Shown here in pieces: positions 1 through 64,000 of a stretch of 64,000 bases of DNA (position 1 is its first letter; each line of letters starts with the position of its first letter). Both the position numbers and the translations under genes were made by a program. The notes under the pieces are model-generated. The model worked only from the letters and a program-made list of their open reading frames with translations, was not told the DNA's origin and did not search any database. This DNA is from Erythrobacter sp. (GTDB taxonomy: Bacteria > Pseudomonadota > Alphaproteobacteria > Sphingomonadales > Sphingomonadaceae), in NCBI GenBank assembly GCA_041662105.1, contig JBAZTF010000002.1, positions 133,377-197,376 of the forward strand, written 5' to 3'.

Positions 1-606
1 GAGAATGGCCGGATCGCCCGCATCCATGCCGCCGGCATAGGCGCCGAATGCGGGCAGGATCATCCGCCCGCCGCCCGCGTCGCCACCGGCGCTCACCACC
101 GCGCAGGGGCGGCGGATATGGCGGTTGCGCACCTTCAGGCGCAGCCGCGGGTGGTAGTGGCCCGACACTTCGGGCCGGGTCTCGCCCCGCTTCGCCATGT
201 GGCGCAGCACCACGCCGCCGACCTCGAGCTCTTTGGCCGGCGTTCCACCAAACCGCGCTTCCGCCGCAGGGTCGTGATTGCCGCTGATCCACACCCAGTC
301 GACCGCCCGGGTCAGCGCGTCGAGCATGCCCGCGGCATGATCTTCCAGCCGCGCCGAACCGTCCGAATCGTGGAAATTGTCGCCCAGCGTGATCACCCGC
401 CGCGCACCGGTCTCGCGGATCGCCAGCGCCACGCGCGCAAGCGTTTCGCGGGTGTCATAGGGCGGGATCGGCTGGCCGTGACGGGCGTAGAAGCTGCCTT
501 TCTCCAGATGCAGATCGGCGACCAGCAGCGCCTGCTCGCGCGGCCAGTAAAGCGCGCGCCCGGCGGTCAGCAGCCATTCTTCATCCGCGAACGAAAGGGG
601 AACCAT
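1..606 (-). CDS. pdeM: Ligase-associated DNA damage response metallophosphoesterase/endonuclease PdeM (3' end runs off the window)
   Basis: Not in the ORF track. Manual translation from ATG 606 gives MVPLSFADEEWLL...LLVADLHLEKGSFYARHGQPIPPYDTRETL...GNHD...MILPAFGAYAGGM, all typical of the PdeM family. Confidence 0.85.
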   Translation of the reverse strand, partial: MVPLSFADEEWLLTAGRALYWPREQALLVADLHLEKGSFYARHGQPIPPYDTRETLARVALAIRETGARRVITLGDNFHDSDGSARLEDHAAGMLDALTRAVDWVWISGNHDPAAEARFGGTPAKELEVGGVVLRHMAKRGETRPEVSGHYHPRLRLKVRNRHIRRPCAVVSAGGDAGGGRMILPAFGAYAGGMDAGDPAIL

Positions 607-651
607 GCCGCGCTATTGCCGCACGCGCCGCGCTTTGGCAAGGGTATCGCC

Positions 652-1509
652 ATGACCGACTGGACCACCCACACTACCCGCGCGAGGGACTGGTTCGAAA
701 CCTTGCGCGACCGCATCTGCGCCGAGTTCGAGGCGATCGAGCGCGAAGCGGGTTCGGACGCCGCCTTCACCCGCACGCCGTGGCAGCGCGAAGAGGCCGG
801 CAACCCCGATCCCGGTGGCGGGGTGCAGGGCCTGATGAAGGGCAAGGTGTTCGAAAAGGTCGGGGTCAATGTCTCGAGCGTGAAGGGCAATTTCAGCCGG
901 GAATTCGCCGGCCAGATCAACGGGGCGAGCGCCGAGCAGCCCGGTTTCACCGCCACCGGGATCAGCCTGGTCGCCCACATGGCCAACCCGCATGTGCCCG
1001 CGGTGCACATGAACACCCGCTTCCTGACCACGCAGGCCGCCTGGTTCGGCGGCGGGGCGGATCTCAACCCGCCGATCCCCTATGCCGAGGATACCGGGGA
1101 ATTCCACGCGCGCCTGCGCGCCGCCTGTGCCGGGCACAACCCGACCTATTACGAACGCTTCAGGAAATGGGCGGATGAGTATTTCTTCATCCCCCATCGC
1201 GGGGTCCATCGCGGGGTCGGCGGGATCTTCTACGACCATCTCGAATGCCCCGACGATTCAGCGTTCGAACGCAATTTCGCCTTCACCCGCGATGTCGGGG
1301 ATGCCTTCATAGACGTGTTCCCCAGGCTGGTCCGCCGCCGGATGGGCAGCGCGTTCACGCCCGAAGACAAGCAGGCGCAGCTCGAATGGCGCGGGCGCTA
1401 CGCCGAATTCAACCTCGTCTGCGACCGGGGCACGCTGTTCGGGCTCAGGACCGGCGGCAATATCGACGCGATCCTGATGAGCCTGCCGCCCGAAGCGGTG
1501 TGGAACTGA
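652..1509 (+). CDS. hemF: Oxygen-dependent coproporphyrinogen III oxidase
   Basis: Motifs FEKVGVNVS, HMNTRF, WFGGGADL, RGVGGIFYD and RGRYAEFNL.DRGTLFGL. Confidence 0.95.
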   Translation: MTDWTTHTTRARDWFETLRDRICAEFEAIEREAGSDAAFTRTPWQREEAGNPDPGGGVQGLMKGKVFEKVGVNVSSVKGNFSREFAGQINGASAEQPGFTATGISLVAHMANPHVPAVHMNTRFLTTQAAWFGGGADLNPPIPYAEDTGEFHARLRAACAGHNPTYYERFRKWADEYFFIPHRGVHRGVGGIFYDHLECPDDSAFERNFAFTRDVGDAFIDVFPRLVRRRMGSAFTPEDKQAQLEWRGRYAEFNLVCDRGTLFGLRTGGNIDAILMSLPPEAVWN

Positions 1510-1655
1510 CCGCAGCCCCCGCCGTTCATCACGAAAAGCAATGCGGCGGCGTGACCATGCACGCTTGCAGCCTTGCGATGAACCGGACTATCGTCATGGA
1601 TTGATACATCAAGCGGACGTGAGGTGGGGCGGACCGGCGAGGAGCAGAATCGGTA

Positions 1656-2756
1656 ATGGGAGTTTACAGTCTGGCACTCGCAACGGCGCTGGCCAGCGTC
1701 CAGCCGCAATGCGAGACGGGTGTCGCATGCTCCGCAGTTCCGGATGAGGCCATCCAGGCGGAGGACGACGCGGCGGCCCCGCCCGGCGATAGCGCGCCCG
1801 CGCCGGCCGCCGAACAGCCCGGCGACGTGCTCCCTGCGCAGGACCAGCCGTCCGATCAGCCGCCGGGGGACACGATCGTCGTGACCGGCGGCACGCCCGA
1901 GGGCGATCCCGCGCAGCAGCTCAACGCCGCGACCTTCGAGACGGTGCAGAAGATCGACGATGCCGTGGTGGCGCCGCTGGCCAAGGCCTATGATCGGCAG
2001 GTGCCCAAGCCGCTCCGTTCGGGGTTGCGCAATTTCCTGCGCAACCTTGGCGAACCGGTCAATTTCCTCAACTTCATGCTCCAGCTGAAGCCGGGGCGGG
2101 CGCTGAAGTCGCTCGGTCGTTTCACGATCAACAGCACGATCGGGGTCGCGGGCCTGTTCGAGGTGGCGGGCAAGGACCCCTTCAACCTGCGCTACGAACC
2201 CAACGGGCTGGCCAATACGCTGGGGTATTACGGGGTAGGGCCGGGCCCCTATCTCTACCTGCCCTTCATCGGGTCGACGACCTTGCGCGACCTGTTCGGG
2301 CGGGTGGTCGATATCTCGACCATCCCCGCCGTGGCGGGCAGGCCGTTCAACCAGCCGGTCTATGCAATTTCCGCCGGGGCGCTCAATTCGCTCGAATCGC
2401 GCATCCTGATCGACGAACAGATCACCGCGGTGCGCGATCAGTGCGGCGATGCCTATTCGGCCACGCGCGACATCTACCTGATCGGGCGCCAGCTCGAAAT
2501 CGACGGGTTGCGCGGCCGCGAATCGGAAGAGCTTGTCGAACTGGTCGAACGGCTCAAGGTCAATTGCGACATCGCGGTGATCCGTGCTGCGAGCGAACAG
2601 GCACGCGTCATGGAAATCGTCGGTGCGGCCGACACGCCGGCGGCGCGGGATGAGGCCGCAACACCTCCCGCGGAACCCCCGGCCGAGGCAGCGCCAGTCC
2701 AGACCACGCCCGATGCGCTCGATCCCGACCCCGATTTCGCGGCGCGCCGGAACTGA
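1656..2756 (+). CDS. mlaA: MlaA/VacJ family lipid-asymmetry protein
   Basis: RNFLRNLGEP, RFTINSTIGVAGLF, TLGYYGVGPGPYLYLPFIGSTTLRD. Confidence 0.85.
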   Translation: MGVYSLALATALASVQPQCETGVACSAVPDEAIQAEDDAAAPPGDSAPAPAAEQPGDVLPAQDQPSDQPPGDTIVVTGGTPEGDPAQQLNAATFETVQKIDDAVVAPLAKAYDRQVPKPLRSGLRNFLRNLGEPVNFLNFMLQLKPGRALKSLGRFTINSTIGVAGLFEVAGKDPFNLRYEPNGLANTLGYYGVGPGPYLYLPFIGSTTLRDLFGRVVDISTIPAVAGRPFNQPVYAISAGALNSLESRILIDEQITAVRDQCGDAYSATRDIYLIGRQLEIDGLRGRESEELVELVERLKVNCDIAVIRAASEQARVMEIVGAADTPAARDEAATPPAEPPAEAAPVQTTPDALDPDPDFAARRN

Positions 2757-2760
2757 CCCG

Positions 2761-3336
2761 ATGTCGCGGCCAAGGATCAGCATTTTTGCGCGCTACCCCG
2801 AGCCCGGCAAGGCGAAGACCCGCCTGATCCCGGCGCTGGGCGCGGACGGCGCGGCGCGGGTCTATACCCGGCTGCTCGAAGGGACGGTCGCGCAGGCACG
2901 CGCGGCGGGCCTGCCGTTCGAGCTGCGCGTGACCGGGGAGCGGAGCGAAGCGTTCCGCGAATGGCTGGGCGACGATTTCGCCGTGGTCGATCAGGGCGGG
3001 GGCGATCTCGGCGCGCGCATGGCCCGCGTGCCCGCACCCGCGCTGCTGATCGGCAGCGATTGTCCCGGCCTCACCGCGCCGATCCTGCGCGCGGCGGCGG
3101 CCCAACTGGCAGAGCGCCGGGTGGTGATCGGTCCGGCCAGCGACGGCGGCTATTACCTGATCGGATTGCGTGAGCCGATGCCGTTCCTGTTCGAGGACAT
3201 GGAGTGGAGCACGCCGCAGGTTTTCGGCGAAACGCTCGGGCGGCTGACCGCCCACGGCATCGCCCCGGCGATCCTGCCCGAACTGTCCGACGTCGACCTG
3301 CCCGAAGACCTCCTGCCGTGGCCGCAGCTGCGGTGA
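2761..3336 (+). CDS. DUF2064/TIGR04282-type (CofC-like) transferase
   Basis: IFARYPEPGKAKTRL, DQGGGDLGARM, LIGSDCP, VIGPASDGGYYLIG, DVD. Confidence 0.85.
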   Translation: MSRPRISIFARYPEPGKAKTRLIPALGADGAARVYTRLLEGTVAQARAAGLPFELRVTGERSEAFREWLGDDFAVVDQGGGDLGARMARVPAPALLIGSDCPGLTAPILRAAAAQLAERRVVIGPASDGGYYLIGLREPMPFLFEDMEWSTPQVFGETLGRLTAHGIAPAILPELSDVDLPEDLLPWPQLR

Positions 3337-4055
3337 GCGTTGCGATCCTCGTTCCCGCGCTCGACGAGGAGGCCGCGCTGCCCGCGCTGGTGGCGCATCT
3401 TGCCCGGCTCGATCCCGCCCCGGCGGACATTCTGCTGGTCGATGGCGGCAGCGCCGACCGCACGCTGGCGATCGCCCGGGCCGCCGGCTGGCGCGTCCTG
3501 CCCAGCGAACGCGGACGCGCCGTGCAGGTCAATCGCGGGGTCGCCGAAACCCGGGGCGAACTGGTCTGCGTGGTCCATGCCGACACGCTGCCGCCGCTGG
3601 ACATGGTCGCGGTGATCGAAGCGACGCTGGCCGATCCGAAGACCGCCCTTGCCAGCTTCACGCCGATGATCCGGGGTCCCGGGAAAATCCGCTGGGGCAC
3701 CACCGCGCACAACTGGATCAAGACCTGGTATGCCCCGCTGATTACCCGTCCGCACCTGTTCGTGCGCGGTGTGCGCCTGCTGTTCGGCGACCATGCGATG
3801 TTCTTTCGCAAGGCCGATTTCCTCGCCGTGGGCGGGTGCACCGCGGGCGATGCGGTGATGGAGGAGGCCGACCTGTGCGTGAAGTTCGCGCGGCTCGGGC
3901 GGATCCGCATGGTGCCGCGCTGGGCCGTCACCTCGGACCGGCGGATCGCCGCCTGGGGGCCGCTCAGGGCCAATTGGATCTATTTCAAGATCGGGATGCT
4001 GTGGGCCTTCGGAATGCGCGAGCGCATGGCGCGCCATTACCCCGACATCCGCTGA
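3333..4055 (+). CDS. TIGR04283-type GT2 glycosyltransferase
   Basis: VPALDE, VDGGSAD, GRAVQVNRG, HADT, FGDHAMF, MEEADL, TSDRR; GTG start overlaps the upstream TGA. Confidence 0.85.
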   Translation: MSVAILVPALDEEAALPALVAHLARLDPAPADILLVDGGSADRTLAIARAAGWRVLPSERGRAVQVNRGVAETRGELVCVVHADTLPPLDMVAVIEATLADPKTALASFTPMIRGPGKIRWGTTAHNWIKTWYAPLITRPHLFVRGVRLLFGDHAMFFRKADFLAVGGCTAGDAVMEEADLCVKFARLGRIRMVPRWAVTSDRRIAAWGPLRANWIYFKIGMLWAFGMRERMARHYPDIR

Positions 4056-4058
4056 CGC

Positions 4059-4226
4059 CCAGTGATTGCGTGCCGGATGGAAACATCCGGTGGCGCGGGG
4101 ATCACGGCCAACAAAGAATGGGCCGGAGCCGTTGCGGTTCGATCATAACCCGAGCAACTCTAGTTGCTTGTTTCACCGTGATTTCCTGGTCGCCAGATGT
4201 TTCCATCCGGCTCGAAATCACTCTAG
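4059..4226. repeat. Composite palindromic repeat locus 1: degenerate module A, module B, inverted module A
   Basis: 4160-4226 is the reverse complement of CTAGAGTGATTTCGAGCCGGATGGAAACATCTGGCGACCAGGAAATCACGGTG..., which recurs at about 16.7, 21.6, 23.9 and 33.1 kb. Confidence 0.9.
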
Positions 4227-4722
4227 CCGAAAGCATGCGCATAGGTGACGGCGCCGCACGGGGCCGGACCGGCGAGGACCAGCCGCTGGAAATATTCGGG
4301 CGGCGGGCCGGGATAGGTCAGCGCGGGATCGTGCTCGAAGCCGAAGCGGCCGTAATAGTCGGGGCTGCCGAGCAGGACGATGCCCTTTGCCCCTTGTGCT
4401 TGCAGGTCGGCGATGCCGCGACGGATCAGCGCCGATCCGATGCCCTGTCCGTGCAGGTCGGGCCATACGCTGGCCGGGCCAAGGCCGAACCAATGCGCGC
4501 TCCCGTCGGCGATCGTCACCGGCGAAAAGGCTATATGGCCGGCGATCCGCCCGGCATCCTGCGCCACCAGCGACAGCGCCAGATCGCCATCGGCGCGCAG
4601 TCGGTCGACGATGCGGGGTCGCTGCCGTCGCTATAGGGAACGCGGCGAAAGGCCGCCTCGGTCAGCGCATGTATGGCCGCCTCATCGCCCGCCCGTTCGG
4701 GCCGGATCGCGATCGCGCTCAT
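4223..4722 (-). pseudogene. GNAT N-acetyltransferase (YhbS-like) with a one-base frameshift near 4615-4619
   Basis: The N-terminal frame MSAIAIRPERAGDEAAIHALTEAAF...YSDGS and the C-terminal frame (P)RIVDRLRADGDLALSLVAQDAGRIAGHIAFSPV...GLGPASV...GIGSALI...YYGRFGF join if one base is added at the G4 run. Confidence 0.8.
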
Positions 4723-5780
4723 GGGAGCAGGTGCCCCGCGCGATCGCGCTTGGTCGCGAGATAGCGGGCATTGTGCGGGTTGTCGGGCAGCGCATGCGGC
4801 ACGCGTTCGGTCACCGCCACGCCCGCGTCCTCCAGCGCGGCCACCTTGGCCGGGTTGTTGGTCATCAGCCGGATGGCGCGCACGCCGAGCAGGTCGAGCA
4901 TGCGCGCGGCGATGGGAAAATCGCGCGCCTCGTCGGGCAGGCCCAGCCGCGTGTTGGCATCGAGCGTGTCGAAGCCCTGGTCCTGCAGGCGATAGGCGCG
5001 CAGCTTGTTGACGAGGCCGATCCCGCGCCCTTCCTGCCGCAGGTATAACAGCACGCCCCAGCCGCCCTTGCCGGCCGCATCCGCCATCGCGTGCAGCGCC
5101 GCGTCGAGTTGCGGGCCGCAATCGCATTTGAGGCTGCCGAGAATGTCACCGGTGAGGCATTCGGAATGGAGCCGGACCAGCGGCGCACGATCCGCGCTCT
5201 GCCGGCCGATCACCAGCGCGACGTGCTCGCGCGTGTCGTCGGGGCTGCGGAAGGCGATGATGCGGGCGTCCTGCGCTGCCGACACGGGAAGCCTTGCCCG
5301 CGTCGCGATTTGCAGCCGCGCGGCATCGGCATAGGCGGCGACATCGCCTGCTTCGAGCGCGACCGGCTCGCCCGCGCGCAGCGGATCGACCAGGAAGGCG
5401 GGGAGCACGCCCGCCATGCGTGCCAGTTCGAGCGCGGCGCGGGCCTGGTCCTCCCACCCCAGCGGCAGCGCCTTGAACGGCCCCTTGAGCGGGGTTTCCA
5501 GGTCGAGCGCGGGGTCGGCCACCGCCAGCGCGTGGGGCAGGTCGAACGGCTCTGCCGCGCGCATCAGCACCGGCTGGCGCGGCACCGCGGCCTCGATCTG
5601 GTTGGCCAGTTTCAGCGTCGCCGCGCGGCTGGCGGAGAGCAGCATGGCGTCGCCCGTCACCTCGCCGAAGGCGGTTTCGACCGGCTGCAATATCGGAGCG
5701 CCCGCGATTGCCAGCGGCCAGCCATGGCGCAGCGCATCGACCGCCTGCGCCGCGCGGCGCGAGGGGCTGGCATCCGTCAG
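4719..5780 (-). CDS. ribA: GTP cyclohydrolase II with N-terminal extension (start uncertain, probably CTG overlapping the xth stop)
   Basis: VRLHSECLTGD, SLKCDCGPQL, QEGRGIGLVNKLRAY, RDF, LMTNNPAK. Confidence 0.9.
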   Translation of the reverse strand: MTDASPSRRAAQAVDALRHGWPLAIAGAPILQPVETAFGEVTGDAMLLSASRAATLKLANQIEAAVPRQPVLMRAAEPFDLPHALAVADPALDLETPLKGPFKALPLGWEDQARAALELARMAGVLPAFLVDPLRAGEPVALEAGDVAAYADAARLQIATRARLPVSAAQDARIIAFRSPDDTREHVALVIGRQSADRAPLVRLHSECLTGDILGSLKCDCGPQLDAALHAMADAAGKGGWGVLLYLRQEGRGIGLVNKLRAYRLQDQGFDTLDANTRLGLPDEARDFPIAARMLDLLGVRAIRLMTNNPAKVAALEDAGVAVTERVPHALPDNPHNARYLATKRDRAGHLLP

Positions 5781-6574
5781 AGCGCGAACTCCGTCACCAG
5801 CGGCACATGGTCCGACGGCTTGTCCCAGTCGCGCGCATATTCGTGGACGCTGTGCCCGCTCGCCTGCTTCGCAAGTTCCGGGCTCGCCCACATATGGTCG
5901 AGGCGGCGGCCGCGATCGCCCGCCTTCCAGTCCTTCGCGCGATAGCTCCACCAGCTGTAATAGCGTTCGGGCGCCTTGATGTGTTCGCGCCCGATATCGG
6001 CCCAGCCATGCGCGTCCATGAAGCGCTGCAGCGCTTCGACCTCGACCGGCGTGTGGCTGACGACCTTGAGCAGCGCCTTGTGGTCCCACACGTCGCTTTC
6101 CATCGGGGCGATGTTGAAATCGCCGACGATCAGCGTCGGGCGCTCGATGGTTTCGGCCCAGCGGGTCATGCGGTCGAGGAAATCGAGCTTCTGGCCGAAC
6201 TTGGGGTTGATCGCACGGTCGGGTTCATCGCCGCCGGCGGGGACATAGACGTTCTCGACCACCATGCCCTGCATTGCGGGATCGGTCAGCTCGACCCCGA
6301 CATGACGCGCCTCGCCATTGTCCTGCCAGTCGTGGCGCGAGAATTCGCTGAACGGGACTTTCCCGACGGTCGCGACCCCGTGATAGCCCTTCTGCCCGTG
6401 CACCGCGAAATGCCCGTAGCCCAGCGCGCGGAAGGCCTCGTAGGGGAACTGGTCTTCCTGGCACTTGATCTCCTGCAGGCACACGATGTCGGGCGATTGC
6501 TGCTCGAGGAAGCGGGTGACGATCGGCATCCGCAGGCGGACCGAATTGATGTTCCAGGTTGCGACAGTGACCAT
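5777..6574 (-). CDS. xth: Exodeoxyribonuclease III, paralog 1
   Basis: ATWNINSVRLR, LQEIK, GQKGYHGVA, NVYVPAG, GDFNIAP, YSWWSYR, RRLDH, SDHVP. Confidence 0.92.
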   Translation of the reverse strand: MVTVATWNINSVRLRMPIVTRFLEQQSPDIVCLQEIKCQEDQFPYEAFRALGYGHFAVHGQKGYHGVATVGKVPFSEFSRHDWQDNGEARHVGVELTDPAMQGMVVENVYVPAGGDEPDRAINPKFGQKLDFLDRMTRWAETIERPTLIVGDFNIAPMESDVWDHKALLKVVSHTPVEVEALQRFMDAHGWADIGREHIKAPERYYSWWSYRAKDWKAGDRGRRLDHMWASPELAKQASGHSVHEYARDWDKPSDHVPLVTEFAL

Positions 6575-6676
6575 GGCGCGGGGGTTAGGCGAGGGGCGCG
6601 CGCGCGGCAAGCGTCACGGTTCCGTATTGCAACGGTTCGATATAGGGGGGCGATTCAGAGCTTCAGGGAGATACTC

Positions 6677-8104
6677 ATGGCGTTGCGCACCTTCGGTCTT
6701 GCCACTTGCGCGGCCGCGCTGACTTTGGGGGCGGGCACCGCCACCATGGCCCGCGAGGCTGCGGCCCCGGCTGCGACCCCCGTCGCGACCGCGGCAGAGG
6801 CCGCGCATGCGAAAAACGTGATCCTGTTCATCGGCGACGGGATGGGCGTGTCGACCGTTACCGCGGCGCGAATCTATGCCGGGCAGAAGCTTGGCCAGAC
6901 GGGCGAGGACTATGTCCTCCCGTTCGAGACCTTCGAACATCTCGCGCTGGTCAAGACCTACAATACCAATGCGCAGGTTCCCGACAGCGCGGGCACCGCC
7001 TCGGCGATGAATACCGGCCTCAAGACCAGGATCGGCATGCTCGGCTATGGGCCTCAGACGCACAACGCCGATTGCCGTTCGGGTGCGGGGCACGAACTGC
7101 CGCTGCTGAGCGAGGAAGCCGGGCAGCGCGGCCTTGCGCTGGGCGTGGTCAGCACCGCGCGCATCACCCATGCCACGCCCGCCGCGGTCTATGCGCGCAG
7201 CGTCGACCGCGACTGGGAGGCCGACAGCGCGATTCCCGAGGCGCAGCGCGGGCTCGGCTGCACCGACATCGCCGCGCAGCTCGTCGGCAGGCCCTTCGAC
7301 GTCGCGCTGGGCGGAGGGCGCGCCGCGTTCTTCGGGGCGGCAGGCAAGGGCCAGCGTCTCGACGCGGCGGCCGACCTGCCCGCCGGCTGGGTCGCGGCGA
7401 GCGGCGGAACCTATGTCGAAAGCGCCGCTGCGCTCGATGCGGCGCCGATGGACAGGCCGGTGCTGGGCCTGTTTTCGCCCAGCCACATGACCTATATGGT
7501 CGATCGCAAGCCCGACAGCAGCGAGCCCACGCTGACCGACATGGCCGCAGCGGCGATCGCGCGGCTGCAACAGGACCCCGACGGCTATTACCTGATGGTC
7601 GAAGGCGGCAAGATCGACCACGGCCACCATGCCGGGCAGGCCGGCTATGCGCTCGAGGAAGCGGTCGAATTCGCCCGCGCCGTGCAATATGCCATCGACC
7701 ACACCGACCCCAGGGACACGCTGATCCTGGTCACGGCCGACCACAGCCACGTCTTCACCATCGCGGGCTATCCGCAGCGCGGCAATCCGATCCTTGGCCT
7801 GGTGGTGTCGCCGAAGGACGATGGCGAGCCGGGCACCGAGCCCGCGCTCGCCGCCGATGGCAAGCCCTATACCACGCTCGGCTATGCCAATGGTCCCGGT
7901 GCGGTGTCGGGCGAGCGGCCGATCCCTGAAACCGGGATCGCCGCGCACCAGCAGGCGCTGTTGCCGCTGGGGTCGGAAACGCATGGCGGCGAGGATGTCC
8001 CGCTCTATGCGCAAGGGCCCGGTGCCGAACGCGTGCGCGGGGTGATGGAGCAGAACCTGATCTACGACGTCATCCGCAAGGCGCTGGGCTGGCCGGACAA
8101 GTAA
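6677..8104 (+). CDS. phoA: Secreted alkaline phosphatase (PhoA/ALP family)
   Basis: Signal peptide, KNVILFIGDGMG, VPDSAGTA, THATPA, VEGGKIDHGHH, VTADHSH, ETHGGEDV. Confidence 0.9.
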   Translation: MALRTFGLATCAAALTLGAGTATMAREAAAPAATPVATAAEAAHAKNVILFIGDGMGVSTVTAARIYAGQKLGQTGEDYVLPFETFEHLALVKTYNTNAQVPDSAGTASAMNTGLKTRIGMLGYGPQTHNADCRSGAGHELPLLSEEAGQRGLALGVVSTARITHATPAAVYARSVDRDWEADSAIPEAQRGLGCTDIAAQLVGRPFDVALGGGRAAFFGAAGKGQRLDAAADLPAGWVAASGGTYVESAAALDAAPMDRPVLGLFSPSHMTYMVDRKPDSSEPTLTDMAAAAIARLQQDPDGYYLMVEGGKIDHGHHAGQAGYALEEAVEFARAVQYAIDHTDPRDTLILVTADHSHVFTIAGYPQRGNPILGLVVSPKDDGEPGTEPALAADGKPYTTLGYANGPGAVSGERPIPETGIAAHQQALLPLGSETHGGEDVPLYAQGPGAERVRGVMEQNLIYDVIRKALGWPDK

Positions 8105-8127
8105 CCGGCCGCCCTTGCCCCCCTGAT

Positions 8128-8256
8128 ACAAAAACCCCCGTGCCGGGGGCATTGGCACGAGGGTTTCTTGTCAGCGTTCGTCACGCTTGGAACGAGATGA
8201 ACCAGTGCGAGCGGATCAACAGGGGGGAAATCCCTCTCGCGTCGTCTCGTTCGAAC
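8128..8256 (-). ncRNA. Candidate small RNA (structured, promoter-like upstream, terminator downstream)
   Basis: Nested stem GAACGAGATGA (8190-8200) / TCGTCTCGTTC (8242-8252) with a C-rich loop on the minus strand; TTGCGC-N15-GATAGT upstream; ends in the hairpin plus TTTT. Confidence 0.35.
8131..8168. terminator. Bidirectional intrinsic terminator-like hairpin
   Basis: AAACCCCCGTGCC...GGCACGAGGGTTT, with A/T tracts on both sides. Confidence 0.7.
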
Positions 8257-8339
8257 AAACTATCGCTGGCGGGCTTGCTGCGCAATGAACGGGCAACAGC
8301 GGGACGTCGCAGATATGCACCCGTCCGCGGTCGAGCCGT

Positions 8340-9014
8340 TCACCCGGGGCGACGGGACGTGCGGCGCGGATCACGGAAGGTGAAAGCGCTGTCCGCCACG
8401 GCCATGCCATAGCGCTGGTTGCGCAGCCGCACCGTGGTGCGATGGTTCTGCGAATCGAGCGCGACCCAGTGGGTCAGCTGCAACCCGCCCGGCGCACTGG
8501 CGCTGCGCGCAAAGATCAGCGTGATCACGCCGTATTCGGGATGCGTGGTGTCGCGCACTTCGATGCTGACCACATCCGGGTGGCCGGTGGGCAGCAGCTT
8601 GCCGTATTTCTTCACGTCGCGGCTGGGATCGAGCAGCGCGCCCAGCGGCGAATTGCTGATCGGCCAGCGCTGGACCTGGTTCACTTCATAGTCGACGAGG
8701 TACATCGACTTGCCGTTCGACACGATCAGCAAGGGCACGCCCTTGGCGTATTGGAAACGGATCTTGCCGGGGCGCTTGAGCGTCATCACCCCTGCCACGC
8801 TCTGGCCGTTGCGGTCGGTCTGGGTGAAGTCCGCCTTCATCGTCGAGATGCTGCGCAGCGCGGCCACCGCCATGTCGAGATCGCCCTCGGCGGCGGTGGC
8901 AGGCTGCGTCGCGACGATCGCCGAAACGGGCAACGCCGCGCCCAGCGCCCAGGCAAATGCGGGGGCCAGCGCGGCGCGCAACGGGTGTCTGGCTGTGCAG
9001 GACAAGCTGCTCAT
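8340..9014 (-). CDS. lolA: Outer-membrane lipoprotein carrier LolA family protein
   Basis: Signal peptide, MKADFTQ, LKRPGKIRFQY, LIVSNGK, PLGALL. Confidence 0.85.
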   Translation of the reverse strand: MSSLSCTARHPLRAALAPAFAWALGAALPVSAIVATQPATAAEGDLDMAVAALRSISTMKADFTQTDRNGQSVAGVMTLKRPGKIRFQYAKGVPLLIVSNGKSMYLVDYEVNQVQRWPISNSPLGALLDPSRDVKKYGKLLPTGHPDVVSIEVRDTTHPEYGVITLIFARSASAPGGLQLTHWVALDSQNHRTTVRLRNQRYGMAVADSAFTFRDPRRTSRRPG

Positions 9015-9088
9015 GCTCCTCGATTGGGGACAGAGCATTGAACCATCACTGAACCCGGCACCATAGCATGGTTCAGCATCGGGCCGGA

Positions 9089-9256
9089 TTACTTGATCTT
9101 GGCTTCCTTGAACTCGACGTGCTTGCGCGCGATCGGGTCGTATTTCTTGAAGGTGAACTTTTCGGTGTGGTTGCGCGGGTTCTTCTTCGTCACGTAGTAG
9201 AAGCCCGTGTCGGCGGTCGAGACGAGCTTGATCTTGACGGTTGCGGGCTTCGCCAT
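9089..9256 (-). CDS. rpmG: 50S ribosomal protein L33
   Basis: Manual translation (below the ORF-track cutoff): [55 protein letters not shown]. Confidence 0.97.
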
Positions 9257-9388
9257 GGCGTGTTCCTAAAAGATCCTGTGAGGCCCGGTTCGGGGCCGAA
9301 AAAATAAGGGCGGCGCGCGTCGCACCGCCGTTGCGGCGCGCCCATTGGGTGATTCCGGGGGAAAAGTCAAGCGGCGGGGCGCTGTGCG

Positions 9389-9793
9389 CTACCACTCGAC
9401 CTTGCCGCGATTGGCCTTGACCTCGCCGCGCACCTTCTTGGTCTTGAGCCGCTGCGCCTTGCCCACGCGGTTGACCCGGCTCTTCGCGCGCTTCTTGGGC
9501 ACGGCGAGCGCTTCGGCGAGCAAAGCCAGCAGCCGCTCGCGCGCGGCCTCGCGGTTCTGTTCCTGCGTGCGGTATTCGCTGGCGGTGAGCACGATCTCGC
9601 CGCCCTTGGTCAGCCTGCTTCCGGCGATTTCCCTGAGCCGCGCGAAGGTTTCGGGGGCGAGGCCGAGCCGGAACACGTCGACCCGCAATTGCACGGCGGT
9701 GGCGAGCTTGTTGACGTTCTGCCCGCCGGGGCCGGAGGAGGCGATGAATTTCTCCTCGGCGATTTCCAATGCCCGGTCGGCGACCCTATCCAT
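9389..9793 (-). CDS. arfB: Alternative ribosome rescue peptidyl-tRNA hydrolase ArfB
   Basis: SSGPGGQNVNK (GGQ motif), RTQEQNREAARERL, basic C-terminal tail. Confidence 0.92.
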   Translation of the reverse strand: MDRVADRALEIAEEKFIASSGPGGQNVNKLATAVQLRVDVFRLGLAPETFARLREIAGSRLTKGGEIVLTASEYRTQEQNREAARERLLALLAEALAVPKKRAKSRVNRVGKAQRLKTKKVRGEVKANRGKVEW

Positions 9794-10442
9794 CGCTGAA
9801 ACCGAGGGCGGCGAAATCGGCGGGCAAGGGGGCGCAGGTCTCGACCGGCGGCCTGCCTTCGCGCGGGACGGTGAGGCCGGCGGCATGGAGCATGGTGCGT
9901 CTTGCTCCCGCTCCGTCGCCATAGACCGGATCGCCCAGCAGCGCGATGCCCAGCCCGGTGAGTGCATGGACGCGAATCTGGTGGGTGCGGCCGGTTTCGG
10001 GGCGGAATTCGACCAGCGCGCGCCCGTCCCGCGCGGCCAGCACCTTCCAGTGCGTCACCGATGGCTTGCCCTTCTTCGCCGCGATCATCCGCCAGCCCTT
10101 TTCGGCGCTGCTGATCTTGGCGAGCGACAGCGCGATCGTGCCCTCGCCATCCTGCGGCACGCCGGCAAGTATGCCGAGATAGCGCTTGCCGACCAGCCGG
10201 TCCTCGAACGCCTTGGCAAAGCGCTTGAGCGCCTTGGGATTGCGCGCCAGCAGCAGGCAGCCGCTGGTGTCGGTGTCGATGCGGTGCACCGGTACCGGAT
10301 CGCGCTGGAAGCCGAGCCGCAGCGTGGCGAGATGGTGCTCGAGGCTCGGCCCGCCCTTGCGCGGGCGTTCGATCGGCAGGCCGCCGGGCTTGTCGATCAC
10401 CAGCGCCGCGCCATCCTCGAACAGGATCGGGATCGCGCTCAC
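9786..10442 (-). CDS. RluA family pseudouridine synthase
   Basis: VIDKPGGL, VHRIDTDTSGCLL, TGRTHQIRVH, GDPVYG, MLHA. Confidence 0.9.
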   Translation of the reverse strand: MSAIPILFEDGAALVIDKPGGLPIERPRKGGPSLEHHLATLRLGFQRDPVPVHRIDTDTSGCLLLARNPKALKRFAKAFEDRLVGKRYLGILAGVPQDGEGTIALSLAKISSAEKGWRMIAAKKGKPSVTHWKVLAARDGRALVEFRPETGRTHQIRVHALTGLGIALLGDPVYGDGAGARRTMLHAAGLTVPREGRPPVETCAPLPADFAALGFSDG

Positions 10443-12250
10443 GCCTTGAGCCTCGCCTCGATCATCAGCCGCAGCGCATTGCCGAGGAAGAGCCCGCGAT
10501 CGAGGTCTGCGATGCGCAATTCGGCCTCGCGCGCCGCGCCGCTGTCGAGCAGCGACTGGCGCAGCACGCCAGGGAGCAGGCCAAGCCGCGCGGGCGGGGT
10601 CAGCAGCACGCCGTCCGGCCCGCGCACGAAGAGGCTGGTGACGCAGCCTTCGGTCAGCAGCCCATCCTCGCGCACGAAGATCGCCTCCTGCGCGCCGTGC
10701 TGGCGGGCCACGGCCTGCGCCTCCGCGTAGAAGCCGCGATCGCTGGTCTTGTGGCGCAGCCGCCAGTCGCCGGGATCGACCGGCAGCGGCATGACGATCG
10801 CGCTGGCCGGGGCGGGCCAGGCCACGGGCATGTCCTGCGCCTCGAGCGCAATTACCCCGCGGCGCGAGGCCATCAGGCGGATGCGGCTGGGTTTTTCGAG
10901 CACGAAGCACAGCGCATGAAGCTGGTTGCGCGCCTCGTGCCGGTCGAACAGCAAGCCCAGCTCGGCGGCGCTGGCCTTCATCCGCGCCAGGTGCTGTTCG
11001 AGGAAGGCGATCCCCGCTTCGGGGGTGAAGCGCATGGTTTCGATCAGGTCGAACTGCGCGGCGCGGTGATCGGGCGAGGACTTGCGGGCAAAGGCGCCCT
11101 TGAGCAGCGCCTCGCGCCATTCGGTCCGCATTTCGCTGTCGGCGACGATCGCCCCGCCCACGCCCAGCACCGCCTTGCCGCGCGCGTTCTCGATCTCGGT
11201 CAGCCGCAGCGTGCGGATCGCGACGTTGAATGCCGCATCGCCAGTGGAATCGATTCGCCCGATCGCGCCGCAATAGGGGCCGCGCGGATCGCGTTCGACC
11301 GCGTCGATCAGTTCCATCGCGCGGATCTTGGGCGCGCCGGTGATCGAACCGCAGGGGAACAGCGCGCGGACAAGATCGACCGCGCCGGTATCCTGCTTGA
11401 GCTGCGCGCGCACCACGCTGACCATCTGGTGGACCGTGGGATAGCTTTCGACCGCGAAGGGCGCATCGACCCGCACGCTGCCCGCCTCGGTCACGCGGCT
11501 GAGGTCGTTGCGCATCAGGTCGACGATCATCAGGTTTTCGGCGCGATCCTTGACCGAGGCGGCCAGTTCCTCTGCCAGCGCGCGATCGCCTGCGTCATCC
11601 GCGCCGCGCGGACGGGTGCCCTTCATCGGCTTGGCCTTGGCCTCGCGCCCCTTGAGCGAGACGAACAGTTCGGGGCTGAGGCTGAGCAGCCAGTGCGCCC
11701 CGTCGAACACCACCCCGCCATAGCCGGCCTGCGCCGCCGGACGCAGCGCCGCATAAAGGCCCAGCGGATCGCCGCTGAACCCGCCCGCGAGCGGGAAGGT
11801 CAGATTGGCCTGGTAGATATCGCCCGCGCGGATCGCGTCCTGCAACTGTGCGAAGGCCCGGGCATAGCCGCCGGGGGAAAGCTGCGGTTCGAGCGGGCCG
11901 ACGCTGCCCCCGCCTTCGGCATGGGTGGCAAGCCATTCGGCGACCTCGCCCGCAGGGATGCGTGTCGCCGCCTCGAACAGCGCCAGCCAGACCAGCGGTC
12001 CCGCACCGCCGCTACGCGCCTCGGCGAGCCCGGCCAGCTTGGGCTCGAGCGCCAGGCCTGCCTCATAGGCGAGGTAGCCCGCCAGCGTTCCGCCAGCGCG
12101 CCGCGCGGCATCGGCATCGGTCAGCACCCGCTCGACCTCCTCGGCGCGCCGGGCGACGAACACCGCGCGCGGGTTCTCGAACAGCAGCGCATCGGCACCG
12201 CCGCTTTCGCGTGCATCATCGAGCAGGACGAAGGGTTGCCGGTCGGCCAT
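10439..12250 (-). CDS. pabB: Aminodeoxychorismate synthase component I fused to a class IV aminotransferase-like (PabC) domain
   Basis: GDIYQANLT, SPELF, KPMKGT, ENLMIVDLMRND, FPCGSITGAPK; C-terminal HKTSDR, TEG, LLPGVLR. Confidence 0.88.
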   Translation of the reverse strand: MADRQPFVLLDDARESGGADALLFENPRAVFVARRAEEVERVLTDADAARRAGGTLAGYLAYEAGLALEPKLAGLAEARSGGAGPLVWLALFEAATRIPAGEVAEWLATHAEGGGSVGPLEPQLSPGGYARAFAQLQDAIRAGDIYQANLTFPLAGGFSGDPLGLYAALRPAAQAGYGGVVFDGAHWLLSLSPELFVSLKGREAKAKPMKGTRPRGADDAGDRALAEELAASVKDRAENLMIVDLMRNDLSRVTEAGSVRVDAPFAVESYPTVHQMVSVVRAQLKQDTGAVDLVRALFPCGSITGAPKIRAMELIDAVERDPRGPYCGAIGRIDSTGDAAFNVAIRTLRLTEIENARGKAVLGVGGAIVADSEMRTEWREALLKGAFARKSSPDHRAAQFDLIETMRFTPEAGIAFLEQHLARMKASAAELGLLFDRHEARNQLHALCFVLEKPSRIRLMASRRGVIALEAQDMPVAWPAPASAIVMPLPVDPGDWRLRHKTSDRGFYAEAQAVARQHGAQEAIFVREDGLLTEGCVTSLFVRGPDGVLLTPPARLGLLPGVLRQSLLDSGAAREAELRIADLDRGLFLGNALRLMIEARLKA

Positions 12251-12360
12251 TGCGCTCCAGCCTTTAAACGCTGGCGCGCGACTGTCGAGGGGTGGCTTGA
12301 CCGCAGCTGCCGCGCTGCGCCACACCGGTGCGGTATCAGCTTGCTGGAGCAAACTTGGTT

Positions 12361-13935
12361 ATGGGTGAGATTTTCCTGGGTGCTACCGAACAGGGCGAAC
12401 GGCAGGTCCTGCTGCTCGGCCAGGCGAACCGCCACGGTCTGATCGCGGGCGCGACCGGCACCGGCAAGACGGTGACGCTGCAAGGCCTTGCAGAAAGCTT
12501 TTCCGCCAACGGCGTGCCGGTGTTCCTCGCCGACGTCAAAGGCGACCTGTCGGGCATCGCCATGTCGGGATCCGCGCAGTTCAAGCATGCCGACAAGCTC
12601 GAAGGCCGCGCGAAACAGCTGGGCATGGATGATTATGCCTATGCCGACAATGCGGCGGTCTTCTGGGATCTCTACGGCGAACAGGGCTTCCCGATCCGCA
12701 CCACCGTGTCGGAGATGGGGCCGCTGCTGCTCGCCCGGCTGCTCGACCTCAATGAAACGCAGGAAGGCGTGCTCAACATCGCCTTTCGCTATGCCGACGA
12801 ACAGGGCCTGCTGCTGCTCGATCTGGGCGATTTGCAGGCGATGCTCGCCCACACGGCGGAAAATGCCGGCGCGCTTTCGGCGAAATACGGCCATGTCACC
12901 AGGGCCAGCGTCGGCACGATCCAGCGCCAGCTGCTGAGCTTCGAAAGCCAGGGCGCGGATATGTTCTTCGGCGAACCCGCGCTGGAGATCGACGATTTCC
13001 TGAAAGTGGACGGGCAGGGCCGTGGGGTGGTCAACATCCTCTCGGCGCAGAAGCTGATGCAGGGCCCCAAGCTCTACGCCACTTTCCTGCTGTGGCTGCT
13101 CGCCGAACTGTTCGAGACGCTGCCCGAGGTCGGCGACCCGGAGAAGCCGAAGCTGGTGTTCTTCTTCGACGAGGCGCACCTGCTGTTCGACGATGCCCCC
13201 GATGCGCTGGAGGACAAGGTCGAGCAGGTCGTGCGGCTGATCCGGTCCAAGGGCGTGGGCGTCTATTTCGTCACCCAGAACCCGATCGACATTCCCGAAA
13301 GGATCGCGGGCCAGCTGGGCAACCGCATCCAGCATGCGCTGCGCGCCTTCACCCCGCGCGACCAGCGCGCGATCAAGGCGGCGGCGGAGACCTTCCGCAT
13401 CAACCCCGATCTCGACGTCGCGCAGGCGATCACCGAACTCAGGGTGGGCGAGGCGCTGGTCTCGACGCTCGACGGGGATGGCGCGCCCTCGGTGGTTCAG
13501 CGCACGCTGATCAAGCCGCCGCATTCGCGGCTCGGCACCGTGTCCGAAAAGGAGCTGGCGATCGTCAATTCGGTGAGCGATCTCGACGGCAAATACGACA
13601 CGGCGGTCGACCGCGAAAGCGCCGAGGACGTGCTTGCCGCGAAAGCCGCCGATGCCGCCGCCACGGCGCAGGAAGTGGCCGAGAAGGGCAGCGAGGAAGT
13701 GGGCAAGCGCGCGCGCAAGTCCACCTCGCTGTGGGAGCGGGCAGGCAAGGCGGCGATGGGCGCGGCGGCGGGCTCCGCCGCCAGCATCGCGGCCGGGGCG
13801 ATTCTCGGCAAGAAGAGCAGGGCCAGCCCGATGAAAACCGCCGCCACGGCCGCCGCGGGCACCATCGCCACCGGTTTCGGAGGGGCGCTTGCGGGTCGTT
13901 TCGTGCGCAACCTGATCGGCGGATTGATGCGCTGA
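12361..13935 (+). CDS. DUF853 / HerA-like (YjgR) ATPase
   Basis: [55 protein letters not shown]. Confidence 0.88.
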
Positions 13936-14033
13936 ATTGCATTTGGTCGGCAGCCGATGGCTGTCGGTCGAACTCTTGCCTTGACAGGCGGCGCCTGCGG
14001 GCAGGGATCATGCGCCTATCTGCGGAGTTCATA

Positions 14034-16707
<2,674 letters not shown>

Positions 16708-16712
<5 letters not shown>

Positions 16713-16836
16713 TTTCGAGCCGGATGGAATCATCTGGTGGCCAGGAAATCACGGTAAGACAAGACTCCAGAGTGCTTGCCGACTTTGATGCAATCAAAGC
16801 CGGCAAGCACTCTAGGGTCAGGACCCATTACCCTAG
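16708..16836. repeat. Composite repeat locus 2: module A, module C and a 25-bp CTAG-bounded mini-module
   Basis: AGTGATTTCGAGCCGGATGGAATCATCTGG...GAAATCAC; AGTGCTTGCCGACTTTGATGCAATCAAAGCCGGCAAGCACTCTAG; CTAGGGTCAGGACCCATTACCCTAG. Confidence 0.9.
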
Positions 16837-17801
16837 ATGAGGCCCGCGAGCGGGCTGGAGGGGTCGGCGTATTTGCGCGTTGCCATGCGGCCTGCCAGAT
16901 AGGCCTCGCGTCCGGCCTCGACCGCCAGCTTCATCGCGCGGGCCATGCGCAGCGGGTCTTTCGCCTCGGCGATGGCGGTGTTCATCAGCACCCCGTCGCA
17001 GCCGAGCTCCATCGCCACCGCGGCATCGGAAGCCGTGCCCACCCCGGCATCGACCAGCACCGGCACGCTGGCGCCTTCGACGATCAGGCGGATGGTCACG
17101 CGGTTCTGGATGCCCAGACCCGAACCGATCGGCGCGCCCAGCGGCATCACCGCAACCGCGCCCGCATCCTCGAGCTGCTTCGCCGCGATCGGATCGTCGA
17201 CGCAATAGACCATGGGCAGGAAGCCCTCGCGCGCCAGCACCTCGGTCGCCTTGAGCGTCTCGCGCATGTCGGGATAGAGCGTGCGCGCCTCGCCCAGAAC
17301 CTCGAGCTTGACCAGGTCCCAGCCGCCCGCCTCGCGCGCCAGCCGCAGCGTGCGGATCGCCTCGTCGGCGGTGAAACAGCCGGCGGTATTGGGGAGGTAG
17401 GTGATTTTCTTCGGGTCGATATGGTCGGTCAGCATCGGCGCCCCGGGGTCGCTGACATTGACCCGGCGCACCGCCACGGTGACGATTTCGGCTCCGCTCG
17501 CCTCGAGCGCGGCGGCATTCTGCGCGAAGTCCTTGTACTTTCCCGTGCCGACGATCAGGCGGCTGTTGAAGGTGCGGCCCGCAACCGTCCACCTATCGCC
17601 CTGCCCGCCACCGACGAAATGGACGATCTCGAGCACGTCGCCATCGGCCAGCGCATGGTTCGCCAGATCGCTGCGCGGAGCGATCATGCCATTGTGCTCG
17701 ACCGCGACCCTCGCCGGGTCGAGCGCGAGCTCGCGGACGAGGTCGGCCACGGTGACGGCGACGGTGCGGCGGGGCTCGCCATTGACGGTCAGGGCAATCA
17801 T
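16833..17801 (-). CDS. thiG: Fused ThiS-ThiG (sulfur carrier / thiazole synthase)
   Basis: ThiS-like N-terminus (VNGE...VAVEHNG...EIVHFVGGG), then [32 protein letters not shown]. Confidence 0.93.
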
Positions 17802-17812
17802 GCCCCGGTCAC

Positions 17813-18217
17813 TTAATCCCCGCAGCGCTCCTTGCAAGTCGGGGAATGCGTGTGGCGCAGGTTGAGGATGTGGCCGAGCGATACCAGCGCGACGCCGATG
17901 ATGGTCAGCACCGCTTCCCGGTAGCCATGCGGAACGGCGAGCGCGCCGCCCATGAAGGTCAGCCCGGTCATCGCCACCACGAAGGGCGCGGCCACCCGGT
18001 GGCGCAACGCCCCCCAACCGATCGCGACGGCGGCAATGAGTGTGGCCAGGACCAGGCCGACCCGATGGATGTCGGGCGAAAGAAAGAATTCACCCCCGAT
18101 GCCAAGGCCCGAGACCAGCACGATCGACAGCAGGCAATGCACCGCACAAGCGCTCGAGAGATAAATCCCGGCGCGGTCGAGCCTGCGGCGAATCGGCGAG
18201 ATGGTGCGCGCTGCCAT
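17813..18217 (-). CDS. MerC-domain membrane protein
   Basis: [17 protein letters not shown], four hydrophobic helices, GHILN at the C-terminus. Confidence 0.8.
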
Positions 18218-18230
18218 TGCGAATTGCGAC

Positions 18231-18251
18231 TTATGTGACGATGTAACATAA
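18231..18251. promoter_or_regulatory. Fur-family (Zur-like) palindromic operator
   Basis: TTATGTGAC-GAT-GTAACATAA (8/9 matching inverted repeat), 13 bp upstream of the MerC-domain gene. Confidence 0.55.
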
Positions 18252-18359
18252 TTCAAGGGCGCTCCCGTTCCCGATTGCACGATTGCGAGCCGAACGGTGT
18301 CGATTCGCCGCAGCGGTTTGCGCTTGCGAAACCCGGTCGGCGGCCGCACAGCGGCGCCG

Positions 18360-19388
18360 ATGACGACCGCCCCCCCGACCACTCGCCCCAAAGCCCTCGC
18401 CAACTGGCTGCTGGTCGTCGCGGCGATGGTCGTGCTGATGGTTTCGGTGGGCGGGATCACCCGGCTCACCGAAAGCGGGCTGTCGATCACAAGGTGGAAT
18501 CCGATCGCCGGAGCAATCCCGCCGCTGACGCAGGAAGCCTGGCAGGCACAGTTCGACCTCTACAAGCAGACCGGCGAATATCGCACCGTGACCGGTCCCG
18601 CCGGAATGGGCCTGCGGGCGTTCAAGTTCATCTTCTTCTGGGAGTGGTTTCACCGCCTGCTCGGCCGCCTGATCGGACTGGCCTTCGCGCTGCCGCTGGC
18701 CTGGTTCTGGATCCGCAAGGCGATCCCCGCGGGCTACGCGCCGCGCCTGCTGGCGCTGCTCGCGCTGGGCGGACTGCAGGGCGTGTTCGGCTGGCTGATG
18801 GTGCGCAGCGGGCTGGGCGGGATGATGACCGATGTGAGCCATTTCTGGTTGTCGATCCACCTGCTCACCGCGCTTGTCACGCTTGCCGGGCTGGTGTGGA
18901 CCGTGCTCGACCTGCGGCAATACGCAAACGGCAACCCCCTGCCCGCACGCTGGACAGGCACGGCGGGCTGGGTCGGCGCGGTCCTGTTCCTCCAGCTGCT
19001 GCTGGGCGCCTGGGTCGCGGGGCTCAATGCCGGGCTGGCGAGCAATAGCTGGCCGCTGATGCAAGGTCGCCTCGTACCCGAATTCGATGACGCGCGCGGC
19101 CTGTTTCATGCCGCGACCCACGATCCCTTCCTGGTCCACTTTCTCCATCGCTGGTGGGCCTGGGTTGCGGTGGCCGCGCTGGTGATGATGGCGCGCAAAC
19201 TCAGGCCGCTCGACCGCCGCGCTTCGATTGCCATCCACTCCGCCTTCGGGACGCAGGTCCTGCTGGGCATCGCGACGGTGATGACCGGGGTCGCCCTGTG
19301 GATCGCCGTGGCGCACCAGGTGATCGGGGCACTGCTGGTGGCCAGCTTTGCCTGGGGCGCACATGTGCTGGGGCGCAGGACCGCGTGA
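18360..19388 (+). CDS. ctaA: Heme A synthase (COX15/CtaA)
   Basis: VGGITRLTESGLSITRW, FFWEWFHRLLGRLIG, QG.FGWLMVRSGL, H...HRW, AHQ. Confidence 0.92.
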   Translation: MTTAPPTTRPKALANWLLVVAAMVVLMVSVGGITRLTESGLSITRWNPIAGAIPPLTQEAWQAQFDLYKQTGEYRTVTGPAGMGLRAFKFIFFWEWFHRLLGRLIGLAFALPLAWFWIRKAIPAGYAPRLLALLALGGLQGVFGWLMVRSGLGGMMTDVSHFWLSIHLLTALVTLAGLVWTVLDLRQYANGNPLPARWTGTAGWVGAVLFLQLLLGAWVAGLNAGLASNSWPLMQGRLVPEFDDARGLFHAATHDPFLVHFLHRWWAWVAVAALVMMARKLRPLDRRASIAIHSAFGTQVLLGIATVMTGVALWIAVAHQVIGALLVASFAWGAHVLGRRTA

Positions 19389-19705
19389 CCGCGCTCGTCT
19401 ATTGCCCCTTCCCCGACACACAGAGTGCCGAGCAGGTTGGTGCCGTGCTGCTTGACGAGGGGTTGATCGGGTGCATCAATATCGGCGCATCGATCCGCTC
19501 GCTGTTCGCCTGGCAGGGCGAGCGGGGCGAAGGCGAGGAAATTCCGGCCCTGCTGAAGACCGATGCGATGCTGCTTGAGCGCGCCATCGCACGGCTCGAG
19601 GCCTTGCACCCCTATGATGCCCCCGCAATAATGGGCTGGCGCTGCGACGCTGCGGGATCGGCGACGCAGGCCTGGCTCGGCGGCCTGATGCCGCCGAAAC
19701 CATAG
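19385..19705 (+). CDS. cutA: Divalent-cation tolerance protein CutA
   Basis: LIGCINI, SLFAWQG, LLKT, HPYDAPAI. Confidence 0.88.
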   Translation: MTALVYCPFPDTQSAEQVGAVLLDEGLIGCINIGASIRSLFAWQGERGEGEEIPALLKTDAMLLERAIARLEALHPYDAPAIMGWRCDAAGSATQAWLGGLMPPKP

Positions 19706-19716
19706 GGAGCGAGGTC

Positions 19717-20445
19717 ATGAAGGGGAGCGATCGCCGTGCCTGTCTGCGGCTGCTGGGCATGGTTGCGCTGGTTCCGTCAATCGCGTGGCCCGGACAAGCG
19801 GGCGCAATGCTTCCGGCGCGGCTCCAGTTTCCTGCCGCCCCCCTGGTTCTGACCCGGCAGGTCGAGCGCGAACTGCACGACGGCAGGCTTCTGGTGGTCG
19901 TTCGCAGCTGGCGGTGCCAGTTCATTGCCGCCGGGCGTGGTGCAATCGTCGAGGGCAGGCAGGCAGGCGCCCGTGTCGATGCGCCGCCGCAGCTGGCAAC
20001 GCTCGCGCGGATGGAGGAGCAGCGCGTGGATGACGGCCCTTTCCCGGCGCTGCTCGATCCGAGCGGACGCATTTCGGGCCAGGGGCAGGTTCCGGCCGCC
20101 GATCTTTCGCGGGCAATCGACGAGGCTGCCGCCATCCTCGTCGCCAAGGGCCATCGCGGTGAAGGGCTGGCCGAGGGACGCCGCTTTCTTTCCCGGCTTG
20201 CTGATGCCGCAGGCGCCGCAATCGCACAGATCCCCGAGGACTTGTTCTTTCCCGCACGGCATGAGTCCGGCTTTTCGCGCACGCTCGATCTTCCCGGCGG
20301 ACTGCAGGGCACGGTAGAAGTGACGATCGAAACCCGGACGGACCCGGTCACCGGCCTGCTCGAACGCAGCTCGCGCAGCGCGGTGACCCATATCGGGAAC
20401 GAGGCGCGGCGCAATCGCGAGCTATGGACGCTGACACCCGCCTGA
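19717..20445 (+). CDS. Hypothetical exported protein
   Basis: RBS-like GAGG before ATG; Tat-like DRRACL leader; follows cutA directly. Confidence 0.65.
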   Translation: MKGSDRRACLRLLGMVALVPSIAWPGQAGAMLPARLQFPAAPLVLTRQVERELHDGRLLVVVRSWRCQFIAAGRGAIVEGRQAGARVDAPPQLATLARMEEQRVDDGPFPALLDPSGRISGQGQVPAADLSRAIDEAAAILVAKGHRGEGLAEGRRFLSRLADAAGAAIAQIPEDLFFPARHESGFSRTLDLPGGLQGTVEVTIETRTDPVTGLLERSSRSAVTHIGNEARRNRELWTLTPA

Positions 20446-20631
20446 GCGTCGAATGCTTGGGGTGTTATTTTACCGCTTCCGAGAAGCGCGGATTTGCTTG
20501 ACTTGCGAAGCATCCGGCGCCATTTGCCGCGCGCTTCACGGGTCCGGCCAGGCGTCGGAATCGTCGAATTGGCGCCGCCGCCCCGCGCGCGGCGCGAACG
20601 CGGCACGAACACATAGGAACGGAAAACAGCC

Positions 20632-21111
20632 ATGAAGGCTCTCACCAAGGTGACCCGGTCGATCAAACCGGCCGAGGTCGAAAAGAAGTGGCACATCGTC
20701 GATGCCGACGGCCTCGTCGTCGGCCGCCTCGCGGCGATCGTCGCCAACCACCTGCGCGGCAAGCACAAGCCGAGCTATACCCCGCACGTCGATTGCGGCG
20801 ACCATGTCATCATCATCAATGCCGACAAGGTGAAGTTCACCGGCCGCAAGATGACCGACAAGGTCTATTACAAGCACACCGGCCACCCCGGCGGCATCAA
20901 GGAAACCACCCCGGCCAAGGTGCTGGGCGGCCGTTTCCCCGAACGCGTGCTGGAAAAGGCGGTCGAACGCATGATCCCGCGCGGACCGCTGGGCCGTGCG
21001 CAGATGCGCGCGCTGCACATCTATGCCGGCACCGAGCACCCGCATGACGGCCAGCAGCCCGAAGTGCTCGACGTTGCCTCGATGAACCGCAAGAACAAGG
21101 TTGCCGCATAA
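20632..21111 (+). CDS. rplM: 50S ribosomal protein L13
   Basis: [42 protein letters not shown]. Confidence 0.97.
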
Positions 21112-21641
21112 TGGCCGACACCAACACCACCACTGGCGACACCGTCACCGATCTCGCCGATCTGAAGGATATCGCCGAGGGCGTGCCCCAGGGCGATGCT
21201 GCCGAGATCGCCCGCACCGCCGAGGTTCCCCTGCGCGAGCAGGAACTCGACAAGCAGGGCCGCGCCTATGCCACCGGCCGCCGCAAGGACGCCACCGCGC
21301 GCGTCTGGCTGAAGCCCGGCACCGGCAAGGTCACCGTCAACGGTCGCGACCAGGAAACCTACTTCGCGCGCCCGACGCTGCGCCTGGTCATCGACCAGCC
21401 CTTCGCGATCACCGATCGCCAGGGCCAGTACGACGTCGTCGCCACCGTCAAGGGCGGCGGTCTTTCGGGCCAGGCCGGTGCGGTCAAGCACGGCATCGCC
21501 CAGGCGCTGTCGAAGTACGAACCGGCGCTGCGCGGCACGGTCAAGGCCGCCGGCTTCCTGACCCGCGACAGCCGCGTGGTCGAACGCAAGAAGTACGGCC
21601 GCGCCAAAGCCCGCCGCAGCTTCCAGTTCTCGAAGCGCTAG
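21111..21641 (+). CDS. rpsI: 30S ribosomal protein S9
   Basis: [50 protein letters not shown]. Confidence 0.97.
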
Positions 21642-21805
21642 AGTGATTTCGAGCCGGATGGAATCATCCGGCGACCAGGAAATCACGGTTAAACAAGAAA
21701 CTAGAGTGATTTCGAGCCGGATGGAATCATCTGGCGGTCAGGAAATCACGGCAGGCAAATTTAACTGGAGTCGTTGCGGTTCGATCAGGGCCGGAACGAC
21801 TCCAG
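21638..21805. repeat. Composite repeat locus 3: two tandem module A copies (63-bp period) plus module B
   Basis: CTAGAGTGATTTCGAGCCGG starts at 21638 and 21701; CTGGAGTCGTTGCGGTTCGATCAGGGCCGGAACGACTCCAG at 21765-21805. Confidence 0.92.
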
Positions 21806-21831
21806 AGCACGATCTTCCCGATCGCCGAAGG

Positions 21832-21859
21832 GGCGGTTGCGCAAGCGGCCGCCGTTTTT
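21832..21859 (+). terminator. Intrinsic terminator of rplM-rpsI
   Basis: GGCGGTTGC-GCAA-GCGGCCGCC followed by GTTTTT. Confidence 0.7.
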
Positions 21860-21890
21860 GCTTGCGCATCCGCCCCTGCCGACCCGCCGG

Positions 21891-22094
21891 TCAACGCTGG
21901 AGCATCATGATCCCCCAGGATAGCCCCGCGCCGATGAAAAACAGCGGCCAGGACCACCAGAAGCGGTAATCGGCGATCTGCGCCATATGGATCGCCATCT
22001 GCCCGCCGTGGCTGCCTTGCGAGCCGATCACCAGGGAAACCACACCCGAAAGGATCGCACCGAGGGCGACTGCCTTGACCGCTTCCATTGCCAT
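21891..22094 (-). CDS. Small hypothetical membrane protein
   Basis: MAMEAVKAVALGAILSGVVSLVIG...FWWSWPLFFIGAGLSWGIMMLQR; two hydrophobic segments. Confidence 0.6.
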   Translation of the reverse strand: MAMEAVKAVALGAILSGVVSLVIGSQGSHGGQMAIHMAQIADYRFWWSWPLFFIGAGLSWGIMMLQR

Positions 22095-22182
22095 GCTCCG
22101 TGTGGACCTGCCGCGATCATGACGCCCGTGCCTTTCCGCAAGGGTGCGGAACGGCGTTTGCGGGTACGGTTTCCGGTTGCGG

Positions 22183-23043
22183 TTAATGGACCGGTGGATC
22201 GATCCGCGGGATCTGGCGGACCGGGGCCACCGGCTCGCCCGGTTCGCGGGGTGGGAGCGCATTTTCGGGCACATCGTCGATCTGCATGTCGGCCGTGTCG
22301 ACGTGCTGCAGGTTGCGAACCGTCACCGACAGGCTATTGCCGTCCCAGATGATCTCGTTGAAGCTGGGCGGGGTCGAACGCGTCCTTTGCGACAGCGTTC
22401 CCGCACCGATCATCCGCACCGGGCCCGCGGGCGTCGCCTCCATGATGTCGAAGGCATCGTGGACATGGCCCGAAAGGACCGCCTCGACCTTGCGCGCCGC
22501 CAGTTCGGCGAGAGCCCGCTCGCCATGCCGGGTCAGCGCGGTGCCGCTGGTTCCCACCTCGCGCAGCGGGTGATGCGCCGCGACCAGCACACGGGTTCCT
22601 TGCGGAAGCGCATCGATCATCGCCAGGCACGCCTCCAGCGCGGCGCGGCTGACCCATCCCTTCGACCAGTTGAGCCGCGGCTGTGCCGGCACCGCCGTCT
22701 TGAGCGGTACGATCGCCAGCGAGCCGAGATCGAGCTCGCGCTCGACCTTTTCCGCCATGCCGCGGAACCGGCGATACGGGGCAAAGAAGCGCTCGACAGG
22801 GTTGAAATAGGGCATGTCGTGATTGCCCACCTCGACCGTCACCGGGGCCTCCAGCGAGTTGATCCAGGCGGTCGCCGCGGCGAATTCGCGATGCCGCGCG
22901 CGCATGGTCAGGTCGCCGGTGATCGCCACCGCATCGGGCCGCCGCAAGGCGATCTCGCGCTTCGCCCAATCGAGCGCGCGGGTGCTCTCGAGGCCGAAAT
23001 GGATGTCCGAAAGGTGGAAGATGCGACGCAGGTCAGAAGCCAT
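22183..23043 (-). CDS. Calcineurin-like metallophosphoesterase
   Basis: HLSDIHFG, ITGDLT, VGNHD, HHPL, LSGHVH. Confidence 0.9.
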   Translation of the reverse strand: MASDLRRIFHLSDIHFGLESTRALDWAKREIALRRPDAVAITGDLTMRARHREFAAATAWINSLEAPVTVEVGNHDMPYFNPVERFFAPYRRFRGMAEKVERELDLGSLAIVPLKTAVPAQPRLNWSKGWVSRAALEACLAMIDALPQGTRVLVAAHHPLREVGTSGTALTRHGERALAELAARKVEAVLSGHVHDAFDIMEATPAGPVRMIGAGTLSQRTRSTPPSFNEIIWDGNSLSVTVRNLQHVDTADMQIDDVPENALPPREPGEPVAPVRQIPRIDPPVH

Positions 23044-23117
23044 GGCCGGTCGCTAGCAGATTGTCCGGGCATGCGACCACAGCGAATGCGAGGCCGCGCC
23101 GTCCGACCGCTTGCCGC

Positions 23118-23381
23118 TCAGACCCGGCCACCGACGGGCAACCAGCAGAACAACCCGTTGGCCAGCGTATATCCGCCATAAAACCGGCCCGTGGGCGACC
23201 AGCCGCCGGCACTCTGGAATCATTGCGGCAAACAGGACCAGGAATTCCAGCAGCAGCGCGATACGCCCCCCCGGCGCAATGCCGGCGGCAGCGAAGCGAC
23301 AACCGGATGGCCGCTTTCCAGCATGGCCTTGCCGAGTGCGAAATTCAGCACGCCGCAGACAAAGAGCAGGCCCAGCACCAT
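23118..23381 (-). pseudogene. Small membrane protein interrupted by two compensating frameshifts
   Basis: Frame 1 reads MVLGLLFVCGVLNFALGKAMLESGHPVVASLPPALRRGG, shifts at the C7 run (23266-23272) to RIALLLEFLVLFAAM, then returns to frame 1 for SAGGW...FYGGYTLANGLFCWLPVGGRV*. The total span is 264 nt. Confidence 0.55.
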
Positions 23382-23582
23382 CGACGGATGGCATAGTCCG
23401 GGCACCCGCAGATTGCCAATCGCGGTTCGTCGACTGCCCTGCGCCGCCCATCCAATGCCCGTGTCGCTCGTCGATCAGCGTTAGTGTTTACAGTTGTAGC
23501 CATGTAATACAGGTCCTGCGGAGGGTCCTCCCCCAATCAGTCCCCCAAAACCGGGACCCTCCGCAGACCCGGAGGAAAACCC

Positions 23583-23897
23583 ATGAAATCCACCCTCGCC
23601 CTGATCGTCGCGGCCGGCGCGGCCGGCCTTGCCGCCCCCGCCGCCGCCATTCCCGCGAATGCCGAACCCTATAGCATGCGCGTGAAATATTCCGATCTCA
23701 ACCTCGCGACCCCCGAAGGTCTCGCCCACCTCGAGCGCCGGATCGACAACGCCGCGCGCAAGGTGTGCGGCTTTGAACGCAGCGTAACCGGCACCCGCCT
23801 GCGCAGCCCGCAGGTCGACGCCTGCCGCGAAAATGCCAAGGCGAAGGCCATGGCCCATGTCGCCGCGGTCATCAAAGAGCGTACGCGCGGCGGCTAG
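23583..23897 (+). CDS. UrcA family exported protein
   Basis: Signal peptide, VKYSDLNLATPEG...LERRIDNAARKVCG...C; strong GGAGG RBS. Confidence 0.88.
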   Translation: MKSTLALIVAAGAAGLAAPAAAIPANAEPYSMRVKYSDLNLATPEGLAHLERRIDNAARKVCGFERSVTGTRLRSPQVDACRENAKAKAMAHVAAVIKERTRGG

Positions 23898-24104
23898 AGT
23901 GATTTCGAGCCGGATGGAATCATCTGGCGGCCCGGAAATCACGGTAAAACAAGAATCTGGAGTGCCGACTTTGATGCAATCAAAGGCGGAAGCACTCTAG
24001 AGTGATTTCGAGCCGGATGGAATCATCCGGCGGCCCGGAAATCACGGTAAAACAAGAATCTGGAGTGCCGGCTTTGATGCAACCAAAGCCGGCAAGCACT
24101 CTAG
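23894..24104. repeat. Composite repeat locus 4: tandem (A+C)x2, about 104-bp period
   Basis: CTAG at 23894, 23997 and 24101 delimits two near-identical A+C units. Confidence 0.93.
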
Positions 24105-24110
24105 CCCTAC

Positions 24111-24154
24111 TGGGCCCCGGCCGAACGCAGTCCCTTGGCCGGGGTCGTCTTTTT
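24111..24154 (+). terminator. Intrinsic terminator downstream of the UrcA gene and repeat
   Basis: CCCCGGCCGAA...TTGGCCGGGG followed by TCGTCTTTTT. Confidence 0.6.
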
Positions 24155-24192
24155 GCAAAATCGGGATTTGCCGTGCCGCGCGGCAGGCTGGA

Positions 24193-24942
24193 TCAGCGTC
24201 CGGCCATGGCCTTGACCTTGGGCAGGTAGGTGCGCCCGATGCGCAGCGCCTCGCCGTCGTCAAGCTCTACCGACCAGACGCCCAGCCCGTCATGTCGCAG
24301 GCCCGCGATGCGGTCGCGCCGCAGGATGGTCGAACGGTGGATGCGAATGAAGCGCGCCGGATCGAGCCGCTTCTCGAGCCCCGCGATGGTTTGCAGCAGC
24401 AGGTAGGTGCGCGCCTCGTCACCCTCGCCCACATGCAGGCGGACATAGTCGCGCTCGGCATCGATCCGGCCAACTTCCGCCGTCGCGATGCGGATCAGTT
24501 CCGAACGGTGCGGGATCCACAGTTCCTCGAGCCAGCGGCTTTCGCCGCGCGCGGTATCGCCCTGGTGTGCCAGCGCACGCTTGATCGCGCGTTCGAGCCG
24601 CTCGGGCTTGACCGGCTTGAGCACGTAATCGACCGCGTCGAGATCGAAGGCCTCGACCGCGTAATTGTCATGCGCGGTAACGAAGACCACCGCCGGACGG
24701 CTTGCCGACTTCGCCAGCTGCCTGGCGACCGACAGTCCGTCGACCTCGGGCATGGTCATGTCGAGCAGCACGAGGTCGGGCCTGAGCGCTTCGATCAGGC
24801 GCAGGGCCTGCGCGCCGTCGCTGGCGGTGCCGATCACCGTCAGGTCGTCGATCCGCGCGCAGATCACCTGCATGCGTTCGACCGCGAGCGGTTCGTCGTC
24901 GACGATGAGGGTGCGCAGTTTCCGGGGCGCCTCTTCAGCCAT
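24193..24942 (-). CDS. LytTR family response regulator
   Basis: LIVDDEPLA, LLDMTMP, FVTAHD, DYVLKP, RFIRIHRS. Confidence 0.92.
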   Translation of the reverse strand: MAEEAPRKLRTLIVDDEPLAVERMQVICARIDDLTVIGTASDGAQALRLIEALRPDLVLLDMTMPEVDGLSVARQLAKSASRPAVVFVTAHDNYAVEAFDLDAVDYVLKPVKPERLERAIKRALAHQGDTARGESRWLEELWIPHRSELIRIATAEVGRIDAERDYVRLHVGEGDEARTYLLLQTIAGLEKRLDPARFIRIHRSTILRRDRIAGLRHDGLGVWSVELDDGEALRIGRTYLPKVKAMAGR

Positions 24943-26143
24943 GCTTCACCATGGGGAGCCTGAGTTCGGTTTCGTAGCCTTGCAGCGCCGCGCCCGAGGT
25001 CACGCTCGCCTCATTGCCGAAACGCGCTTCGAGCCGGTCGCGGACGTTGGCGAGGCCGATGCCGAAGCCGCCCGAATGTCCCGCCGGCACGCCCGGTCCG
25101 TCATCGCTCACCGTCACCACCAGCCGGCCATATTCCTCGCGCGCGGTGATCGAAACCGTCACCGGGCGCGAGCTGGCGGATACGCCGTATTTGACCGAAT
25201 TTTCCACCAGCGGCTGGAGGATCATCCCGGGCACCTTGTAATTGGCCAGCGCCGAGGGGAGGTCGACGTGCACCCGCAGGCGCTCGGGGAAACGAACCGC
25301 CTCGATCTCGAGATAGTGTTCCTGCAGGTCGATCTCGTCGGCCAGGGTTACGTCGCCGGTCGAATCCTCGGCCAGGCTGTGGCGATAGAAGCGCGAGATC
25401 GTCTGGATCATCTGCTCGGCCCGTTCGGCCTTGCCGGTCATCACCAGTGCGGAAAGCGAGTTGAGCGTGTTGAACAGGAAGTGCGGGTTCACCTGATAGC
25501 GCAGCGAGCGCAGTTCGGCAGCCTTGGCGGCACTGCGGAAACGTTCGCCCTCGCGTTCGGCCGCCAATGCCTGCGCGCGCGCCTGGATCGCGATATAGAG
25601 CGCCGCCCAGGCCAGCAGCAGGAAGTAGCGCCCCAGCGCGATGTCGAAGGTCATCCGCCACTGGTCCAGCAGCGTCGGGGCCGGGGCAATCAGCACGCTT
25701 TCCGGCTTGGCCGCCCCGGCTTCGCCCACGTCCTTGTCGATCGGCGCACGCGGAACGTCGACCAGCAGATTGCCCGATTCGTCGCGGCGGATGGCGATGC
25801 CGCGTTCGGCACCGATCTTCTTTTCGATTTCGGCCTGGACCGGTTCGAACATCCACTGATTGACCTGGGCGATGGCCAGCGACGCCGGCGCGGCGATGAC
25901 TGTTCCGACCGCGATCTTGACGCCGATCGAGCGGTGGTCGAACAACCGCAGCACCAGCCACATCACGCTGGTAATGGCGATGCCGACCAGCACCACGACG
26001 CTGCGACGCCACAGCATGTCCCATTCGAGCCCGAATCCGGACAGCTCGCCGCGGATCGTGGCAAGCGTGAAGTAGATCACCCATACGCCCACGATCGAGC
26101 CCATCACGACCCGGGTGGGGAGATGCGGAGTCTCCGAATTCAT
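24935..26143 (-). CDS. LytS-type sensor histidine kinase
   Basis: TM helices, ELRSLRYQVNPHFLFNTLNS, ILQPLVENSVKYG, DDGPG, GIGLANVRDRL. Confidence 0.92.
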   Translation of the reverse strand: MNSETPHLPTRVVMGSIVGVWVIYFTLATIRGELSGFGLEWDMLWRRSVVVLVGIAITSVMWLVLRLFDHRSIGVKIAVGTVIAAPASLAIAQVNQWMFEPVQAEIEKKIGAERGIAIRRDESGNLLVDVPRAPIDKDVGEAGAAKPESVLIAPAPTLLDQWRMTFDIALGRYFLLLAWAALYIAIQARAQALAAEREGERFRSAAKAAELRSLRYQVNPHFLFNTLNSLSALVMTGKAERAEQMIQTISRFYRHSLAEDSTGDVTLADEIDLQEHYLEIEAVRFPERLRVHVDLPSALANYKVPGMILQPLVENSVKYGVSASSRPVTVSITAREEYGRLVVTVSDDGPGVPAGHSGGFGIGLANVRDRLEARFGNEASVTSGAALQGYETELRLPMVKHG

Positions 26144-26242
26144 CTGGCGTTCATCGCGCAAAGCATGCCGAGCTGTGGCCCCGAAGCCATGCAAAAGCCA
26201 GCGCGGCGGTCGATAGCGTTCGCACGTTGGTCGAGCCGGATG

Positions 26243-27769
26243 CTATTCGGCGAGCTCGAAATTGCCTTCGGCGATCCGCTTGCGCCATTCGGCGGGCGCG
26301 AGCGTGTGGACATTGTTGCCCGCAGCATCGACCGCCACGGTCACCGGCATGTCCTGCACCTCGAACTCATAGATCGCCTCCATGCCCAGATCCTCGAAAG
26401 CGACGACCCGTGCGCCCTTGATCGCCCGGCTGACGAGATAGGCCGCGCCGCCGGTGGCCATCAGGTAGGCGACCTTGAAACGGCTGATCACCTCGACCGC
26501 ATCGCGTCCGCGCTCGGCCTTGCCGATCATCGCGAGCAGGCCGAGGTCGAGCATCATCTCGGTGAACTTGTCCATGCGCGTGGCGGTGGTCGGGCCCGCC
26601 GGACCGACAGCTTCGCCCATCACCGGGTCGACCGGGCCAACGTAATAGATCGCGCGCCCCCTGAAATCGACCGGCAGCGCCTCGCCTGCTTCGAGCATGT
26701 CCTTGATGCGCTTGTGCGCCGCGTCGCGACCGGTGAGCATCGTGCCCGAAAGCAACAGGCGATCGCCGTGCTTCCAGCTCGCCACCTCGTCCGGCGTCAG
26801 CGCATCGAGGTCGACCCGCCTGGCCGCCGCGTCGGGCTGCCAGGTGACCTGCGGATAATCGGCGAGCCTGGGTGGCTCGAGATAGGCGGGGCCCGAACCA
26901 TCGAGCGTGAAGTGCGCGTGGCGCGTCGCTGCGCAGTTGGGAATCATCGCCACCGGCTTGCCCGCGGCGTGGCACGGCCAGTCCATGATCTTTACGTCGA
27001 GCACGGTCGACAGGCCGCCAAGCCCCTGCGCGCCGACGCCCATGGCATTGACCGCGTCGAAAATCTCGACCCGCAGCTTCTCGATATCGGTCTGCGGCCC
27101 GCGTGCCTTGAGCTGGCCCATGTCGATCGGGTCCATCAGGCTCATCTTGGCCAGCTTGACGCAATGTTCCGCCGTGCCGCCGATACCGATGCCCAGCATT
27201 CCCGGCGGGCACCAGCCCGCGCCCATCGAGGGAATCTGTTCGACCACCCAGTCGACGATGCTGTCGCTGGGGTTCATCATCCTGAACTTCGACTTGTTCT
27301 CGCTGCCGCCGCCCTTGGCCGCCACGTCGACGCTCACCGTATCGCCGGGCACCATTTCGACCGAGAGCACGCAGGGCGTGTTGTCGCGCGTGTTGCGGCG
27401 GGTGAAGGCGGGATCGGCGAGGATCGAGGCGCGCAGCTTGTTGTCGGGATTGTTGTAGCCGCGGCGCACACCCTCATCGACCACCTCCTGCAGGCTCAGT
27501 TTCGATTCGAGCCGGCAGTCCATGCCCCATTTGACGAAGACGTTGACGATCCCGGTGTCCTGGCAGATCGGCCGGTGGCCTTCGGCACACATCCGGCTGT
27601 TGGTCAGGATCTGCGCGATCGCGTCCTTCGCCGCGGGGCCCTTCTCCGCCTCATAGGCCTCGCCCAGGGCGCGGATATAGTCCATCGGGTGGTAATAGGA
27701 AATGTACTGGAGCGCGTCGGCCACGCTCTCGATCAGGTCCGCTTCCTTGATGACGGTCATGTCGCTCAT
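26243..27769 (-). CDS. Class I fumarate hydratase (Fe-S)
   Basis: RPICQDTG, KGGGSENKS, GWCPPG, TGRDAAH, GPTTATRM. Confidence 0.93.
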   Translation of the reverse strand: MSDMTVIKEADLIESVADALQYISYYHPMDYIRALGEAYEAEKGPAAKDAIAQILTNSRMCAEGHRPICQDTGIVNVFVKWGMDCRLESKLSLQEVVDEGVRRGYNNPDNKLRASILADPAFTRRNTRDNTPCVLSVEMVPGDTVSVDVAAKGGGSENKSKFRMMNPSDSIVDWVVEQIPSMGAGWCPPGMLGIGIGGTAEHCVKLAKMSLMDPIDMGQLKARGPQTDIEKLRVEIFDAVNAMGVGAQGLGGLSTVLDVKIMDWPCHAAGKPVAMIPNCAATRHAHFTLDGSGPAYLEPPRLADYPQVTWQPDAAARRVDLDALTPDEVASWKHGDRLLLSGTMLTGRDAAHKRIKDMLEAGEALPVDFRGRAIYYVGPVDPVMGEAVGPAGPTTATRMDKFTEMMLDLGLLAMIGKAERGRDAVEVISRFKVAYLMATGGAAYLVSRAIKGARVVAFEDLGMEAIYEFEVQDMPVTVAVDAAGNNVHTLAPAEWRKRIAEGNFELAE

Positions 27770-27914
27770 CGCCGCAAATTCCCTTGTTGCAGAATTGCGC
27801 TCTGCGATAGGCGCGTTTGCCGCCATCGGTCAAAGCGCTTGGACACAAGCTGTCTTGCGCCTAAAGCATGCCCGCTTGACCCAGCGTGTTAATAGAGTAA
27901 TACAGTAAGAACCT

Positions 27915-28514
27915 ATGACCACGACCCTTGCCCCCTCGACCGATTTTGCCGCCGCCCGCCGTGCGATGATCGACAGCCAGCTGCGCACCAGCGGCGTCAA
28001 CGAGGCTTTCGTGCTCGAACGCATGGATGCGGTCGCGCGCGAGGACTTCGTGCCCGAAACGATGCGCGCCGCCGCCTATACCGATCGGGCGATCCGCCTG
28101 GGCGAAGGCAAGGCGCTGCCTGCGCCTTTGTTCCACGGCATGATGCTGGCCGAAGCGCAGCCGAGGACCGATGACAGCGTGCTGGTGGTCGATGGCGGCA
28201 GCGGCTATCTCGCCGCGCTGGTCGAACCGCTGGTCGGATCGCTCAGGACTCTTTGCGCTGACGAGGTCGTCGGCGCAAAGAAGAAGGGCAATTATTCGCT
28301 CGTCCTTGTCGACGGAGCCATCGAACACGTCCCTGCCGAATTGGCCAAGCTGGTTGCCGAAGGCGGCCGGATCGTCACCGGCCTGGTCGAGCGCGGGGTC
28401 ACCCGCCTCGCCACCGGGCGCAAGGCGGCGGGCTCGCTTGCGCTGCTGCCGCTGGCCGAAATCGGCGTGCCGCGGCTCCACCGGTTCGACCGGCCCGCCA
28501 GCTGGAGCTTCTGA
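27915..28514 (+). CDS. pcm: Protein-L-isoaspartate O-methyltransferase family protein
   Basis: RRAMIDSQLRTSGV, REDFVP, VLVVDGGSGYLAAL; lies upstream of tolC. Confidence 0.8.
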   Translation: MTTTLAPSTDFAAARRAMIDSQLRTSGVNEAFVLERMDAVAREDFVPETMRAAAYTDRAIRLGEGKALPAPLFHGMMLAEAQPRTDDSVLVVDGGSGYLAALVEPLVGSLRTLCADEVVGAKKKGNYSLVLVDGAIEHVPAELAKLVAEGGRIVTGLVERGVTRLATGRKAAGSLALLPLAEIGVPRLHRFDRPASWSF

Positions 28515-29993
28515 ATGCGGTCGCCCGCCCTTGCGAAACACCTCGCCACCACCGTCGCCCTTGCCGCCGTCGCCGCCGCCCCTGCGGCCGCCGATACGCT
28601 GCAGGATGCGCTGACCGAGGCTTACGTGTCGAACCCAACGTTGCTCGCCGCTCGCGCCAACCAGCGTGCGAACGACGAAAACGTGCCGATCCAGCGCGCG
28701 CCGGGCCTGCCCGGTGTCAACGCCACCGCGACCTATGTCGAATCGATCCAGCAGTCGCAGAACAGCTTCAACGCGCCCAGCCGGACGCTGCAGGTCAACC
28801 CGCAGCTGACGGTGCCGGTTTACAGCGGCGGTGCGGTTCGCAATGCGGTCAATGCGGCGGAGCAGCGCGTAACAGCGGGACAGGCCGACCTGCGCGCGAC
28901 CGAAAGCTCGATCTTCAGCCAGGTGGTCGCGGCCTATATGGATGTGCTGCGCAACGAGGCTATCGTGTCGCTCAACGCCAACCAGGTCGAAGTGCTCAAG
29001 GTCAATCTGCAGGCAACCAGCGATCGCTATGAGATCGGCGACCTCACCCGGACCGACGTGGCCCAGTCGCAATCCCGGCTGGCGAGTGCGCAGGGCAATC
29101 TGCAAACTACCCAGGCCAATCTCATTTCCGCCCGCGAAACCTATATTTCGCTGGTCGGCAGCGCACCGCAAGACCTGCAAGCCCCGCCGCAGCTGCCCAA
29201 CCTGCCGCAGGACATCGAGGCCGCGGTCGATTTTGCGCTGGAAAACAACCCCGACCTCATCGCCGCGAAGGATCGCGCCAAGGCCGCCGGGTTCGATACC
29301 GAAGTGGCCGGTTCTGGCCGGCTGCCGACGGTCTCGCTGTTCGGCAGCGCCACCTATACCAATTTCTTCAACACCCTGGCCGGCGGATCGTCATTCCTGG
29401 CGCAGCGCGAGACCACCGCCAATGCCGGCGTGCAGGTGACGATTCCGATCTTTCAGGGCGGGTTGCCCGCGGCCCGCCAGCGGCAGGCGGCCGCGCGCGA
29501 GACCGCGGCGCTCGAGCAGGTCATCGCCGCCGAGCGCGACGTGATCGTTCAAGTCCGCGCCGCCTGGTCGAGCTGGCGTGCCTCGCTGGCGGTGATCGAG
29601 AGTGGTCAGCTTGCAGTCGAGGCTGCAGCGCTGAGTCTCGAAGGCGTGAAGGCCGAAAACTCGATCGGCAACCGCGATATCCTCGACGTGCTCAACGCCG
29701 AACAGGAACTGCTCTCGGCGCGCAGCCAGCTGGTGACCGCGCGGCGCAATGCCTATGTCGCCGGTTTCAGCCTGCTCGCCGCCATGGGCCGTGCCGAGGC
29801 ACGCGACCTCGGTCTGAGTGACGAGGGTGTGCTTTACGATCCGACGGAAAACTATCGCCGGGTGCGTGGGCGCATCTGGGACTGGGATCGCGATCCGGAG
29901 CCGGTGGCGTCCGCGACCAGCACCGTCGACATTCCCGCAGCAACCGCCGATGCACCGGAAGTGGGTGAAACTCCTGCCGAAAGCGGGTATTGA
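28515..29993 (+). CDS. tolC: TolC family outer membrane protein
   Basis: Signal peptide, AYVSNPTL.AAR, GDLTRTDVAQ, GNRDILDVLNAEQEL. Confidence 0.92.
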   Translation: MRSPALAKHLATTVALAAVAAAPAAADTLQDALTEAYVSNPTLLAARANQRANDENVPIQRAPGLPGVNATATYVESIQQSQNSFNAPSRTLQVNPQLTVPVYSGGAVRNAVNAAEQRVTAGQADLRATESSIFSQVVAAYMDVLRNEAIVSLNANQVEVLKVNLQATSDRYEIGDLTRTDVAQSQSRLASAQGNLQTTQANLISARETYISLVGSAPQDLQAPPQLPNLPQDIEAAVDFALENNPDLIAAKDRAKAAGFDTEVAGSGRLPTVSLFGSATYTNFFNTLAGGSSFLAQRETTANAGVQVTIPIFQGGLPAARQRQAAARETAALEQVIAAERDVIVQVRAAWSSWRASLAVIESGQLAVEAAALSLEGVKAENSIGNRDILDVLNAEQELLSARSQLVTARRNAYVAGFSLLAAMGRAEARDLGLSDEGVLYDPTENYRRVRGRIWDWDRDPEPVASATSTVDIPAATADAPEVGETPAESGY

Positions 29994-30056
29994 AGCCCCT
30001 ACGACGAATCGGAGTCCCGATTCGGAACAGGGCAGTCGGAACAGGGCAGGGACGCA

Positions 30057-30518
30057 ATGCAGCAACCGGGTGAACCATCGGTCGAAGAGATCCTCGATTC
30101 GATCAAGAAGGTCATCGCGCGCGACAATCGCGAAGGCCTGATTGCCGAACGCCGACGCAAGATCGTGCCGGCTCCCGAACCGGTGGTTGACGAGGCTGAA
30201 GAGGAAGGCGAGGAAGTCCTCGAACTCGATGCCGACTTCGCGATGGATACCGTCGAGGATTGCGAGGGGGCGCCCGAAGAGGCGTTGATCGGCGACGAGA
30301 CGCGCGACGCAATGCGGCAGAATTTCGCCGCGCTGGCGATGTTGTCGCAACCCGGCAAGGCTCCGCAAATCGTTCGCTCGGGCGAAACCTCGCTCGAAGG
30401 GCTGGTACGCGAACTGCTGCGCCCGATGCTGGCCAAGTGGCTCGACGAAAACCTTCCCGGCATGGTGGAAGAAATGGTCAAGGCCGAAATCGCGCGGATC
30501 GCCGGCAAGCGCGCCTGA
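30057..30518 (+). CDS. popZ: Polar organizer PopZ (DUF2497)
   Basis: EPSVEEILDSIKKVI N-terminal helix, acidic linker, SLEGLVRELLRPMLAKWLDENLP..VE..VKAEI.RI. Confidence 0.88.
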   Translation: MQQPGEPSVEEILDSIKKVIARDNREGLIAERRRKIVPAPEPVVDEAEEEGEEVLELDADFAMDTVEDCEGAPEEALIGDETRDAMRQNFAALAMLSQPGKAPQIVRSGETSLEGLVRELLRPMLAKWLDENLPGMVEEMVKAEIARIAGKRA

Positions 30519-30564
30519 CGCAAGCCGCTTAACTTTGCCCTCCCGCGCGCCTAGACCCGCGTGC

Positions 30565-32697
30565 ATGACAAGACATATCCGGGTCGCACTCCCGCTCGCC
30601 AGCGCGCTCGCGCTCTTTGCCACCCCGCTCGCCGCCGCGCCGGCCGATTCCGCTGCGGGCGCGCGCATGAGCGCACAGGACCTGGTCACCATGCCGCGGC
30701 TCGGCGCACCCAGCGTCGATCCGACCGGGCGGATGGCGGTCTATACGGTCACCGAAACCGACCCCGAAACCTTCGAGCGCAAGGGCGCGCTGCACATGCG
30801 GCTGCTCGATGCGATGGATGCCGCGCCGGTGCGATTGGCGCTTGAGGGAAGCGATGCGCAGTTCGGCGGCGATGGCTGGCTCTATTACCTGGCCGACGGC
30901 GCCAATGGTGGCGACGAACCGACCAGCCAGATCTGGCGTGCCCGGATCGGTGTCGACGGCACCATTTCGGGGGCGATGCAGGTCACCGACCTGCCGCGCG
31001 CGGTCAATGGTTTCGCCGTGGCGAAGGACGGCAGGCGGATCGCGGCGTTCGTCGCAATCGCGCGGAACTGCGCGACACCCGATTGCGATGATACGGCCAA
31101 GCCCTATCAGCCGGGTCCGGGCACCGGGCGGCTCTACCAGGGTGATGGTGGCTTCGTGCGCCATTGGGACCATTGGGAAACGCCTGGAACCTACAACCGC
31201 GTCTTCGCCTTCGAGCTGGTGGACGGCAAGGCAGGCGGCAGGGCAATCCCGCTCGACGGTCCCGCGGGCGCAGGCGGTCCGAACGGCGATACCCCGACCA
31301 TGCCATACGGGGGCAATGAGGACTTCGCCTTTGCCCCCGACGGCAGCGGCGCGTGGTTCGTCGCGCGCGAGGCCGATGCGCGGGAACCCTTCTCGACCAA
31401 TCTCGACATCTGGTGGAGCGATTTTTCGGGCGGTGCCCCGGTCAATCTGACCAGGGCGAACGAGGCGATGGACATGCTGCCCGCGCCCTCGCCCGATGGC
31501 CGCTACCTCGCCTATGTCGCGATGGCGCGCCCGACCTACGAAGCCGACCGGCAGGTGGTGATGCTGCGCGATCTGAGGACCGGCATCACCCGCGCGCTGA
31601 CGCAGGATTTCGACCGCAGCTTCGGCTCGCTCGCCTGGACGCCCGACGCGCGCTGGATCGTCGCGACCGCGCAGGACGTGCTCGACACGCCCGCTTTCCG
31701 CATCGACCCGCGCAGCGGCAGGGTCGAGACGCTTGACCTGATGGCCGGGAACGAGGCGCATATCACCAATATCGTGCCGATGCAGGGCGACGGCCTGGTC
31801 TTCACGCGCGATTCGATCGGCGCTCCGGCCGAACTCTATCTCTCGCGCAACTGGGATCAGGCCAAACCGTTGACCGATGTCGCCACGACCCGGATGGGCG
31901 CGCTTTCTCCGGTGGTGGTCCAGCGCTTCAGCTTTGCCGGTGCCGATGGCGACACCGTGTGGGGCCAGATCACCAAGCCCGAGGGCGCGGCCGGCCGGTT
32001 GCCCGCGATCCTCTATGTCCACGGCGGGCCGCAGGGCAGCTTCAACGACAGCTGGTCCAACCGCTGGAACCCGCGCGTTGTGGCGAGCCAAGGCTATGCG
32101 GTGATCTCGGTCGATTTCCACGGATCGACCGGATACGGGCAGGGTTTCACCGACGCGATCACCAACGACTGGGGTGGCAAGCCGCTCGAAGACCTGCAGA
32201 AGGGCCTCGCCCACGCGCTCGCGCTCGATCCGCAGATCGACGGGACGCGCGCCTGCGCCATGGGCGCCTCCTATGGCGGCTACATGATGAACTGGATCGC
32301 GGGCCAGTGGCCCGACCGGTTCAAATGCCTCGTTCAGCACGATGGCGTGTTCGATGCGCGCGCCATGGCCTACGAGACCGAGGAACTGTGGTTCGACATC
32401 TGGGAACACGGCGGCAAGCGCTATTACGAAGACCCGGCGGCCTATGAACGCTGGAACCCGGTCAGCCACGTCGACAAATGGCAGACCCCGATGCTGGTGA
32501 TCACCGGCGAGAAGGATTTCCGCATTCCCTATTCGCAGGGTATCGCCGCGTTCACTGCACTCCAGATGCGCGGCGTGCCCAGCCAGCTGCTGGTCTTCCC
32601 CGACGAAAACCACTGGGTCCTCAAACCGAAGAACGCGCTGCAATGGCACCGGACCGTGTTCGACTGGCTCGGAAAATGGCTGAAGGGGGCAAAGTGA
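30565..32697 (+). CDS. Secreted S9 family (dipeptidyl/acylaminoacyl) peptidase
   Basis: Signal peptide, beta-propeller repeats, VHGGPQG, GASYGG (catalytic Ser), DFRIP, DENHW. Confidence 0.92.
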
Positions 32698-33068
32698 GCG
32701 CCGCCCCGGCAGACCTCGACAAGGCCCGTGCCGCGCTGGCCAGGATCGGCGGGGCGACGGTCGAGCGGCAGGTCTTCCTGTGCGCCATGTCGGAAAAGCA
32801 GAAATGCTGCCGGCGCGAGGAGGGCGAGGTGGCGTGGAACTATCTCAAACGGCGGATGAAGGAGCTCGGCCTCGTCGGGCCGCGCGGCACCGTCCAGCGA
32901 ACCAAGGCCGACTGCCTGCAGGTGTGCGAAGCGGGGCCGATCGCGGTGGTGTGGCCCGACAACGTCTGGTACCATTCCTGCCGTGAAGACGTGCTCGAGG
33001 CGATCATCCAGCGCCATTTGATCGGTGGTGAACCGGTCGAAGAGTTCCGCCTGCTCCCGGCTGGTTAG
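32694..33068 (+). CDS. Thioredoxin-like [2Fe-2S] ferredoxin domain protein
   Basis: VFLC...[27 protein letters not shown]. Confidence 0.85.
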
Positions 33069-33171
33069 AATGGTTTCGAGCCGGATGGAATCATCTGGCG
33101 ACCAGGAAATCACGGTGAACCAAGACTCTAGAGTGCTGACTTTGATGCAATCAAAGCCGGGAGCACCCTAG
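33065..33171. repeat. Composite repeat locus 5: module A plus module C
   Basis: TTAGAATGGTTTCGAGCCGGATGGAATCATCTGGCGACCAGGAAATCAC...CTCTAGAGTGCTGACTTTGATGCAATCAAAGCCGGGAGCACCCTAG. Confidence 0.9.
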
Positions 33172-33289
33172 CCATCCTCGCCCCTCTGGTGCCTTGGCAG
33201 GGTTGATTCAATGCCAATCCCTAACCGATTCGCTTTTGCATCGGGAAAGTGGCATTCTCCGGCTTGTGGAGCGGAAGAGGAGGTCGGGC

Positions 33290-33718
33290 ATGATCAGCAG
33301 GCTGCTCGAAGGTCGTGCGAGTTCGGAAGTCATCGCAAGCACAGTCGATACGCCGGTCAGCGAGGTTATCGCGCTGCTTGCGGAACGGCGGATCGGTGCG
33401 GTGCCGATCCTCGAAAGCGGCAGGGTCGTGGGAATCTTTTCGGAACGCGACGTGATCTACCGGCTGGCGGCGGTTGGCGAAGCGTGCCTGACGGGTCCGG
33501 TCGGCGAAGTGATGACGTCGCCCGCGATCACCGTCGACCCGGGCACAAGCATTCTCGATGCACTGGCGCTGATGACCCGGCGGCGTATCCGCCACCTGCC
33601 GGTGGTCGACGGCGAGGCAATGTGCGGCTTCATTTCGATCGGCGATCTGGTCAAGGCGCGGCTCGACCAGATCCAGTACGAGGCCGAAGCGATGCGCGAG
33701 TATATCCAGACCGCTTGA
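33290..33718 (+). CDS. CBS domain protein
   Basis: Two CBS repeats (RRIGAVP...GIFSERD; RRIRHLPV...SIGDLVK); AGAGGAGG RBS. Confidence 0.9.
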   Translation: MISRLLEGRASSEVIASTVDTPVSEVIALLAERRIGAVPILESGRVVGIFSERDVIYRLAAVGEACLTGPVGEVMTSPAITVDPGTSILDALALMTRRRIRHLPVVDGEAMCGFISIGDLVKARLDQIQYEAEAMREYIQTA

Positions 33719-33742
33719 GACCGGCGGCTGCCATCCCTACAT
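33714..33742 (+). promoter_or_regulatory. RpoH-like promoter for erpA-xth, probably leaderless
   Basis: CTTGAG-N16-CCTACAT ending 7 nt before ATG 33750. Confidence 0.4.
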
Positions 33743-33749
33743 CGTCGCC

Positions 33750-34079
33750 ATGAGCACTGCACCCACCCTCACCGAGGCGGCCGCCGCGCGCGTTGCCGCG
33801 ATCGCGCGCAAGCAGGCCAGACCGGCCATCCTGCGCCTGTCGGTCGAAGGCGGCGGCTGTTCGGGCTTCCAGTACAAATTCGCCCTCGCCGACGCGCCCG
33901 AAGGTGACGACACGGTGAGCCGGACCGGCGGCGTCCAGCTGGTGGTCGATGCGATCAGCCTCGATCTCGTCGCCGGCAGCACGGTCGATTTCGTCGAATC
34001 GCTGGGTGGCGCGGCCTTCCGGGTCGAAAACCCGCAGGCGGCCGCAGGTTGCGGTTGCGGTTCCAGCTTCGGTATCTAG
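33750..34079 (+). CDS. erpA: A-type Fe-S carrier (ErpA/IscA/HesB)
   Basis: LRLSVEGGGCSGFQY, VDFVESLGG, CGCGSSF. Confidence 0.9.
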   Translation: MSTAPTLTEAAAARVAAIARKQARPAILRLSVEGGGCSGFQYKFALADAPEGDDTVSRTGGVQLVVDAISLDLVAGSTVDFVESLGGAAFRVENPQAAAGCGCGSSFGI

Positions 34080-34089
34080 TGTCCGGGCG

Positions 34090-34863
34090 ATGAAAATCGC
34101 CAGCTTCAACATCAACGGGATCAAGGCGCGGCTGCCGCGGCTCAAGGAATGGCTCGAGGAAACCCGGCCCACCGTCGCCTGCCTGCAGGAAATCAAGACG
34201 ATGGACGCCGGCTTTCCCGCCGCCGAATTCGAAAGCATCGGCTACAAGGCGATCTGGCACGGGCAGAAAGGCTTCAACGGCGTTGCCATTCTCGCCGACG
34301 GGGTCGAGCCGGTTGAAACGCAGCGCGGGCTGCCGGGCGACCATGACGACGAACAGGCCCGCTACCTCGAGGCCGAGGTGAACGGGGTGCGCGTCGCCTC
34401 GATCTACCTGCCCAATGGCAATCCGCAGCCCGGGCCCAAATTCGACTACAAGCTTGCCTGGATGGCGCGGCTGCGCGCGCACGCGGCATCGCTGTGGGCG
34501 CAGGAAATCCCGACTGCGCTGACAGGCGACTACAACGTGATTCCCCAGGATCGCGACGTCTGGGCGGTCAAGGCGATGGCCGACGATGCGCTGATGCAGC
34601 CCGAATCGCGCGATGCCTATGCACGCCTGCTTGGCGATGGCTGGACCGACGCGCTGGCCACGCTCAACCCGCGCGGCGGGGTGTGGACCTATTGGGACTA
34701 TCAGGCCGGTGCCTGGCAGCGCGACCACGGCTTTCGCATCGACCACCTGCTGCTGTCGCCCGAACTGGCCGACCGGATGATGACGGCGGGGGTCGACAAG
34801 GCGCACCGCGGGCGCGAGAAGGCGAGCGATCACGCGCCGGTATGGGTTGAAATACGCGACTGA
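34090..34863 (+). CDS. xth: Exodeoxyribonuclease III, paralog 2
   Basis: IASFNINGIKARL, LQEIK, GQKGFNGVA, YLPNGNP, GDYNVIP, TYWDYQAG, RIDHLL, SDHAP. Confidence 0.92.
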   Translation: MKIASFNINGIKARLPRLKEWLEETRPTVACLQEIKTMDAGFPAAEFESIGYKAIWHGQKGFNGVAILADGVEPVETQRGLPGDHDDEQARYLEAEVNGVRVASIYLPNGNPQPGPKFDYKLAWMARLRAHAASLWAQEIPTALTGDYNVIPQDRDVWAVKAMADDALMQPESRDAYARLLGDGWTDALATLNPRGGVWTYWDYQAGAWQRDHGFRIDHLLLSPELADRMMTAGVDKAHRGREKASDHAPVWVEIRD

Positions 34864-34869
34864 CACAAG

Positions 34870-34903
34870 AAAGGGCCGCCGCTTTGGCGCGACGGCCCGA
34901 CTT
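34870..34903. terminator. Hairpin between convergent xth and cell wall hydrolase genes
   Basis: AAAGGGCCGCCGC...GCGACGGCCC. Confidence 0.5.
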
Positions 34904-34920
34904 GTTCGATACCGGCTATA

Positions 34921-35580
34921 TCAACGGTAGAAGACGTGCGTGTCGATGGTGGCGAGCGCCACTTTCCGGCGGCTCCAGCGCGGGTGAACATACCGGGCAT
35001 GGAAATAGAGCGCTTCACCCGCCTTGCTGTCCCACAGCCCGCGATGCGCGATGCGCGCAATCGCCCGGGCATTCGACCAGGCCTGCGAAGCGGTTCGGAT
35101 CGGCGGCATGTGGCCGTGACGGACAAAGGAAAACTGCGAGCGCTGGTAAACCACGCCGCAATAACTAGAGGGGAAGCGGTTGTCTTCCGTGCGATTGACG
35201 ATGACCTGCGCGACGGCCAGCTGGCCCTCGAGCGGCTCGCCGCGCGATTCGAAATAGACCGCACCGGCAAGACACTGAAGCTCGGGCGAAAGCTCGCCAG
35301 TGGCGGGCATGGCGGCGACCAGTTCGCGCAGGTTCTGCGCGCGCGGTGCTTCGACCGTCTCTTCGATATCTGGATGTGCTTGCGTGGCGGGAAGCTCCTG
35401 CACCACTTCCTTGCGGACGAAGATCGGCATGATCTCGTCGGTCAGTTGTGCCGCAGCGGTAGTGGATTGGGTCGCCTGCGCCGCGACCTGGGCGTTGGCA
35501 CCGGAGATTTCAGCCCCGGCAAGGGTAACAGTAGCGGTGACCGCGATCATCGCGGTGAAACCGGTGAACTTGCGAACCAT
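34921..35580 (-). CDS. Cell wall hydrolase (SleB/Hydrolase_2)
   Basis: CLAGAVYFESRGEPLEGQLAVAQVIVNR, CGVVYQRSQFS, ALYFHA, HVFYR. Confidence 0.9.
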   Translation of the reverse strand: MVRKFTGFTAMIAVTATVTLAGAEISGANAQVAAQATQSTTAAAQLTDEIMPIFVRKEVVQELPATQAHPDIEETVEAPRAQNLRELVAAMPATGELSPELQCLAGAVYFESRGEPLEGQLAVAQVIVNRTEDNRFPSSYCGVVYQRSQFSFVRHGHMPPIRTASQAWSNARAIARIAHRGLWDSKAGEALYFHARYVHPRWSRRKVALATIDTHVFYR

Positions 35581-35781
35581 GATTTCCGAAACATTCGGCG
35601 GTTGGCGGACTGACGCAGGCTGGGATCCACGCGCGTTATGATGCGTCGTTCAAGCGGATCCGTTAACGGGCCTGCCGGCCACCCCCCGTCTGCGTGCTAA
35701 TGCCACGACCGTATTGCCGCGTGCATCGCCTCCGCATCGTAAGGTGGGGCGCCACATAGTCGCATTTGATACCGTGTCAAC

Positions 35782-36117
35782 TTATTGCAGTGCGGAATCG
35801 ATGAAACGTTCCGCATGAGCGATATCCAGCTCGATCACCCAGCAATCCGGGTCTGAACGGCGCCTCCGCTCGATATAGTCGAAGAATTCATCTTTATTTT
35901 CAGCACTTTCTACTCTCGTCACAATGAATTCGCGCGAGCCATCCAGCTGCGGCATACGTTCCCACAGCCTGACGTCGGCATCCCGGTTCCTGGTAATTAC
36001 CAGAATTACGCCCGCATCTCTTTCGCCGCGTTGCACAACGGCCGCGAACCCGCCGGCCGCCTCGACCGCACGGATCATGCCGCTGGCCTCGAGATGCGCC
36101 GGGAGCCGCGCGTCCAT
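35782..36117 (-). CDS. DUF1491 family protein
   Basis: RLPAHLEASGMIR, GERDAG, DPDCWVIELD. Confidence 0.8.
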   Translation of the reverse strand: MDARLPAHLEASGMIRAVEAAGGFAAVVQRGERDAGVILVITRNRDADVRLWERMPQLDGSREFIVTRVESAENKDEFFDYIERRRRSDPDCWVIELDIAHAERFIDSALQ

Positions 36118-36162
36118 TAATCCTGTTCCTTCACCTGACCCCCGGCAATGGCCGGTGCCGCG

Positions 36163-36732
36163 TCAACGCGGCTCGACCCAGCCGATCGACCCGTCGTGGC
36201 GACGATAGACCATGTTGTGCCGCTCGCTCCCCGCGTTCTTGAACAGCAGTGCATTGGCGTTCTGCAGGTCGAGCATCATCACCGCATCGGCCACGCTGCA
36301 TTCGGGGATCACGGCGCGGGTTTCGGCGATCACCGGCGGGCTATCCGCGACGATCTCCGTTTCGTCGTCGGGTTCGGGCGCGCCAAGGATCGTATAGGCC
36401 GCCTCTTCCTCGCGCAGCGCGTGATCGGCCTGTTCGTGACGATCCTTGATGCGGCGCTTGTAACGGCGCAGCTGTTTTTCGATCTTGCCCGCCGCGGCGT
36501 CGAAGGCCTGGTGGACGTCGTGCGCCTCGGCATGACCCTTGAGGATCAGGCCCTGCATCACATGGGCGACGATATCGGAGGTAAACAGCCCGCCCGGCCC
36601 CTTGCCGAAGGTCACGTGCGAGGAGATCGCCCGGTTGAAGTACTTCTCGACGATGGCGTTCATGCGCTCGCCGACATGCTCCTGCAAGGCTGTGCCGGTA
36701 TCGATCTGGTGGCCAGAGACGCGGATATCCAT
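36163..36732 (-). CDS. hpf: Ribosome hibernation promoting factor (long HPF)
   Basis: MDIRVSGHQIDTG.AL, FD.AAGKIEKQLRRYKRRIKD, VADAVMMLDL, VYRRHDGSIGWVEP. Confidence 0.92.
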   Translation of the reverse strand: MDIRVSGHQIDTGTALQEHVGERMNAIVEKYFNRAISSHVTFGKGPGGLFTSDIVAHVMQGLILKGHAEAHDVHQAFDAAAGKIEKQLRRYKRRIKDRHEQADHALREEEAAYTILGAPEPDDETEIVADSPPVIAETRAVIPECSVADAVMMLDLQNANALLFKNAGSERHNMVYRRHDGSIGWVEPR

Positions 36733-36800
36733 TTTTCCTGTTCTCCTCTTTCTGCCCTGCGACCCCTCGACCCGGCCCGTCCGCCGGATCGCGCCGCACC

Positions 36801-37493
36801 CTAACCCCAGAGGGGGTTGTCGAGCCCGGCGACGAATTTCCTGTGCCGCTCCAGTTCCTCTGCCGATGCCGTGTGCGCCCGCGGTTCGCGGCGCGAACCA
36901 CCGGCCTGTCGCACCGCGACGACCTCGGTCACTTCGGACATGACTTCGGCATGGCGTTCGGCGGCAAGTTCGAACCCGATCTGGCGCCCCCCCTTCAATT
37001 CGACATAGACCTGCGCCAGCAGTTCGGCATCGAGCAGCGCGCCATGTCTGACGCGGTGGCTGCGGTCGATCCCGTAGCGGGTGCACAACGCGTCGAGCGA
37101 AAGCTTGGCCCCCGGGTGCCGTTTCCTGGCCAGCGCGACCGTATCGACCATACGGCTGGTGCAGATCGGCGCGCGCGCGCACAGCGCCAGTTCGGCATTG
37201 AGAAAACCGAAGTCGAAGCCGGCATTGTGCGCCACCAGCGGGGCGTCGCCGACGAAGGCGAGCAATTCGTCAGCCAATTCGTGAAACAGCGGCTTGTCCG
37301 AGAGGAAACCCGCCGAAAGCCCGTGCACCGCCTCGGCCCCGGCGGGCATGTCGCGCTCGGGATTGAAATAGGCGTGATAGGTTGCGCCGGTGGGAACGAG
37401 ATTGACCATCTCGATGCATCCAATCTCGACCATCCGGTCCCCCGTCCTGGGGTCGAGCCCGGTGGTTTCGGTATCGAACACGATCTCGCGCAT
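36801..37493 (-). CDS. dnaQ: DNA polymerase III epsilon subunit
   Basis: VFDTETTGLDP, VAHNAGFDFGF, SLDALC, HGALLDAELLA. Confidence 0.95.
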   Translation of the reverse strand: MREIVFDTETTGLDPRTGDRMVEIGCIEMVNLVPTGATYHAYFNPERDMPAGAEAVHGLSAGFLSDKPLFHELADELLAFVGDAPLVAHNAGFDFGFLNAELALCARAPICTSRMVDTVALARKRHPGAKLSLDALCTRYGIDRSHRVRHGALLDAELLAQVYVELKGGRQIGFELAAERHAEVMSEVTEVVAVRQAGGSRREPRAHTASAEELERHRKFVAGLDNPLWG

Positions 37494-37541
37494 TACCTAT
37501 CCTATCGGCCTCGGCCGCGCGGATTTCAAGGGGTCGTGGCG

Positions 37542-38147
37542 TCAGCGCGCGGCGCTCGCGTGCTTCAGCTCGGCGATGAGCGCAATAACCTCATCCTCGG
37601 TCAGCTCGATCGAGGTGCCGGTGTCGATCACATGGTCGGCGCGCGCGCGCTTTTCGGCATCGGGCAGCTGGAGCGAGAGGATCTGCGCGAACTTGTCTTC
37701 GGTCATGCCGGGACGCGCCAGCACGCGTTTGCGCTGGGCATCGGCGGGGGCGGAAACCACCACCACCCGATCGAGCGCGGTTACGCCGCCCTTTTCGAAC
37801 AGCAGCGGAATGTCGAATACCACCACCGGAGCGCCGGCATGCTCGATCAGGAACGCCTCGCGCTGGCGCGCCAGCGCGGGATGGACGATCGCCTCGAGCC
37901 GGGCGAGCGCGGCCTTGTCTGCGAACACCTGCTCGCCCAGCCTGTCGCGCAACACGCCTTCGGGGCCTGTCGAACCGGGAAATGCAGCCTCGATCGCGGA
38001 TAGCAGCGCGCCACCGGGCCCCTGCATCGCGCGAACCGCGGCATCGGCATCGAACACGGGCACACCGGCAGCCTCGAACATGGTCGCGACGGTCGACTTG
38101 CCCATGCCGATCGATCCGGTAAGGCCGACGATGAGCGGGCGGGTCAT
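37542..38147 (-). CDS. coaE: Dephospho-CoA kinase
   Basis: GLTGSIGMGKST, FDADAAV, LEAIVHP, DIPLLFE. Confidence 0.95.
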   Translation of the reverse strand: MTRPLIVGLTGSIGMGKSTVATMFEAAGVPVFDADAAVRAMQGPGGALLSAIEAAFPGSTGPEGVLRDRLGEQVFADKAALARLEAIVHPALARQREAFLIEHAGAPVVVFDIPLLFEKGGVTALDRVVVVSAPADAQRKRVLARPGMTEDKFAQILSLQLPDAEKRARADHVIDTGTSIELTEDEVIALIAELKHASAAR

Positions 38148-38998
38148 GCCATGAGCCTTGCGCGCAGCTCGGCATCGAACTGACGCGGCGGCGCGACACC
38201 GAAGAAATGCGCGAAGGCCGCCGCCGCCTGCCCGATCAGCATGGCGAGGCCGTCGATCGTTTCGAATCCGGCGGCACGGGCATTGCGGAGAAACCCGGTA
38301 TCCACCGGATCGGTCACGATGTCGTAGGCGATCGAGCCGGGCGGTGCGTGGCTCCAGTCGAAAACGAGGGGTGGCTGGCCACGCATGCCCAGTGGCGAGG
38401 CGTTGACAATCAGGTCGCAACACCCCTCGCGATCGTCGAAGGCGAAGTCGGTGACTTGCGCAAAATGGTCGAGCGGCGCGACATGGTGCCCACCGCCTGG
38501 ATCGAGCTCGTCGAGCAGCGCGCGCGCCTTTTCGGGATTGCGTCCGGCGAGAACCAGAGTGAAGCCTTCACCGGCAAGCCCCGCCACGATCGCCCGCGCC
38601 GCGCCGCCGGTGCCGAGGATCCGCGCCATGCGGAAATAGTGCCGCTGCGCCAGCAATTCACGCAAAGGCTCCAGGAAGCCCGCGACGTCCGTGTTGTGGC
38701 CGGTCAGCGATCCGTCGGCTTCGCGCACGATCGTGTTCACCGCGCCGACCTTGTGCGCGAGCGGATCGATCCGCTCGAGATACGGCATGACCGCCTGCTT
38801 GTGCGGCATGGTCACGTTGCAGCCGCGCCAACCTGTATCCTCACGCCGCGCCGCGAGATAGGCCTCGACCTCGCCAGGCAGGACATGATGGGCGCGATAG
38901 GCCGCATCTAACCCCAGCTTTTCGATCCAGAACCCATGGATCGCGGGCGATTTCGACTGGGCGATCGGATCGCCGATGACTTCGGCGTAGATGGTCAT
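38144..38998 (-). CDS. aroE: Shikimate dehydrogenase
   Basis: [49 protein letters not shown]. Confidence 0.95.
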
Positions 38999-39615
38999 GC
39001 GAGCAGCGCGCCTGCTTCGCGCAGCGCGTCGAGCACTTGCAGCAACGGCATGCCGAGCACGGTGAACTGGTCACCGGCGATGCTGTCGAACAACTGCACG
39101 CCGGGCCCTTCTATCCGGAAAACACCCACGCAACCGCTCACCGCAGGCCATTCGGTGTCGAGATAGGCGGTGATGAATTCCTCGCTCAGCTCGCGCAGGT
39201 GCAACCGGGCGAAGTCCGATCCGACCCACAGGATCTGCCCGCCCCGGGCCAGCGCCGCCGCGCTGTGCAGCGTCATCACCTTGCCCGAAAAGGCGCGCAG
39301 GTGCTCGGCGGCATTGTCGCGGCTGGCCGGCTTGTCGAACCGCTGTCCGGCAAGCTCGACCAGCGAGTCCGAACCCAGCACCAGGGCCTCGGGGTAGCAC
39401 GCCGACACATCGGCCGCCTTGGCCGCCGCCAGCGCCTGCGCGATCTCGACCGGTTCGGCATCCTCCATCTCGGCTTCGAGCGCACGTTCGTCGATATTCG
39501 CGCCGACCGCCTCGAAGGCGAGCCCCGCAGCCGAGAGCATCGCCTTGCGCGAGGCACTGGTCGAGGCGAGCATGATGCCCTTGCCCGCAATTCCGGTCAT
39601 ATCGGCCCGGGTCAT
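38995..39615 (-). CDS. maf: Maf family nucleoside triphosphate pyrophosphatase
   Basis: [33 protein letters not shown]. Confidence 0.9.
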
Positions 39616-40469
39616 ATCGGTTTTATCCCCTGCGTTGCGCCGCGCAGTTCGCGCTCGTTGTAGAGGCGGATCACCGCGGCGGCGGTTTCCTCGATCGAAC
39701 GGCGGGTGACATCGATCACCGCCCAGCCATTGTCGGCAAACATGCGGCGGGCAAAGGCGACCTCGGCCTTGACCTTTTCCTGGTCGGCATAATCGGTGTG
39801 ACGCTCTTCGTTGAGGGTGAGCAGGCGATTGCGGCGCACCTGCACCAGTCGTTCGGGTGCGGTGGTCAGGCCGACCACCATCGGGTTCTTCAGCCCGAAC
39901 AGCATAGGTGGCGGCGGGCTTTCCACCACCAGCGGGATATTGGCGACCTTGTAGCCGCGGTTGGCGAGATAGATGCTGGTCGGCGTCTTCGAGCTGCGCG
40001 AAACGCCGGCGAGCACGATGTCGGCCTGCTCCCAGTCCTCCCAGCCGACGCCATCGTCATGCGCGATGGTGAACTGGATCGCTTCGACCCGGCGAAAATA
40101 GGCCTGGTCCATCGCATGCTGGCGACCGGGCCTGCCATGGGCTTGCTGACCCAGCGCCTTTTCCAGCGCTTCGGTGACGCGGTCGAGGATCGGAACCGCG
40201 GGCAGGCCCTGCTGGCGGCACACCTCCTCGAGCCGCGCGCGGGTTTCGGCATTGACCAGTGTGAACAGCACCAGGCCGGGGTAGGCCTTGAGTTCGGGGA
40301 TGATCCGTTCAAGATGCTGGCGGCTGCGTACCATGGGCCAGAAATGCCGGATCACCTCGGCGTCCTCGAACTGGGCGAGCGCGGCCTTGGCGAGCATTTC
40401 GAGCGTCTCGCCGGTCGAATCGGACAGCAGATGGAGGTGGACGCGGTTGGAAATGGGAGGCTCCGGCAC
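39612..40469 (-). CDS. DUF299 kinase/pyrophosphorylase (PEP synthase/PPDK regulatory protein); start uncertain
   Basis: [47 protein letters not shown]. Confidence 0.92.
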
Positions 40470-40769
40470 CCTGTGGAGAACGTGCCGCATAAACCACGGG
40501 AGAAGGCTGGCGACAAGTTCGGGCACGAATTCGCTCCCCATTGCCAGCCTTCCACCCGTCGATTCCCGCACAGGTCGGGCGGGTTTTGGACAGGCTGGGG
40601 ACAGCTGGGAAAACTATGACTCGACTCAGCCGGCGTGCCGAGTCGGAAGCGCCGCTCGCCCTTTGCATTGCGGGAGAAATCGGGCAGGGGCGCGTTATCC
40701 CTGCAATCCACAGGGCCAACAGACTCCATCAAACCTTATATATAAATATTATTGGATTGGACTCGCGCG
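40470..40769. other. Probable chromosomal replication origin (oriC)
   Basis: Lies between duf299 and hemE, as Caulobacter Cori does. Contains an AT-rich run (CCTTATATATAAATATTATT, about 40734-40753), DnaA-box-like TGTGGAGAA (40472-40480) and CAATCCACA (40704-40712), and six GANTC sites; parAB/parS are nearby. Confidence 0.75.
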
Positions 40770-41795
40770 ATGCCCGGCCTCCTGCTCGATACCTTGAACG
40801 GCCGACGCGGTGCTGGCGTTCCTCTCTGGCTCATGCGCCAGGCGGGTCGATACCTGCCCGAATATCGCGCGCTGAGAGAACAGAAGGGCGGGTTCCTTGC
40901 CCTGGCCTATGACAGCGAGGCTGCCTGCGAAATCACGCTCCAGCCGGTCGACCGCTTCGGTTTCGACGGGGCGATCCTGTTTTCCGATATCCTGATCGTC
41001 CCGCATGCGATGGGGCAGGACCTCCAGTTCCTTGCCGGGGAAGGTCCGCACCTGTCGCCGCGACTGGTCGATGCGGTGCTGGAAGGCCTGACGCCCGATC
41101 GGTCGCGCTACGAACCGATCTACGAGACCGTGCGCCTGTGCCGCCGGCGTCTGCCCGAAGGCGTGACCATGCTTGGCTTTGCGGGCAGTCCGTGGACCGT
41201 TGCGACCTATATGGTGGCGGGCGAGGGGAGCCGCGACCAGCATGAGGCGCGCGCGCTGGCCTATCGCGACCCCGCGGCGCTGCAGGCGATCATCGATGCG
41301 ATCGTGGCGCAGTCGATCGAGTATCTTTCGGGCCAGATCAGGGCTGGTGCCGAAGCGGTGCAGCTGTTCGACAGCTGGGCCGGGAGCCTCGCGCCCGACC
41401 AGTTCGAGCGCTGGGTCATCGCGCCCAATACCGCAATCGTTTCGGCGCTGCGCGAGCGGTATCCCGATGTTCCGGTGATCGGTTTTCCCAAGGGCGCGGG
41501 GGCAAAGCTTGCCGCCTATGCGCGCGAAACGGGCGTGCAGGCGGTCGGGGTAGACGAGACGTTCGATCCCGCCTGGGTGGCGCGCGAATTGCCCGCAGGC
41601 ATGCCCGTGCAGGGCAATCTCGATCCGCTGTTGCTGCTGGCCGGTTCGGATGAGCTCGAGCGGCGCGTAACCACCATATTGCGCAGCTTCGCCGACCGTC
41701 CACACGTGTTCAATCTCGGCCACGGGATCGACCGGCGTACACCGATCGCGCATGTCGAGCGGGTGATCGCCAGTGTTCGCGGATTCGGGGGGTGA
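40770..41795 (+). CDS. hemE: Uroporphyrinogen decarboxylase
   Basis: PLWLMRQAGRYLPEYR, AILFSDIL, GFAGSPWT, QLFDSWAG, QGNLDP, FNLGHGI. Confidence 0.96.
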   Translation: MPGLLLDTLNGRRGAGVPLWLMRQAGRYLPEYRALREQKGGFLALAYDSEAACEITLQPVDRFGFDGAILFSDILIVPHAMGQDLQFLAGEGPHLSPRLVDAVLEGLTPDRSRYEPIYETVRLCRRRLPEGVTMLGFAGSPWTVATYMVAGEGSRDQHEARALAYRDPAALQAIIDAIVAQSIEYLSGQIRAGAEAVQLFDSWAGSLAPDQFERWVIAPNTAIVSALRERYPDVPVIGFPKGAGAKLAAYARETGVQAVGVDETFDPAWVARELPAGMPVQGNLDPLLLLAGSDELERRVTTILRSFADRPHVFNLGHGIDRRTPIAHVERVIASVRGFGG

Positions 41796-41828
41796 CGCGG
41801 AGGTGTGCCGATCCTACATAGCCAGCCG

Positions 41829-42272
41829 ATGCAGGACGCGCTTGCCATGACCTATTACTGGCTCAAGGCCGGGCACATCATCTTCATGGTCTTCTGGATG
41901 GCGGGGCTGTTCATGCTGCCGCGCCAGATGATCTACCTGCACCCGGCGGCGGTCGGGTCGAGCGAGGCTGCGCTGTGGACCGGACGGATGGGCCTGCTGC
42001 GCAGGGTAATCCTCACGCCCAGCCTGATTGTGGTCTGGGTGCTTGGCCTGCTGCTCGCCGCGAGCATTCACGCCTGGGATCAGGGCTGGTTCCATGCCAA
42101 GCTGCTGTTCGTCGTCGCGCTTACCGGCTTTCATGGCTACATGGTTGCACAAGGCAAGAGGATGATCGCCGGCGATCGCCCCTTGACCGAGAAGCAATTG
42201 CGGTTCTGGGGCGAGTTTCCCGGCATCGTGCTGGCGATCATCGTCATCCTGGTGGTCGTGAAACCCTTCTGA
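41829..42272 (+). CDS. hemJ: Protoporphyrinogen oxidase HemJ (CopD family)
   Basis: WLKAGHIIFMVFWMAGLF.LPR, WFHAKL; lies between hemE and rho. Confidence 0.88.
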   Translation: MQDALAMTYYWLKAGHIIFMVFWMAGLFMLPRQMIYLHPAAVGSSEAALWTGRMGLLRRVILTPSLIVVWVLGLLLAASIHAWDQGWFHAKLLFVVALTGFHGYMVAQGKRMIAGDRPLTEKQLRFWGEFPGIVLAIIVILVVVKPF

Positions 42273-42447
42273 CCGCTCGACGGTCGCAGCGAGCAAAGCT
42301 TGCATTCGCGATTGACGCGCATCGGGCGCGATCGTATTTGCAGCGCACCAACCGGCTAGAGGTCCCACGTTCACAAGGGACCGGGTCCGCTTTCCCCAAG
42401 CCCATTCCGACCTGCCGGCCATCAACCTGAATACTCAGAGAATTTCT

Positions 42448-43713
<1,266 letters not shown>

Positions 43714-43719
43714 GGCGCG

Positions 43720-44166
43720 CTATCCGGCGGGGATTTGTAACTCGAAATCCCCGTTTGACCGAAGTTCGAAATTACCAAGCATCATGACGTCCCTGCCGAT
43801 TATTGCATCGAATGCAGCGTAGGCCTTTATCTCGATGGCAATTAGTGGTTCGGGTAGAAGGTATGGCAAGGGGCCGCGTTCCTCATCATACAAACCAAGG
43901 AACGTCGTCCAAGATCGGTGAAATCCTTCACCACCAATTCCTGTTGCCCTTTCTTTCCCGCGATAGGAAAGATTGGCAGCTTCGGCCAGGCCCCGCGTGA
44001 CACTTGTGCCATCGGCGCCCGTATCCAGCAGGGCGCGGCAATCGACACCAATGGCGCCGTTGTTTGCGATGCTGGAAGGGTCATGGACAAGCTGGGGTGT
44101 CGCTGGAAGGACACGAATGCGGATAATGGGAGGGGCGTATTTGGCGTTACCCTTGATTTTCAGCAC
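43720..44166 (-). CDS. Retropepsin-like (clan AA) aspartyl protease, cytoplasmic
   Basis: ALLDTGADGTS catalytic motif, TGIGG flap, AIIGRD psi-loop; no signal peptide; lower GC than the flanks. Confidence 0.8.
   Translation of the reverse strand: MLKIKGNAKYAPPIIRIRVLPATPQLVHDPSSIANNGAIGVDCRALLDTGADGTSVTRGLAEAANLSYRGKERATGIGGEGFHRSWTTFLGLYDEERGPLPYLLPEPLIAIEIKAYAAFDAIIGRDVMMLGNFELRSNGDFELQIPAG
43728..43756 (+). terminator. Terminator-like hairpin after rho, inside the 3' end of the antisense protease gene
   Basis: CGGGGATTT-GTAACTCG-AAATCCCCG followed by TTT. Confidence 0.45.
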
Positions 44167-44401
44167 TGCTGAACATTCCCAGTTCCTGCGGTCGTACCGT
44201 CACCCTTTGAATTGAAAATAAGCCATCTGCAAATCTCTCATAGGCGACCTTCAGGGCGTCACTGAGCTTCACATGGATTCCTTGTATTTGCTGATTACGA
44301 AGCAACGCATAGGAACCCTCATGCTCGGGTAGCAGTTCTGGGAGCTTGGGGAGAAACGCAAACAGATTGCGTTGGATTTCTTTATCGAGCGCATCACCCA
44401 T
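44147..44401 (-). CDS. Small DUF5678-like protein
   Basis: ELLPEHEGSYALLRNQQIQGIH..LSDAL.VAYERF..GLFSIQRV resembles the DUF5678 pattern; overlaps the protease start by 20 nt; GGAA RBS-like upstream. Confidence 0.6.
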   Translation of the reverse strand: MGDALDKEIQRNLFAFLPKLPELLPEHEGSYALLRNQQIQGIHVKLSDALKVAYERFADGLFSIQRVTVRPQELGMFSSAENQG

Positions 44402-44537
44402 CGATTGTTCCTTCCAGATTCATGATACCATCGTCGACTCGATAATTCCATTTCAAAGTACGAATCTTTCAGCATTGAATCACGAAACCATGTTCCAATC
44501 GACATTGCGAAAGATTCAGATTCGAAGCGATTTGAGT

Positions 44538-44933
44538 CTACTTCTGCCGCTCCAGCTGGGCGGCCATCTGTTCCCAGATCTTGTTCACCGCCTTCAGCGG
44601 CCGGACCATCACCTTGAAGTCGACGATCAGCCCGGCATCATCGAAACGGATCAGGTCGATACCGTTGACGTGGGTGCCGTCCATCTCGGTGGTGAACTCG
44701 AGCATGGCATTCTCGCCGTCCAGCAGTTCGCGCACATAGGTGAAGCTGTCGTTGCCCAGCGTTTGCCCGGCCGCCGAGAGATAGGCAACCACGACCGGAC
44801 GCCCGCGCTGCGGCGCGTGGACCACGGGTGAGTGGAATACGGCATCGGGATGGATGATCGCCGCCAGCGCTTCGGGCGTGCTGCCGCGCTCGATCACCTC
44901 GTGCCAGCGTTTCAGGCCTTCGCGTGCGGACAT
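44538..44933 (-). CDS. Nuclear transport factor 2 / SnoaL-like protein
   Basis: HPDAVFHSPVVH.P..G, LEFTTE..G..VNGIDLIRFD..G.I.DFKVMVRP. Confidence 0.85.
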   Translation of the reverse strand: MSAREGLKRWHEVIERGSTPEALAAIIHPDAVFHSPVVHAPQRGRPVVVAYLSAAGQTLGNDSFTYVRELLDGENAMLEFTTEMDGTHVNGIDLIRFDDAGLIVDFKVMVRPLKAVNKIWEQMAAQLERQK

Positions 44934-45103
44934 GGCGTTTTCCTTCCGTTTCGATGATCGACGATGGCTGTTATTGACGGCGAGGTCCAGCCTCGTTCAT
45001 GCGGGCGGCCCCCTTGGGGGGCGGGGACGAAAGAGGCTGGCGCTTGCGGCGAAGCTTGGGCAGGCCCAGATAGGGCGCACAGCGCCGCAACGGAGGAAAC
45101 GCC

Positions 45104-45370
45104 ATGAAGGTCCATATCGAAATCGACTGCACGCCCGAAGAGGCGCGGACCTTCATGGGCCTGCCCGATGTCGGCAAGGCCAACGACATCTATGTCGACA
45201 TGATGGCCAAGGCGATGAAGGGCGTATCGAACACCGACCAGCTGCAGGAGTATGCCAAGCAGCTCGCGCCGATGGGGCAGGCGGGATTCAAGCTGTTCCA
45301 GAGCTTCATGGAAGGCGCCAATGCGGCGCGCGGCGGAGCGGGCCGCGGCAAGCCTGCCGACGGGGATTGA
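45104..45370 (+). CDS. DUF6489-like small protein
   Basis: MKVHIEIDCTPEEARTFMGLPDV; GGAGG RBS. Confidence 0.75.
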   Translation: MKVHIEIDCTPEEARTFMGLPDVGKANDIYVDMMAKAMKGVSNTDQLQEYAKQLAPMGQAGFKLFQSFMEGANAARGGAGRGKPADGD

Positions 45371-45385
45371 AGCCAGCACAGCACG

Positions 45386-46657
45386 ATGAGCGATACGATC
45401 TTCGCCCTGTCGAGCGGAGCGCCGCCGGCAGCGATCGCGGTTATCCGGATCAGCGGGCCACGCGCGGGCGAGGCGCTGAGCGCGCTTGCCGGGTCCTGCC
45501 CCGAACCGCGCCACCCCTCGCTCCGCCGCCTGCGTGACAGGGCGGGCGAAGTGCTCGACGCGGCGCTCGTGACCTGGTTTCCCGGTCCGGCGACGGCGAC
45601 GGGTGAGGACCTTGCCGAATTGCATTGCCATGGTGGCAGGGCGGTGGTGACGGCGGTGCTTGGGGCCCTCGCGGCATTGCCCGGTTTGCGTGAGGCCGAA
45701 CCGGGTGAGTTTACCCGCCGCGCCTTCACCAACGGGCGGATCGACCTGACCGAAGCCGAGGGGCTGGCAGATCTGCTTGCAGCAGAGACCGAATGGCAGC
45801 GACGCGGCGCCTTGCTGGCTGCCGGAGGCGCACTGTCGCGGCGGATCGAGCAGTGGCGCGAATCCGTGCTGGGGCTATCGGCGCAAATCGAGGCGGTGAT
45901 CGACTTTGCCGACGAGGGTGACGTGAGTGATCTCCCGCCCGCTTTCGGGGAGGGAATCGCCGATCTGGCAGCGGCCATCGCACGCGTGCTCGAGCGGCCC
46001 CCGGCCGATCGGTTGCGCGAAGGGGTGCGGGTGGTGTTCGCAGGCCCTCCGAATTCCGGTAAATCATCTCTTTTCAATGCGTTACTAGAAGATACAGTGG
46101 CGATTGTCTCGCCCGAGGCCGGCACTACGCGTGACGTGATCGAGCGACCCGTGGCGCTGGGCGGCCTTGCGTTCACCTTTGCCGACACGGCGGGTCTTCG
46201 CGATGAGGGCGCAGGGGTGATCGAGGCGATCGGTATCGATCGTGCGCGCGAACAGCTGGCCCGGGCGGAAATCGTGCTGTGGCTGGGTAATCGGGCGGAT
46301 TGTCCGGACGGAGCGATCCTGGTGCAATCCAGATGCGATGCGGTCGCCGAAGGTGATGAGGGTGCATTACGCGTGTCGGCGGTGACGGGTGAAGGGCTTG
46401 CGCTCCTCACTCAGGAAATCATCCACCGGGGCAAGGCGGCGCTGCCACCGCCGGATCGAATCGCGCTCAACCGGCGGCAGAAAGCACTGGCAGCGCAGGC
46501 GCTGGCGTTTCTCGAGCGGGCGGGTGAGGCGTGCGATCCCCTGCTCGTTGCCGAAGAATTGCGCGCCGCGCGGGTCGCCTTCGATGCGCTTTCGGGGCGC
46601 AATTCGACCGAGGACATGCTCGACGCGCTGTTTGGTCGCTTCTGCATCGGCAAGTGA
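45386..46657 (+). CDS. mnmE: tRNA modification GTPase MnmE
   Basis: [56 protein letters not shown]. Confidence 0.96.
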
Positions 46658-46673
46658 TGTTTCACGTGGAACA
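46658..46673. promoter_or_regulatory. parS centromere site 1
   Basis: TGTTTCACGTGGAACA between mnmE and mnmG. Confidence 0.9.
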
Positions 46674-46718
46674 CACGAAGCTTTGAATTCCTGCCGGGTC
46701 CCGCTAGAGGGCCCGCCT

Positions 46719-48572
46719 ATGCATGAGTTCGACGTCCTCGTGGTCGGCGGCGGACACGCCGGCGTCGAGGCGGCCTGCGCCGCCGCGCGGATGGGTGCGC
46801 GCACTGCACTGGTCAGCTTCGATCTCGATGCGATCGGGGTGATGAGCTGCAATCCGGCGATCGGCGGATTGGGCAAGGGGCACCTCGTGCGCGAGGTCGA
46901 TGCGCTCGACGGGGTGATCGGCCGCGCGGCCGACGCCGCGGCGATCCACTATCGCATGCTCAACCGTTCGAAGGGCAGCGCGGTGTGGGGACCCCGCGTG
47001 CAGGCCGACCGGCGCCTGTTTAGGGCGGCGGTGCAGGCGGCGGTCGCGGCACAGGAGGGCTTGTCGCTGGTCGCGGGCGAAGTGGCTGCCTTGTGCTTCG
47101 ACGGGCAGCGCGTCTCCGGCGTGGAACTGGCCGATGGGGTGCGGCTGGCGGCGCGGGCGGTGGTGCTGTGCACCGGGACCTTCCTTGGCGGCGTATTGTT
47201 TCGCGGTGAGGAACGCCTTGTCGGCGGGCGCGTGGGCGAGAATGCCGCGCATCGGCTTGCCGAGCAGCTGCGCGGGGCGAATCTGCCGATGGGACGGCTC
47301 AAGACCGGGACGCCGCCGCGGCTTGACGGGCGGACGATCGACTGGGGCGCGCTCGAGCAGCAGGCATCCGATGGCGAGGCCTGGACCATGTCCTCGCTCA
47401 CACAGGCCCGGGTCAATCCGCCGGTCTTCTGCGCGGTTACGCGTACCAACGCCCGGGCGCATGATATCATTCGCGCCAATCTCGACCGTTCGCCGCTGTT
47501 TTCCGGCGCGATAGGGGCCGCGGGTCCGCGCTATTGCCCCTCGATCGAGGACAAGATCCATCGCTTCCGCGATCGTGACGGGCATCAGGTCTTCCTCGAG
47601 CCTGAGGGCCTCGATACGCATCTGGTCTACCCCAACGGGATTTCGACATCGCTGCCCACCGATGTCCAGCACGCCATGCTGCAAAGCATGAGGGGGCTCG
47701 AGCGGGTCGAGATGATCGTGCCGGGCTATGCGGTGGAGTACGATCATGTCGATCCGCGCGCGCTCGGATCGAACCTCGAACTGCATGCGATCGCCGGGCT
47801 GTTCTGCGCCGGACAGATCAACGGCACCACCGGTTACGAGGAAGCGGCCGCGCAGGGACTGGTCGCGGGAATGCATGCCGCCGCGCAGGCGACGGGGCGC
47901 GATCCTGTCGTGCTGGACCGCGCCAATTCCTACCTCGCGGTAATGGTCGACGATCTCAGCCTGCACGGGATTACCGAGCCGTACCGCATGCTCACCGCGC
48001 GCGCCGAATATCGCCTGCGGCTGCGGGCGAGCAATGCCGACACCCGGCTGACCCCTCTCGGGATCGCCGCCGGGATTGTCGGTGAGGAGCGTCGAGCGTG
48101 GTTTGAGCGCAGGACAGGGCGCCGCGCGACACTGGATGCCTTGTTCGACAGCCCACTTCATGCCCGCGAACTGGAAGCGGCAGGGTTCCACGTGAAACGC
48201 GATGCCGGGACAAGGCCCGTGCGCGACTGGATTTCGGCGGGGCACGTGAAGCTGGGTGGCCTGGCGATGCTGTTCGAGGCAGTCGACCCGCTGGACGAGC
48301 TGGCGGTGGAAATGGCCGAGGATGCCTTCTACGCGCCCTATCTCGCGCGCCAGCAGGCGGAGCTGGGCGATTTACGGGCCAGCGCGGCGCAGCGGCTGCC
48401 CGTGGACTTTCCCTATCGCGATGTGCCGGGGCTCTCGAATGAAATGGTCGAGCGCCTGTCGCTGGCGCGCCCTGCCGATATGGCGGCGGCATCGCGGGTC
48501 CGGGGGATCACGCCTGCCGCACTGGCAGCACTGCTGGTCCACGCCCGTCGGCTCGGGCAGCTCGCGGCATGA
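46719..48572 (+). CDS. mnmG: tRNA uridine-5-carboxymethylaminomethyl modification enzyme MnmG (GidA)
   Basis: [57 protein letters not shown]. Confidence 0.97.
48185..48198. promoter_or_regulatory. parS site 2 (inside mnmG)
   Basis: GTTCCACGTGAAAC is the reverse complement of GTTTCACGTGGAAC. Confidence 0.8.
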
Positions 48573-49198
48573 TCGGGAGCGAGGACCAGGCGCGCGCCTA
48601 TGTTGCCGGACTGTGCGACAGGACCGCGATGGCGCGCCTCGATCGTCTCGTCGCGGCATTGGGCGAGGAAAACGAGCGCCAGAACCTCGTCGCGCGAAAT
48701 TCGCTGTCGATGGCGTGGCAGCGGCATATTGCCGATTCGGCGCAGCTGCTCGCGCATTGCGATGCGGCACAGGGACCGTGGCTCGATCTGGGCAGCGGGG
48801 CGGGCTTTCCTGGCCTGGTCATCGCCGCAATGCGACCAGAACTATCTGTAATCCTTGTCGAATCACGCAAGCGCCGGATCGATTGGCTCGCGCGGGTCGT
48901 GCATGAACTGGGGCTCGGGCATTGCCGGGTCGAGGGTCGTCGGATCGAACGGCTTCCCACATTTCCAGCGGCGGTGATTTCCGCGCGCGCCTTCGCACCG
49001 CTCGATCGTTTGCTCTGCTTATCCGCACGCTTCTCCACAAGCGACACCTGGTGGCTGTTGCCCAAGGGGCGGTCGGCGGAGCAAGAGGCGCAGGGGCTCG
49101 CAGAATCGCGACGCAGAATGTTTCACGTGGAACATTCGCTGACCGATGCGGGGGCGGGAATCATAATTGGCCGCGGCCAGTGGAAGGAAACGGCATGA
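48569..49198 (+). CDS. rsmG: 16S rRNA m7G527 methyltransferase RsmG (GidB)
   Basis: [41 protein letters not shown]. Confidence 0.93.
49119..49134. promoter_or_regulatory. parS site 3 (inside rsmG)
   Basis: TGTTTCACGTGGAACA, extending to the palindrome GAATGTTTCACGTGGAACATTC (49116-49137). Confidence 0.88.
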
Positions 49199-49974
49199 TC
49201 ACCATCGCGATCGCGAATCAGAAAGGCGGGGTGGGCAAGACCACCACCGCGATCAATATCGCCACCGCGATGGCCGCGACCGGGTGGAAGACGCTGCTGA
49301 TCGACCTCGATCCACAGGGCAATGCCTCGACCGGCCTCGGCATCGAGGTTGCCGCACGCGAGAACACCAGCTACGATCTGCTGATCGAGCAGGCGACGCT
49401 TGCCGAATGTGTTTTGTCAACCGACATTCCCGGCCTCGATATCGTCCCCGCGACGCAGGACCTTTCCGGCGCCGAGGTAGAGCTCGTCTCGGTCGAGGAT
49501 CGGGCCGCGCGCTTGACCCGGGCGCTGACGCAGCAGGGTCGCGCTTACGACGTGTGCTTCATCGATTGCCCTCCCTCGCTTGGCCTGTTGACTCTCAATG
49601 CGCTGTGCGCCGCGGATTCGTTGCTGGTGCCGCTGCAATGCGAATTCTTCGCGCTCGAAGGTCTCAGCCAGTTGCTCCAGACGGTCGAACGCATCCAGCA
49701 GGGCTTCAATCCCGAGCTCGGTATCGTTGGTGTGGTGCTGACCATGTTCGACCGGCGCAACCGCCTGACCGACCAGGTGGCCGACGATGTCCGCGATTGC
49801 CTGGGCGGGCTGGTGTTCGAGAATGTCATTCCGCGCAATGTGCGCCTGTCCGAAGCGCCCAGCCATGGCATGCCGGCGCTGGTCTATGACCACCAGTGCT
49901 CGGGCAGCCGTGCCTATATCGGTCTGGCGCGCGAACTGATCGGTCGCCTGCCCGAGACGAGGAAAGCCGCATGA
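49195..49974 (+). CDS. parA: Chromosome partitioning ATPase ParA
   Basis: IANQKGGVGKTTT, DLDPQGNA, IDCPPSLG, PLQCEFFALEG, IPRNVRLSEAPS. Confidence 0.96.
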   Translation: MITIAIANQKGGVGKTTTAINIATAMAATGWKTLLIDLDPQGNASTGLGIEVAARENTSYDLLIEQATLAECVLSTDIPGLDIVPATQDLSGAEVELVSVEDRAARLTRALTQQGRAYDVCFIDCPPSLGLLTLNALCAADSLLVPLQCEFFALEGLSQLLQTVERIQQGFNPELGIVGVVLTMFDRRNRLTDQVADDVRDCLGGLVFENVIPRNVRLSEAPSHGMPALVYDHQCSGSRAYIGLARELIGRLPETRKAA

Positions 49975-50942
49975 GCGAAGCCGCACCCACCATCCGCCCG
50001 ATCGACCGCAAGAAGAAGCTTGGCCGCGGCCTTGGCGCACTGCTCGGCGAAACGCGCCGCGAGGAACCGCTGGTTCGGCGCGAGCATGGCGATCTGGCCG
50101 ACGAAGCCGGCGGAGGTGGCGTGACGATGCTGGCACCGGTGGTTGCCGTGACCAGCGGTCTGGCATCGATCCCTGTAGCCAGGATCGAACCGCTCCCCGG
50201 CCAGCCGCGCACCCACTTCAATGAGGAATCGCTCGATGAGCTTGCGTCCTCGATCGCGGCGCGCGGGGTCATCCAGCCGATCATCGTCCGGCCGCTGGGC
50301 GGAGGGCGCTACCAGCTGGTCGCCGGCGAACGCCGCTGGCGTGCCGCGCAGCGGGCGCGGCTGCACGAGATTCCGGCGCTCGTCAGGGAACTCGAACAGC
50401 GTGAGGTGATGGCGCTGGCGCTGATCGAGAATCTCCAGCGCGAGGATCTCAATCCGCTTGAAGAAGCCAGGGCTTATCAAAAACTTGCCGATGACGAGGG
50501 CATGACCCAGGCGGAGATCGCCAAGCTCGTCGACAAATCCCGCAGCCATGTTGCAAACTTCCAGCGCCTGCTGGCCTTGCCCGACGACGTCTTGGCCTTC
50601 CTTGCCGAAGGATCGTTGTCGATGGGGCACGCCCGGGCGCTGATCGGGCGTGAAGACGCCTCGGCACTCGCGCGGCGCGCGGTGAGCGAGAAGCTTTCGG
50701 TGCGCGAGATCGAAAAGCTGTCGCGCGCGCCGGCCCGGCGAAAGGCCGCGCCGTCCCCGGCAAACGGCAGCACGGGCAATGCCGATATTACCGCGGTGCA
50801 GGGCCATCTCGAAGAATTCCTCGGCATGCAGGTGCGGATCAGGACCGATGCCTCGCCCAATACCGGGACGGTGACCATCCGCTATCGCACGCTCGACCAG
50901 CTCGATCTGATCTGCCAGCGCCTGACCGGCGGTGATATATGA
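49971..50942 (+). CDS. parB: Chromosome partitioning protein ParB
   Basis: LGRGLGALL, QPR..F, GVIQPIIVR, LVAGERRWRAA, ENLQREDL, HTH, GHARAL. Confidence 0.96.
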   Translation: MSEAAPTIRPIDRKKKLGRGLGALLGETRREEPLVRREHGDLADEAGGGGVTMLAPVVAVTSGLASIPVARIEPLPGQPRTHFNEESLDELASSIAARGVIQPIIVRPLGGGRYQLVAGERRWRAAQRARLHEIPALVRELEQREVMALALIENLQREDLNPLEEARAYQKLADDEGMTQAEIAKLVDKSRSHVANFQRLLALPDDVLAFLAEGSLSMGHARALIGREDASALARRAVSEKLSVREIEKLSRAPARRKAAPSPANGSTGNADITAVQGHLEEFLGMQVRIRTDASPNTGTVTIRYRTLDQLDLICQRLTGGDI

Positions 50943-50985
50943 TACTTATCAGTTGGTTACAAAAGTCGCGCCGTGCGACTTGCGG

Positions 50986-51765
50986 CTATCGACTGACCGG
51001 AGTCCCGTCGCTGTAGACCGCGCGCTGCGGCACCAGCACGGTCACCGGGACGAGCATATATTGCCCGCTCTGCGAATATTGACCGTGCAGCCCGCCGGTC
51101 TGTGCGCTCTGCATGTACCCATCGAGGTAGGTCTCGCAGGATTGCCGTGATTTATCGTCCAGCGTGGGCTCGATATGGCGAGGATGATCCCGGTCCGCCG
51201 CAATTTCGTCATCACCGTCCCCCCCGGCTCGCGGCGCAATGCGGCGGCTGCATTCGGCCAGCCAGGCCTCCCGGTCGAACTGAACCAGTCGACCGCCAGC
51301 GGGGACCGGCGGCTCTGCCTCCTGGTAGATGTAGCCGTAGGCTTGGGGCACAGTCTCACGAGCGCGATAGATCACTCGCGTCGCCCCAGCGGCGCGGGCA
51401 GGGTGCTGGTAAATCGCCGGATAGGCGTAAAGCAACGTCTTCTCGGGCAGCACCTCCCCTGCGGCCAGGCGCGCCTCACCCTGCTCTGCCGGACCGGGTG
51501 GGATGTCGGCATAGTCGTCGGGCTCGACCGTGGCGACCGGCTGCGCCACCGGGCGCGGGGCGAAGATCACCGGCGCGCCGTCCTGGCGCTCGGGAATGAC
51601 CCGGGGCACCGCCCGATCCTCTTCGCGCGTTTGCGTTTCGGACTCGCCCTGCTGCTCGACATACTGATAGTCGCCTGTGGCATAGTCGAGATTCTGCGCC
51701 GCGGCAGCGGCGGGCAGCAAGGCGAGCGATGCTGCGGTCAGGTTGATGCGGGCAAGCTGGATCAT
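50986..51765 (-). CDS. Hypothetical exported protein
   Basis: Signal peptide (MIQLARINLTAASLALLPAAAAAQ), GGAGAG RBS, WLAEC...SCE.YL Cys pair. Confidence 0.65.
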   Translation of the reverse strand: MIQLARINLTAASLALLPAAAAAQNLDYATGDYQYVEQQGESETQTREEDRAVPRVIPERQDGAPVIFAPRPVAQPVATVEPDDYADIPPGPAEQGEARLAAGEVLPEKTLLYAYPAIYQHPARAAGATRVIYRARETVPQAYGYIYQEAEPPVPAGGRLVQFDREAWLAECSRRIAPRAGGDGDDEIAADRDHPRHIEPTLDDKSRQSCETYLDGYMQSAQTGGLHGQYSQSGQYMLVPVTVLVPQRAVYSDGTPVSR

Positions 51766-51886
51766 CGGGCACTCTCCTGCGGCGACTCCGGCCTGCCCGG
51801 GCCTCCACGGCTGGCAGGATGGTACCACCGGCACGGCGCGCGACAAAATCGCACCCCGCCGATTGTTCCGTTCCGGGGCAGGCGGC

Positions 51887-52369
51887 TCAGATACGGTTCG
51901 CAAGCATGGCGGCGAGCGCTTCGATGCCCGCCCGGTCATCGCTGTCGAAGCGCGCGGGCAAGGGACTGTCCAAATCGATCACCGCGACGACCCGACCATC
52001 GCGCAGGACCGGCACGACGAGCTCCGAATTGGTCTGCGAATCGCAGGCGATATGGCCGGGAAAGGCATGCACGTCCTCGACCAGCCGGGTTGCCCGTTGC
52101 GCCGCCGCGACGCCGCAGACGCCCTTGCCCAGCGGGATGCGAATACAGGCGGGGCGGCCGTGGAAGGGCCCGAGCACGAGACCTTCGCCGACCATCCGGT
52201 AAAACCCGGCCCAGTTGAGGTCGGGCAGGAAATCCCACAGCAGCGCGGCAATGTTCGCCATATTGGCGACCGCATCGGGCTCGCCCGCGGTCAGCGCTTC
52301 TGCGGAATGGAGCAGCTGCCGATAGGCTTCGGGCTTCGGGCAATCGGGCGCGGGGCGAAAATCGAACAT
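51887..52369 (-). CDS. msrC: GAF domain protein (free Met-R-sulfoxide reductase-like)
   Basis: NWAGFY, LGPFHG.PAC.RI.LGKGVCG, VEDVHAFPGHIACD..TNSELVVP, IDLDSP. Confidence 0.88.
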   Translation of the reverse strand: MFDFRPAPDCPKPEAYRQLLHSAEALTAGEPDAVANMANIAALLWDFLPDLNWAGFYRMVGEGLVLGPFHGRPACIRIPLGKGVCGVAAAQRATRLVEDVHAFPGHIACDSQTNSELVVPVLRDGRVVAVIDLDSPLPARFDSDDRAGIEALAAMLANRI

Positions 52370-52445
52370 GGCGCCGATCTAATGCCGGCCGCGGCGGCTG
52401 CAAGCCCCATTGCCGCCCACTCAAGCCTCGCCTATCCGTCGCTGC

Positions 52446-53897
52446 ATGAGCACTCCTAAGAAGTTGGGCATCGGCCTTGTCGTCTTCCTGCTGATCCTCG
52501 CTGCGGGTGGCTGGCTTCTCACTCGCGGCGATACCGCGACGGTCCCATGGGACGATGTGACCGGGCCCGATCCGACGCTGGAAGAGGCGAACGAGGAAAC
52601 GGTCCCGACCGTGGCAATCGCAAAGCCGGTGGGATGGAAGCAGGGTGAAGCCCCCGTCGCGGCAGAGGGCCTTGCCGTCACCCGCTTCGCCGAGCGGCTC
52701 GAGCATCCGCGCACGATGCAGGCGCTGCCCAACGGCGATGTCCTCGTGGCGCTGACTCGCCAACCGCAAACCAAGGGTGGCGGGCTTGAGGGCTGGATCG
52801 CCGACAAGCTGATGACCCGGGCGGGGGCGACCGGGGCCTCGCCGAACAGGCTGGTGCTGCTGCGCGACGCCGATGGCGATGGCAAGGCGGAGGTGATGCA
52901 GGTCCTGCTCGACGGGCTGGAATCCCCCTCGGGTATCGCATGGAGCGACGGGACGCTTTACGTTGCCAACCACAATGCGGTGCTTGCCTATCCCTATGAA
53001 TTGGGTGCCGCCAGGGTTTCCGGACCTGCGCGCAAGGTCACCGACCTCGTGGGCGGGGGCAACCACTGGATGCGCAACCTCGCGCTAAGCCCCGACGGGA
53101 AAAAGCTATATGCAGCAGTCGGCTCTTCTTCCAATATCGCCGAAAACGGTCTCGAGGCCGAAGAGGGCCGTGCGCTGATCTGGGAAATCGACCTGGCCAG
53201 TGGCCGGCGGCGTGTGTTCGGCGCCGGGCTGCGCAACCCCAACGGCCTCGATTTCAGCCCCTGGTCGGGCGAGCTGTGGACCACCGTCAACGAGCGCGAC
53301 ATGCTCGGCTCGGACATCGTGCCCGATTACCTCACCAATGTCCCCGTGGGCGCGCATTACGGCTGGCCGTGGGTCTATTGGCGCGACACTTTCGATCGCC
53401 GGGTGAAATATCCGATCCCGTCCGTCATCAACTATGTCCGCAGGCCCGAATACGCGCTCGGCCCGCATGTCGCGGCGTTGGGGCTGGTGTTCAGCAGGGA
53501 AGGCGCGCGAATGGGCGGCAAATTCGCCGGCGGAGCCTTCATCGCGCAGCACGGCTCGTGGAATCGCAAGCCGCTTTCGGGGTATGATGTAGTCTATGTT
53601 GCCTTCGACAAGCGCGGCAACCCCACGGGCAAGCCGGTGCCGGTGTTGAGCGGTTTCCTCATGGGTGACGGCACGACGCGCGGACGCCCGACCTGGGTCG
53701 AATGGGCCGCCGACGGCGGGCTGCTGGTCAGCGACGACACGGGCGGGATCATCTGGCGTGTGATTGCCCCCGGTGCCGCGCCGCAAGCTGCGATCGAGCG
53801 GGTCGCGGGCAAGCGCCTGCCACCGCAGCGCGAACTACGCGGCCAGGCGGCGACGTTTGGAGCCGACGACTTCGCGCGCAGCGTTACTGCGAATTGA
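52446..53897 (+). CDS. Glucose/sorbosone dehydrogenase family (PQQ-dependent) protein
   Basis: N-terminal TM, LEHPR, NHWMRNL, GLRNPNG, VNERDMLG, HGSWNR, GRPT, VSDD. Confidence 0.88.
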   Translation: MSTPKKLGIGLVVFLLILAAGGWLLTRGDTATVPWDDVTGPDPTLEEANEETVPTVAIAKPVGWKQGEAPVAAEGLAVTRFAERLEHPRTMQALPNGDVLVALTRQPQTKGGGLEGWIADKLMTRAGATGASPNRLVLLRDADGDGKAEVMQVLLDGLESPSGIAWSDGTLYVANHNAVLAYPYELGAARVSGPARKVTDLVGGGNHWMRNLALSPDGKKLYAAVGSSSNIAENGLEAEEGRALIWEIDLASGRRRVFGAGLRNPNGLDFSPWSGELWTTVNERDMLGSDIVPDYLTNVPVGAHYGWPWVYWRDTFDRRVKYPIPSVINYVRRPEYALGPHVAALGLVFSREGARMGGKFAGGAFIAQHGSWNRKPLSGYDVVYVAFDKRGNPTGKPVPVLSGFLMGDGTTRGRPTWVEWAADGGLLVSDDTGGIIWRVIAPGAAPQAAIERVAGKRLPPQRELRGQAATFGADDFARSVTAN

Positions 53898-53915
53898 GTC
53901 GCGCCGCGCGACTTT

Positions 53916-55655
53916 TCAACCGGCCAGCTGCGCCGCATCGAGCGTATAGAGCCCGGCGGCACCGGCGGTGGCCGATATGCGCTGCCCCGAGGCCTCGGGC
54001 ACGATCCGCTCGAGGAAGAAGCGCACGCTGGCGCGCTTCGAGGCAGCAAGCGCGGGCGAGGAACCGCCCTCTACCGCGCGCAGCTGGCGCAGCATCTGCC
54101 AGCCCGCGACAGCAACCGCGAGCATGGTGCAGAACGGCACCGCACCCGCCAGCCGGTCATCGAGGCCCGCATCGGACCGGAGCCATTCGGCCACCTCCGC
54201 GCAATCCCGCGCCAGTGCCACCAGCGTGGGCTCACCGGCACCGTCGCGCGCCACATCGGCAATCAGGCCCATCAGGACTTCGCCGCCCTCCATGCCAAGC
54301 TTGCGCGTGACGAGGTCGGCAGCCTGGATGCCGTTGGTGCCTTCGTAAATCGGCGCGATGCGCGAATCACGCCAGTGCTGCGCCGCGCCCGTCTCCTCGA
54401 TGAAGCCCATGCCGCCATGGACCTGCACACCAAGGCTGGCCACTTCGATGCCCGCATCGGTGCCCCAGGCCTTGATCAGCGGGGTCAGCACCTCGCCGCG
54501 CGCCGCCGCCGCGCCATCGCCCAATGTGCCGCGATCGACCTGTCCGGCGGTGTAGTAGAGCAAGGCGCGCGCGCCCTCGGTCAGCGCCTTCATCCGCAGC
54601 AGCATGCGGCGCACGTCGGGATGCCCGATGATCGCCACGGGTGCGCGATCGGGCGATCCGGCGCGCGCCGACTGGACCCGCTCGCGGGCATAGGCGAGTG
54701 CTTGCTGCGTCGCGCGCTCGCCGACCTGCACACCCTGGTTACCGACATTGATGCGCGCATTGTTCATCATCGTGAACATCGCGGCGAGCCCGCGATTGGG
54801 CGCGCCGACCAGCTCGCCGATGCATTCGCCATTATCGCCATAGCTCATCACGCAGGTCGGCGAGGCATTGATGCCGAGCTTGTGTTCGATGCTGACGCAG
54901 CGCAGGTCGTTGCGCGCGCCGAGCGAACCATCGGCATTCACATGGTACTTCGGTACGACGAACAGCGAGATGCCGCGGCTTCCCTCGGGCGCATCGGGCA
55001 GGCGTGCCAGCACGAGGTGGATGATGTTCCGCGACAGATCATGCTCGCCCCAGGTGATGAAGATCTTGGTTCCGGCGATGCGATACTTGCCGACGTGTTC
55101 TCCCGCGCTGATCGGCATTGCGGTTGTCCGCAGCGCACCGACGTCGGAGCCGGCCTGCGGCTCGGTCAGGTTCATCGTGCCCGACCATTCGCCGCTAACC
55201 AGCCGGGGCAGGTATTTCTGGCGCAGCTCCTCGCTGCCATGGTGTTCGAGCGCCTCGATCGCGCCGACGCTGAGCATGGGCAGGAGATTGAAGGCCATGT
55301 TCGCCGTGCCGAGGTTCTCGAGCACGTTGCAGGCGAGCGTGAAGGGCAGGCCCTGACCGCCGAAATCGACCGGACCCGCGATGGCGTTCCACCCCTGCTC
55401 GACATAGGCCTGATAGGCTTCGGCAAAGCCTTCGGGCAGGCGCACCACACCGTTTTCCAACTGTGCGCCTTCGAGGTCCCCGATGCGATTGAGCGGCGCC
55501 CATTCACCGGCGGCGAACTGGCCAATCCCTTCTACTATGGCTTCGACCATATCGGGTTCGGCGGCGGCGAAGCGCGCGCTCTGCGAAAGGCCCTCGATCC
55601 CTGCGTTGATGCGGATGGCGAGCAGCTGGTCCTGGGTGGCGGCAACGTAGGTCAC
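53916..55655 (-). CDS. Acyl-CoA dehydrogenase
   Basis: TMNLTEPQAGSD, GTKIFITWGEHD, EHKLGINASPT, MFTMMN.AR, QVHGGMGFIEE, IYEGTNGIQA. Confidence 0.92.
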   Translation of the reverse strand: MTYVAATQDQLLAIRINAGIEGLSQSARFAAAEPDMVEAIVEGIGQFAAGEWAPLNRIGDLEGAQLENGVVRLPEGFAEAYQAYVEQGWNAIAGPVDFGGQGLPFTLACNVLENLGTANMAFNLLPMLSVGAIEALEHHGSEELRQKYLPRLVSGEWSGTMNLTEPQAGSDVGALRTTAMPISAGEHVGKYRIAGTKIFITWGEHDLSRNIIHLVLARLPDAPEGSRGISLFVVPKYHVNADGSLGARNDLRCVSIEHKLGINASPTCVMSYGDNGECIGELVGAPNRGLAAMFTMMNNARINVGNQGVQVGERATQQALAYARERVQSARAGSPDRAPVAIIGHPDVRRMLLRMKALTEGARALLYYTAGQVDRGTLGDGAAAARGEVLTPLIKAWGTDAGIEVASLGVQVHGGMGFIEETGAAQHWRDSRIAPIYEGTNGIQAADLVTRKLGMEGGEVLMGLIADVARDGAGEPTLVALARDCAEVAEWLRSDAGLDDRLAGAVPFCTMLAVAVAGWQMLRQLRAVEGGSSPALAASKRASVRFFLERIVPEASGQRISATAGAAGLYTLDAAQLAG

Positions 55656-55701
55656 GGGCATTCCTCTTGGCTTTGCGCGGTTCCAGATATAGCGCGCGGG
55701 C

Positions 55702-56628
55702 ATGACCGGCAAATACGCTACGGAACTGCTTGGGCCAGATGCCGCGGGACTCGCCCGTGCGGCGCAGATTCTGCGTGAGGGCGGACTGGTGGCGGTGCCG
55801 ACCGAGACGGTCTACGGCCTCGCCGCGCGCGCCGACAGCGAAGCGGCGGTGGCGCGTATCTATGAAGCAAAGCGTCGGCCAAGCTTCAACCCGCTGATCG
55901 TGCACATCGCTTCGCTCGACAAGGCGCGTGAACTGGCACAGCTCTCCCCAGAGGCAGTGGAACTGGCCGAACGCCATTGGCCGGGGCCGCTCACGCTGGT
56001 CCTTCCCCTCCGCCGCGACGCCGCATTGGCGGCCGCGGTGACGGCGGGGCTGGAAACCATTGCCCTGCGCGTGCCAGCGCACCCCGTGATGCGCGACTTG
56101 CTCGTTTCACTCGAATTTCCGCTCGCCGCCCCTTCCGCCAATCGCAGCGGTTTCATCAGCCCGACCACGGCGGGGCATGTACTCGCTTCGCTCGATGGGC
56201 GGATCGATGCGGTGATCGACGGCGGTGCCTGCCGCGCGGGGGTCGAATCGACGATCGTGGCCGTGCGCGCGGATGGAACGCTGAATGTGCTGCGTCCTGG
56301 GCCAATCGTGCTGGGCGCGGTTGCGCGCGGTGCGGGCATCGAGGCACCTGGGCAGCTTGCCAGCCACTATGCCCCGGGCAAGCCGGTGCGCCTCGACGCG
56401 GTCGAAGTCGCGTCGGACGACTTCCATATCGGCTTCGGCGCGATTGGCGGCGACTGCACGCTTTCCCCGTCCGGCAATCTCGCCGAGGCGGCGGCGCGGC
56501 TCTATGCCTGCCTCCACGAAGGGGCGCGTTCGGACAAGCCGCGCATCGCGGTCGCACCGATACCGCATGCGGGGATCGGCATCGCCATCAACGACCGGCT
56601 GCGCCGCGCGGCGACGCCGCCCGAATGA
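55702..56628 (+). CDS. tsaC: L-threonylcarbamoyladenylate synthase (Sua5/TsaC)
   Basis: PTETVYGL, K.RPSFNPLIVH, WPGPLT, AAPSANRSG, ESTI; Sua5 C-terminal PGQLASHYAP. Confidence 0.93.
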   Translation: MTGKYATELLGPDAAGLARAAQILREGGLVAVPTETVYGLAARADSEAAVARIYEAKRRPSFNPLIVHIASLDKARELAQLSPEAVELAERHWPGPLTLVLPLRRDAALAAAVTAGLETIALRVPAHPVMRDLLVSLEFPLAAPSANRSGFISPTTAGHVLASLDGRIDAVIDGGACRAGVESTIVAVRADGTLNVLRPGPIVLGAVARGAGIEAPGQLASHYAPGKPVRLDAVEVASDDFHIGFGAIGGDCTLSPSGNLAEAAARLYACLHEGARSDKPRIAVAPIPHAGIGIAINDRLRRAATPPE

Positions 56629-56961
56629 TCAATCGCCTTCGGGTTCCACCGGCACACTCGGCGCGGCCCGCTGGATTTCGGCATAGGTGGCGCGCGCCGC
56701 GTCGCAGGCCAGCCGATTGCCCTTCTGGCACAGGTCGAGCTGTTCTTCATATTGCCGCTGGAGCTTGCCGAGCCGCTCTTCGCGCTGGCGAATTTCGCGC
56801 CCGCGCTTCTCGTCGGCCTCGGACTGGCTGGTCGTGGCGACATCGACCCCCTTGCCGACCACGCGCACCGGCGCTGTGGCGACATCGAAGGCTGCCTTGG
56901 CAAGACACCCCTGCAGCATGAGTGCGGTGGGCAGGAGGGCAAAAAGAGCTAGGCGGCGCAT
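56629..56961 (-). CDS. Hypothetical lipoprotein
   Basis: MRRLALFALLPTALMLQGC lipobox, coiled-coil C-terminus. Confidence 0.7.
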   Translation of the reverse strand: MRRLALFALLPTALMLQGCLAKAAFDVATAPVRVVGKGVDVATTSQSEADEKRGREIRQREERLGKLQRQYEEQLDLCQKGNRLACDAARATYAEIQRAAPSVPVEPEGD

Positions 56962-57014
56962 GGGATTTCCTTCCATGCACCGCCTAGCGGAAATCGGGTG
57001 AGCCGTCGATGAAC

Positions 57015-57818
57015 TCAGGCGTCGGGCGCGTCAGGGGCTTCCGGAGCCGCCGGGGCGTCCGCCGCACCCTGGGCGGATGTGCAGTTGAGCCTGCCCGAAC
57101 CCATCGCGCTGACGGTGCAGTTCGCGCGCCCGTGCACGGTCACCATGCCCGAACCCATGATACTGGCATCGACCTTGCCGTCGGACGAGAATTCGGTGTC
57201 GCCCGATCCGGCGACCGAGATGTCGGCGGTTTCGACCTTGAGCCCGGTCATGCGCGCCCGGCCCGATCCGGCCACGGTCAGGTCGAGACTGTCGGCGGTG
57301 CCCGCGGCCTCGAAATCGCCCGATCCGGCGATGGTCAGGTCGAGCTTTTCGGCGGTCACCTTGGCGACGCTTGCCTTGCCCGACCCGGCGATCGTTACGC
57401 CGGCCTTGCCGGTAAGCGTGGCCGCCTCGACCGAACCCGATCCGGCGAGCACGATGCTCCTGAGGTCCGGCAGGGTAACGCGGATCGTCGCCGTGCCCTT
57501 GTCCTTCCAGCCATCCTTGCCGCGCACGATGCCCAGCGTATCGCCATCGAGCGAGAAGCGCAGCGCCTCGACCGCCGCCTCGTCGCCCGAGACGTCGATG
57601 CCCAGCCTGTCGCCCTCGCTGACGATGACCCGGTCGGGCCCCGCGAGCACCAGCTCGGTCGGAGCCTTGCCGTCAAGGTCGAGTTCGGACAGCGGCACGG
57701 CGTCTTCATCGCCGATACGCACATGCATTCCGTCGCAGCCCGAAACGAGCACCGCCCCGGCGAGCGCGGCGAGCGGGGCGAGCGGGGCAAGGCCCCTCAA
57801 TATCTTGTGGATCTTCAT
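57015..57818 (-). CDS. GIN-domain (DUF2807) lipoprotein
   Basis: LVSGC lipobox, repeated IAGSG/LAGSG beta-helix motifs. Confidence 0.85.
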   Translation of the reverse strand: MKIHKILRGLAPLAPLAALAGAVLVSGCDGMHVRIGDEDAVPLSELDLDGKAPTELVLAGPDRVIVSEGDRLGIDVSGDEAAVEALRFSLDGDTLGIVRGKDGWKDKGTATIRVTLPDLRSIVLAGSGSVEAATLTGKAGVTIAGSGKASVAKVTAEKLDLTIAGSGDFEAAGTADSLDLTVAGSGRARMTGLKVETADISVAGSGDTEFSSDGKVDASIMGSGMVTVHGRANCTVSAMGSGRLNCTSAQGAADAPAAPEAPDAPDA

Positions 57819-57892
57819 CGAAGCAGTTCCTTGTATACCGACACTCCGTGTTGCCGTTGTAATACAGCGAGCGTCGGCATTCAAGCCACACG

Positions 57893-57925
57893 AAAAGGGC
57901 CGCCCCCTGCGGAGCGGCCCCGATC
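57893..57925 (-). terminator. Terminator of carD
   Basis: GAAAAGGGCCGCC...GGAGCGGCCCC on the plus strand, giving a stem followed by CTTTTC on the minus strand. Confidence 0.55.
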
Positions 57926-57960
57926 GCGACATTCGTCGAACCCGGAAAGGTGCCTGTCGA

Positions 57961-58494
57961 TCAGGCCTCTTCGGTGGTTTCGTAATACTGCGGTGCGTGT
58001 TCGCGCAGCACGTCGAGGATCTTGCCCAGCGCGGTGGGTTCGTCGGTCTTTTCCATCGCCGCGAGTTCACGGGCAAGGCGGCTCGAGGCAGCTTCGAAAA
58101 TCTGGCGTTCCGAATAGCTCTGCTCGGGCTGGTCTTCGGGGCGGAACAGGTCGCGGGTCACCTCGGCGATCGACACCAGGTCGCCCGAGTTGATCTTGGC
58201 TTCGTACTCCTGTGCGCGGCGCGACCACATGGTGCGCTTGACCCTGGGCTTGCCCTTGAGCGTTTCCATCGCTTCCTTCAGCGTCTTGTCGCTCGACAGC
58301 TTGCGCATGCCGATCGATTCGACCTTGTTCACCGGAACGCGCAGGGTCATGCGTTCCTTCTCGAAGCGCAGGACGTAGAGATCGAGCTGCATGCCCGCGA
58401 TTTCCTCGCGCTGCAGCTCCACGACGCGTCCCACGCCGTGCTTGGGGTAAACAACGTAGTCGCCAACGTCGAAGGCATTCGCCTGGCTTGCCAT
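57961..58494 (-). CDS. carD: CarD/CdnL family transcription regulator
   Basis: FDVGDYVVYPKHGVG.V, LRVP, WSRRAQEYEAKINSGDL, QSYSERQIFEAA. Confidence 0.93.
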   Translation of the reverse strand: MASQANAFDVGDYVVYPKHGVGRVVELQREEIAGMQLDLYVLRFEKERMTLRVPVNKVESIGMRKLSSDKTLKEAMETLKGKPRVKRTMWSRRAQEYEAKINSGDLVSIAEVTRDLFRPEDQPEQSYSERQIFEAASSRLARELAAMEKTDEPTALGKILDVLREHAPQYYETTEEA

Positions 58495-58741
58495 GCAATC
58501 ATCCTTTCGTCCGGGCGCGGCCGGTGAGGGGCTGCAGCGTCACCAAGGGATCGTGCCGCGGCCCGGTGTGAGGAGCGCGGTCTGGAACCTTCGGTGTCGT
58601 TGCCTGGGTGGCCGGCCCTTCCAATTCTTCACAGCTGACCGGGAGCAAACCGGTGCAGTTGTTGCATTATATAGCACAGTCGCAAGAAAATTGCGAATCG
58701 CAATTGTTGCGGACCGGAATCGGGATGGTGGCGCCTGCCGA

Positions 58742-59080
58742 TCAGTCGCCTTCGCCGGGTTCGGCGGAAAAGTACTTGTCGTACTTGCCGTCCTCGCCCT
58801 TGTGCTCGTCGGCATCGGCGGGCGGTTCCTTGCTTTGCGTGATATTGGGCCATTCGGCGGAGAACTTGGTGTTGAGTTCGAGCCACGTCTCCAGCCCGTC
58901 CTCCGTATCGGGGAGAATCGCCTCGGCGGGACACTCGGGCTCGCACACGCCGCAATCGATGCATTCGCTCGGATTGATGACGAGCATGTTTTCGCCCTCG
59001 TAGAAGCAGTCGACCGGACAGACCTCGACGCAGTCTGTATACTTGCACTTGATGCAGGCGTCGGTGACGACATAGGTCAT
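58742..59080 (-). CDS. fdxA: 7Fe ferredoxin FdxA
   Basis: [29 protein letters not shown]...[12 protein letters not shown]. Confidence 0.96.
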
Positions 59081-59132
59081 GGGTAGTCGGATCCTTGCGA
59101 AGTGTTGGCTTGAGCCCTGCTGCTAGGGCCGA

Positions 59133-59390
59133 TCATCGCCCGGGGTCAAGCTCGCGATAACAGGCCCGTGCTTCACCTGGTGGGCCACGTCGTTCGGGCA
59201 GTGCAAGGATTTCGACGAGACGCACGATCTTGCCCAACGGCACAGTCAGTATGTCGCCCACCCGCACATCGGCAGCGCCACGCATCACGCGCTCGCCGTT
59301 ACGCCGGATATGACCCCGCCCGACCAGCTTCTGCGCCGCGCTGCGTGTACGCACGAAGCGCAAATTGCACAGCAGCCGGTCGATTCTCAC
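59133..59390 (-). CDS. S4-domain RNA-binding protein (Hsp15-like)
   Basis: RIDRLL...FVRTRSAA, VRVGD.LT, LPERRGP..EA..CY. Confidence 0.85.
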   Translation of the reverse strand: MRIDRLLCNLRFVRTRSAAQKLVGRGHIRRNGERVMRGAADVRVGDILTVPLGKIVRLVEILALPERRGPPGEARACYRELDPGR

Positions 59391-59402
59391 GCCGGGACGG
59401 CC

Positions 59403-61901
59403 TCAGCGGATCAGGTCGGCCAGCGCGGCAAAGGCACTGCCCTCGCGCGGCTGGGCCGGGGCGGCGCGCTCCTGTTTGCGGCGCGACGGGCGCCATTCCC
59501 ACAGATCGGGCCGCGGCGGGCCGAAAGCACCGTCCGCCAGCGGCCTGGCGCGCTGGACGCGGAAGCCTGCGCTGCCGAGAAGGCGGATGGCGCTGTCGGG
59601 CTCGAGCCCGATCGAAACGGGCAGCGCGAGATCGAGCACGAACAGCCGCCGCCGGTCGTTCGCCTGCGCCCTGGCGCGTGCCTCGTGCGCCGCACGCAGG
59701 ACCTTCTCGGCCAGATCGATGCGGATGGCCTGATCCCCCGCCGGGCGATAGCCCGAAGGCAACTTGCCGCCGCCAGCAATCACCGGCAGCATGGCTTCAT
59801 CCAGTGGGCGCCGGTCGATCCCCAATGCGCTGAGCAGCTGCCGCGGGGCAGGCTTGAGCAGCGCGGGCGCGAAGATGTCGAGCGCGCCGAAGGTCACGCC
59901 GATCTTGCGCAGGAAGGGCCGCATCTCCTTGGGAAGGTGTTCGATGCCCGCACGCTCGCGGCTGGTGTAGCCGTGCCCGGCGATAAGGGTGAGCAGCAGC
60001 GCGCGCGCCTGCGATCCCGCCTCGGGGTCCTTCGCCGCCTTGTGCAGCCGCTCGAGCGGTTCGAGCGGAGCCAGCTTCGCGTCGAGCCATACCTCGAGAG
60101 CAGCCAGGAGCCTGTCCCGCGCTGGTCCAGGCAGCGCGGCAAGCTCGCGCGCAAGATGCAGGATCGGCGTCACGCTGCCCTCGCGGATCTCGAGCCGCGC
60201 CAGTTCCTCGCCGTGCCAGCGCAATGCGCCCCTGCCGAGTTGGACCTCTGCCAGGTCGGTTGACGCCAGCGCTTCGGCCTTCTCGCCGAGCAGGCGCGGC
60301 AGCGCCCTTTCGGCAGCGGCGAGCAGCATCCACCGATCCTCGTGGCGCGCGCCCGGATCGACCGTGAAGCGGAAACCCGTGATCGTGCCGAGATGCTCGC
60401 CGTCGGCGGTCACGCTTCCGTCCTCGGCCAGCGCGATAGGCAGCATGTCGGCGTCCTTACCCAGCGATTTCATCAGGATTGCCGTCCTCCGGTTCACGAA
60501 TCTCTCGGTCAGCCGCGCATGCAGCGCGTCCGACAGCCTGGCCTCCACGGCACGCGCCCGCGACGCCATTTCGTCACGCGCCAGCACCCAATCGGGCCGC
60601 TGGCAGATATAGGCCCAGCTGCGAATCGCCGCGATCCGCCCCTGCAACGTATCGATGTCGCCCGCCATGTTGTCGAGTTCGCTGATCCGCGCCGCGACGT
60701 AATCGGCGCCGAGGTAGCCCTGGCTCAGATCCTGCCACAAGCGCGCGACGAAGCGCGCGTGGAAATCGGGGCCGCGCTGGCGGAAATCGGGCAGCGAGCA
60801 GGCTTCCCAGAAGCGCCGGACCATGCCGGGGGTGCGCGCATTGGCTGCCACCGGATCATCTGCCAGAACCTTGAGCGTTGCCAGGTCGATCGCCTCGGGC
60901 GCAAGCCGCAGCGCCGGTTCTGTGGGTGCGGTTTCGAGATCCGCGATCAGGCACTCGAGCGAATCGAACCGCGGTTCGGCTTCGCGCCAGAACAGCTGGG
61001 TCAGCGGGGCGAAGCGGTGCTCCTCGATCGCATAGATCTCTTCGTCGGTGAATTCGGGCACGGCGCCGCGCTGCCCGGCCAGCGTGCCGAAGGTGCCGTC
61101 ACGCTGGTGGTGGCCCGCGCGCCCGGCGATCTGCGCCATCTCGGCGGGCAGCAGGCGGCGCATGCGCTGGCCGTCGAATTTGCCGAGGGCGGCAAAAGCG
61201 ACGTGGTTCACATCGAGGTTGAGCCCCATGCCGATCGCATCGGTGGCGACGATATAGTCGACCTCGCCGCTCTGGAACAGCGCGACCTGCCTGTTGCGTG
61301 TTTCCGGGCTGAGCGCGCCCATCACCACCGCCGCGCCGCCCCTGAAGCGGCGCAGCATTTCCGCCACGGCATAGACCTGCTCGGCGCTGAAGGCGACGAT
61401 GGCGCTGCGCGGCGGCAGGCGCGAGAGCTTGCGCGGGCCGATGTGCTTGAGCGTCGAGAAGCGCGGCCGGTCGGAGATTTCGGCCTTGGGGACGAGCTGG
61501 CGCACCAGCGGCTCGACCGTCGCCGAGCCGAGCAGCATGGTCTCCTCGCGTCCGCGCGTGTTGAGCAGCCGGTCGGTGAAGATATGCCCGCGCTCGCGGT
61601 CGGCGGCGAGCTGCGCCTCGTCGAGCGCGACGAAGGCGGAATTCGCCCCGTCGCGCGGCATGGCCTCGACCGTGCAGCACAGGTAGCGCGCGCCCGCTGG
61701 TTCGATCCGCTCCTCGCCGGTGATCAGCGCGACCTGGTGCGCGCCCTTGATCGCGCTGACGCGATCATAGACCTCGCGCGCCAGCAGGCGCAGCGGGAAT
61801 CCCATGCAGCCGCTCGAATGCGCCACCATGCGCTCGATCGCCAAATGCGTCTTGCCGGTATTGGTTGGCCCGAGGACCGCCTTGATCGCGCTATCCTGCA
61901 C
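59403..61901 (-). CDS. SUV3/MgpS-like SF2 helicase
   Basis: LGPTNTGKT, PLRLLARE, DEAQ, ATDAIGMGLN, QIAGRAG; helicase-S4-fdxA-carD order. Confidence 0.9.
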   Translation of the reverse strand: MQDSAIKAVLGPTNTGKTHLAIERMVAHSSGCMGFPLRLLAREVYDRVSAIKGAHQVALITGEERIEPAGARYLCCTVEAMPRDGANSAFVALDEAQLAADRERGHIFTDRLLNTRGREETMLLGSATVEPLVRQLVPKAEISDRPRFSTLKHIGPRKLSRLPPRSAIVAFSAEQVYAVAEMLRRFRGGAAVVMGALSPETRNRQVALFQSGEVDYIVATDAIGMGLNLDVNHVAFAALGKFDGQRMRRLLPAEMAQIAGRAGHHQRDGTFGTLAGQRGAVPEFTDEEIYAIEEHRFAPLTQLFWREAEPRFDSLECLIADLETAPTEPALRLAPEAIDLATLKVLADDPVAANARTPGMVRRFWEACSLPDFRQRGPDFHARFVARLWQDLSQGYLGADYVAARISELDNMAGDIDTLQGRIAAIRSWAYICQRPDWVLARDEMASRARAVEARLSDALHARLTERFVNRRTAILMKSLGKDADMLPIALAEDGSVTADGEHLGTITGFRFTVDPGARHEDRWMLLAAAERALPRLLGEKAEALASTDLAEVQLGRGALRWHGEELARLEIREGSVTPILHLARELAALPGPARDRLLAALEVWLDAKLAPLEPLERLHKAAKDPEAGSQARALLLTLIAGHGYTSRERAGIEHLPKEMRPFLRKIGVTFGALDIFAPALLKPAPRQLLSALGIDRRPLDEAMLPVIAGGGKLPSGYRPAGDQAIRIDLAEKVLRAAHEARARAQANDRRRLFVLDLALPVSIGLEPDSAIRLLGSAGFRVQRARPLADGAFGPPRPDLWEWRPSRRKQERAAPAQPREGSAFAALADLIR

Positions 61902-61992
61902 ACGACCCCTGTGGCAGCGCCGCCCGCCTGCCGCAACCGTCGGCTCCGCCATGGACTCGATTCGCCGCAAGCCGGACTCGCGTGGTCGCAAG

Positions 61993-62008
61993 TTAAGCTG
62001 GCCTTTAC
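61993..62008 (+). promoter_or_regulatory. CtrA-like binding site upstream of the M23 peptidase
   Basis: TTAA-GCTGGCC-TTTAC, one mismatch to TTAA-N7-TTAAC. Confidence 0.4.
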
Positions 62009-62096
62009 TTTGTTTCGGCAGGGAATGCGGGCAGGGACTCGCAAGGTTTGGATCGGCACGTGCGCGCGCCGTCCGGCCATGGACGGAGGGTCAGGC

Positions 62097-63707
62097 GTGT
62101 TTACGTCGCGTGAGGGCATCGATGAGGGAACCCCAGCCGGCACCGCCGGCGGACCCGGCCAGCCGGCCGCGGCGCTCGCGCATGACCAGATCATGCCTGC
62201 GGCCCCTGCTCCGCGTCTTTCATGGGACGACCTGCGCGCGCGGGTGTCGCGGCGCTTCCGCGCGCTCGACCTTACCCCCGATCTCGGTGCGGATATTGGC
62301 ACCACGCGCTGGTTTCGCGGGGTCGGCACCTTTGTCGGCCTGTCGGCCTTCGCGCTCTCGTTCTGGCCCAGCTTCGCCCCGCTCGAAGCCGCGTCCACCG
62401 GACGGATCGATGATGCGGTGCGCGACGAATACCGCAGCCAGATGATCCTGCCGCTCGCGCTGGGGGCGGACAGCGGCAGGCACATGGGGGCAACCGCGCT
62501 GGTGCAACCGTTGGCACAGGCGCCTGAACGGCCGCAGGTCGAACTGCTCGCAACGCTGGGCCGCGGCGACAGCTTCGATCGCATGCTCGACCGCGCGGGC
62601 GTGGGTGCGGGTGATGCCGGGCGCGTGCTGACCATGGTCGGCGGGGCCATCCCCTTGTCCGAAATCGAGCCGGGGACGCAGGTCGACATCACCCTGGGCC
62701 GTCGCGCCGCCCCGGGCGAGCCGCGCCCGCTAGAGAAACTCGCTTTTCGCGCGCGCTTCGATCTCGAACTCTCGGTCGGGCGCTTCGACGAAGGCGGTCC
62801 GCTGGCGCTGGTCAGGAAGCCGATCCGGGTCGACGACACCCCGCTGCGCATTCGCGGCACCGTGGGCAACAGCCTCTATCGTTCTGCGCGTGCGGCGGGC
62901 GCACCTGCCAGCGCGGTGCAGGCCTATCTCAAGACGCTCAGCCAGCAGATCGAGCTTGATCGCGACCTGCGCGCAACCGATACCTTCGACCTGATCATCG
63001 CGCATCGCCGCGCCGCCACCGGAGAGCGGCAGGCGGGGCAGCTGCTGTTCGCGGGTATCGATCGCGGCGAAAAGCCGAAGATCCAGCTGATGCGCTGGGG
63101 CCGTGACGGCGAGTTCTATGAAGCCTCGGGCGTTGGCGAACAGCGCGGCGGGCTGATGGCCCCGGTGAGCGGGCGGGCAGGATCGCGCTACGGCATGCGC
63201 CGCCACCCGATCCTGGGCTATGTCCGGATGCATTCGGGCCTCGATTACAAGGCCAGCTACGGCGCGCCGATCGTCGCGGTGACCGATGGCATTGTGCTGT
63301 CGGCGGGCCGTGCGGGCGGCTGCGGCAATGCGGTCAAGCTGGGCCACGGCGGCGGTATCCAGACGCGCTATTGCCACATGAGCCGCATGGCGGTGGGCAG
63401 CGGCCAGCAGGTCCGCCGCGGGCAGGTGATCGGCTATGTCGGATCGACCGGCCTCTCCACCGGCGCGCACCTGCATTACGAGATGTATCGCAATGGCCGC
63501 GCGGTCGATCCGGCATCGGTCAAATACGTCACCCGCGCGCAATTGTCGGGTGCGGAGCTGCAACGGTTCCGCCAGACGCTGGCGACCTTGCGCCAGGTCG
63601 AAGTGGGTGCGGCGCTCGCCGATCTCGCTCCCACTGTCAGCGAAGTCACCGCGGAAGAGCCGCGGCGCGAAATCGACAAGCTCGACGATACCAGGCCGCT
63701 GAACTGA
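62097..63707 (+). CDS. M23 (LytM) family peptidase with N-terminal membrane anchor
   Basis: GGAGGG RBS before GTG, TM helix, RRHPILGY.RMHSGLD (HxxxD), STGAHLHYE (HxH). Confidence 0.9.
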   Translation: MFTSREGIDEGTPAGTAGGPGQPAAALAHDQIMPAAPAPRLSWDDLRARVSRRFRALDLTPDLGADIGTTRWFRGVGTFVGLSAFALSFWPSFAPLEAASTGRIDDAVRDEYRSQMILPLALGADSGRHMGATALVQPLAQAPERPQVELLATLGRGDSFDRMLDRAGVGAGDAGRVLTMVGGAIPLSEIEPGTQVDITLGRRAAPGEPRPLEKLAFRARFDLELSVGRFDEGGPLALVRKPIRVDDTPLRIRGTVGNSLYRSARAAGAPASAVQAYLKTLSQQIELDRDLRATDTFDLIIAHRRAATGERQAGQLLFAGIDRGEKPKIQLMRWGRDGEFYEASGVGEQRGGLMAPVSGRAGSRYGMRRHPILGYVRMHSGLDYKASYGAPIVAVTDGIVLSAGRAGGCGNAVKLGHGGGIQTRYCHMSRMAVGSGQQVRRGQVIGYVGSTGLSTGAHLHYEMYRNGRAVDPASVKYVTRAQLSGAELQRFRQTLATLRQVEVGAALADLAPTVSEVTAEEPRREIDKLDDTRPLN

Positions 63708-63764
63708 GCCAAACCGCCGCACCGAGATTGCACCGCGTCGTCGCTTGCGGCAGAGCGCATTCGC

Positions 63765-64000
63765 ATGAGTGACGCATCCTATCCCGCGACGCGCCTGCGC
63801 CGCACCCGTGTCAGCGGCTGGAGCCGTGCCCTGCACCGCGAAACCGTGATGACCCCGGCCGACCTGATCTGGCCGCTGTTCGTTACCGGTGGTTCTGGCG
63901 CAGAAGAGCCGATCGCCAGCCTGCCCGGCGTTTCCCGCTGGTCGGTCGACGGGATCGCGCAGCGCGCGAAGGAGGCGGTCGCGCTGGGCATTCCCTGCAT
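63765..64000 (+). CDS. hemB: Porphobilinogen synthase (3' end runs off the window)
   Basis: Manual translation: MSDASYPATRLRRTR...RETVMTPADLIWPLFV...IASLPGVSRWS...AVALGIPC. Confidence 0.92.
   Translation, partial: MSDASYPATRLRRTRVSGWSRALHRETVMTPADLIWPLFVTGGSGAEEPIASLPGVSRWSVDGIAQRAKEAVALGIPC

Follow-up and report, generated by a model that had tools for sequence, protein, structure and literature searches.

Two-hairpin repeats at stop codons in an Erythrobacter genome and their likeness to CIR-type elements of other Alphaproteobacteria

The window analysed here, a stretch of 64,000 nucleotides from Erythrobacter sp., carries arrays of a short palindromic repeat that are gained and lost between close relatives. 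In the first hairpin of the repeat, A, compensatory changes maintain the pairing, which is better on one strand than on the other. The reading we prefer, with confidence that is about evenly balanced, sees in the repeats non-autonomous mobile elements of the two-hairpin type found in Alphaproteobacteria (CIR, Bru-RS and RIME), which insert beside TAG or TAA. The kind of repeat is ordinary; its anchoring to stop codons and the stacking of its copies are the poorly documented aspects. CIR, Bru-RS and RIME are short structured repeats that have been known in Alphaproteobacteria for 30 years, and we know of neither a mechanism for their spread nor an accepted role. The window and its related loci suggest that they form one superfamily reaching the Sphingomonadales, whose members have hairpin core, linker and hairpin foot in common. 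A rule open to testing is that the left end of a unit lies on the stop codon of a co-oriented gene while its other end reproduces the target.

The arrays are built from modules termed A, B and C, with a mini-palindrome D at one locus, and all copies in the window lie between ORFs. The five modular loci and their arrangements reported in an earlier note are confirmed by core matches and profile searches, which give the module order as A'-B-A(inverted), A-C(-D), A-A-B, A-C-A-C and A-C. All five listed loci hold, whereas a sixth had been overlooked, a palindrome that from its sequence is possibly a lone second-hairpin-type module. The arrays and their neighbours are as follows.

4055-4226, plus strand: array 1, comprising a degenerate A' (4057-4123, plus), B (4118-4163) and an inverted A (4160-4226, minus)
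3204-4055, plus strand: family 2 glycosyltransferase gene, left neighbour of array 1, with a TGA stop at 4053, 4 nt before A'
4223-4567, minus strand: GNAT acetyltransferase gene, right neighbour of array 1, its TAG stop being the terminal CTAG
16704-16836, plus strand: array 2, comprising A (16704-16770), C (16764-16815) and the mini-palindrome D (16812-16836)
13092-16712, plus strand: M1 peptidase gene beside array 2, with its TGA stop at 16710, inside A
16833-17798, minus strand: thiS-thiG beside array 2, the TAG stop being the last CTAG of the array
21638-21805, plus strand: array 3, comprising A (21638-21704), A (21701-21767) and B (21761-21805)
21639-21641, plus strand: rpsI stop codon TAG, part of the first CTAG of array 3
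21832-21863, plus strand: native intrinsic terminator of rplM-rpsI, 3' of array 3 and kept in array-free relatives
23894-24104, plus strand: array 4, A-C-A-C repeating every 103 bp, with CTAG at 23894, 23997 and 24101
23583-23897, plus strand: ORF of 104 aa before array 4, its TAG stop (23895) being part of the first CTAG
24113-24155, plus strand: terminator-like hairpin and T-run, 3' of array 4 and also present in Erythrobacter mangrovi
33065-33171, plus strand: array 5, comprising A (33065-33131) and C (33125-33171)
33066-33068, plus strand: TAG stop of a coding-like ORF that ends at array 5 (GC by codon position 0.71/0.47/0.85)
56949-56987, no strand assigned: sixth locus, a solo CTAG-bounded palindrome of 39 bp, CTAGGCGGCGCATGG...CCATGCACCGCCTAG, at the TAG stop of the ORF 56629-56952

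The core of A, GTGATTTCGAGCCGGATGGAATCATC, is matched with at most three mismatches at 4062, 16709, 21643, 21706, 23899, 24002 and 33070 on the plus strand and at 4196 on the minus strand, giving eight copies in the 64 kb; no match is expected by chance and 100 shuffles yielded none. The core of C is found four times (16783, 23969, 24072 and 33140) and that of B twice (4131 and 21773). Each of these B and C copies is accompanied by A, and neither module was seen alone in the window or the related loci. The 63-bp module A consists of a 45-nt hairpin, which is conserved, and a conserved A-rich linker, GGTAAAACAAGAAT; the second hairpin is variable. A complete unit measures 103-107 bp (about 105 bp) and reads (C)TAG, AG[T/C]G, hairpin A, A-rich linker, CT[A/G]G, second hairpin (B, C or another) and CTCTAG. 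The joints between modules are CTAG, CTGG or CCAG, as had been described, the junction within a composite being in most cases the degenerate CTGG. CTAG occurs 22 times in the window, against 48 expected under a Markov model and 199 from base composition alone, and 11 of the 22 sites fall inside arrays. The unit ends are placed independently at these CTAGs by contigs of unrelated metatranscriptomes, whose matches start at 23893-23899 and finish at 24000.

The ends, (C)TAG...CTA(G), are symmetric over only 5-8 bp. At the left end the flanking base is C more often than T and then G or A, and at the right end G more often than A; the first base of the NTAG at A is C in about 60% of copies, T in about 20% and G in fewer than 10%. 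Flanks of the types TTAG...CTAA (locus L010) and CTAG...CTAA (locus L020) occur, as do the left ends CCAG, TCAG and CAAG and the right ends CTGA, CTGG and CTTG. Arrays run head to tail in five of six cases. A D-like sequence after A is also present elsewhere in the source metagenome.

A further 81 loci of the family are spread across the Sphingomonadales, where an exact 22-mer is common to at least six genera and identity is 85-100% between unlinked loci and between genera. The subfamilies are lineage-specific, with one composite type of A plus a second hairpin amplified in each genome. This replaces the suggestion that several independent MITEs had piled into one another. In the source metagenome the repeats are covered 50-90 times as deeply as single-copy sequence. 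Contigs of related metagenomes break at the repeats, and units of this kind break metagenome assemblies; they also alter annotated stop codons and cause false small-RNA predictions (RF02600, BjrC68).

Hairpin A shows compensatory change in 10 alignment cells, a number that none of 500 shuffles reached, and 97.6% of its cells are paired, compared with 29-49% when the partners are slid. G-U pairs outnumber A-C pairs by about 29 to 3. Folding z-scores range from -4.8 to -8.3, and the A-B unit folds at -53.5 kcal/mol on the plus strand against -39.4 kcal/mol on the minus strand; the predicted fold consists of arm A, an unpaired linker of 14 nt and arm B or C. The GC skew is too flat for assigning replication strands. 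From hemE, rho, mnmE, mnmG and parB the origin may be placed at 40-45 kb, and if so the paired strand of A would lie on the leading-strand template in seven of the eight copies.

That the arrays are insertions, as the earlier note proposed, is borne out by their presence and absence at the rpsI site. The array is present after rpsI in the window and absent in E. mangrovi and in two metagenome relatives (L032 and L033), where rpsI is followed by about 28 nt and then by the identical terminator; the rpsI stop is TAG in the window and TAA in the relatives. A look-up of the exact S9 protein sequence returned no record. Orthologues of thiG and of a 101-aa gene have a TGA stop. The 66-nt spacer after the 101-aa gene of E. 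mangrovi was considered as a decayed A, for which the profile gives no support, and a weak profile match in the same genome at 14791-14804 is fumarase coding sequence. Gene order breaks at array 2 in the comparison with E. mangrovi. In Novosphingobium KACC 22771 a further site is filled, and its orthologue in N. humi is empty with a single CTAG, the outcome anticipated for an insertion at this target, seen at this one site where the right flank is unalignable.

A relative of the family in Rhizobium offers filled and empty alleles at three loci, on plasmids of Rhizobium leguminosarum and R. etli, with an ambiguous register at one. The cleanest pair has CAACTAA|AGCATG...CGCTTTAG|GAGGCAG in the filled and CAACTAA|GAGGCAG in the empty allele, which places the insertion directly 3' of TAA in a single possible register without duplication; these clean-junction data come from the Rhizobium relative and not from the Sphingomonadales family itself. 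A TA duplication would require one extra mismatch at this pair. The 4-bp duplication of the IS5 type assumed at the outset is not supported: the flanks TTAG...CTAA and CTAG...CTAA misfit it, the clean Rhizobium pair is without duplication, and the searches described below yielded no partner transposase. Many filled and empty pairs are present in the abundant Rhizobium plasmid genomes, so the chemistry of insertion should be resolvable by comparison alone.

The position of the units relative to genes is far from even. Among approximately 80 independent copies of A, the start coincides exactly with a stop codon in 29, the opening TAG of A terminating the co-oriented gene, and lies within 6 nt of one in eight more; about half of the copies are not at a stop codon, and in some eight a start codon of the opposite strand follows at a distance of 9-10 nt. 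In the window the stop-codon TAGs at array ends are at 21639, 23895 and 33066 on the plus strand and at 4223 and 16833 on the minus strand. Five of the window's stop-codon (C/T)TAG sites are occupied and one is free, and intergenic CTAG sites number none occupied and six free. In 28 composites the end that abuts the stop is the A end in about 15 cases and the second-hairpin end in four, a bias that would not follow from symmetric cut-and-paste. The truncated copies of A (L012, L013, L016 and L028) are likewise found after stop codons; they were also considered as IS ends and have no adjoining transposase. The stop codon of filled alleles is the family's own, TAG in Sphingomonadales and TAA in Rhizobium (seven of seven loci compared). 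The family's own codon occurs in only three of 12 empty alleles; by contrast, the stop codon stays the same in 10 of 12 repeat-free orthologues. These counts are not predicted by a simple model of insertion 3' of an existing TAG.

In the preferred reading, an enzyme supplied in trans would recognise the hairpin foot on one strand and insert the unit immediately 3' of TAG or TAA, duplicating the target barely or not at all, whereupon the terminal (C)TAG of each unit would serve as a fresh target for the next insertion. As every unit ends in its own (C)TAG, the arrays are proposed to grow head to tail, giving A-A-B and A-C-A-C. The pile-up at a shared and regenerated target put forward in the earlier note is plausible, since each unit carries a CTAG-like end. 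Two reasons are proposed for the preference for stop codons: the scarcity of TAG and CTAG in a genome of 66% G+C, and the fact that insertion there leaves the protein intact. The likeliest class of enzyme would be a single-strand HUH/Y1 transposase comparable to those of REP/RAYT or IS200/IS605. A bolder proposal, that the superfamily is moved across Alphaproteobacteria by a site-specific system which aims at the 3' boundary of ORFs and writes its own stop codon, is speculative and rather unlikely; if true, it would amount to a mode of transposition harmless to the host gene, and would possibly give each target gene a structured 3' untranslated region.

The earlier note proposed a search for a transposase whose ends match the modules. 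Neither the window nor 580 kb of related loci nor plasmids yielded a transposase of any type, and none adjoins the plasmid matches; the statement that the window lacks one agrees with the search of 26 ORFs against Pfam, of partial coverage, in which none is a transposase. No inverted-repeat-flanked autonomous element of 0.5-3.5 kb was detected in the 580 kb, no IS with matching ends in those loci or in 72,556 plasmids, and no match in the 580 kb to an E. coli RAYT used as tblastn query, which is a weak probe. A search of the literature on the repeat sequences and on Sphingomonad MITEs and REPs returned nothing specific.

It is possible, if on balance unlikely, that the repeats are classical MITEs, GAGTG...CACTC, moved by a DDE transposase that duplicates TA in YTAR or CTAG (IS630, or an IS5/IS427 element such as Brucella IS711). 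The terminal G and C of such an element would rebuild TAG on both sides so that a TAA or TAG stop survives insertion, and such an element predicts the rpsI stops as observed, TAA in the relatives having become TAG in the window. The TA-flanked ends form a symmetric YTAR pattern, most junctions, including those of L010 and L020, are accommodated equally well by duplication of TA at YTAR, and the termini of CIR are listed with TA (PMC2229807). For IS711 itself, duplication of TA in YTAR and a preference for Bru-RS repeats are documented (PMC2266754, PMC3163539). However, the inverted terminal repeat is only 5-8 bp long, no IS with matching ends was found in the loci or plasmids searched, and a symmetric target gives no reason to expect an orientation bias of 15 to 4. 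The clean Rhizobium pair needs its mismatch right beside the supposed duplication, the orthologues of thiG and of the 101-aa gene end in TGA, which is without TA, and the CCAG, TCAG and CAAG left ends as well as the CTGA, CTGG and CTTG right ends call for additional mutations.

That position and orientation instead reflect selection on an RNA role, with the unit opening the 3' untranslated region and stabilising the mRNA or tuning termination and ribosome release, is doubtful; on this view the manner of spread would be of secondary interest. REP elements near stop codons in E. coli have been reported to have such effects. The units point in the direction of the upstream gene and occupy the interval from its stop codon to the native terminator, G-U pairs are retained on the sense strand, stop-codon sites are filled where other intergenic CTAGs are free, and units occur within longer metatranscriptome contigs, although these are strandless and may include DNA. 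Against this, close relatives do without units at the same genes, rpsI included, about half of the copies lie off stop codons, and some eight precede an opposite-strand start codon by 9-10 nt.

It is very unlikely that the units are sites for the CcrM methylase (GANTC) that act at the DNA level on the timing of replication or transcription and are not mobile DNA, a role that has been proposed for CIR. GANTC is 8.6-fold denser in arrays than elsewhere (15.2 against 1.76 per kb), and 27 of 34 copies have GAATC across the apical loop of A, a feature also described for CIR (PMC2229807). The remaining seven copies have GAAAC in the loop, array 1 contains no GANTC at all, the Rhizobium relative of hairpin 1 lacks it, and methylation leaves the stop-codon position, the orientation and the presence or absence of units unexplained. 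Lastly, look-alike intrinsic terminators are scarcely credible: the units are indeed G+C-rich hairpins 3' of genes and often between convergent genes, but no T-run follows them, identity of 85-100% across unlinked loci and genera is unexpected, and the conserved native terminators further downstream (21832-21863 and 24113-24155) imply that the repeats are not the terminators.

Returning to the reading of the units as mobile two-hairpin elements, several known systems can be compared. The PATEs of IS200/IS605 resemble them: hairpins lie close to both ends, inverted terminal repeats are lacking, and insertion is strand-specific and occurs 3' of a short specific sequence without duplication. In contrast, the window hairpins are unlike each other and lie 0-5 nt from the ends, and the hairpin-to-end distances differ from IS200/IS605; the apparent placement on the leading-strand template (seven of eight, given the probable origin) is opposite to the preference of IS608, and neither TnpA nor TnpB was found near the window units. 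REP/BIME elements and their RAYTs share short extragenic hairpins, a conserved NTAG 5' of the stem, one-strand recognition, mosaic arrays and a preference for gene 3' ends. RAYT cleaves at CT beside the REP hairpin (PMC8266576), and a CT is likewise found beside the window hairpin. Unlike the invariant GTAG of REP, the first base here is mostly C; the units run head to tail and do not alternate as REP and inverted REP, each consists of two unlike hairpins and a linker, and no RAYT gene was found. Correia/NEMIS and RUP elements (IS630 type) are similar in size (about 100-150 bp), TA ends, a highly folded transcript and insertion near genes, and the movement of RUP is attributed to IS630-Spn1 acting in trans (PMC2229807). 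They differ in carrying terminal inverted repeats of 9-26 bp and one long end-to-end stem, whereas the window units have two separate arms, a symmetry of 5-8 bp, an orientation bias and no partner IS that could be found.

The closest likeness is to CIR and to the repeat catalogued as RF02600. CIR are Caulobacter CcrM-associated intergenic repeats of about 110 bp with two hairpin arms and a linker, TA termini without a long terminal inverted repeat and GANTC at the apical loop of one arm, and are strictly intergenic and conserved among alphaproteobacterial species including Brucella (Chen and Shapiro 2003, summarised in PMC2229807). The window units agree with that description in length, two arms, linker, loop GANTC (27 of 34) and TA ends, as well as in their intergenic position and a core common to the Brucella consensus. 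The texts consulted do not mention, for CIR, CTAG joints, stacking of the A-A-B and A-C-A-C kind, a swappable second hairpin, the stop-codon position or occurrence in Sphingomonadales. In their anatomy the modules fit a family type already described, both CIR (PMC2229807) and the RF02600 repeat of Brucella and Rhizobium, and this is in part the outcome that the earlier note named as counting against its reading.

At gathering thresholds Rfam gives no match to the units; below threshold, RF02600 (BASRCI27) scores 20.5 bits against a gathering value of 59.8 (E = 0.017 in a 271-nt search). Its consensus contains AGCCGGATGGAAACATCCGGCG, of which 22 out of 23 bases agree with the core of A (E = 3.7e-8 over 334 nt). 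The linker (CACGAAAACAAAAG compared with CACGGTAAAACAAGAA) and the foot of the second hairpin (CTAAAGCG compared with CTAGAGCG in the window) are both aligned with high posterior probability, and RF02600 has an A-X-inverted A layout as in array 1. It differs in the outer part of hairpin 1. RF02600, which matches 137 plasmids, would appear to be a copy of Bru-RS or RIME, and Bru-RS elements measure 103-106 bp compared with the window period of 103 bp. Relatives occur in Rhizobium, Sinorhizobium and Agrobacterium and are probably either RIME or what has been named the 'AB, C motifs' in S. meliloti; the Rhizobium copies follow the same grammar and start on a stop codon between convergent genes. 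RF02600 and the Rhizobium units are joined at TAA/TTAG and not at CTAG, and the Rhizobium relative of hairpin 1 is distinguished by its lack of GANTC.

The order of CTAG-jointed palindromic modules proposed in an earlier note for five loci of the window was reproduced by a repeat finder and profile searches, which place the arrays as follows.

Repeat arrays of the window, numbered left to right (repeat finder and profile searches)
4055-4226, array 1, A'-B-inverted A
16704-16836, array 2, A-C-D
21638-21805, array 3, A-A-B
23894-24104, array 4, A-C-A-C
33065-33171, array 5, A-C

The 26-nt core of A has eight matches at up to three mismatches in the window and none in 100 shuffles, the cores of C and B have four and two matches, and A precedes every copy of B and C. 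CTAG is rare, with 22 sites in 64 kb versus 48 expected from a Markov model, and 11 of the 22 fall within arrays. The ends of the approximately 105-bp unit are set at CTAGs because matches to unrelated metatranscriptome contigs begin at 23893-23899 and end at 24000. A sixth CTAG-bounded palindrome, absent from the earlier list, stands alone at 56949-56987 (39 bp, CTAG at both sides) at the TAG stop of ORF 56629-56952 and may represent an isolated second-hairpin module. Outside the arrays CTAG occurs 11 times, and four of these sites (35165, 42356, 46704 and 62730) read CTAGAG, the hexamer that opens every module; they may mark favoured targets or be traces of units since lost. All five arrays, with A on the plus strand in seven of eight copies, lie left of a row at 40752-50942 comprising hemE, a UPF0093 (hemJ-like) gene, rho, mnmE, mnmG, rsmG and parB, with an A+T-richer gap at 43.7-45.4 kb between rho and mnmE. 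The hemE-rho-mnmE-mnmG-rsmG-parB region is the usual chromosome-origin neighbourhood in alphaproteobacteria.

Module A is composed of an imperfect 45-nt hairpin, with an outer stem GTGATTTC/GAAATCAC, an inner stem CCGGATG/CATC(C/T)GG and a GAAT loop, and, after it, an A-rich linker (GGTAAAACAAGAAT) that is conserved. The second hairpin (B or C), 3' of the linker, is nearly perfect with the foot CT(A/G)G-AG(T/C)G...C(A/G)CT-CTAG, and the junction inside the composite of A and one second hairpin is more commonly CTGG than CTAG. Folded as RNA, the units form two arms and a free linker (z-scores -4.8 to -8.3). An alignment of 34 copies of A from many genomes shows compensatory pair changes in the outer stem, where GTG/CAC becomes GCG/CGC in six copies and GCA/TGC in two; 97.6% of the alignment cells are paired versus 29-49% with slid partners, and 10 cells are changed on both sides, which was matched in 0 of 500 shuffles. 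G-U pairs exceed A-C pairs in A by about 29 to 3, a count dominated by one polymorphic position, and it is therefore the A strand, as RNA or single-stranded DNA, that favours the hairpin.

Ribosomal protein S9 encoded in the window shares 94% identity with its Erythrobacter mangrovi counterpart, and the window derives from a 409-kb contig present in a groundwater metagenome. In the source metagenome the repeat reaches 50-90 times single-copy depth and contigs break at repeats. One 22-mer of A is present without mismatch at 30 loci of one-per-species genomes, namely Novosphingobium, Sphingobium, Hephaestia, Sphingosinicella, Rhizorhapis and MAGs labelled no further than Sphingomonadales, Pseudomonadota or bacterium, and additionally in 51 metagenome contigs. 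The variant differs by genome, each combining A with one second-hairpin type and its own linker; therefore it is the composite that multiplies, and not several separate MITE-like modules as had been supposed.

The units are often anchored on stop codons. In the window, the TAG that opens A serves as the stop for rpsI (21639), for a 104-aa ORF (23895) and for a coding-like ORF (33066), the TAG of the inverted A (4223-4225) ends a GNAT gene, and the thiS-thiG stop codon sits in the last CTAG of module D. Over all loci, 29 of about 80 independent copies of A start precisely on the stop codon that ends a coding-like ORF of the same orientation, and eight more lie within 6 nt of one, whereas the far end of composites falls on the stop of a convergent gene in only 4 of 28. 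By crude gene calls, five stop-codon (C/T)TAG sites of the window are occupied and one is free, versus six of six intergenic CTAG sites free. About eight copies of A lie 9-10 nt from an opposite-strand start codon, beside a Shine-Dalgarno-like TAGG. At loci L019, L030, L039, L041, L047, L057 and L008 the CTAG that opens A lies 9-10 nt from an opposite-strand ATG and directly adjoins a Shine-Dalgarno-like GGAG or AGG, and the unit is therefore also found just upstream of the ribosome-binding sites of divergent genes. On one contig of a Novosphingobium MAG (L016/L045), a truncated copy of A, itself anchored on a TAG stop codon, has a tRNA gene about 130 nt away on the opposite strand. A role of the repeats as terminators was rejected because arrays 3 and 4 are each followed, further downstream, by a native terminator common to relatives.

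E. mangrovi shares the gene order of window 16.8-31 kb, and its rpsI is followed by TAA, 28 nt and a terminator with no array, whereas in the window TAG, a 164-bp array and 27 nt precede the terminator. The site is also empty in two other related loci, L032 (stop TAA) and L033 (stop TGA). At the codon position of the window's TAG, the orthologues of thiG and of the 101-aa gene have TGA; the stop codon differs from the orthologue in all three repeat-bounded genes and is unchanged in 10 of 12 repeat-free orthologues. The 66-nt spacer 3' of the 101-aa gene in E. mangrovi (L085, 12586-12660; start TGATTGATTTGCAGC, end CACAGAACTAG) resembled the two ends of module A by eye and was rejected, the A profile finding no match. 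A Novosphingobium filled site reads ATCTAG/AGCG... and its empty orthologue in N. humi has one CTAG, the stop codon, as predicted earlier for an empty site.

Rhizobium plasmids provide alleles with and without the element that are 91-96% identical. At the ABC-ATPase/RelE locus the filled allele reads CAACTAA/AGCATG...CGCTTTAG/GAGGCAG and the empty one CAACTAA/GAGGCAG; the pair admits a single register, shows no duplication and puts the insertion directly 3' of the stop codon. Insertion of units 3' of a pre-existing TAG or TAA would account for this clean pair as well as for orientation and head-to-tail arrays, but not for the invariable presence, in filled alleles, of the stop codon proper to the family. 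At the hexosaminidase/AraC locus a 102-bp element lies 3' of the stop in a register ambiguous by 2-3 nt, and at the MFS locus the second-hairpin end adjoins the stop, which is TAA when filled, TGA and TAG when empty. TA duplication at YTAR, as by IS711 in Bru-RS (PMC2266754, PMC3163539), would explain most flanks and the rpsI change from TAA to TAG, but neither the orientation bias nor the TGA orthologues. The IS5-type reading proposed earlier is not supported, with no duplication at the clean pair and no partner transposase in the searches made. No transposase was found adjoining plasmid matches of the repeat, and 580 kb of related loci yielded no inverted-repeat-flanked element and no RAYT-like match, the latter a weak test. 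The claim that the window lacks a transposase holds for the 26 ORFs scanned. Stop-codon anchoring with orientation bias, and what looks like a rewritten stop codon in filled alleles, seem worth pursuing, and the plentiful filled/empty pairs are a means to solve the mechanism.

Rfam links the units only below threshold (20.5 bits) to RF02600 (Brucella sRNA CI27), whose consensus nevertheless carries AGCCGGATGGAAACATCCGGCG, matching 22 of 23 bases of the A core. This consensus has the linker of the window units, its second hairpin stands on the foot CTAAAGCG, and its layout, A-X-inverted A, is that of array 1. The consensus matches 137 plasmids of Rhizobium, Sinorhizobium, Agrobacterium and Ochrobactrum; two Rhizobium copies, with convergent genes either side, run from the gene stop TAA through hairpin 1 and GTAAAAACAAAGAG to CTAAAGCG...CGCTTTAG. 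A weak Rfam match to the Bradyrhizobiaceae sRNA BjrC68 (22 bits, threshold 39) at 21773-21864 takes in the rpsI terminator together with module B's 3' half. Some 'sRNA' families of alphaproteobacteria may have been seeded by such repeat copies. Within the arrays GANTC reaches 15.2 per kb, versus 1.76 per kb elsewhere. As reviewed in PMC2229807, the CIR elements of Chen and Shapiro (2003) are about 110 bp long, strictly intergenic and conserved among alphaproteobacteria including Brucella, with two arms and a linker, GANTC at a terminal loop, TA termini and no terminal inverted repeat; compared by description, the window units share every one of these traits. The repeat family of the window is real and well described. 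It is of the kind already represented by CIR, Bru-RS and RIME and not a new one, the comparison by sequence being with the Rfam consensus, and the linking of named families across two orders seems worth pursuing.

Follow-up and report, generated by a model that had tools for sequence, protein, structure and literature searches.

A two-gene cassette of a retropepsin-like protease and a DUF5678-family protein downstream of a GANTC-dense region in Erythrobacter

Adjacent to rho in Erythrobacter lies a cassette of two overlapping genes, encoding an 84-aa protein of the DUF5678 family and a 148-aa retropepsin-like protease. The two genes accompany each other in a variety of genomic surroundings and, in Sphingomonadales, are preceded by a dense array of GANTC sites. 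We propose, with a probability of about 0.4, that they form an autonomous inhibitor/protease module resembling toxin-antitoxin (TA) systems, with methylation-sensitive transcription. New here are the upstream GANTC array and the almost invariant 21-nt core within it.

The gene pair and its products

The window, i.e., the whole 64,000-nt stretch of DNA that was analyzed, contains the small partner gene at 44147..44401 (minus strand, ATG start) and the protease gene at 43720..44166 (minus strand, GTG start). The protease start is located within the last codons of the small gene, and the 20 nt shared by both (44147..44166, minus strand) are read as ...F S S A E N Q G* in one frame and as GTG CTG AAA ATC AAG GGT in the other. 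The protease stop codon is convergent with that of rho (42448..43713, plus strand) at a spacing of 6 nt. The sequence-only reading had described an 84-aa ORF overlapping a 148-aa ORF by 20 nt, antisense and 6 nt from the rho stop, and the coordinates of the ORF list agree with this. Both ORFs are real genes, as they have homologues and are under purifying selection (pN of 0.13-0.30 versus a saturated pS of 0.72-0.93 between orthologues).

The pair lies some 12-18 GC points under its flanks. GC and GC3 are 0.544 and 0.55 in the protease gene and 0.482 and 0.48 in the small ORF, and the upstream intergenic region (44402-44537) has a GC of 0.397, versus a GC3 of 0.86 in rho and 0.85 in the SnoaL neighbour and a GC of 0.665 in the window as a whole; the block is thus more AT-rich than its flanks (GC3 of 0.48-0.55 versus 0.85), as had been noticed by eye. 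The cumulative GC skew has its minimum near 39.5-39.8 kb of the 64-kb window, and the suggested distance of about 3 kb between the pair and the origin is plausible. A DnaA-box search yielded six one-mismatch sites versus 3.1 expected, which is not significant; one of them, within the protease gene, was treated as a chance occurrence. The only terminator-like site returned by a consensus terminator scan lies inside the small gene and is at chance level.

The protease carries the motif LLDTGA with the catalytic D48-T49-G50 (44017-44025, minus strand), the flap G76-I-G-G79 (GIGG, 43930-43941, minus strand), and I122-I-G-R-D126 (IIGRD, 43789-43803, minus strand). LLDTGADG spans residues 46-53, and RALLDTGADG is invariant or nearly so among 24 aligned homologues. 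A total of 46 homologues were found, most of which carry PF13650 (Asp_protease_2). The window protease matches this family at 26.3 bits (cut-off, 24.3) over residues 40-80 only, and its assignment as a retropepsin over the full length comes from profile-versus-PDB and fold searches. The profile search returned the HTLV-1 protease over residues 29-132 (E = 1.5e-4). The AF2 monomer model (pLDDT 91) has the HTLV-1 and FIV proteases, Rickettsia APRc, and Ddi1 as top Foldseek matches, all with a probability of 1.00 and, for the first three, with E values of 3e-5 to 3e-4. With its motifs intact, PF13650 above the cut-off, and a retropepsin fold in the model, the ORF has the full signature attributed to it earlier, and the predicted 148-aa product is confirmed as a retropepsin-like protease of clan AA whose active site is intact. 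Inspection by eye reveals no classical hydrophobic signal sequence, and the N-terminus is modelled as beta strands with pLDDT >90, in agreement with the suggestion that a signal peptide is lacking. Neither window protein has a match in NCBIfam or PHROGs, and no relatives of the protease were found in a scan of viral contigs.

The small partner is modelled as a helix (residues 2-27), a beta-beta-alpha-beta core (residues 31-66), and a disordered tail (residues 67-84, ...PQELGMFSSAENQG), with a pLDDT of 84 overall and <50 in the tail. The small protein is acidic. Its 38 homologues are nearly all exactly 84 aa long, and the family comprises 691 representatives after clustering at 50% identity and >900 clusters at 90%. 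Tandem two-domain forms also exist in the family, which suits a dimeric target. A direct Pfam search with the small protein of the window gave no match at E<=1. PF18929 (DUF5678) was matched by 11 of 23 close homologues, and at least three close homologues and two broader-family members score 30-34 bits, above the gathering cut-off of 23.2. In close relatives above the cut-off, roughly residues 23-70 cover the whole 49-position model, and the orthologues with such scores are 55% identical to the window protein. Fold searching against BFVD returned viral (pandoravirus) DUF5678 proteins (E = 5e-3, TM ~0.6). The DUF5678-like label given from the sequence is thus upheld by relatives and by the viral fold match, not by any Pfam match of the window protein itself, and on that footing membership in the DUF5678 family is likely. 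In contrast to PF18929, which the close relatives match over the whole model, the subfamily found here adds a long N-terminal helix and a conserved C-terminal tail. Neither a sequence profile nor a fold search of the PDB returned anything significant for the small partner, and no HTH, RHH, AbrB, or Phd-like domain was detected by Pfam, PDB profile, and fold searches. In PHROGs, one distant family member had a weak match (E = 1.3e-4) to a PHROG of unknown function.

The codons of the conserved, disordered C-terminal tail (44150..44203, minus strand) encode the motif [DE]-L-G-[FM]-[FYM]-S, in which G75 is invariant and L74 and F77 are nearly so, and which is retained across the broad small-partner family. 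The Leu and Gly codons differ synonymously between loci, which indicates that selection acts on the peptide. The idea that the tail is conserved solely through the embedded ribosome binding site and protease start was rejected for the same reason; for the S-[HS]-A positions, the protease start codon is the probable constraint. The tail would be a candidate docking peptide for the protease, as either a substrate or a pseudosubstrate.

Pairing, decay, and genomic context

A full-length small ORF was present in all 21 protease-centred genome loci having upstream DNA, and among the 66 small-centred metagenome loci that extend at least 400 nt downstream, 56 have the protease. The metagenome pattern scan was built on a 12-sequence subset, as the 78-sequence alignment was too diverse. 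The two genes thus co-occur elsewhere with few exceptions, a point that the sequence-only reading had proposed to check, and the pairing is not chance. Identities of protease and partner co-vary between loci (correlation of 0.70), versus a correlation of -0.29 with hemE. In all intact-pair loci, the small gene comes first and the protease starts inside the tail codons. The overlap measures 20 nt in every Erythrobacteraceae-type locus and 29 or 35 nt among other Sphingomonadales; in one gammaproteobacterial MAG and one Nitrospinota MAG, it is 26 nt. Such a start within the tail implies translational coupling, which had been put forward for this locus and is now backed by conservation of the overlap across loci. 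The protease ORF is often missed or shortened by gene callers because its start is buried in the tail of the partner, and the pairing is consequently under-annotated in databases.

Decay is unevenly distributed over the two genes. The protease is deleted, truncated, or frameshifted next to an intact partner in at least 13 of the 66 small-centred loci and has lost DTG, again with the partner intact, in two further ones; protease-centred loci without an intact partner number 0 of 21. This asymmetry has a one-sided Fisher p of 0.02, in a comparison of sets that were sampled differently (isolate/MAG genomes versus metagenome contigs) and in which near-duplicate loci lower the effective n. A harmful protease would be expected to leave just this pattern, in which the protease is lost and the partner kept.

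The pair adjoins rho in all Erythrobacteraceae-type loci recovered, covering at least seven other lineages between which synonymous sites are saturated. In three other Sphingomonadales loci, the pair is flanked by mnmE and mnmG of the same origin-proximal cluster. Elsewhere, it has unrelated housekeeping neighbours, including MsrB, PBP1, an acyl-CoA ligase, MetW, PheT, a cyclophilin, PFK, and ThiG. An IS1595 transposase lies near the cassette in one locus, and in another, the cassette and an adjacent HigBA-like pair are both inserted in a pil operon. The cassette spans Alpha- and Gammaproteobacteria and Nitrospinota, with pairs in gammaproteobacterial, Kiloniellaceae, and Nitrospinota MAGs, and the small protein occurs in at least two phyla. 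By motif scan, the pair is present in just some 20 of 185,579 species representatives, and it occurs in few genera of the family, which agrees with the patchy presence that had been anticipated, alongside a stable rho-side locus in Erythrobacteraceae-type genomes. These unrelated Sphingomonadales contexts, the discordance with hemE, and the sparse distribution are evidence that the cassette moves over longer timescales. It is autonomous and independent of its context, with the stable locus within Erythrobacteraceae as a caveat.

The sequence-only reading had taken the block for a horizontally acquired islet inserted here; taken literally, its low GC would be that of foreign DNA not yet ameliorated. 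The composition of the pair relative to its flanks speaks for such a recent insertion specific to this genome, but the relatives carry the pair at the same rho-side locus with saturated pS, and the cassette is about 10 GC points under its host in nearly every genome, with hosts ranging from 52% to 70% GC. As cassette GC tracks host GC at a constant offset, the low GC is a family trait and not a mark of recent arrival. Direct or inverted repeats around the pair, which would be an insertion scar, were not found by a repeat search, and no integrase, mobility gene, or tRNA lies at its borders. An exact look-up of the Rho protein for near-identical strains without the pair returned no record. We consider a recent insertion highly improbable, and the islet reading holds only in part. 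That reading had listed, as observations that would count against it, vertical synteny across the family with normal codon usage or an absence of co-occurrence elsewhere; the synteny is indeed seen, but codon usage is atypical and the genes do co-occur elsewhere.

The GANTC array upstream

The putative 136-nt promoter/operator region (44402..44537, minus strand, 39.7% GC) contains seven GANTC (CcrM) sites, at plus-strand positions 44417, 44436, 44462, 44477, 44513, 44519, and 44534. With seven sites versus 0.29 expected, the densest 150-nt stretch for GANTC in the 64-kb window is the one upstream of the cassette; the second-densest cluster (40611-40760) is upstream of hemE. Across the upstream regions of 25 loci (22 from Sphingomonadales, window included), 82 GANTC sites were counted versus 8.8 expected, and the cassette upstream is in the top 2% of its locus for GANTC in 16 of 19 Sphingomonadales loci. 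Three of four contexts of non-alphaproteobacterial cassettes have no upstream GANTC cluster.

Alignment of the upstream regions delimited a conserved non-coding block, TTTCGTGATTC...GAAAGATTCGTACTTTGAAATGGAATTATCGAGTCGA (44434..44487, minus strand), which includes the 21-nt core GATTCRWACTTTGAARTGGAA (44446-44466, minus strand). This core is exact in 14 of 14 fetched loci of six of the seven other Erythrobacteraceae-type lineages and in two metagenome loci, and is present only in degenerate form in the Tsuneonella locus (L005). It is unique in the 64-kb window, with 0 occurrences expected. The core suggests that an additional DNA-binding factor may act here besides those recognizing GANTC. The conserved block does not correspond to a known RNA, as a permissive Rfam search of 43500-45400 returned no family. 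A sigma-70 consensus scan found no promoter. Read by eye, the sequence offers a putative -35 element GGAATT (44444-44449, minus strand) and a putative -10 element TATCAT (44422-44427, minus strand), the 16-nt spacer of which holds CGAGTCG at about -23 of the inferred transcription start.

In Caulobacter, GcrA targets have GANTC sites close to the promoter, with YGAKTCK preferred, near -20 or at +2 to +30, and a cluster is centred near -20 (PMC4647560). The region described here is similar in having clustered GANTC, several of them TGATTCG/YGAKTCK, and one within the putative spacer at about -23; it differs in having seven sites in 136 nt, a far higher density than that of the Caulobacter study, in which a single promoter-proximal site was what defined a GcrA target (PMC4647560). 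These criteria are those of Caulobacter and may not transfer to Sphingomonadales. The GANTC-dense promoter indicates that transcription of the cassette is probably gated by methylation state, putatively in a GcrA-like manner.

A proposed inhibitor/protease module and its alternatives

Literature searches on DUF5678, retropepsin with antitoxin, retropepsin with anti-phage, and bacterial Asp_protease_2 found nothing on the pair; the sole paper that mentions DUF5678 is unrelated, and the family is without a known function. The statement that no function has been characterized for such a pair thus holds for the literature, PADLOC, PHROGs, and NCBIfam. In organization, the cassette resembles type II TA systems, as had been proposed: two small co-directional genes with overlapping frames and the putatively protective partner first, the product of which is acidic and combines a folded domain with a C-terminal tail that is disordered. 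Like these systems, it is solitary among housekeeping genes, patchy, and low in GC, and its downstream gene decays preferentially. A folded domain followed by a disordered tail under peptide-level selection is an antitoxin-like architecture. The cassette differs in its putative toxin, an aspartic protease of clan AA, a kind that to our knowledge is not part of any established TA family. Classical type II antitoxins have a DNA-binding domain, whereas the partner here has no RHH, HTH, AbrB, or Phd-type one; an autoregulating DNA-binding antitoxin was thus not found, and an operator-like block exists upstream.

Among bacterial single-domain retropepsin-like enzymes with a DTG motif, RimB and RloA of Pseudomonas are likewise encoded in small operons with a functional partner. 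They are linked to the ATP-grasp ligases RimK and RloC and cut polyglutamate, RloA being secreted and RimB cytoplasmic (PMC12239564, PMC11957791). Here, the partner is instead an 84-aa DUF5678 protein with an overlapping gene, and no ATP-grasp gene adjoins the pair among contexts with called genes or Pfam-scanned neighbours. The one ATP-grasp-related gene, GSP_synth in locus L026, is encoded on the other strand, some 1.6 kb downstream. The highest ranks in the PDB sequence and fold searches went to retroviral proteases and APRc, with no Rim/Rlo entry among the matches listed. APRc (RC1339) of Rickettsia (PDB 5c9f/5c9b) shares the retropepsin fold (Foldseek E = 2.8e-4, TM 0.57-0.63) and is a membrane-embedded, surface-exposed autotransporter-processing enzyme. 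By contrast, the protease described here is predicted to be soluble, without an evident signal or transmembrane segment, is only 12% identical to APRc, and is accompanied by a small partner of its own. The best sequence and fold matches are the retroviral proteases of HTLV-1 and FIV and the RVP domain of Ddi1, with DTG, the GIGG flap, and GRD aligned, but the present protease is a stand-alone bacterial gene without gag/pol or UBL/UBA context and has, ahead of the core, an additional N-terminal beta hairpin (MPxIxG...P) plus two short helices.

Single-domain enzymes of clan AA are active only as homodimers sharing two DTG aspartates. The module that we propose would thus comprise a cytoplasmic retropepsin-type protease, predicted to be active only as a homodimer, and a small acidic partner binding this dimer, probably 2:2. 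The tail of the partner, acting as a substrate or pseudosubstrate, would fill the substrate cleft and hold the protease in an inactive state. As translation of the protease starts within the tail codons, only ribosomes that have just finished the partner would produce it. Upon loss, degradation, or titration of the partner, the freed protease would cut cellular targets. In Sphingomonadales, the cassette's own GANTC-dense promoter would add replication or cell-cycle gating in the manner of GcrA. Three observations weigh against the TA-like reading: the rho-side locus and the conserved, elaborate promoter fit a domesticated host function equally well, the small partner has no recognizable DNA-binding domain and no structural match in the PDB, and TA or defense profiles gave no match other than a weak, generic aspartyl-protease one to PDC-M08B.

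Such a host function would mean a cytoplasmic protease under cell-cycle or stress regulation, with an adaptor or chaperone, inherited mainly vertically in the vicinity of the origin and acting on host proteins at a particular stage of the cell cycle. The fixed rho-side position despite saturated synonymous divergence, the three loci between mnmE and mnmG, the constant GC offset from the host, and an extremely conserved, GANTC-rich promoter of a kind typical of CcrM/GcrA cell-cycle genes (PMC4647560) all argue for it. It is nevertheless unlikely, in view of the few genera and species representatives that have the pair, the identity matrix discordant with hemE, the unrelated contexts elsewhere, the frequent inactivation of the protease, and the non-alphaproteobacterial pairs, most of which lack the GANTC cluster. 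Alternatively, the two proteins may be an enzyme and its substrate, with the protease cleaving the tail to release a short peptide or to activate the DUF5678 domain; the module would then serve processing and not be a poison with its antidote. Retroviral proteases prefer to cut between hydrophobic pairs, and the conserved, disordered tail does hold such a pair, [FM][FY]; strict co-occurrence and coupling also fit one enzyme with one substrate equally well. Yet no exporter, receptor, or further modifying gene adjoins the pair in the contexts examined, and a "substrate" that has to be processed in order to work would hardly be kept so often after the protease is lost, which makes a maturation pair improbable too.

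An anti-phage role by abortive infection, in which infection would remove or titrate the partner and the freed protease would kill or arrest the cell, draws on the TA-like architecture, the patchy distribution, the low GC, and the one locus beside a HigBA-like module. In PADLOC-DB 2.0, the protease weakly resembles PDC-M08B (15 of 24 members, best E of 0.0017), but this match is confined to the generic DTG region, the small protein matches no model consistently among 78 members, and no single system has models matching both components. The neighbours are housekeeping genes and not defense islands, and PHROGs or viral-contig relatives were not found. We regard this role as very unlikely. A more specific form of the favoured inhibitor/protease module would be a new class in which a retropepsin homodimer is held by a DUF5678 pseudosubstrate tail and, in Alphaproteobacteria, is gated by CcrM through the GANTC array, turning a read-out of replication and methylation into proteolysis. 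This is speculative, and we consider it unlikely; if true, the module would read methylation loss, replication arrest, or the entry of unmethylated DNA.

Roles are known for very few retropepsin-like proteases of bacteria (RimB, RloA, and APRc), and the cassette, widespread and of fixed architecture, is undescribed in the literature. Through its GANTC-packed, nearly invariant promoter, an accessory module may be tied to CcrM methylation in a way that is directly testable. Should the protease prove to be a toxin restrained by a pseudosubstrate partner, an aspartic-protease effector would be added to the TA and abortive-infection repertoire, and DUF5678 would gain its first function.

The two genes and their products

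The window holds two overlapping minus-strand ORFs exactly as the sequence-only reading had described them, one of 84 aa with an ATG start (44147..44401) and one of 148 aa with a GTG start (43720..44166), which share 20 nt; the latter ends 6 nt from the stop codon of the convergent plus-strand rho gene (42448..43713). The gene order is hemE, hemJ-like, rho, the pair, SnoaL-like, DUF6489, mnmE, and mnmG; hemE to mnmG make up an origin-proximal cluster typical of Alphaproteobacteria. The cumulative GC skew of the window has its minimum at ~39.5-39.8 kb. Upstream of hemE, five GANTC sites (the CcrM methylation site) at 40611-40760 form the second-densest cluster of the window and adjoin this minimum and a one-mismatch DnaA box at 40472; the three features fit the hemE-linked alphaproteobacterial origin assumed earlier. 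A hairpin just past the rho stop codon (43727-43752; 9-bp stem, CGGGGATTT / AAATCCCCG; 8-nt loop) lies inside the last protease codons (GDFELQIP), with only TTTG after it. The terminator scan did not call it, and it could be a rho terminator embedded in the convergent protease gene.

Judged by its sequence and predicted fold, the 148-aa protein is a clan AA retropepsin-like protease, as had been proposed. It scores above the Pfam Asp_protease_2 threshold around the active site only, and a profile of 24 homologues aligned with HTLV-1 protease across the DTG motif, the GIGG flap, and IIGRD. The AlphaFold model is confident (pLDDT 91), and its best structural matches are the HTLV-1 and FIV proteases, Rickettsia APRc, and Ddi1. 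Unlike the retroviral enzymes, the protein has an extra N-terminal beta hairpin that opens with a conserved MPxIxG. The active site is intact and under selection: family members share RALLDTGADG essentially without variation, and both genes of the pair evolve under purifying selection (pN 0.13-0.30 versus a saturated pS of 0.72-0.93).

The DUF5678-like label given to the 84-aa partner comes from its relatives; the protein itself has no direct Pfam match. DUF5678 was matched by 11 of 23 close homologues, several of them over the gathering score across the whole 49-position model, and a viral-structure search with the model of the small protein independently retrieved pandoravirus DUF5678 proteins; the partner mostly fits this family. 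Clustering at 50% leaves 691 representatives of the family of the small protein, and at 90% there are more than 900 clusters. The model (pLDDT 84) predicts a long helix at the N-terminus followed by a beta-beta-alpha-beta core; residues 67-84 form a disordered tail, whose motif [DE]LG[FM][FY]S is among the best-conserved parts of the family. Its Leu and Gly codons differ synonymously between loci, so selection on the motif acts at the peptide level and is not confined to a ribosome-binding role. Some members (P0085, P0086, P0108, P0187, and P0220; 159-234 aa) carry the DUF5678-like unit tandemly duplicated in one polypeptide, and such two-domain partners would suit a dimeric target.

Pairing of the genes and decay of the protease

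Pairing is obligate in both directions. When one genome from each of 185,579 species was scanned for the protease, 22 loci held true relatives, and a full-length small ORF lies directly upstream in all 21 that include upstream DNA. Three Nitrospirillum matches were set aside as other aspartyl proteases, being similar in the DTG region only and without the partner. Of 66 small-centred metagenome loci that extend 400 nt or more downstream, 56 have an adjacent same-strand protease ORF, as counted with a profile built from Sphingomonadales sequences only. Some of the ten exceptions keep protease remnants, namely N-terminal stumps, frameshifts, or an internal deletion in which MPSLSGRF is fused straight to ILVGRDII; in the others no protease ORF is left. 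Look-ups on long contigs found the pair in one gammaproteobacterial, one Kiloniellaceae, and one Nitrospinota MAG, and in three further contexts the protease ORF is present, overlooked by the gene caller. Public gene calls miss or truncate it at L033-L036, L039, L006, and L122 among the loci compared. Pairing is under-reported in database annotation because the protease start codon, GTG in some cases, lies hidden within the 3' end of the partner's gene.

Gene order and coupling are conserved. The two genes overlap by 20 nt in Erythrobacteraceae-type loci, by 29 or 35 nt in other Sphingomonadales, and by 26 nt in the gammaproteobacterial and Nitrospinota MAGs, and the protease start codon always falls among the partner's tail codons for S-[HS]-A; the translational coupling first suggested by the overlapping ORFs in the window is kept across these groups.

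The protease is structurally degraded in at least 13 of the 66 small-centred loci, and its motif is lost in two more (IATGAS and IDTDAS), where full-length homologues lie beside intact partners (L075, 1863-2312; L051, 545-1042) and may be pseudo-proteases or cases of early decay. All 21 protease-centred loci have the partner intact (one-sided Fisher p = 0.02, from two samples of different origin with near-duplicates included), which suggests that decay is asymmetric and that the protease is lost rather than the partner.

Genomic contexts, composition, and the upstream region

At every Erythrobacteraceae-type locus (Pelagerythrobacter aerophilus, Tsuneonella sp. HG222, Porphyrobacter and Erythrobacter MAGs, and several further MAGs), the pair lies between convergent rho and the DUF6489-mnmE genes, with a protease 45%-77% identical to the window copy. 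The rho-mnmE gap (43714-45385 in the window; also L001, L005, L006, L012, and L015) is a variable-cargo region holding SnoaL in the window and L015 and DLH, Glu_synthase, ADH, TerC, or BLUF in others, and the pair remains beside rho whatever the cargo. The same 16-kb region occurs with identical match coordinates in two P. aerophilus contigs (L012, NZ_QXFK01000019.1; L013, NZ_QXFK01000008.1), likely because the assembly is redundant or the segment is a large duplication; the two copies were counted as one locus.

Copies in other Sphingomonadales are 29-35% identical. Three of these genomes have a diverged cassette between mnmE and mnmG (L020, 7781-8456; L022, 6761-7454; L027, 7636-8327), and thus the same origin-proximal cluster received or kept it at a second position. 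In ten other loci, it is flanked by unrelated housekeeping genes and once adjoins an IS1595 transposase. The cassette therefore occurs autonomously among unrelated genes; no repeats or integrase were found flanking the pair at the window locus. In L037 (1680-4658) and L038, from a gammaproteobacterial MAG, it sits in a small insert within a pilMNOPQ operon, together with a Gp49 (HigB-like) and HTH_3 pair and two unannotated ORFs. Distribution is patchy: few of the ~25 genera of the family yielded the cassette in a motif scan, which requires exact peptide words that divergent copies can escape.

Protease and partner pairwise identities correlate (Spearman 0.70), whereas those of the pair show no correlation with hemE (-0.29) and a modest one with the adjacent rho (0.45). 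The proteases of L005 (Tsuneonella) and L015 are 81% identical, with hemE at only 70%. This suggests exchange among relatives at the same locus, and no more than suggests it because eight taxa underlie the comparison.

The low GC content first noticed was confirmed: 0.48-0.57 at the pair against 0.63-0.70 on either flank, with GC3 of 0.48 (small gene) and 0.55 (protease) versus 0.86 (rho) and 0.85 (SnoaL-like gene), and 39.7% GC in the upstream spacer. In every Sphingomonadales and MAG host examined, the cassette lies about 10 GC points under its own locus, from L025 (pair 41-44%, host 52%) to L028 (56-57%, 71%). The offset would reflect either weak codon selection on a module that is normally silent, or else repeated exchange.

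Seven GANTC sites lie in the 136-nt spacer ahead of the pair (44402-44537), the densest 150-nt window of the 64 kb (0.29 expected). In 25 loci (22 from Sphingomonadales, the window among them), the upstream regions together contain 82 sites versus 8.8 expected, and the upstream window ranks within the top 2% of its own locus in 16/19 loci; three of four non-alphaproteobacterial contexts have zero sites. A 54-nt non-coding block (44434-44487) is far better kept than the proteins in the Erythrobacteraceae type. Its 21-nt core, GATTCRWACTTTGAARTGGAA (44446-44466, minus strand), unique in the window and ~44 nt ahead of the start codon, is exact in 14/14 loci fetched for six of seven other lineages plus two metagenome loci, is present just in degenerate form in Tsuneonella (L005), and is near-invariant among orthologues with saturated synonymous sites. 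A separate conserved array (CGATTCG, GGACTCG, GAGTCAAGA, and CGTGACACGACTCG) characterizes the second Sphingomonadales group and is kept despite differing genomic contexts, so the putative promoter travels with the cassette. No Rfam family matched the upstream region. Several sites fit TGATTCG/YGAKTCK, preferred by the cell-cycle regulator GcrA. We read GGAATT and TATCAT, 16 nt apart, as a putative promoter, which would place CGAGTCG at about -23, close to the site cluster reported at -20 for direct GcrA targets in Caulobacter (PMC4647560).

Interpretation of the module

We favor, at a probability of about 0.4, a toxin-antitoxin-like inhibitor/protease module. The two-way pairing, the kept gene order and coupling, the selected active site, and the occurrence among unrelated genes speak for it; asymmetric decay and the two-domain partners are suggestive. 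The partner is built like an antitoxin, with a folded domain and a conserved disordered tail; this tail would sit in the substrate cleft of the protease, the free protease would be harmful, and transcription would be gated by CcrM methylation. The organization resembles type II toxin-antitoxin systems, but the partner does not qualify as a DNA-binding antitoxin and toxicity is only predicted, and we therefore call the cassette toxin-antitoxin-like without filing it in that family.

A pair dedicated to processing one substrate is unlikely, and we hold a cell-cycle protease domesticated together with its adaptor to be equally doubtful; an abortive-infection defense system is less probable than either. 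All three are partly compatible with the toxin-antitoxin-like reading and do not fully exclude it. A recent private insertion is very improbable, being contradicted by the rho-side locus shared with relatives, the GC offset in all examined hosts, and the saturated pS. The constant offset and saturated synonymous sites make low GC a lasting property of the cassette rather than evidence that it arrived recently here. The sequence-only interpretation is thus supported in part: the module and its coupling stand, and the recent horizontal islet is wrong in its particulars.

Among characterized bacterial retropepsin-like enzymes (RimB, RloA, and APRc), none has a DUF5678 partner. RimB and RloA, the latter secreted, cleave polyglutamate and have ATP-grasp ligases linked to them (PMC12239564); no ATP-grasp gene adjoins the pair in the cassette contexts examined. 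PADLOC, PHROGs, and NCBIfam do not include the pair, and literature searches found no paper on it. The cassette is a widespread, cleanly delimited protease module without a characterized function, has a putative promoter unusually rich in methylation sites, and is readily testable.
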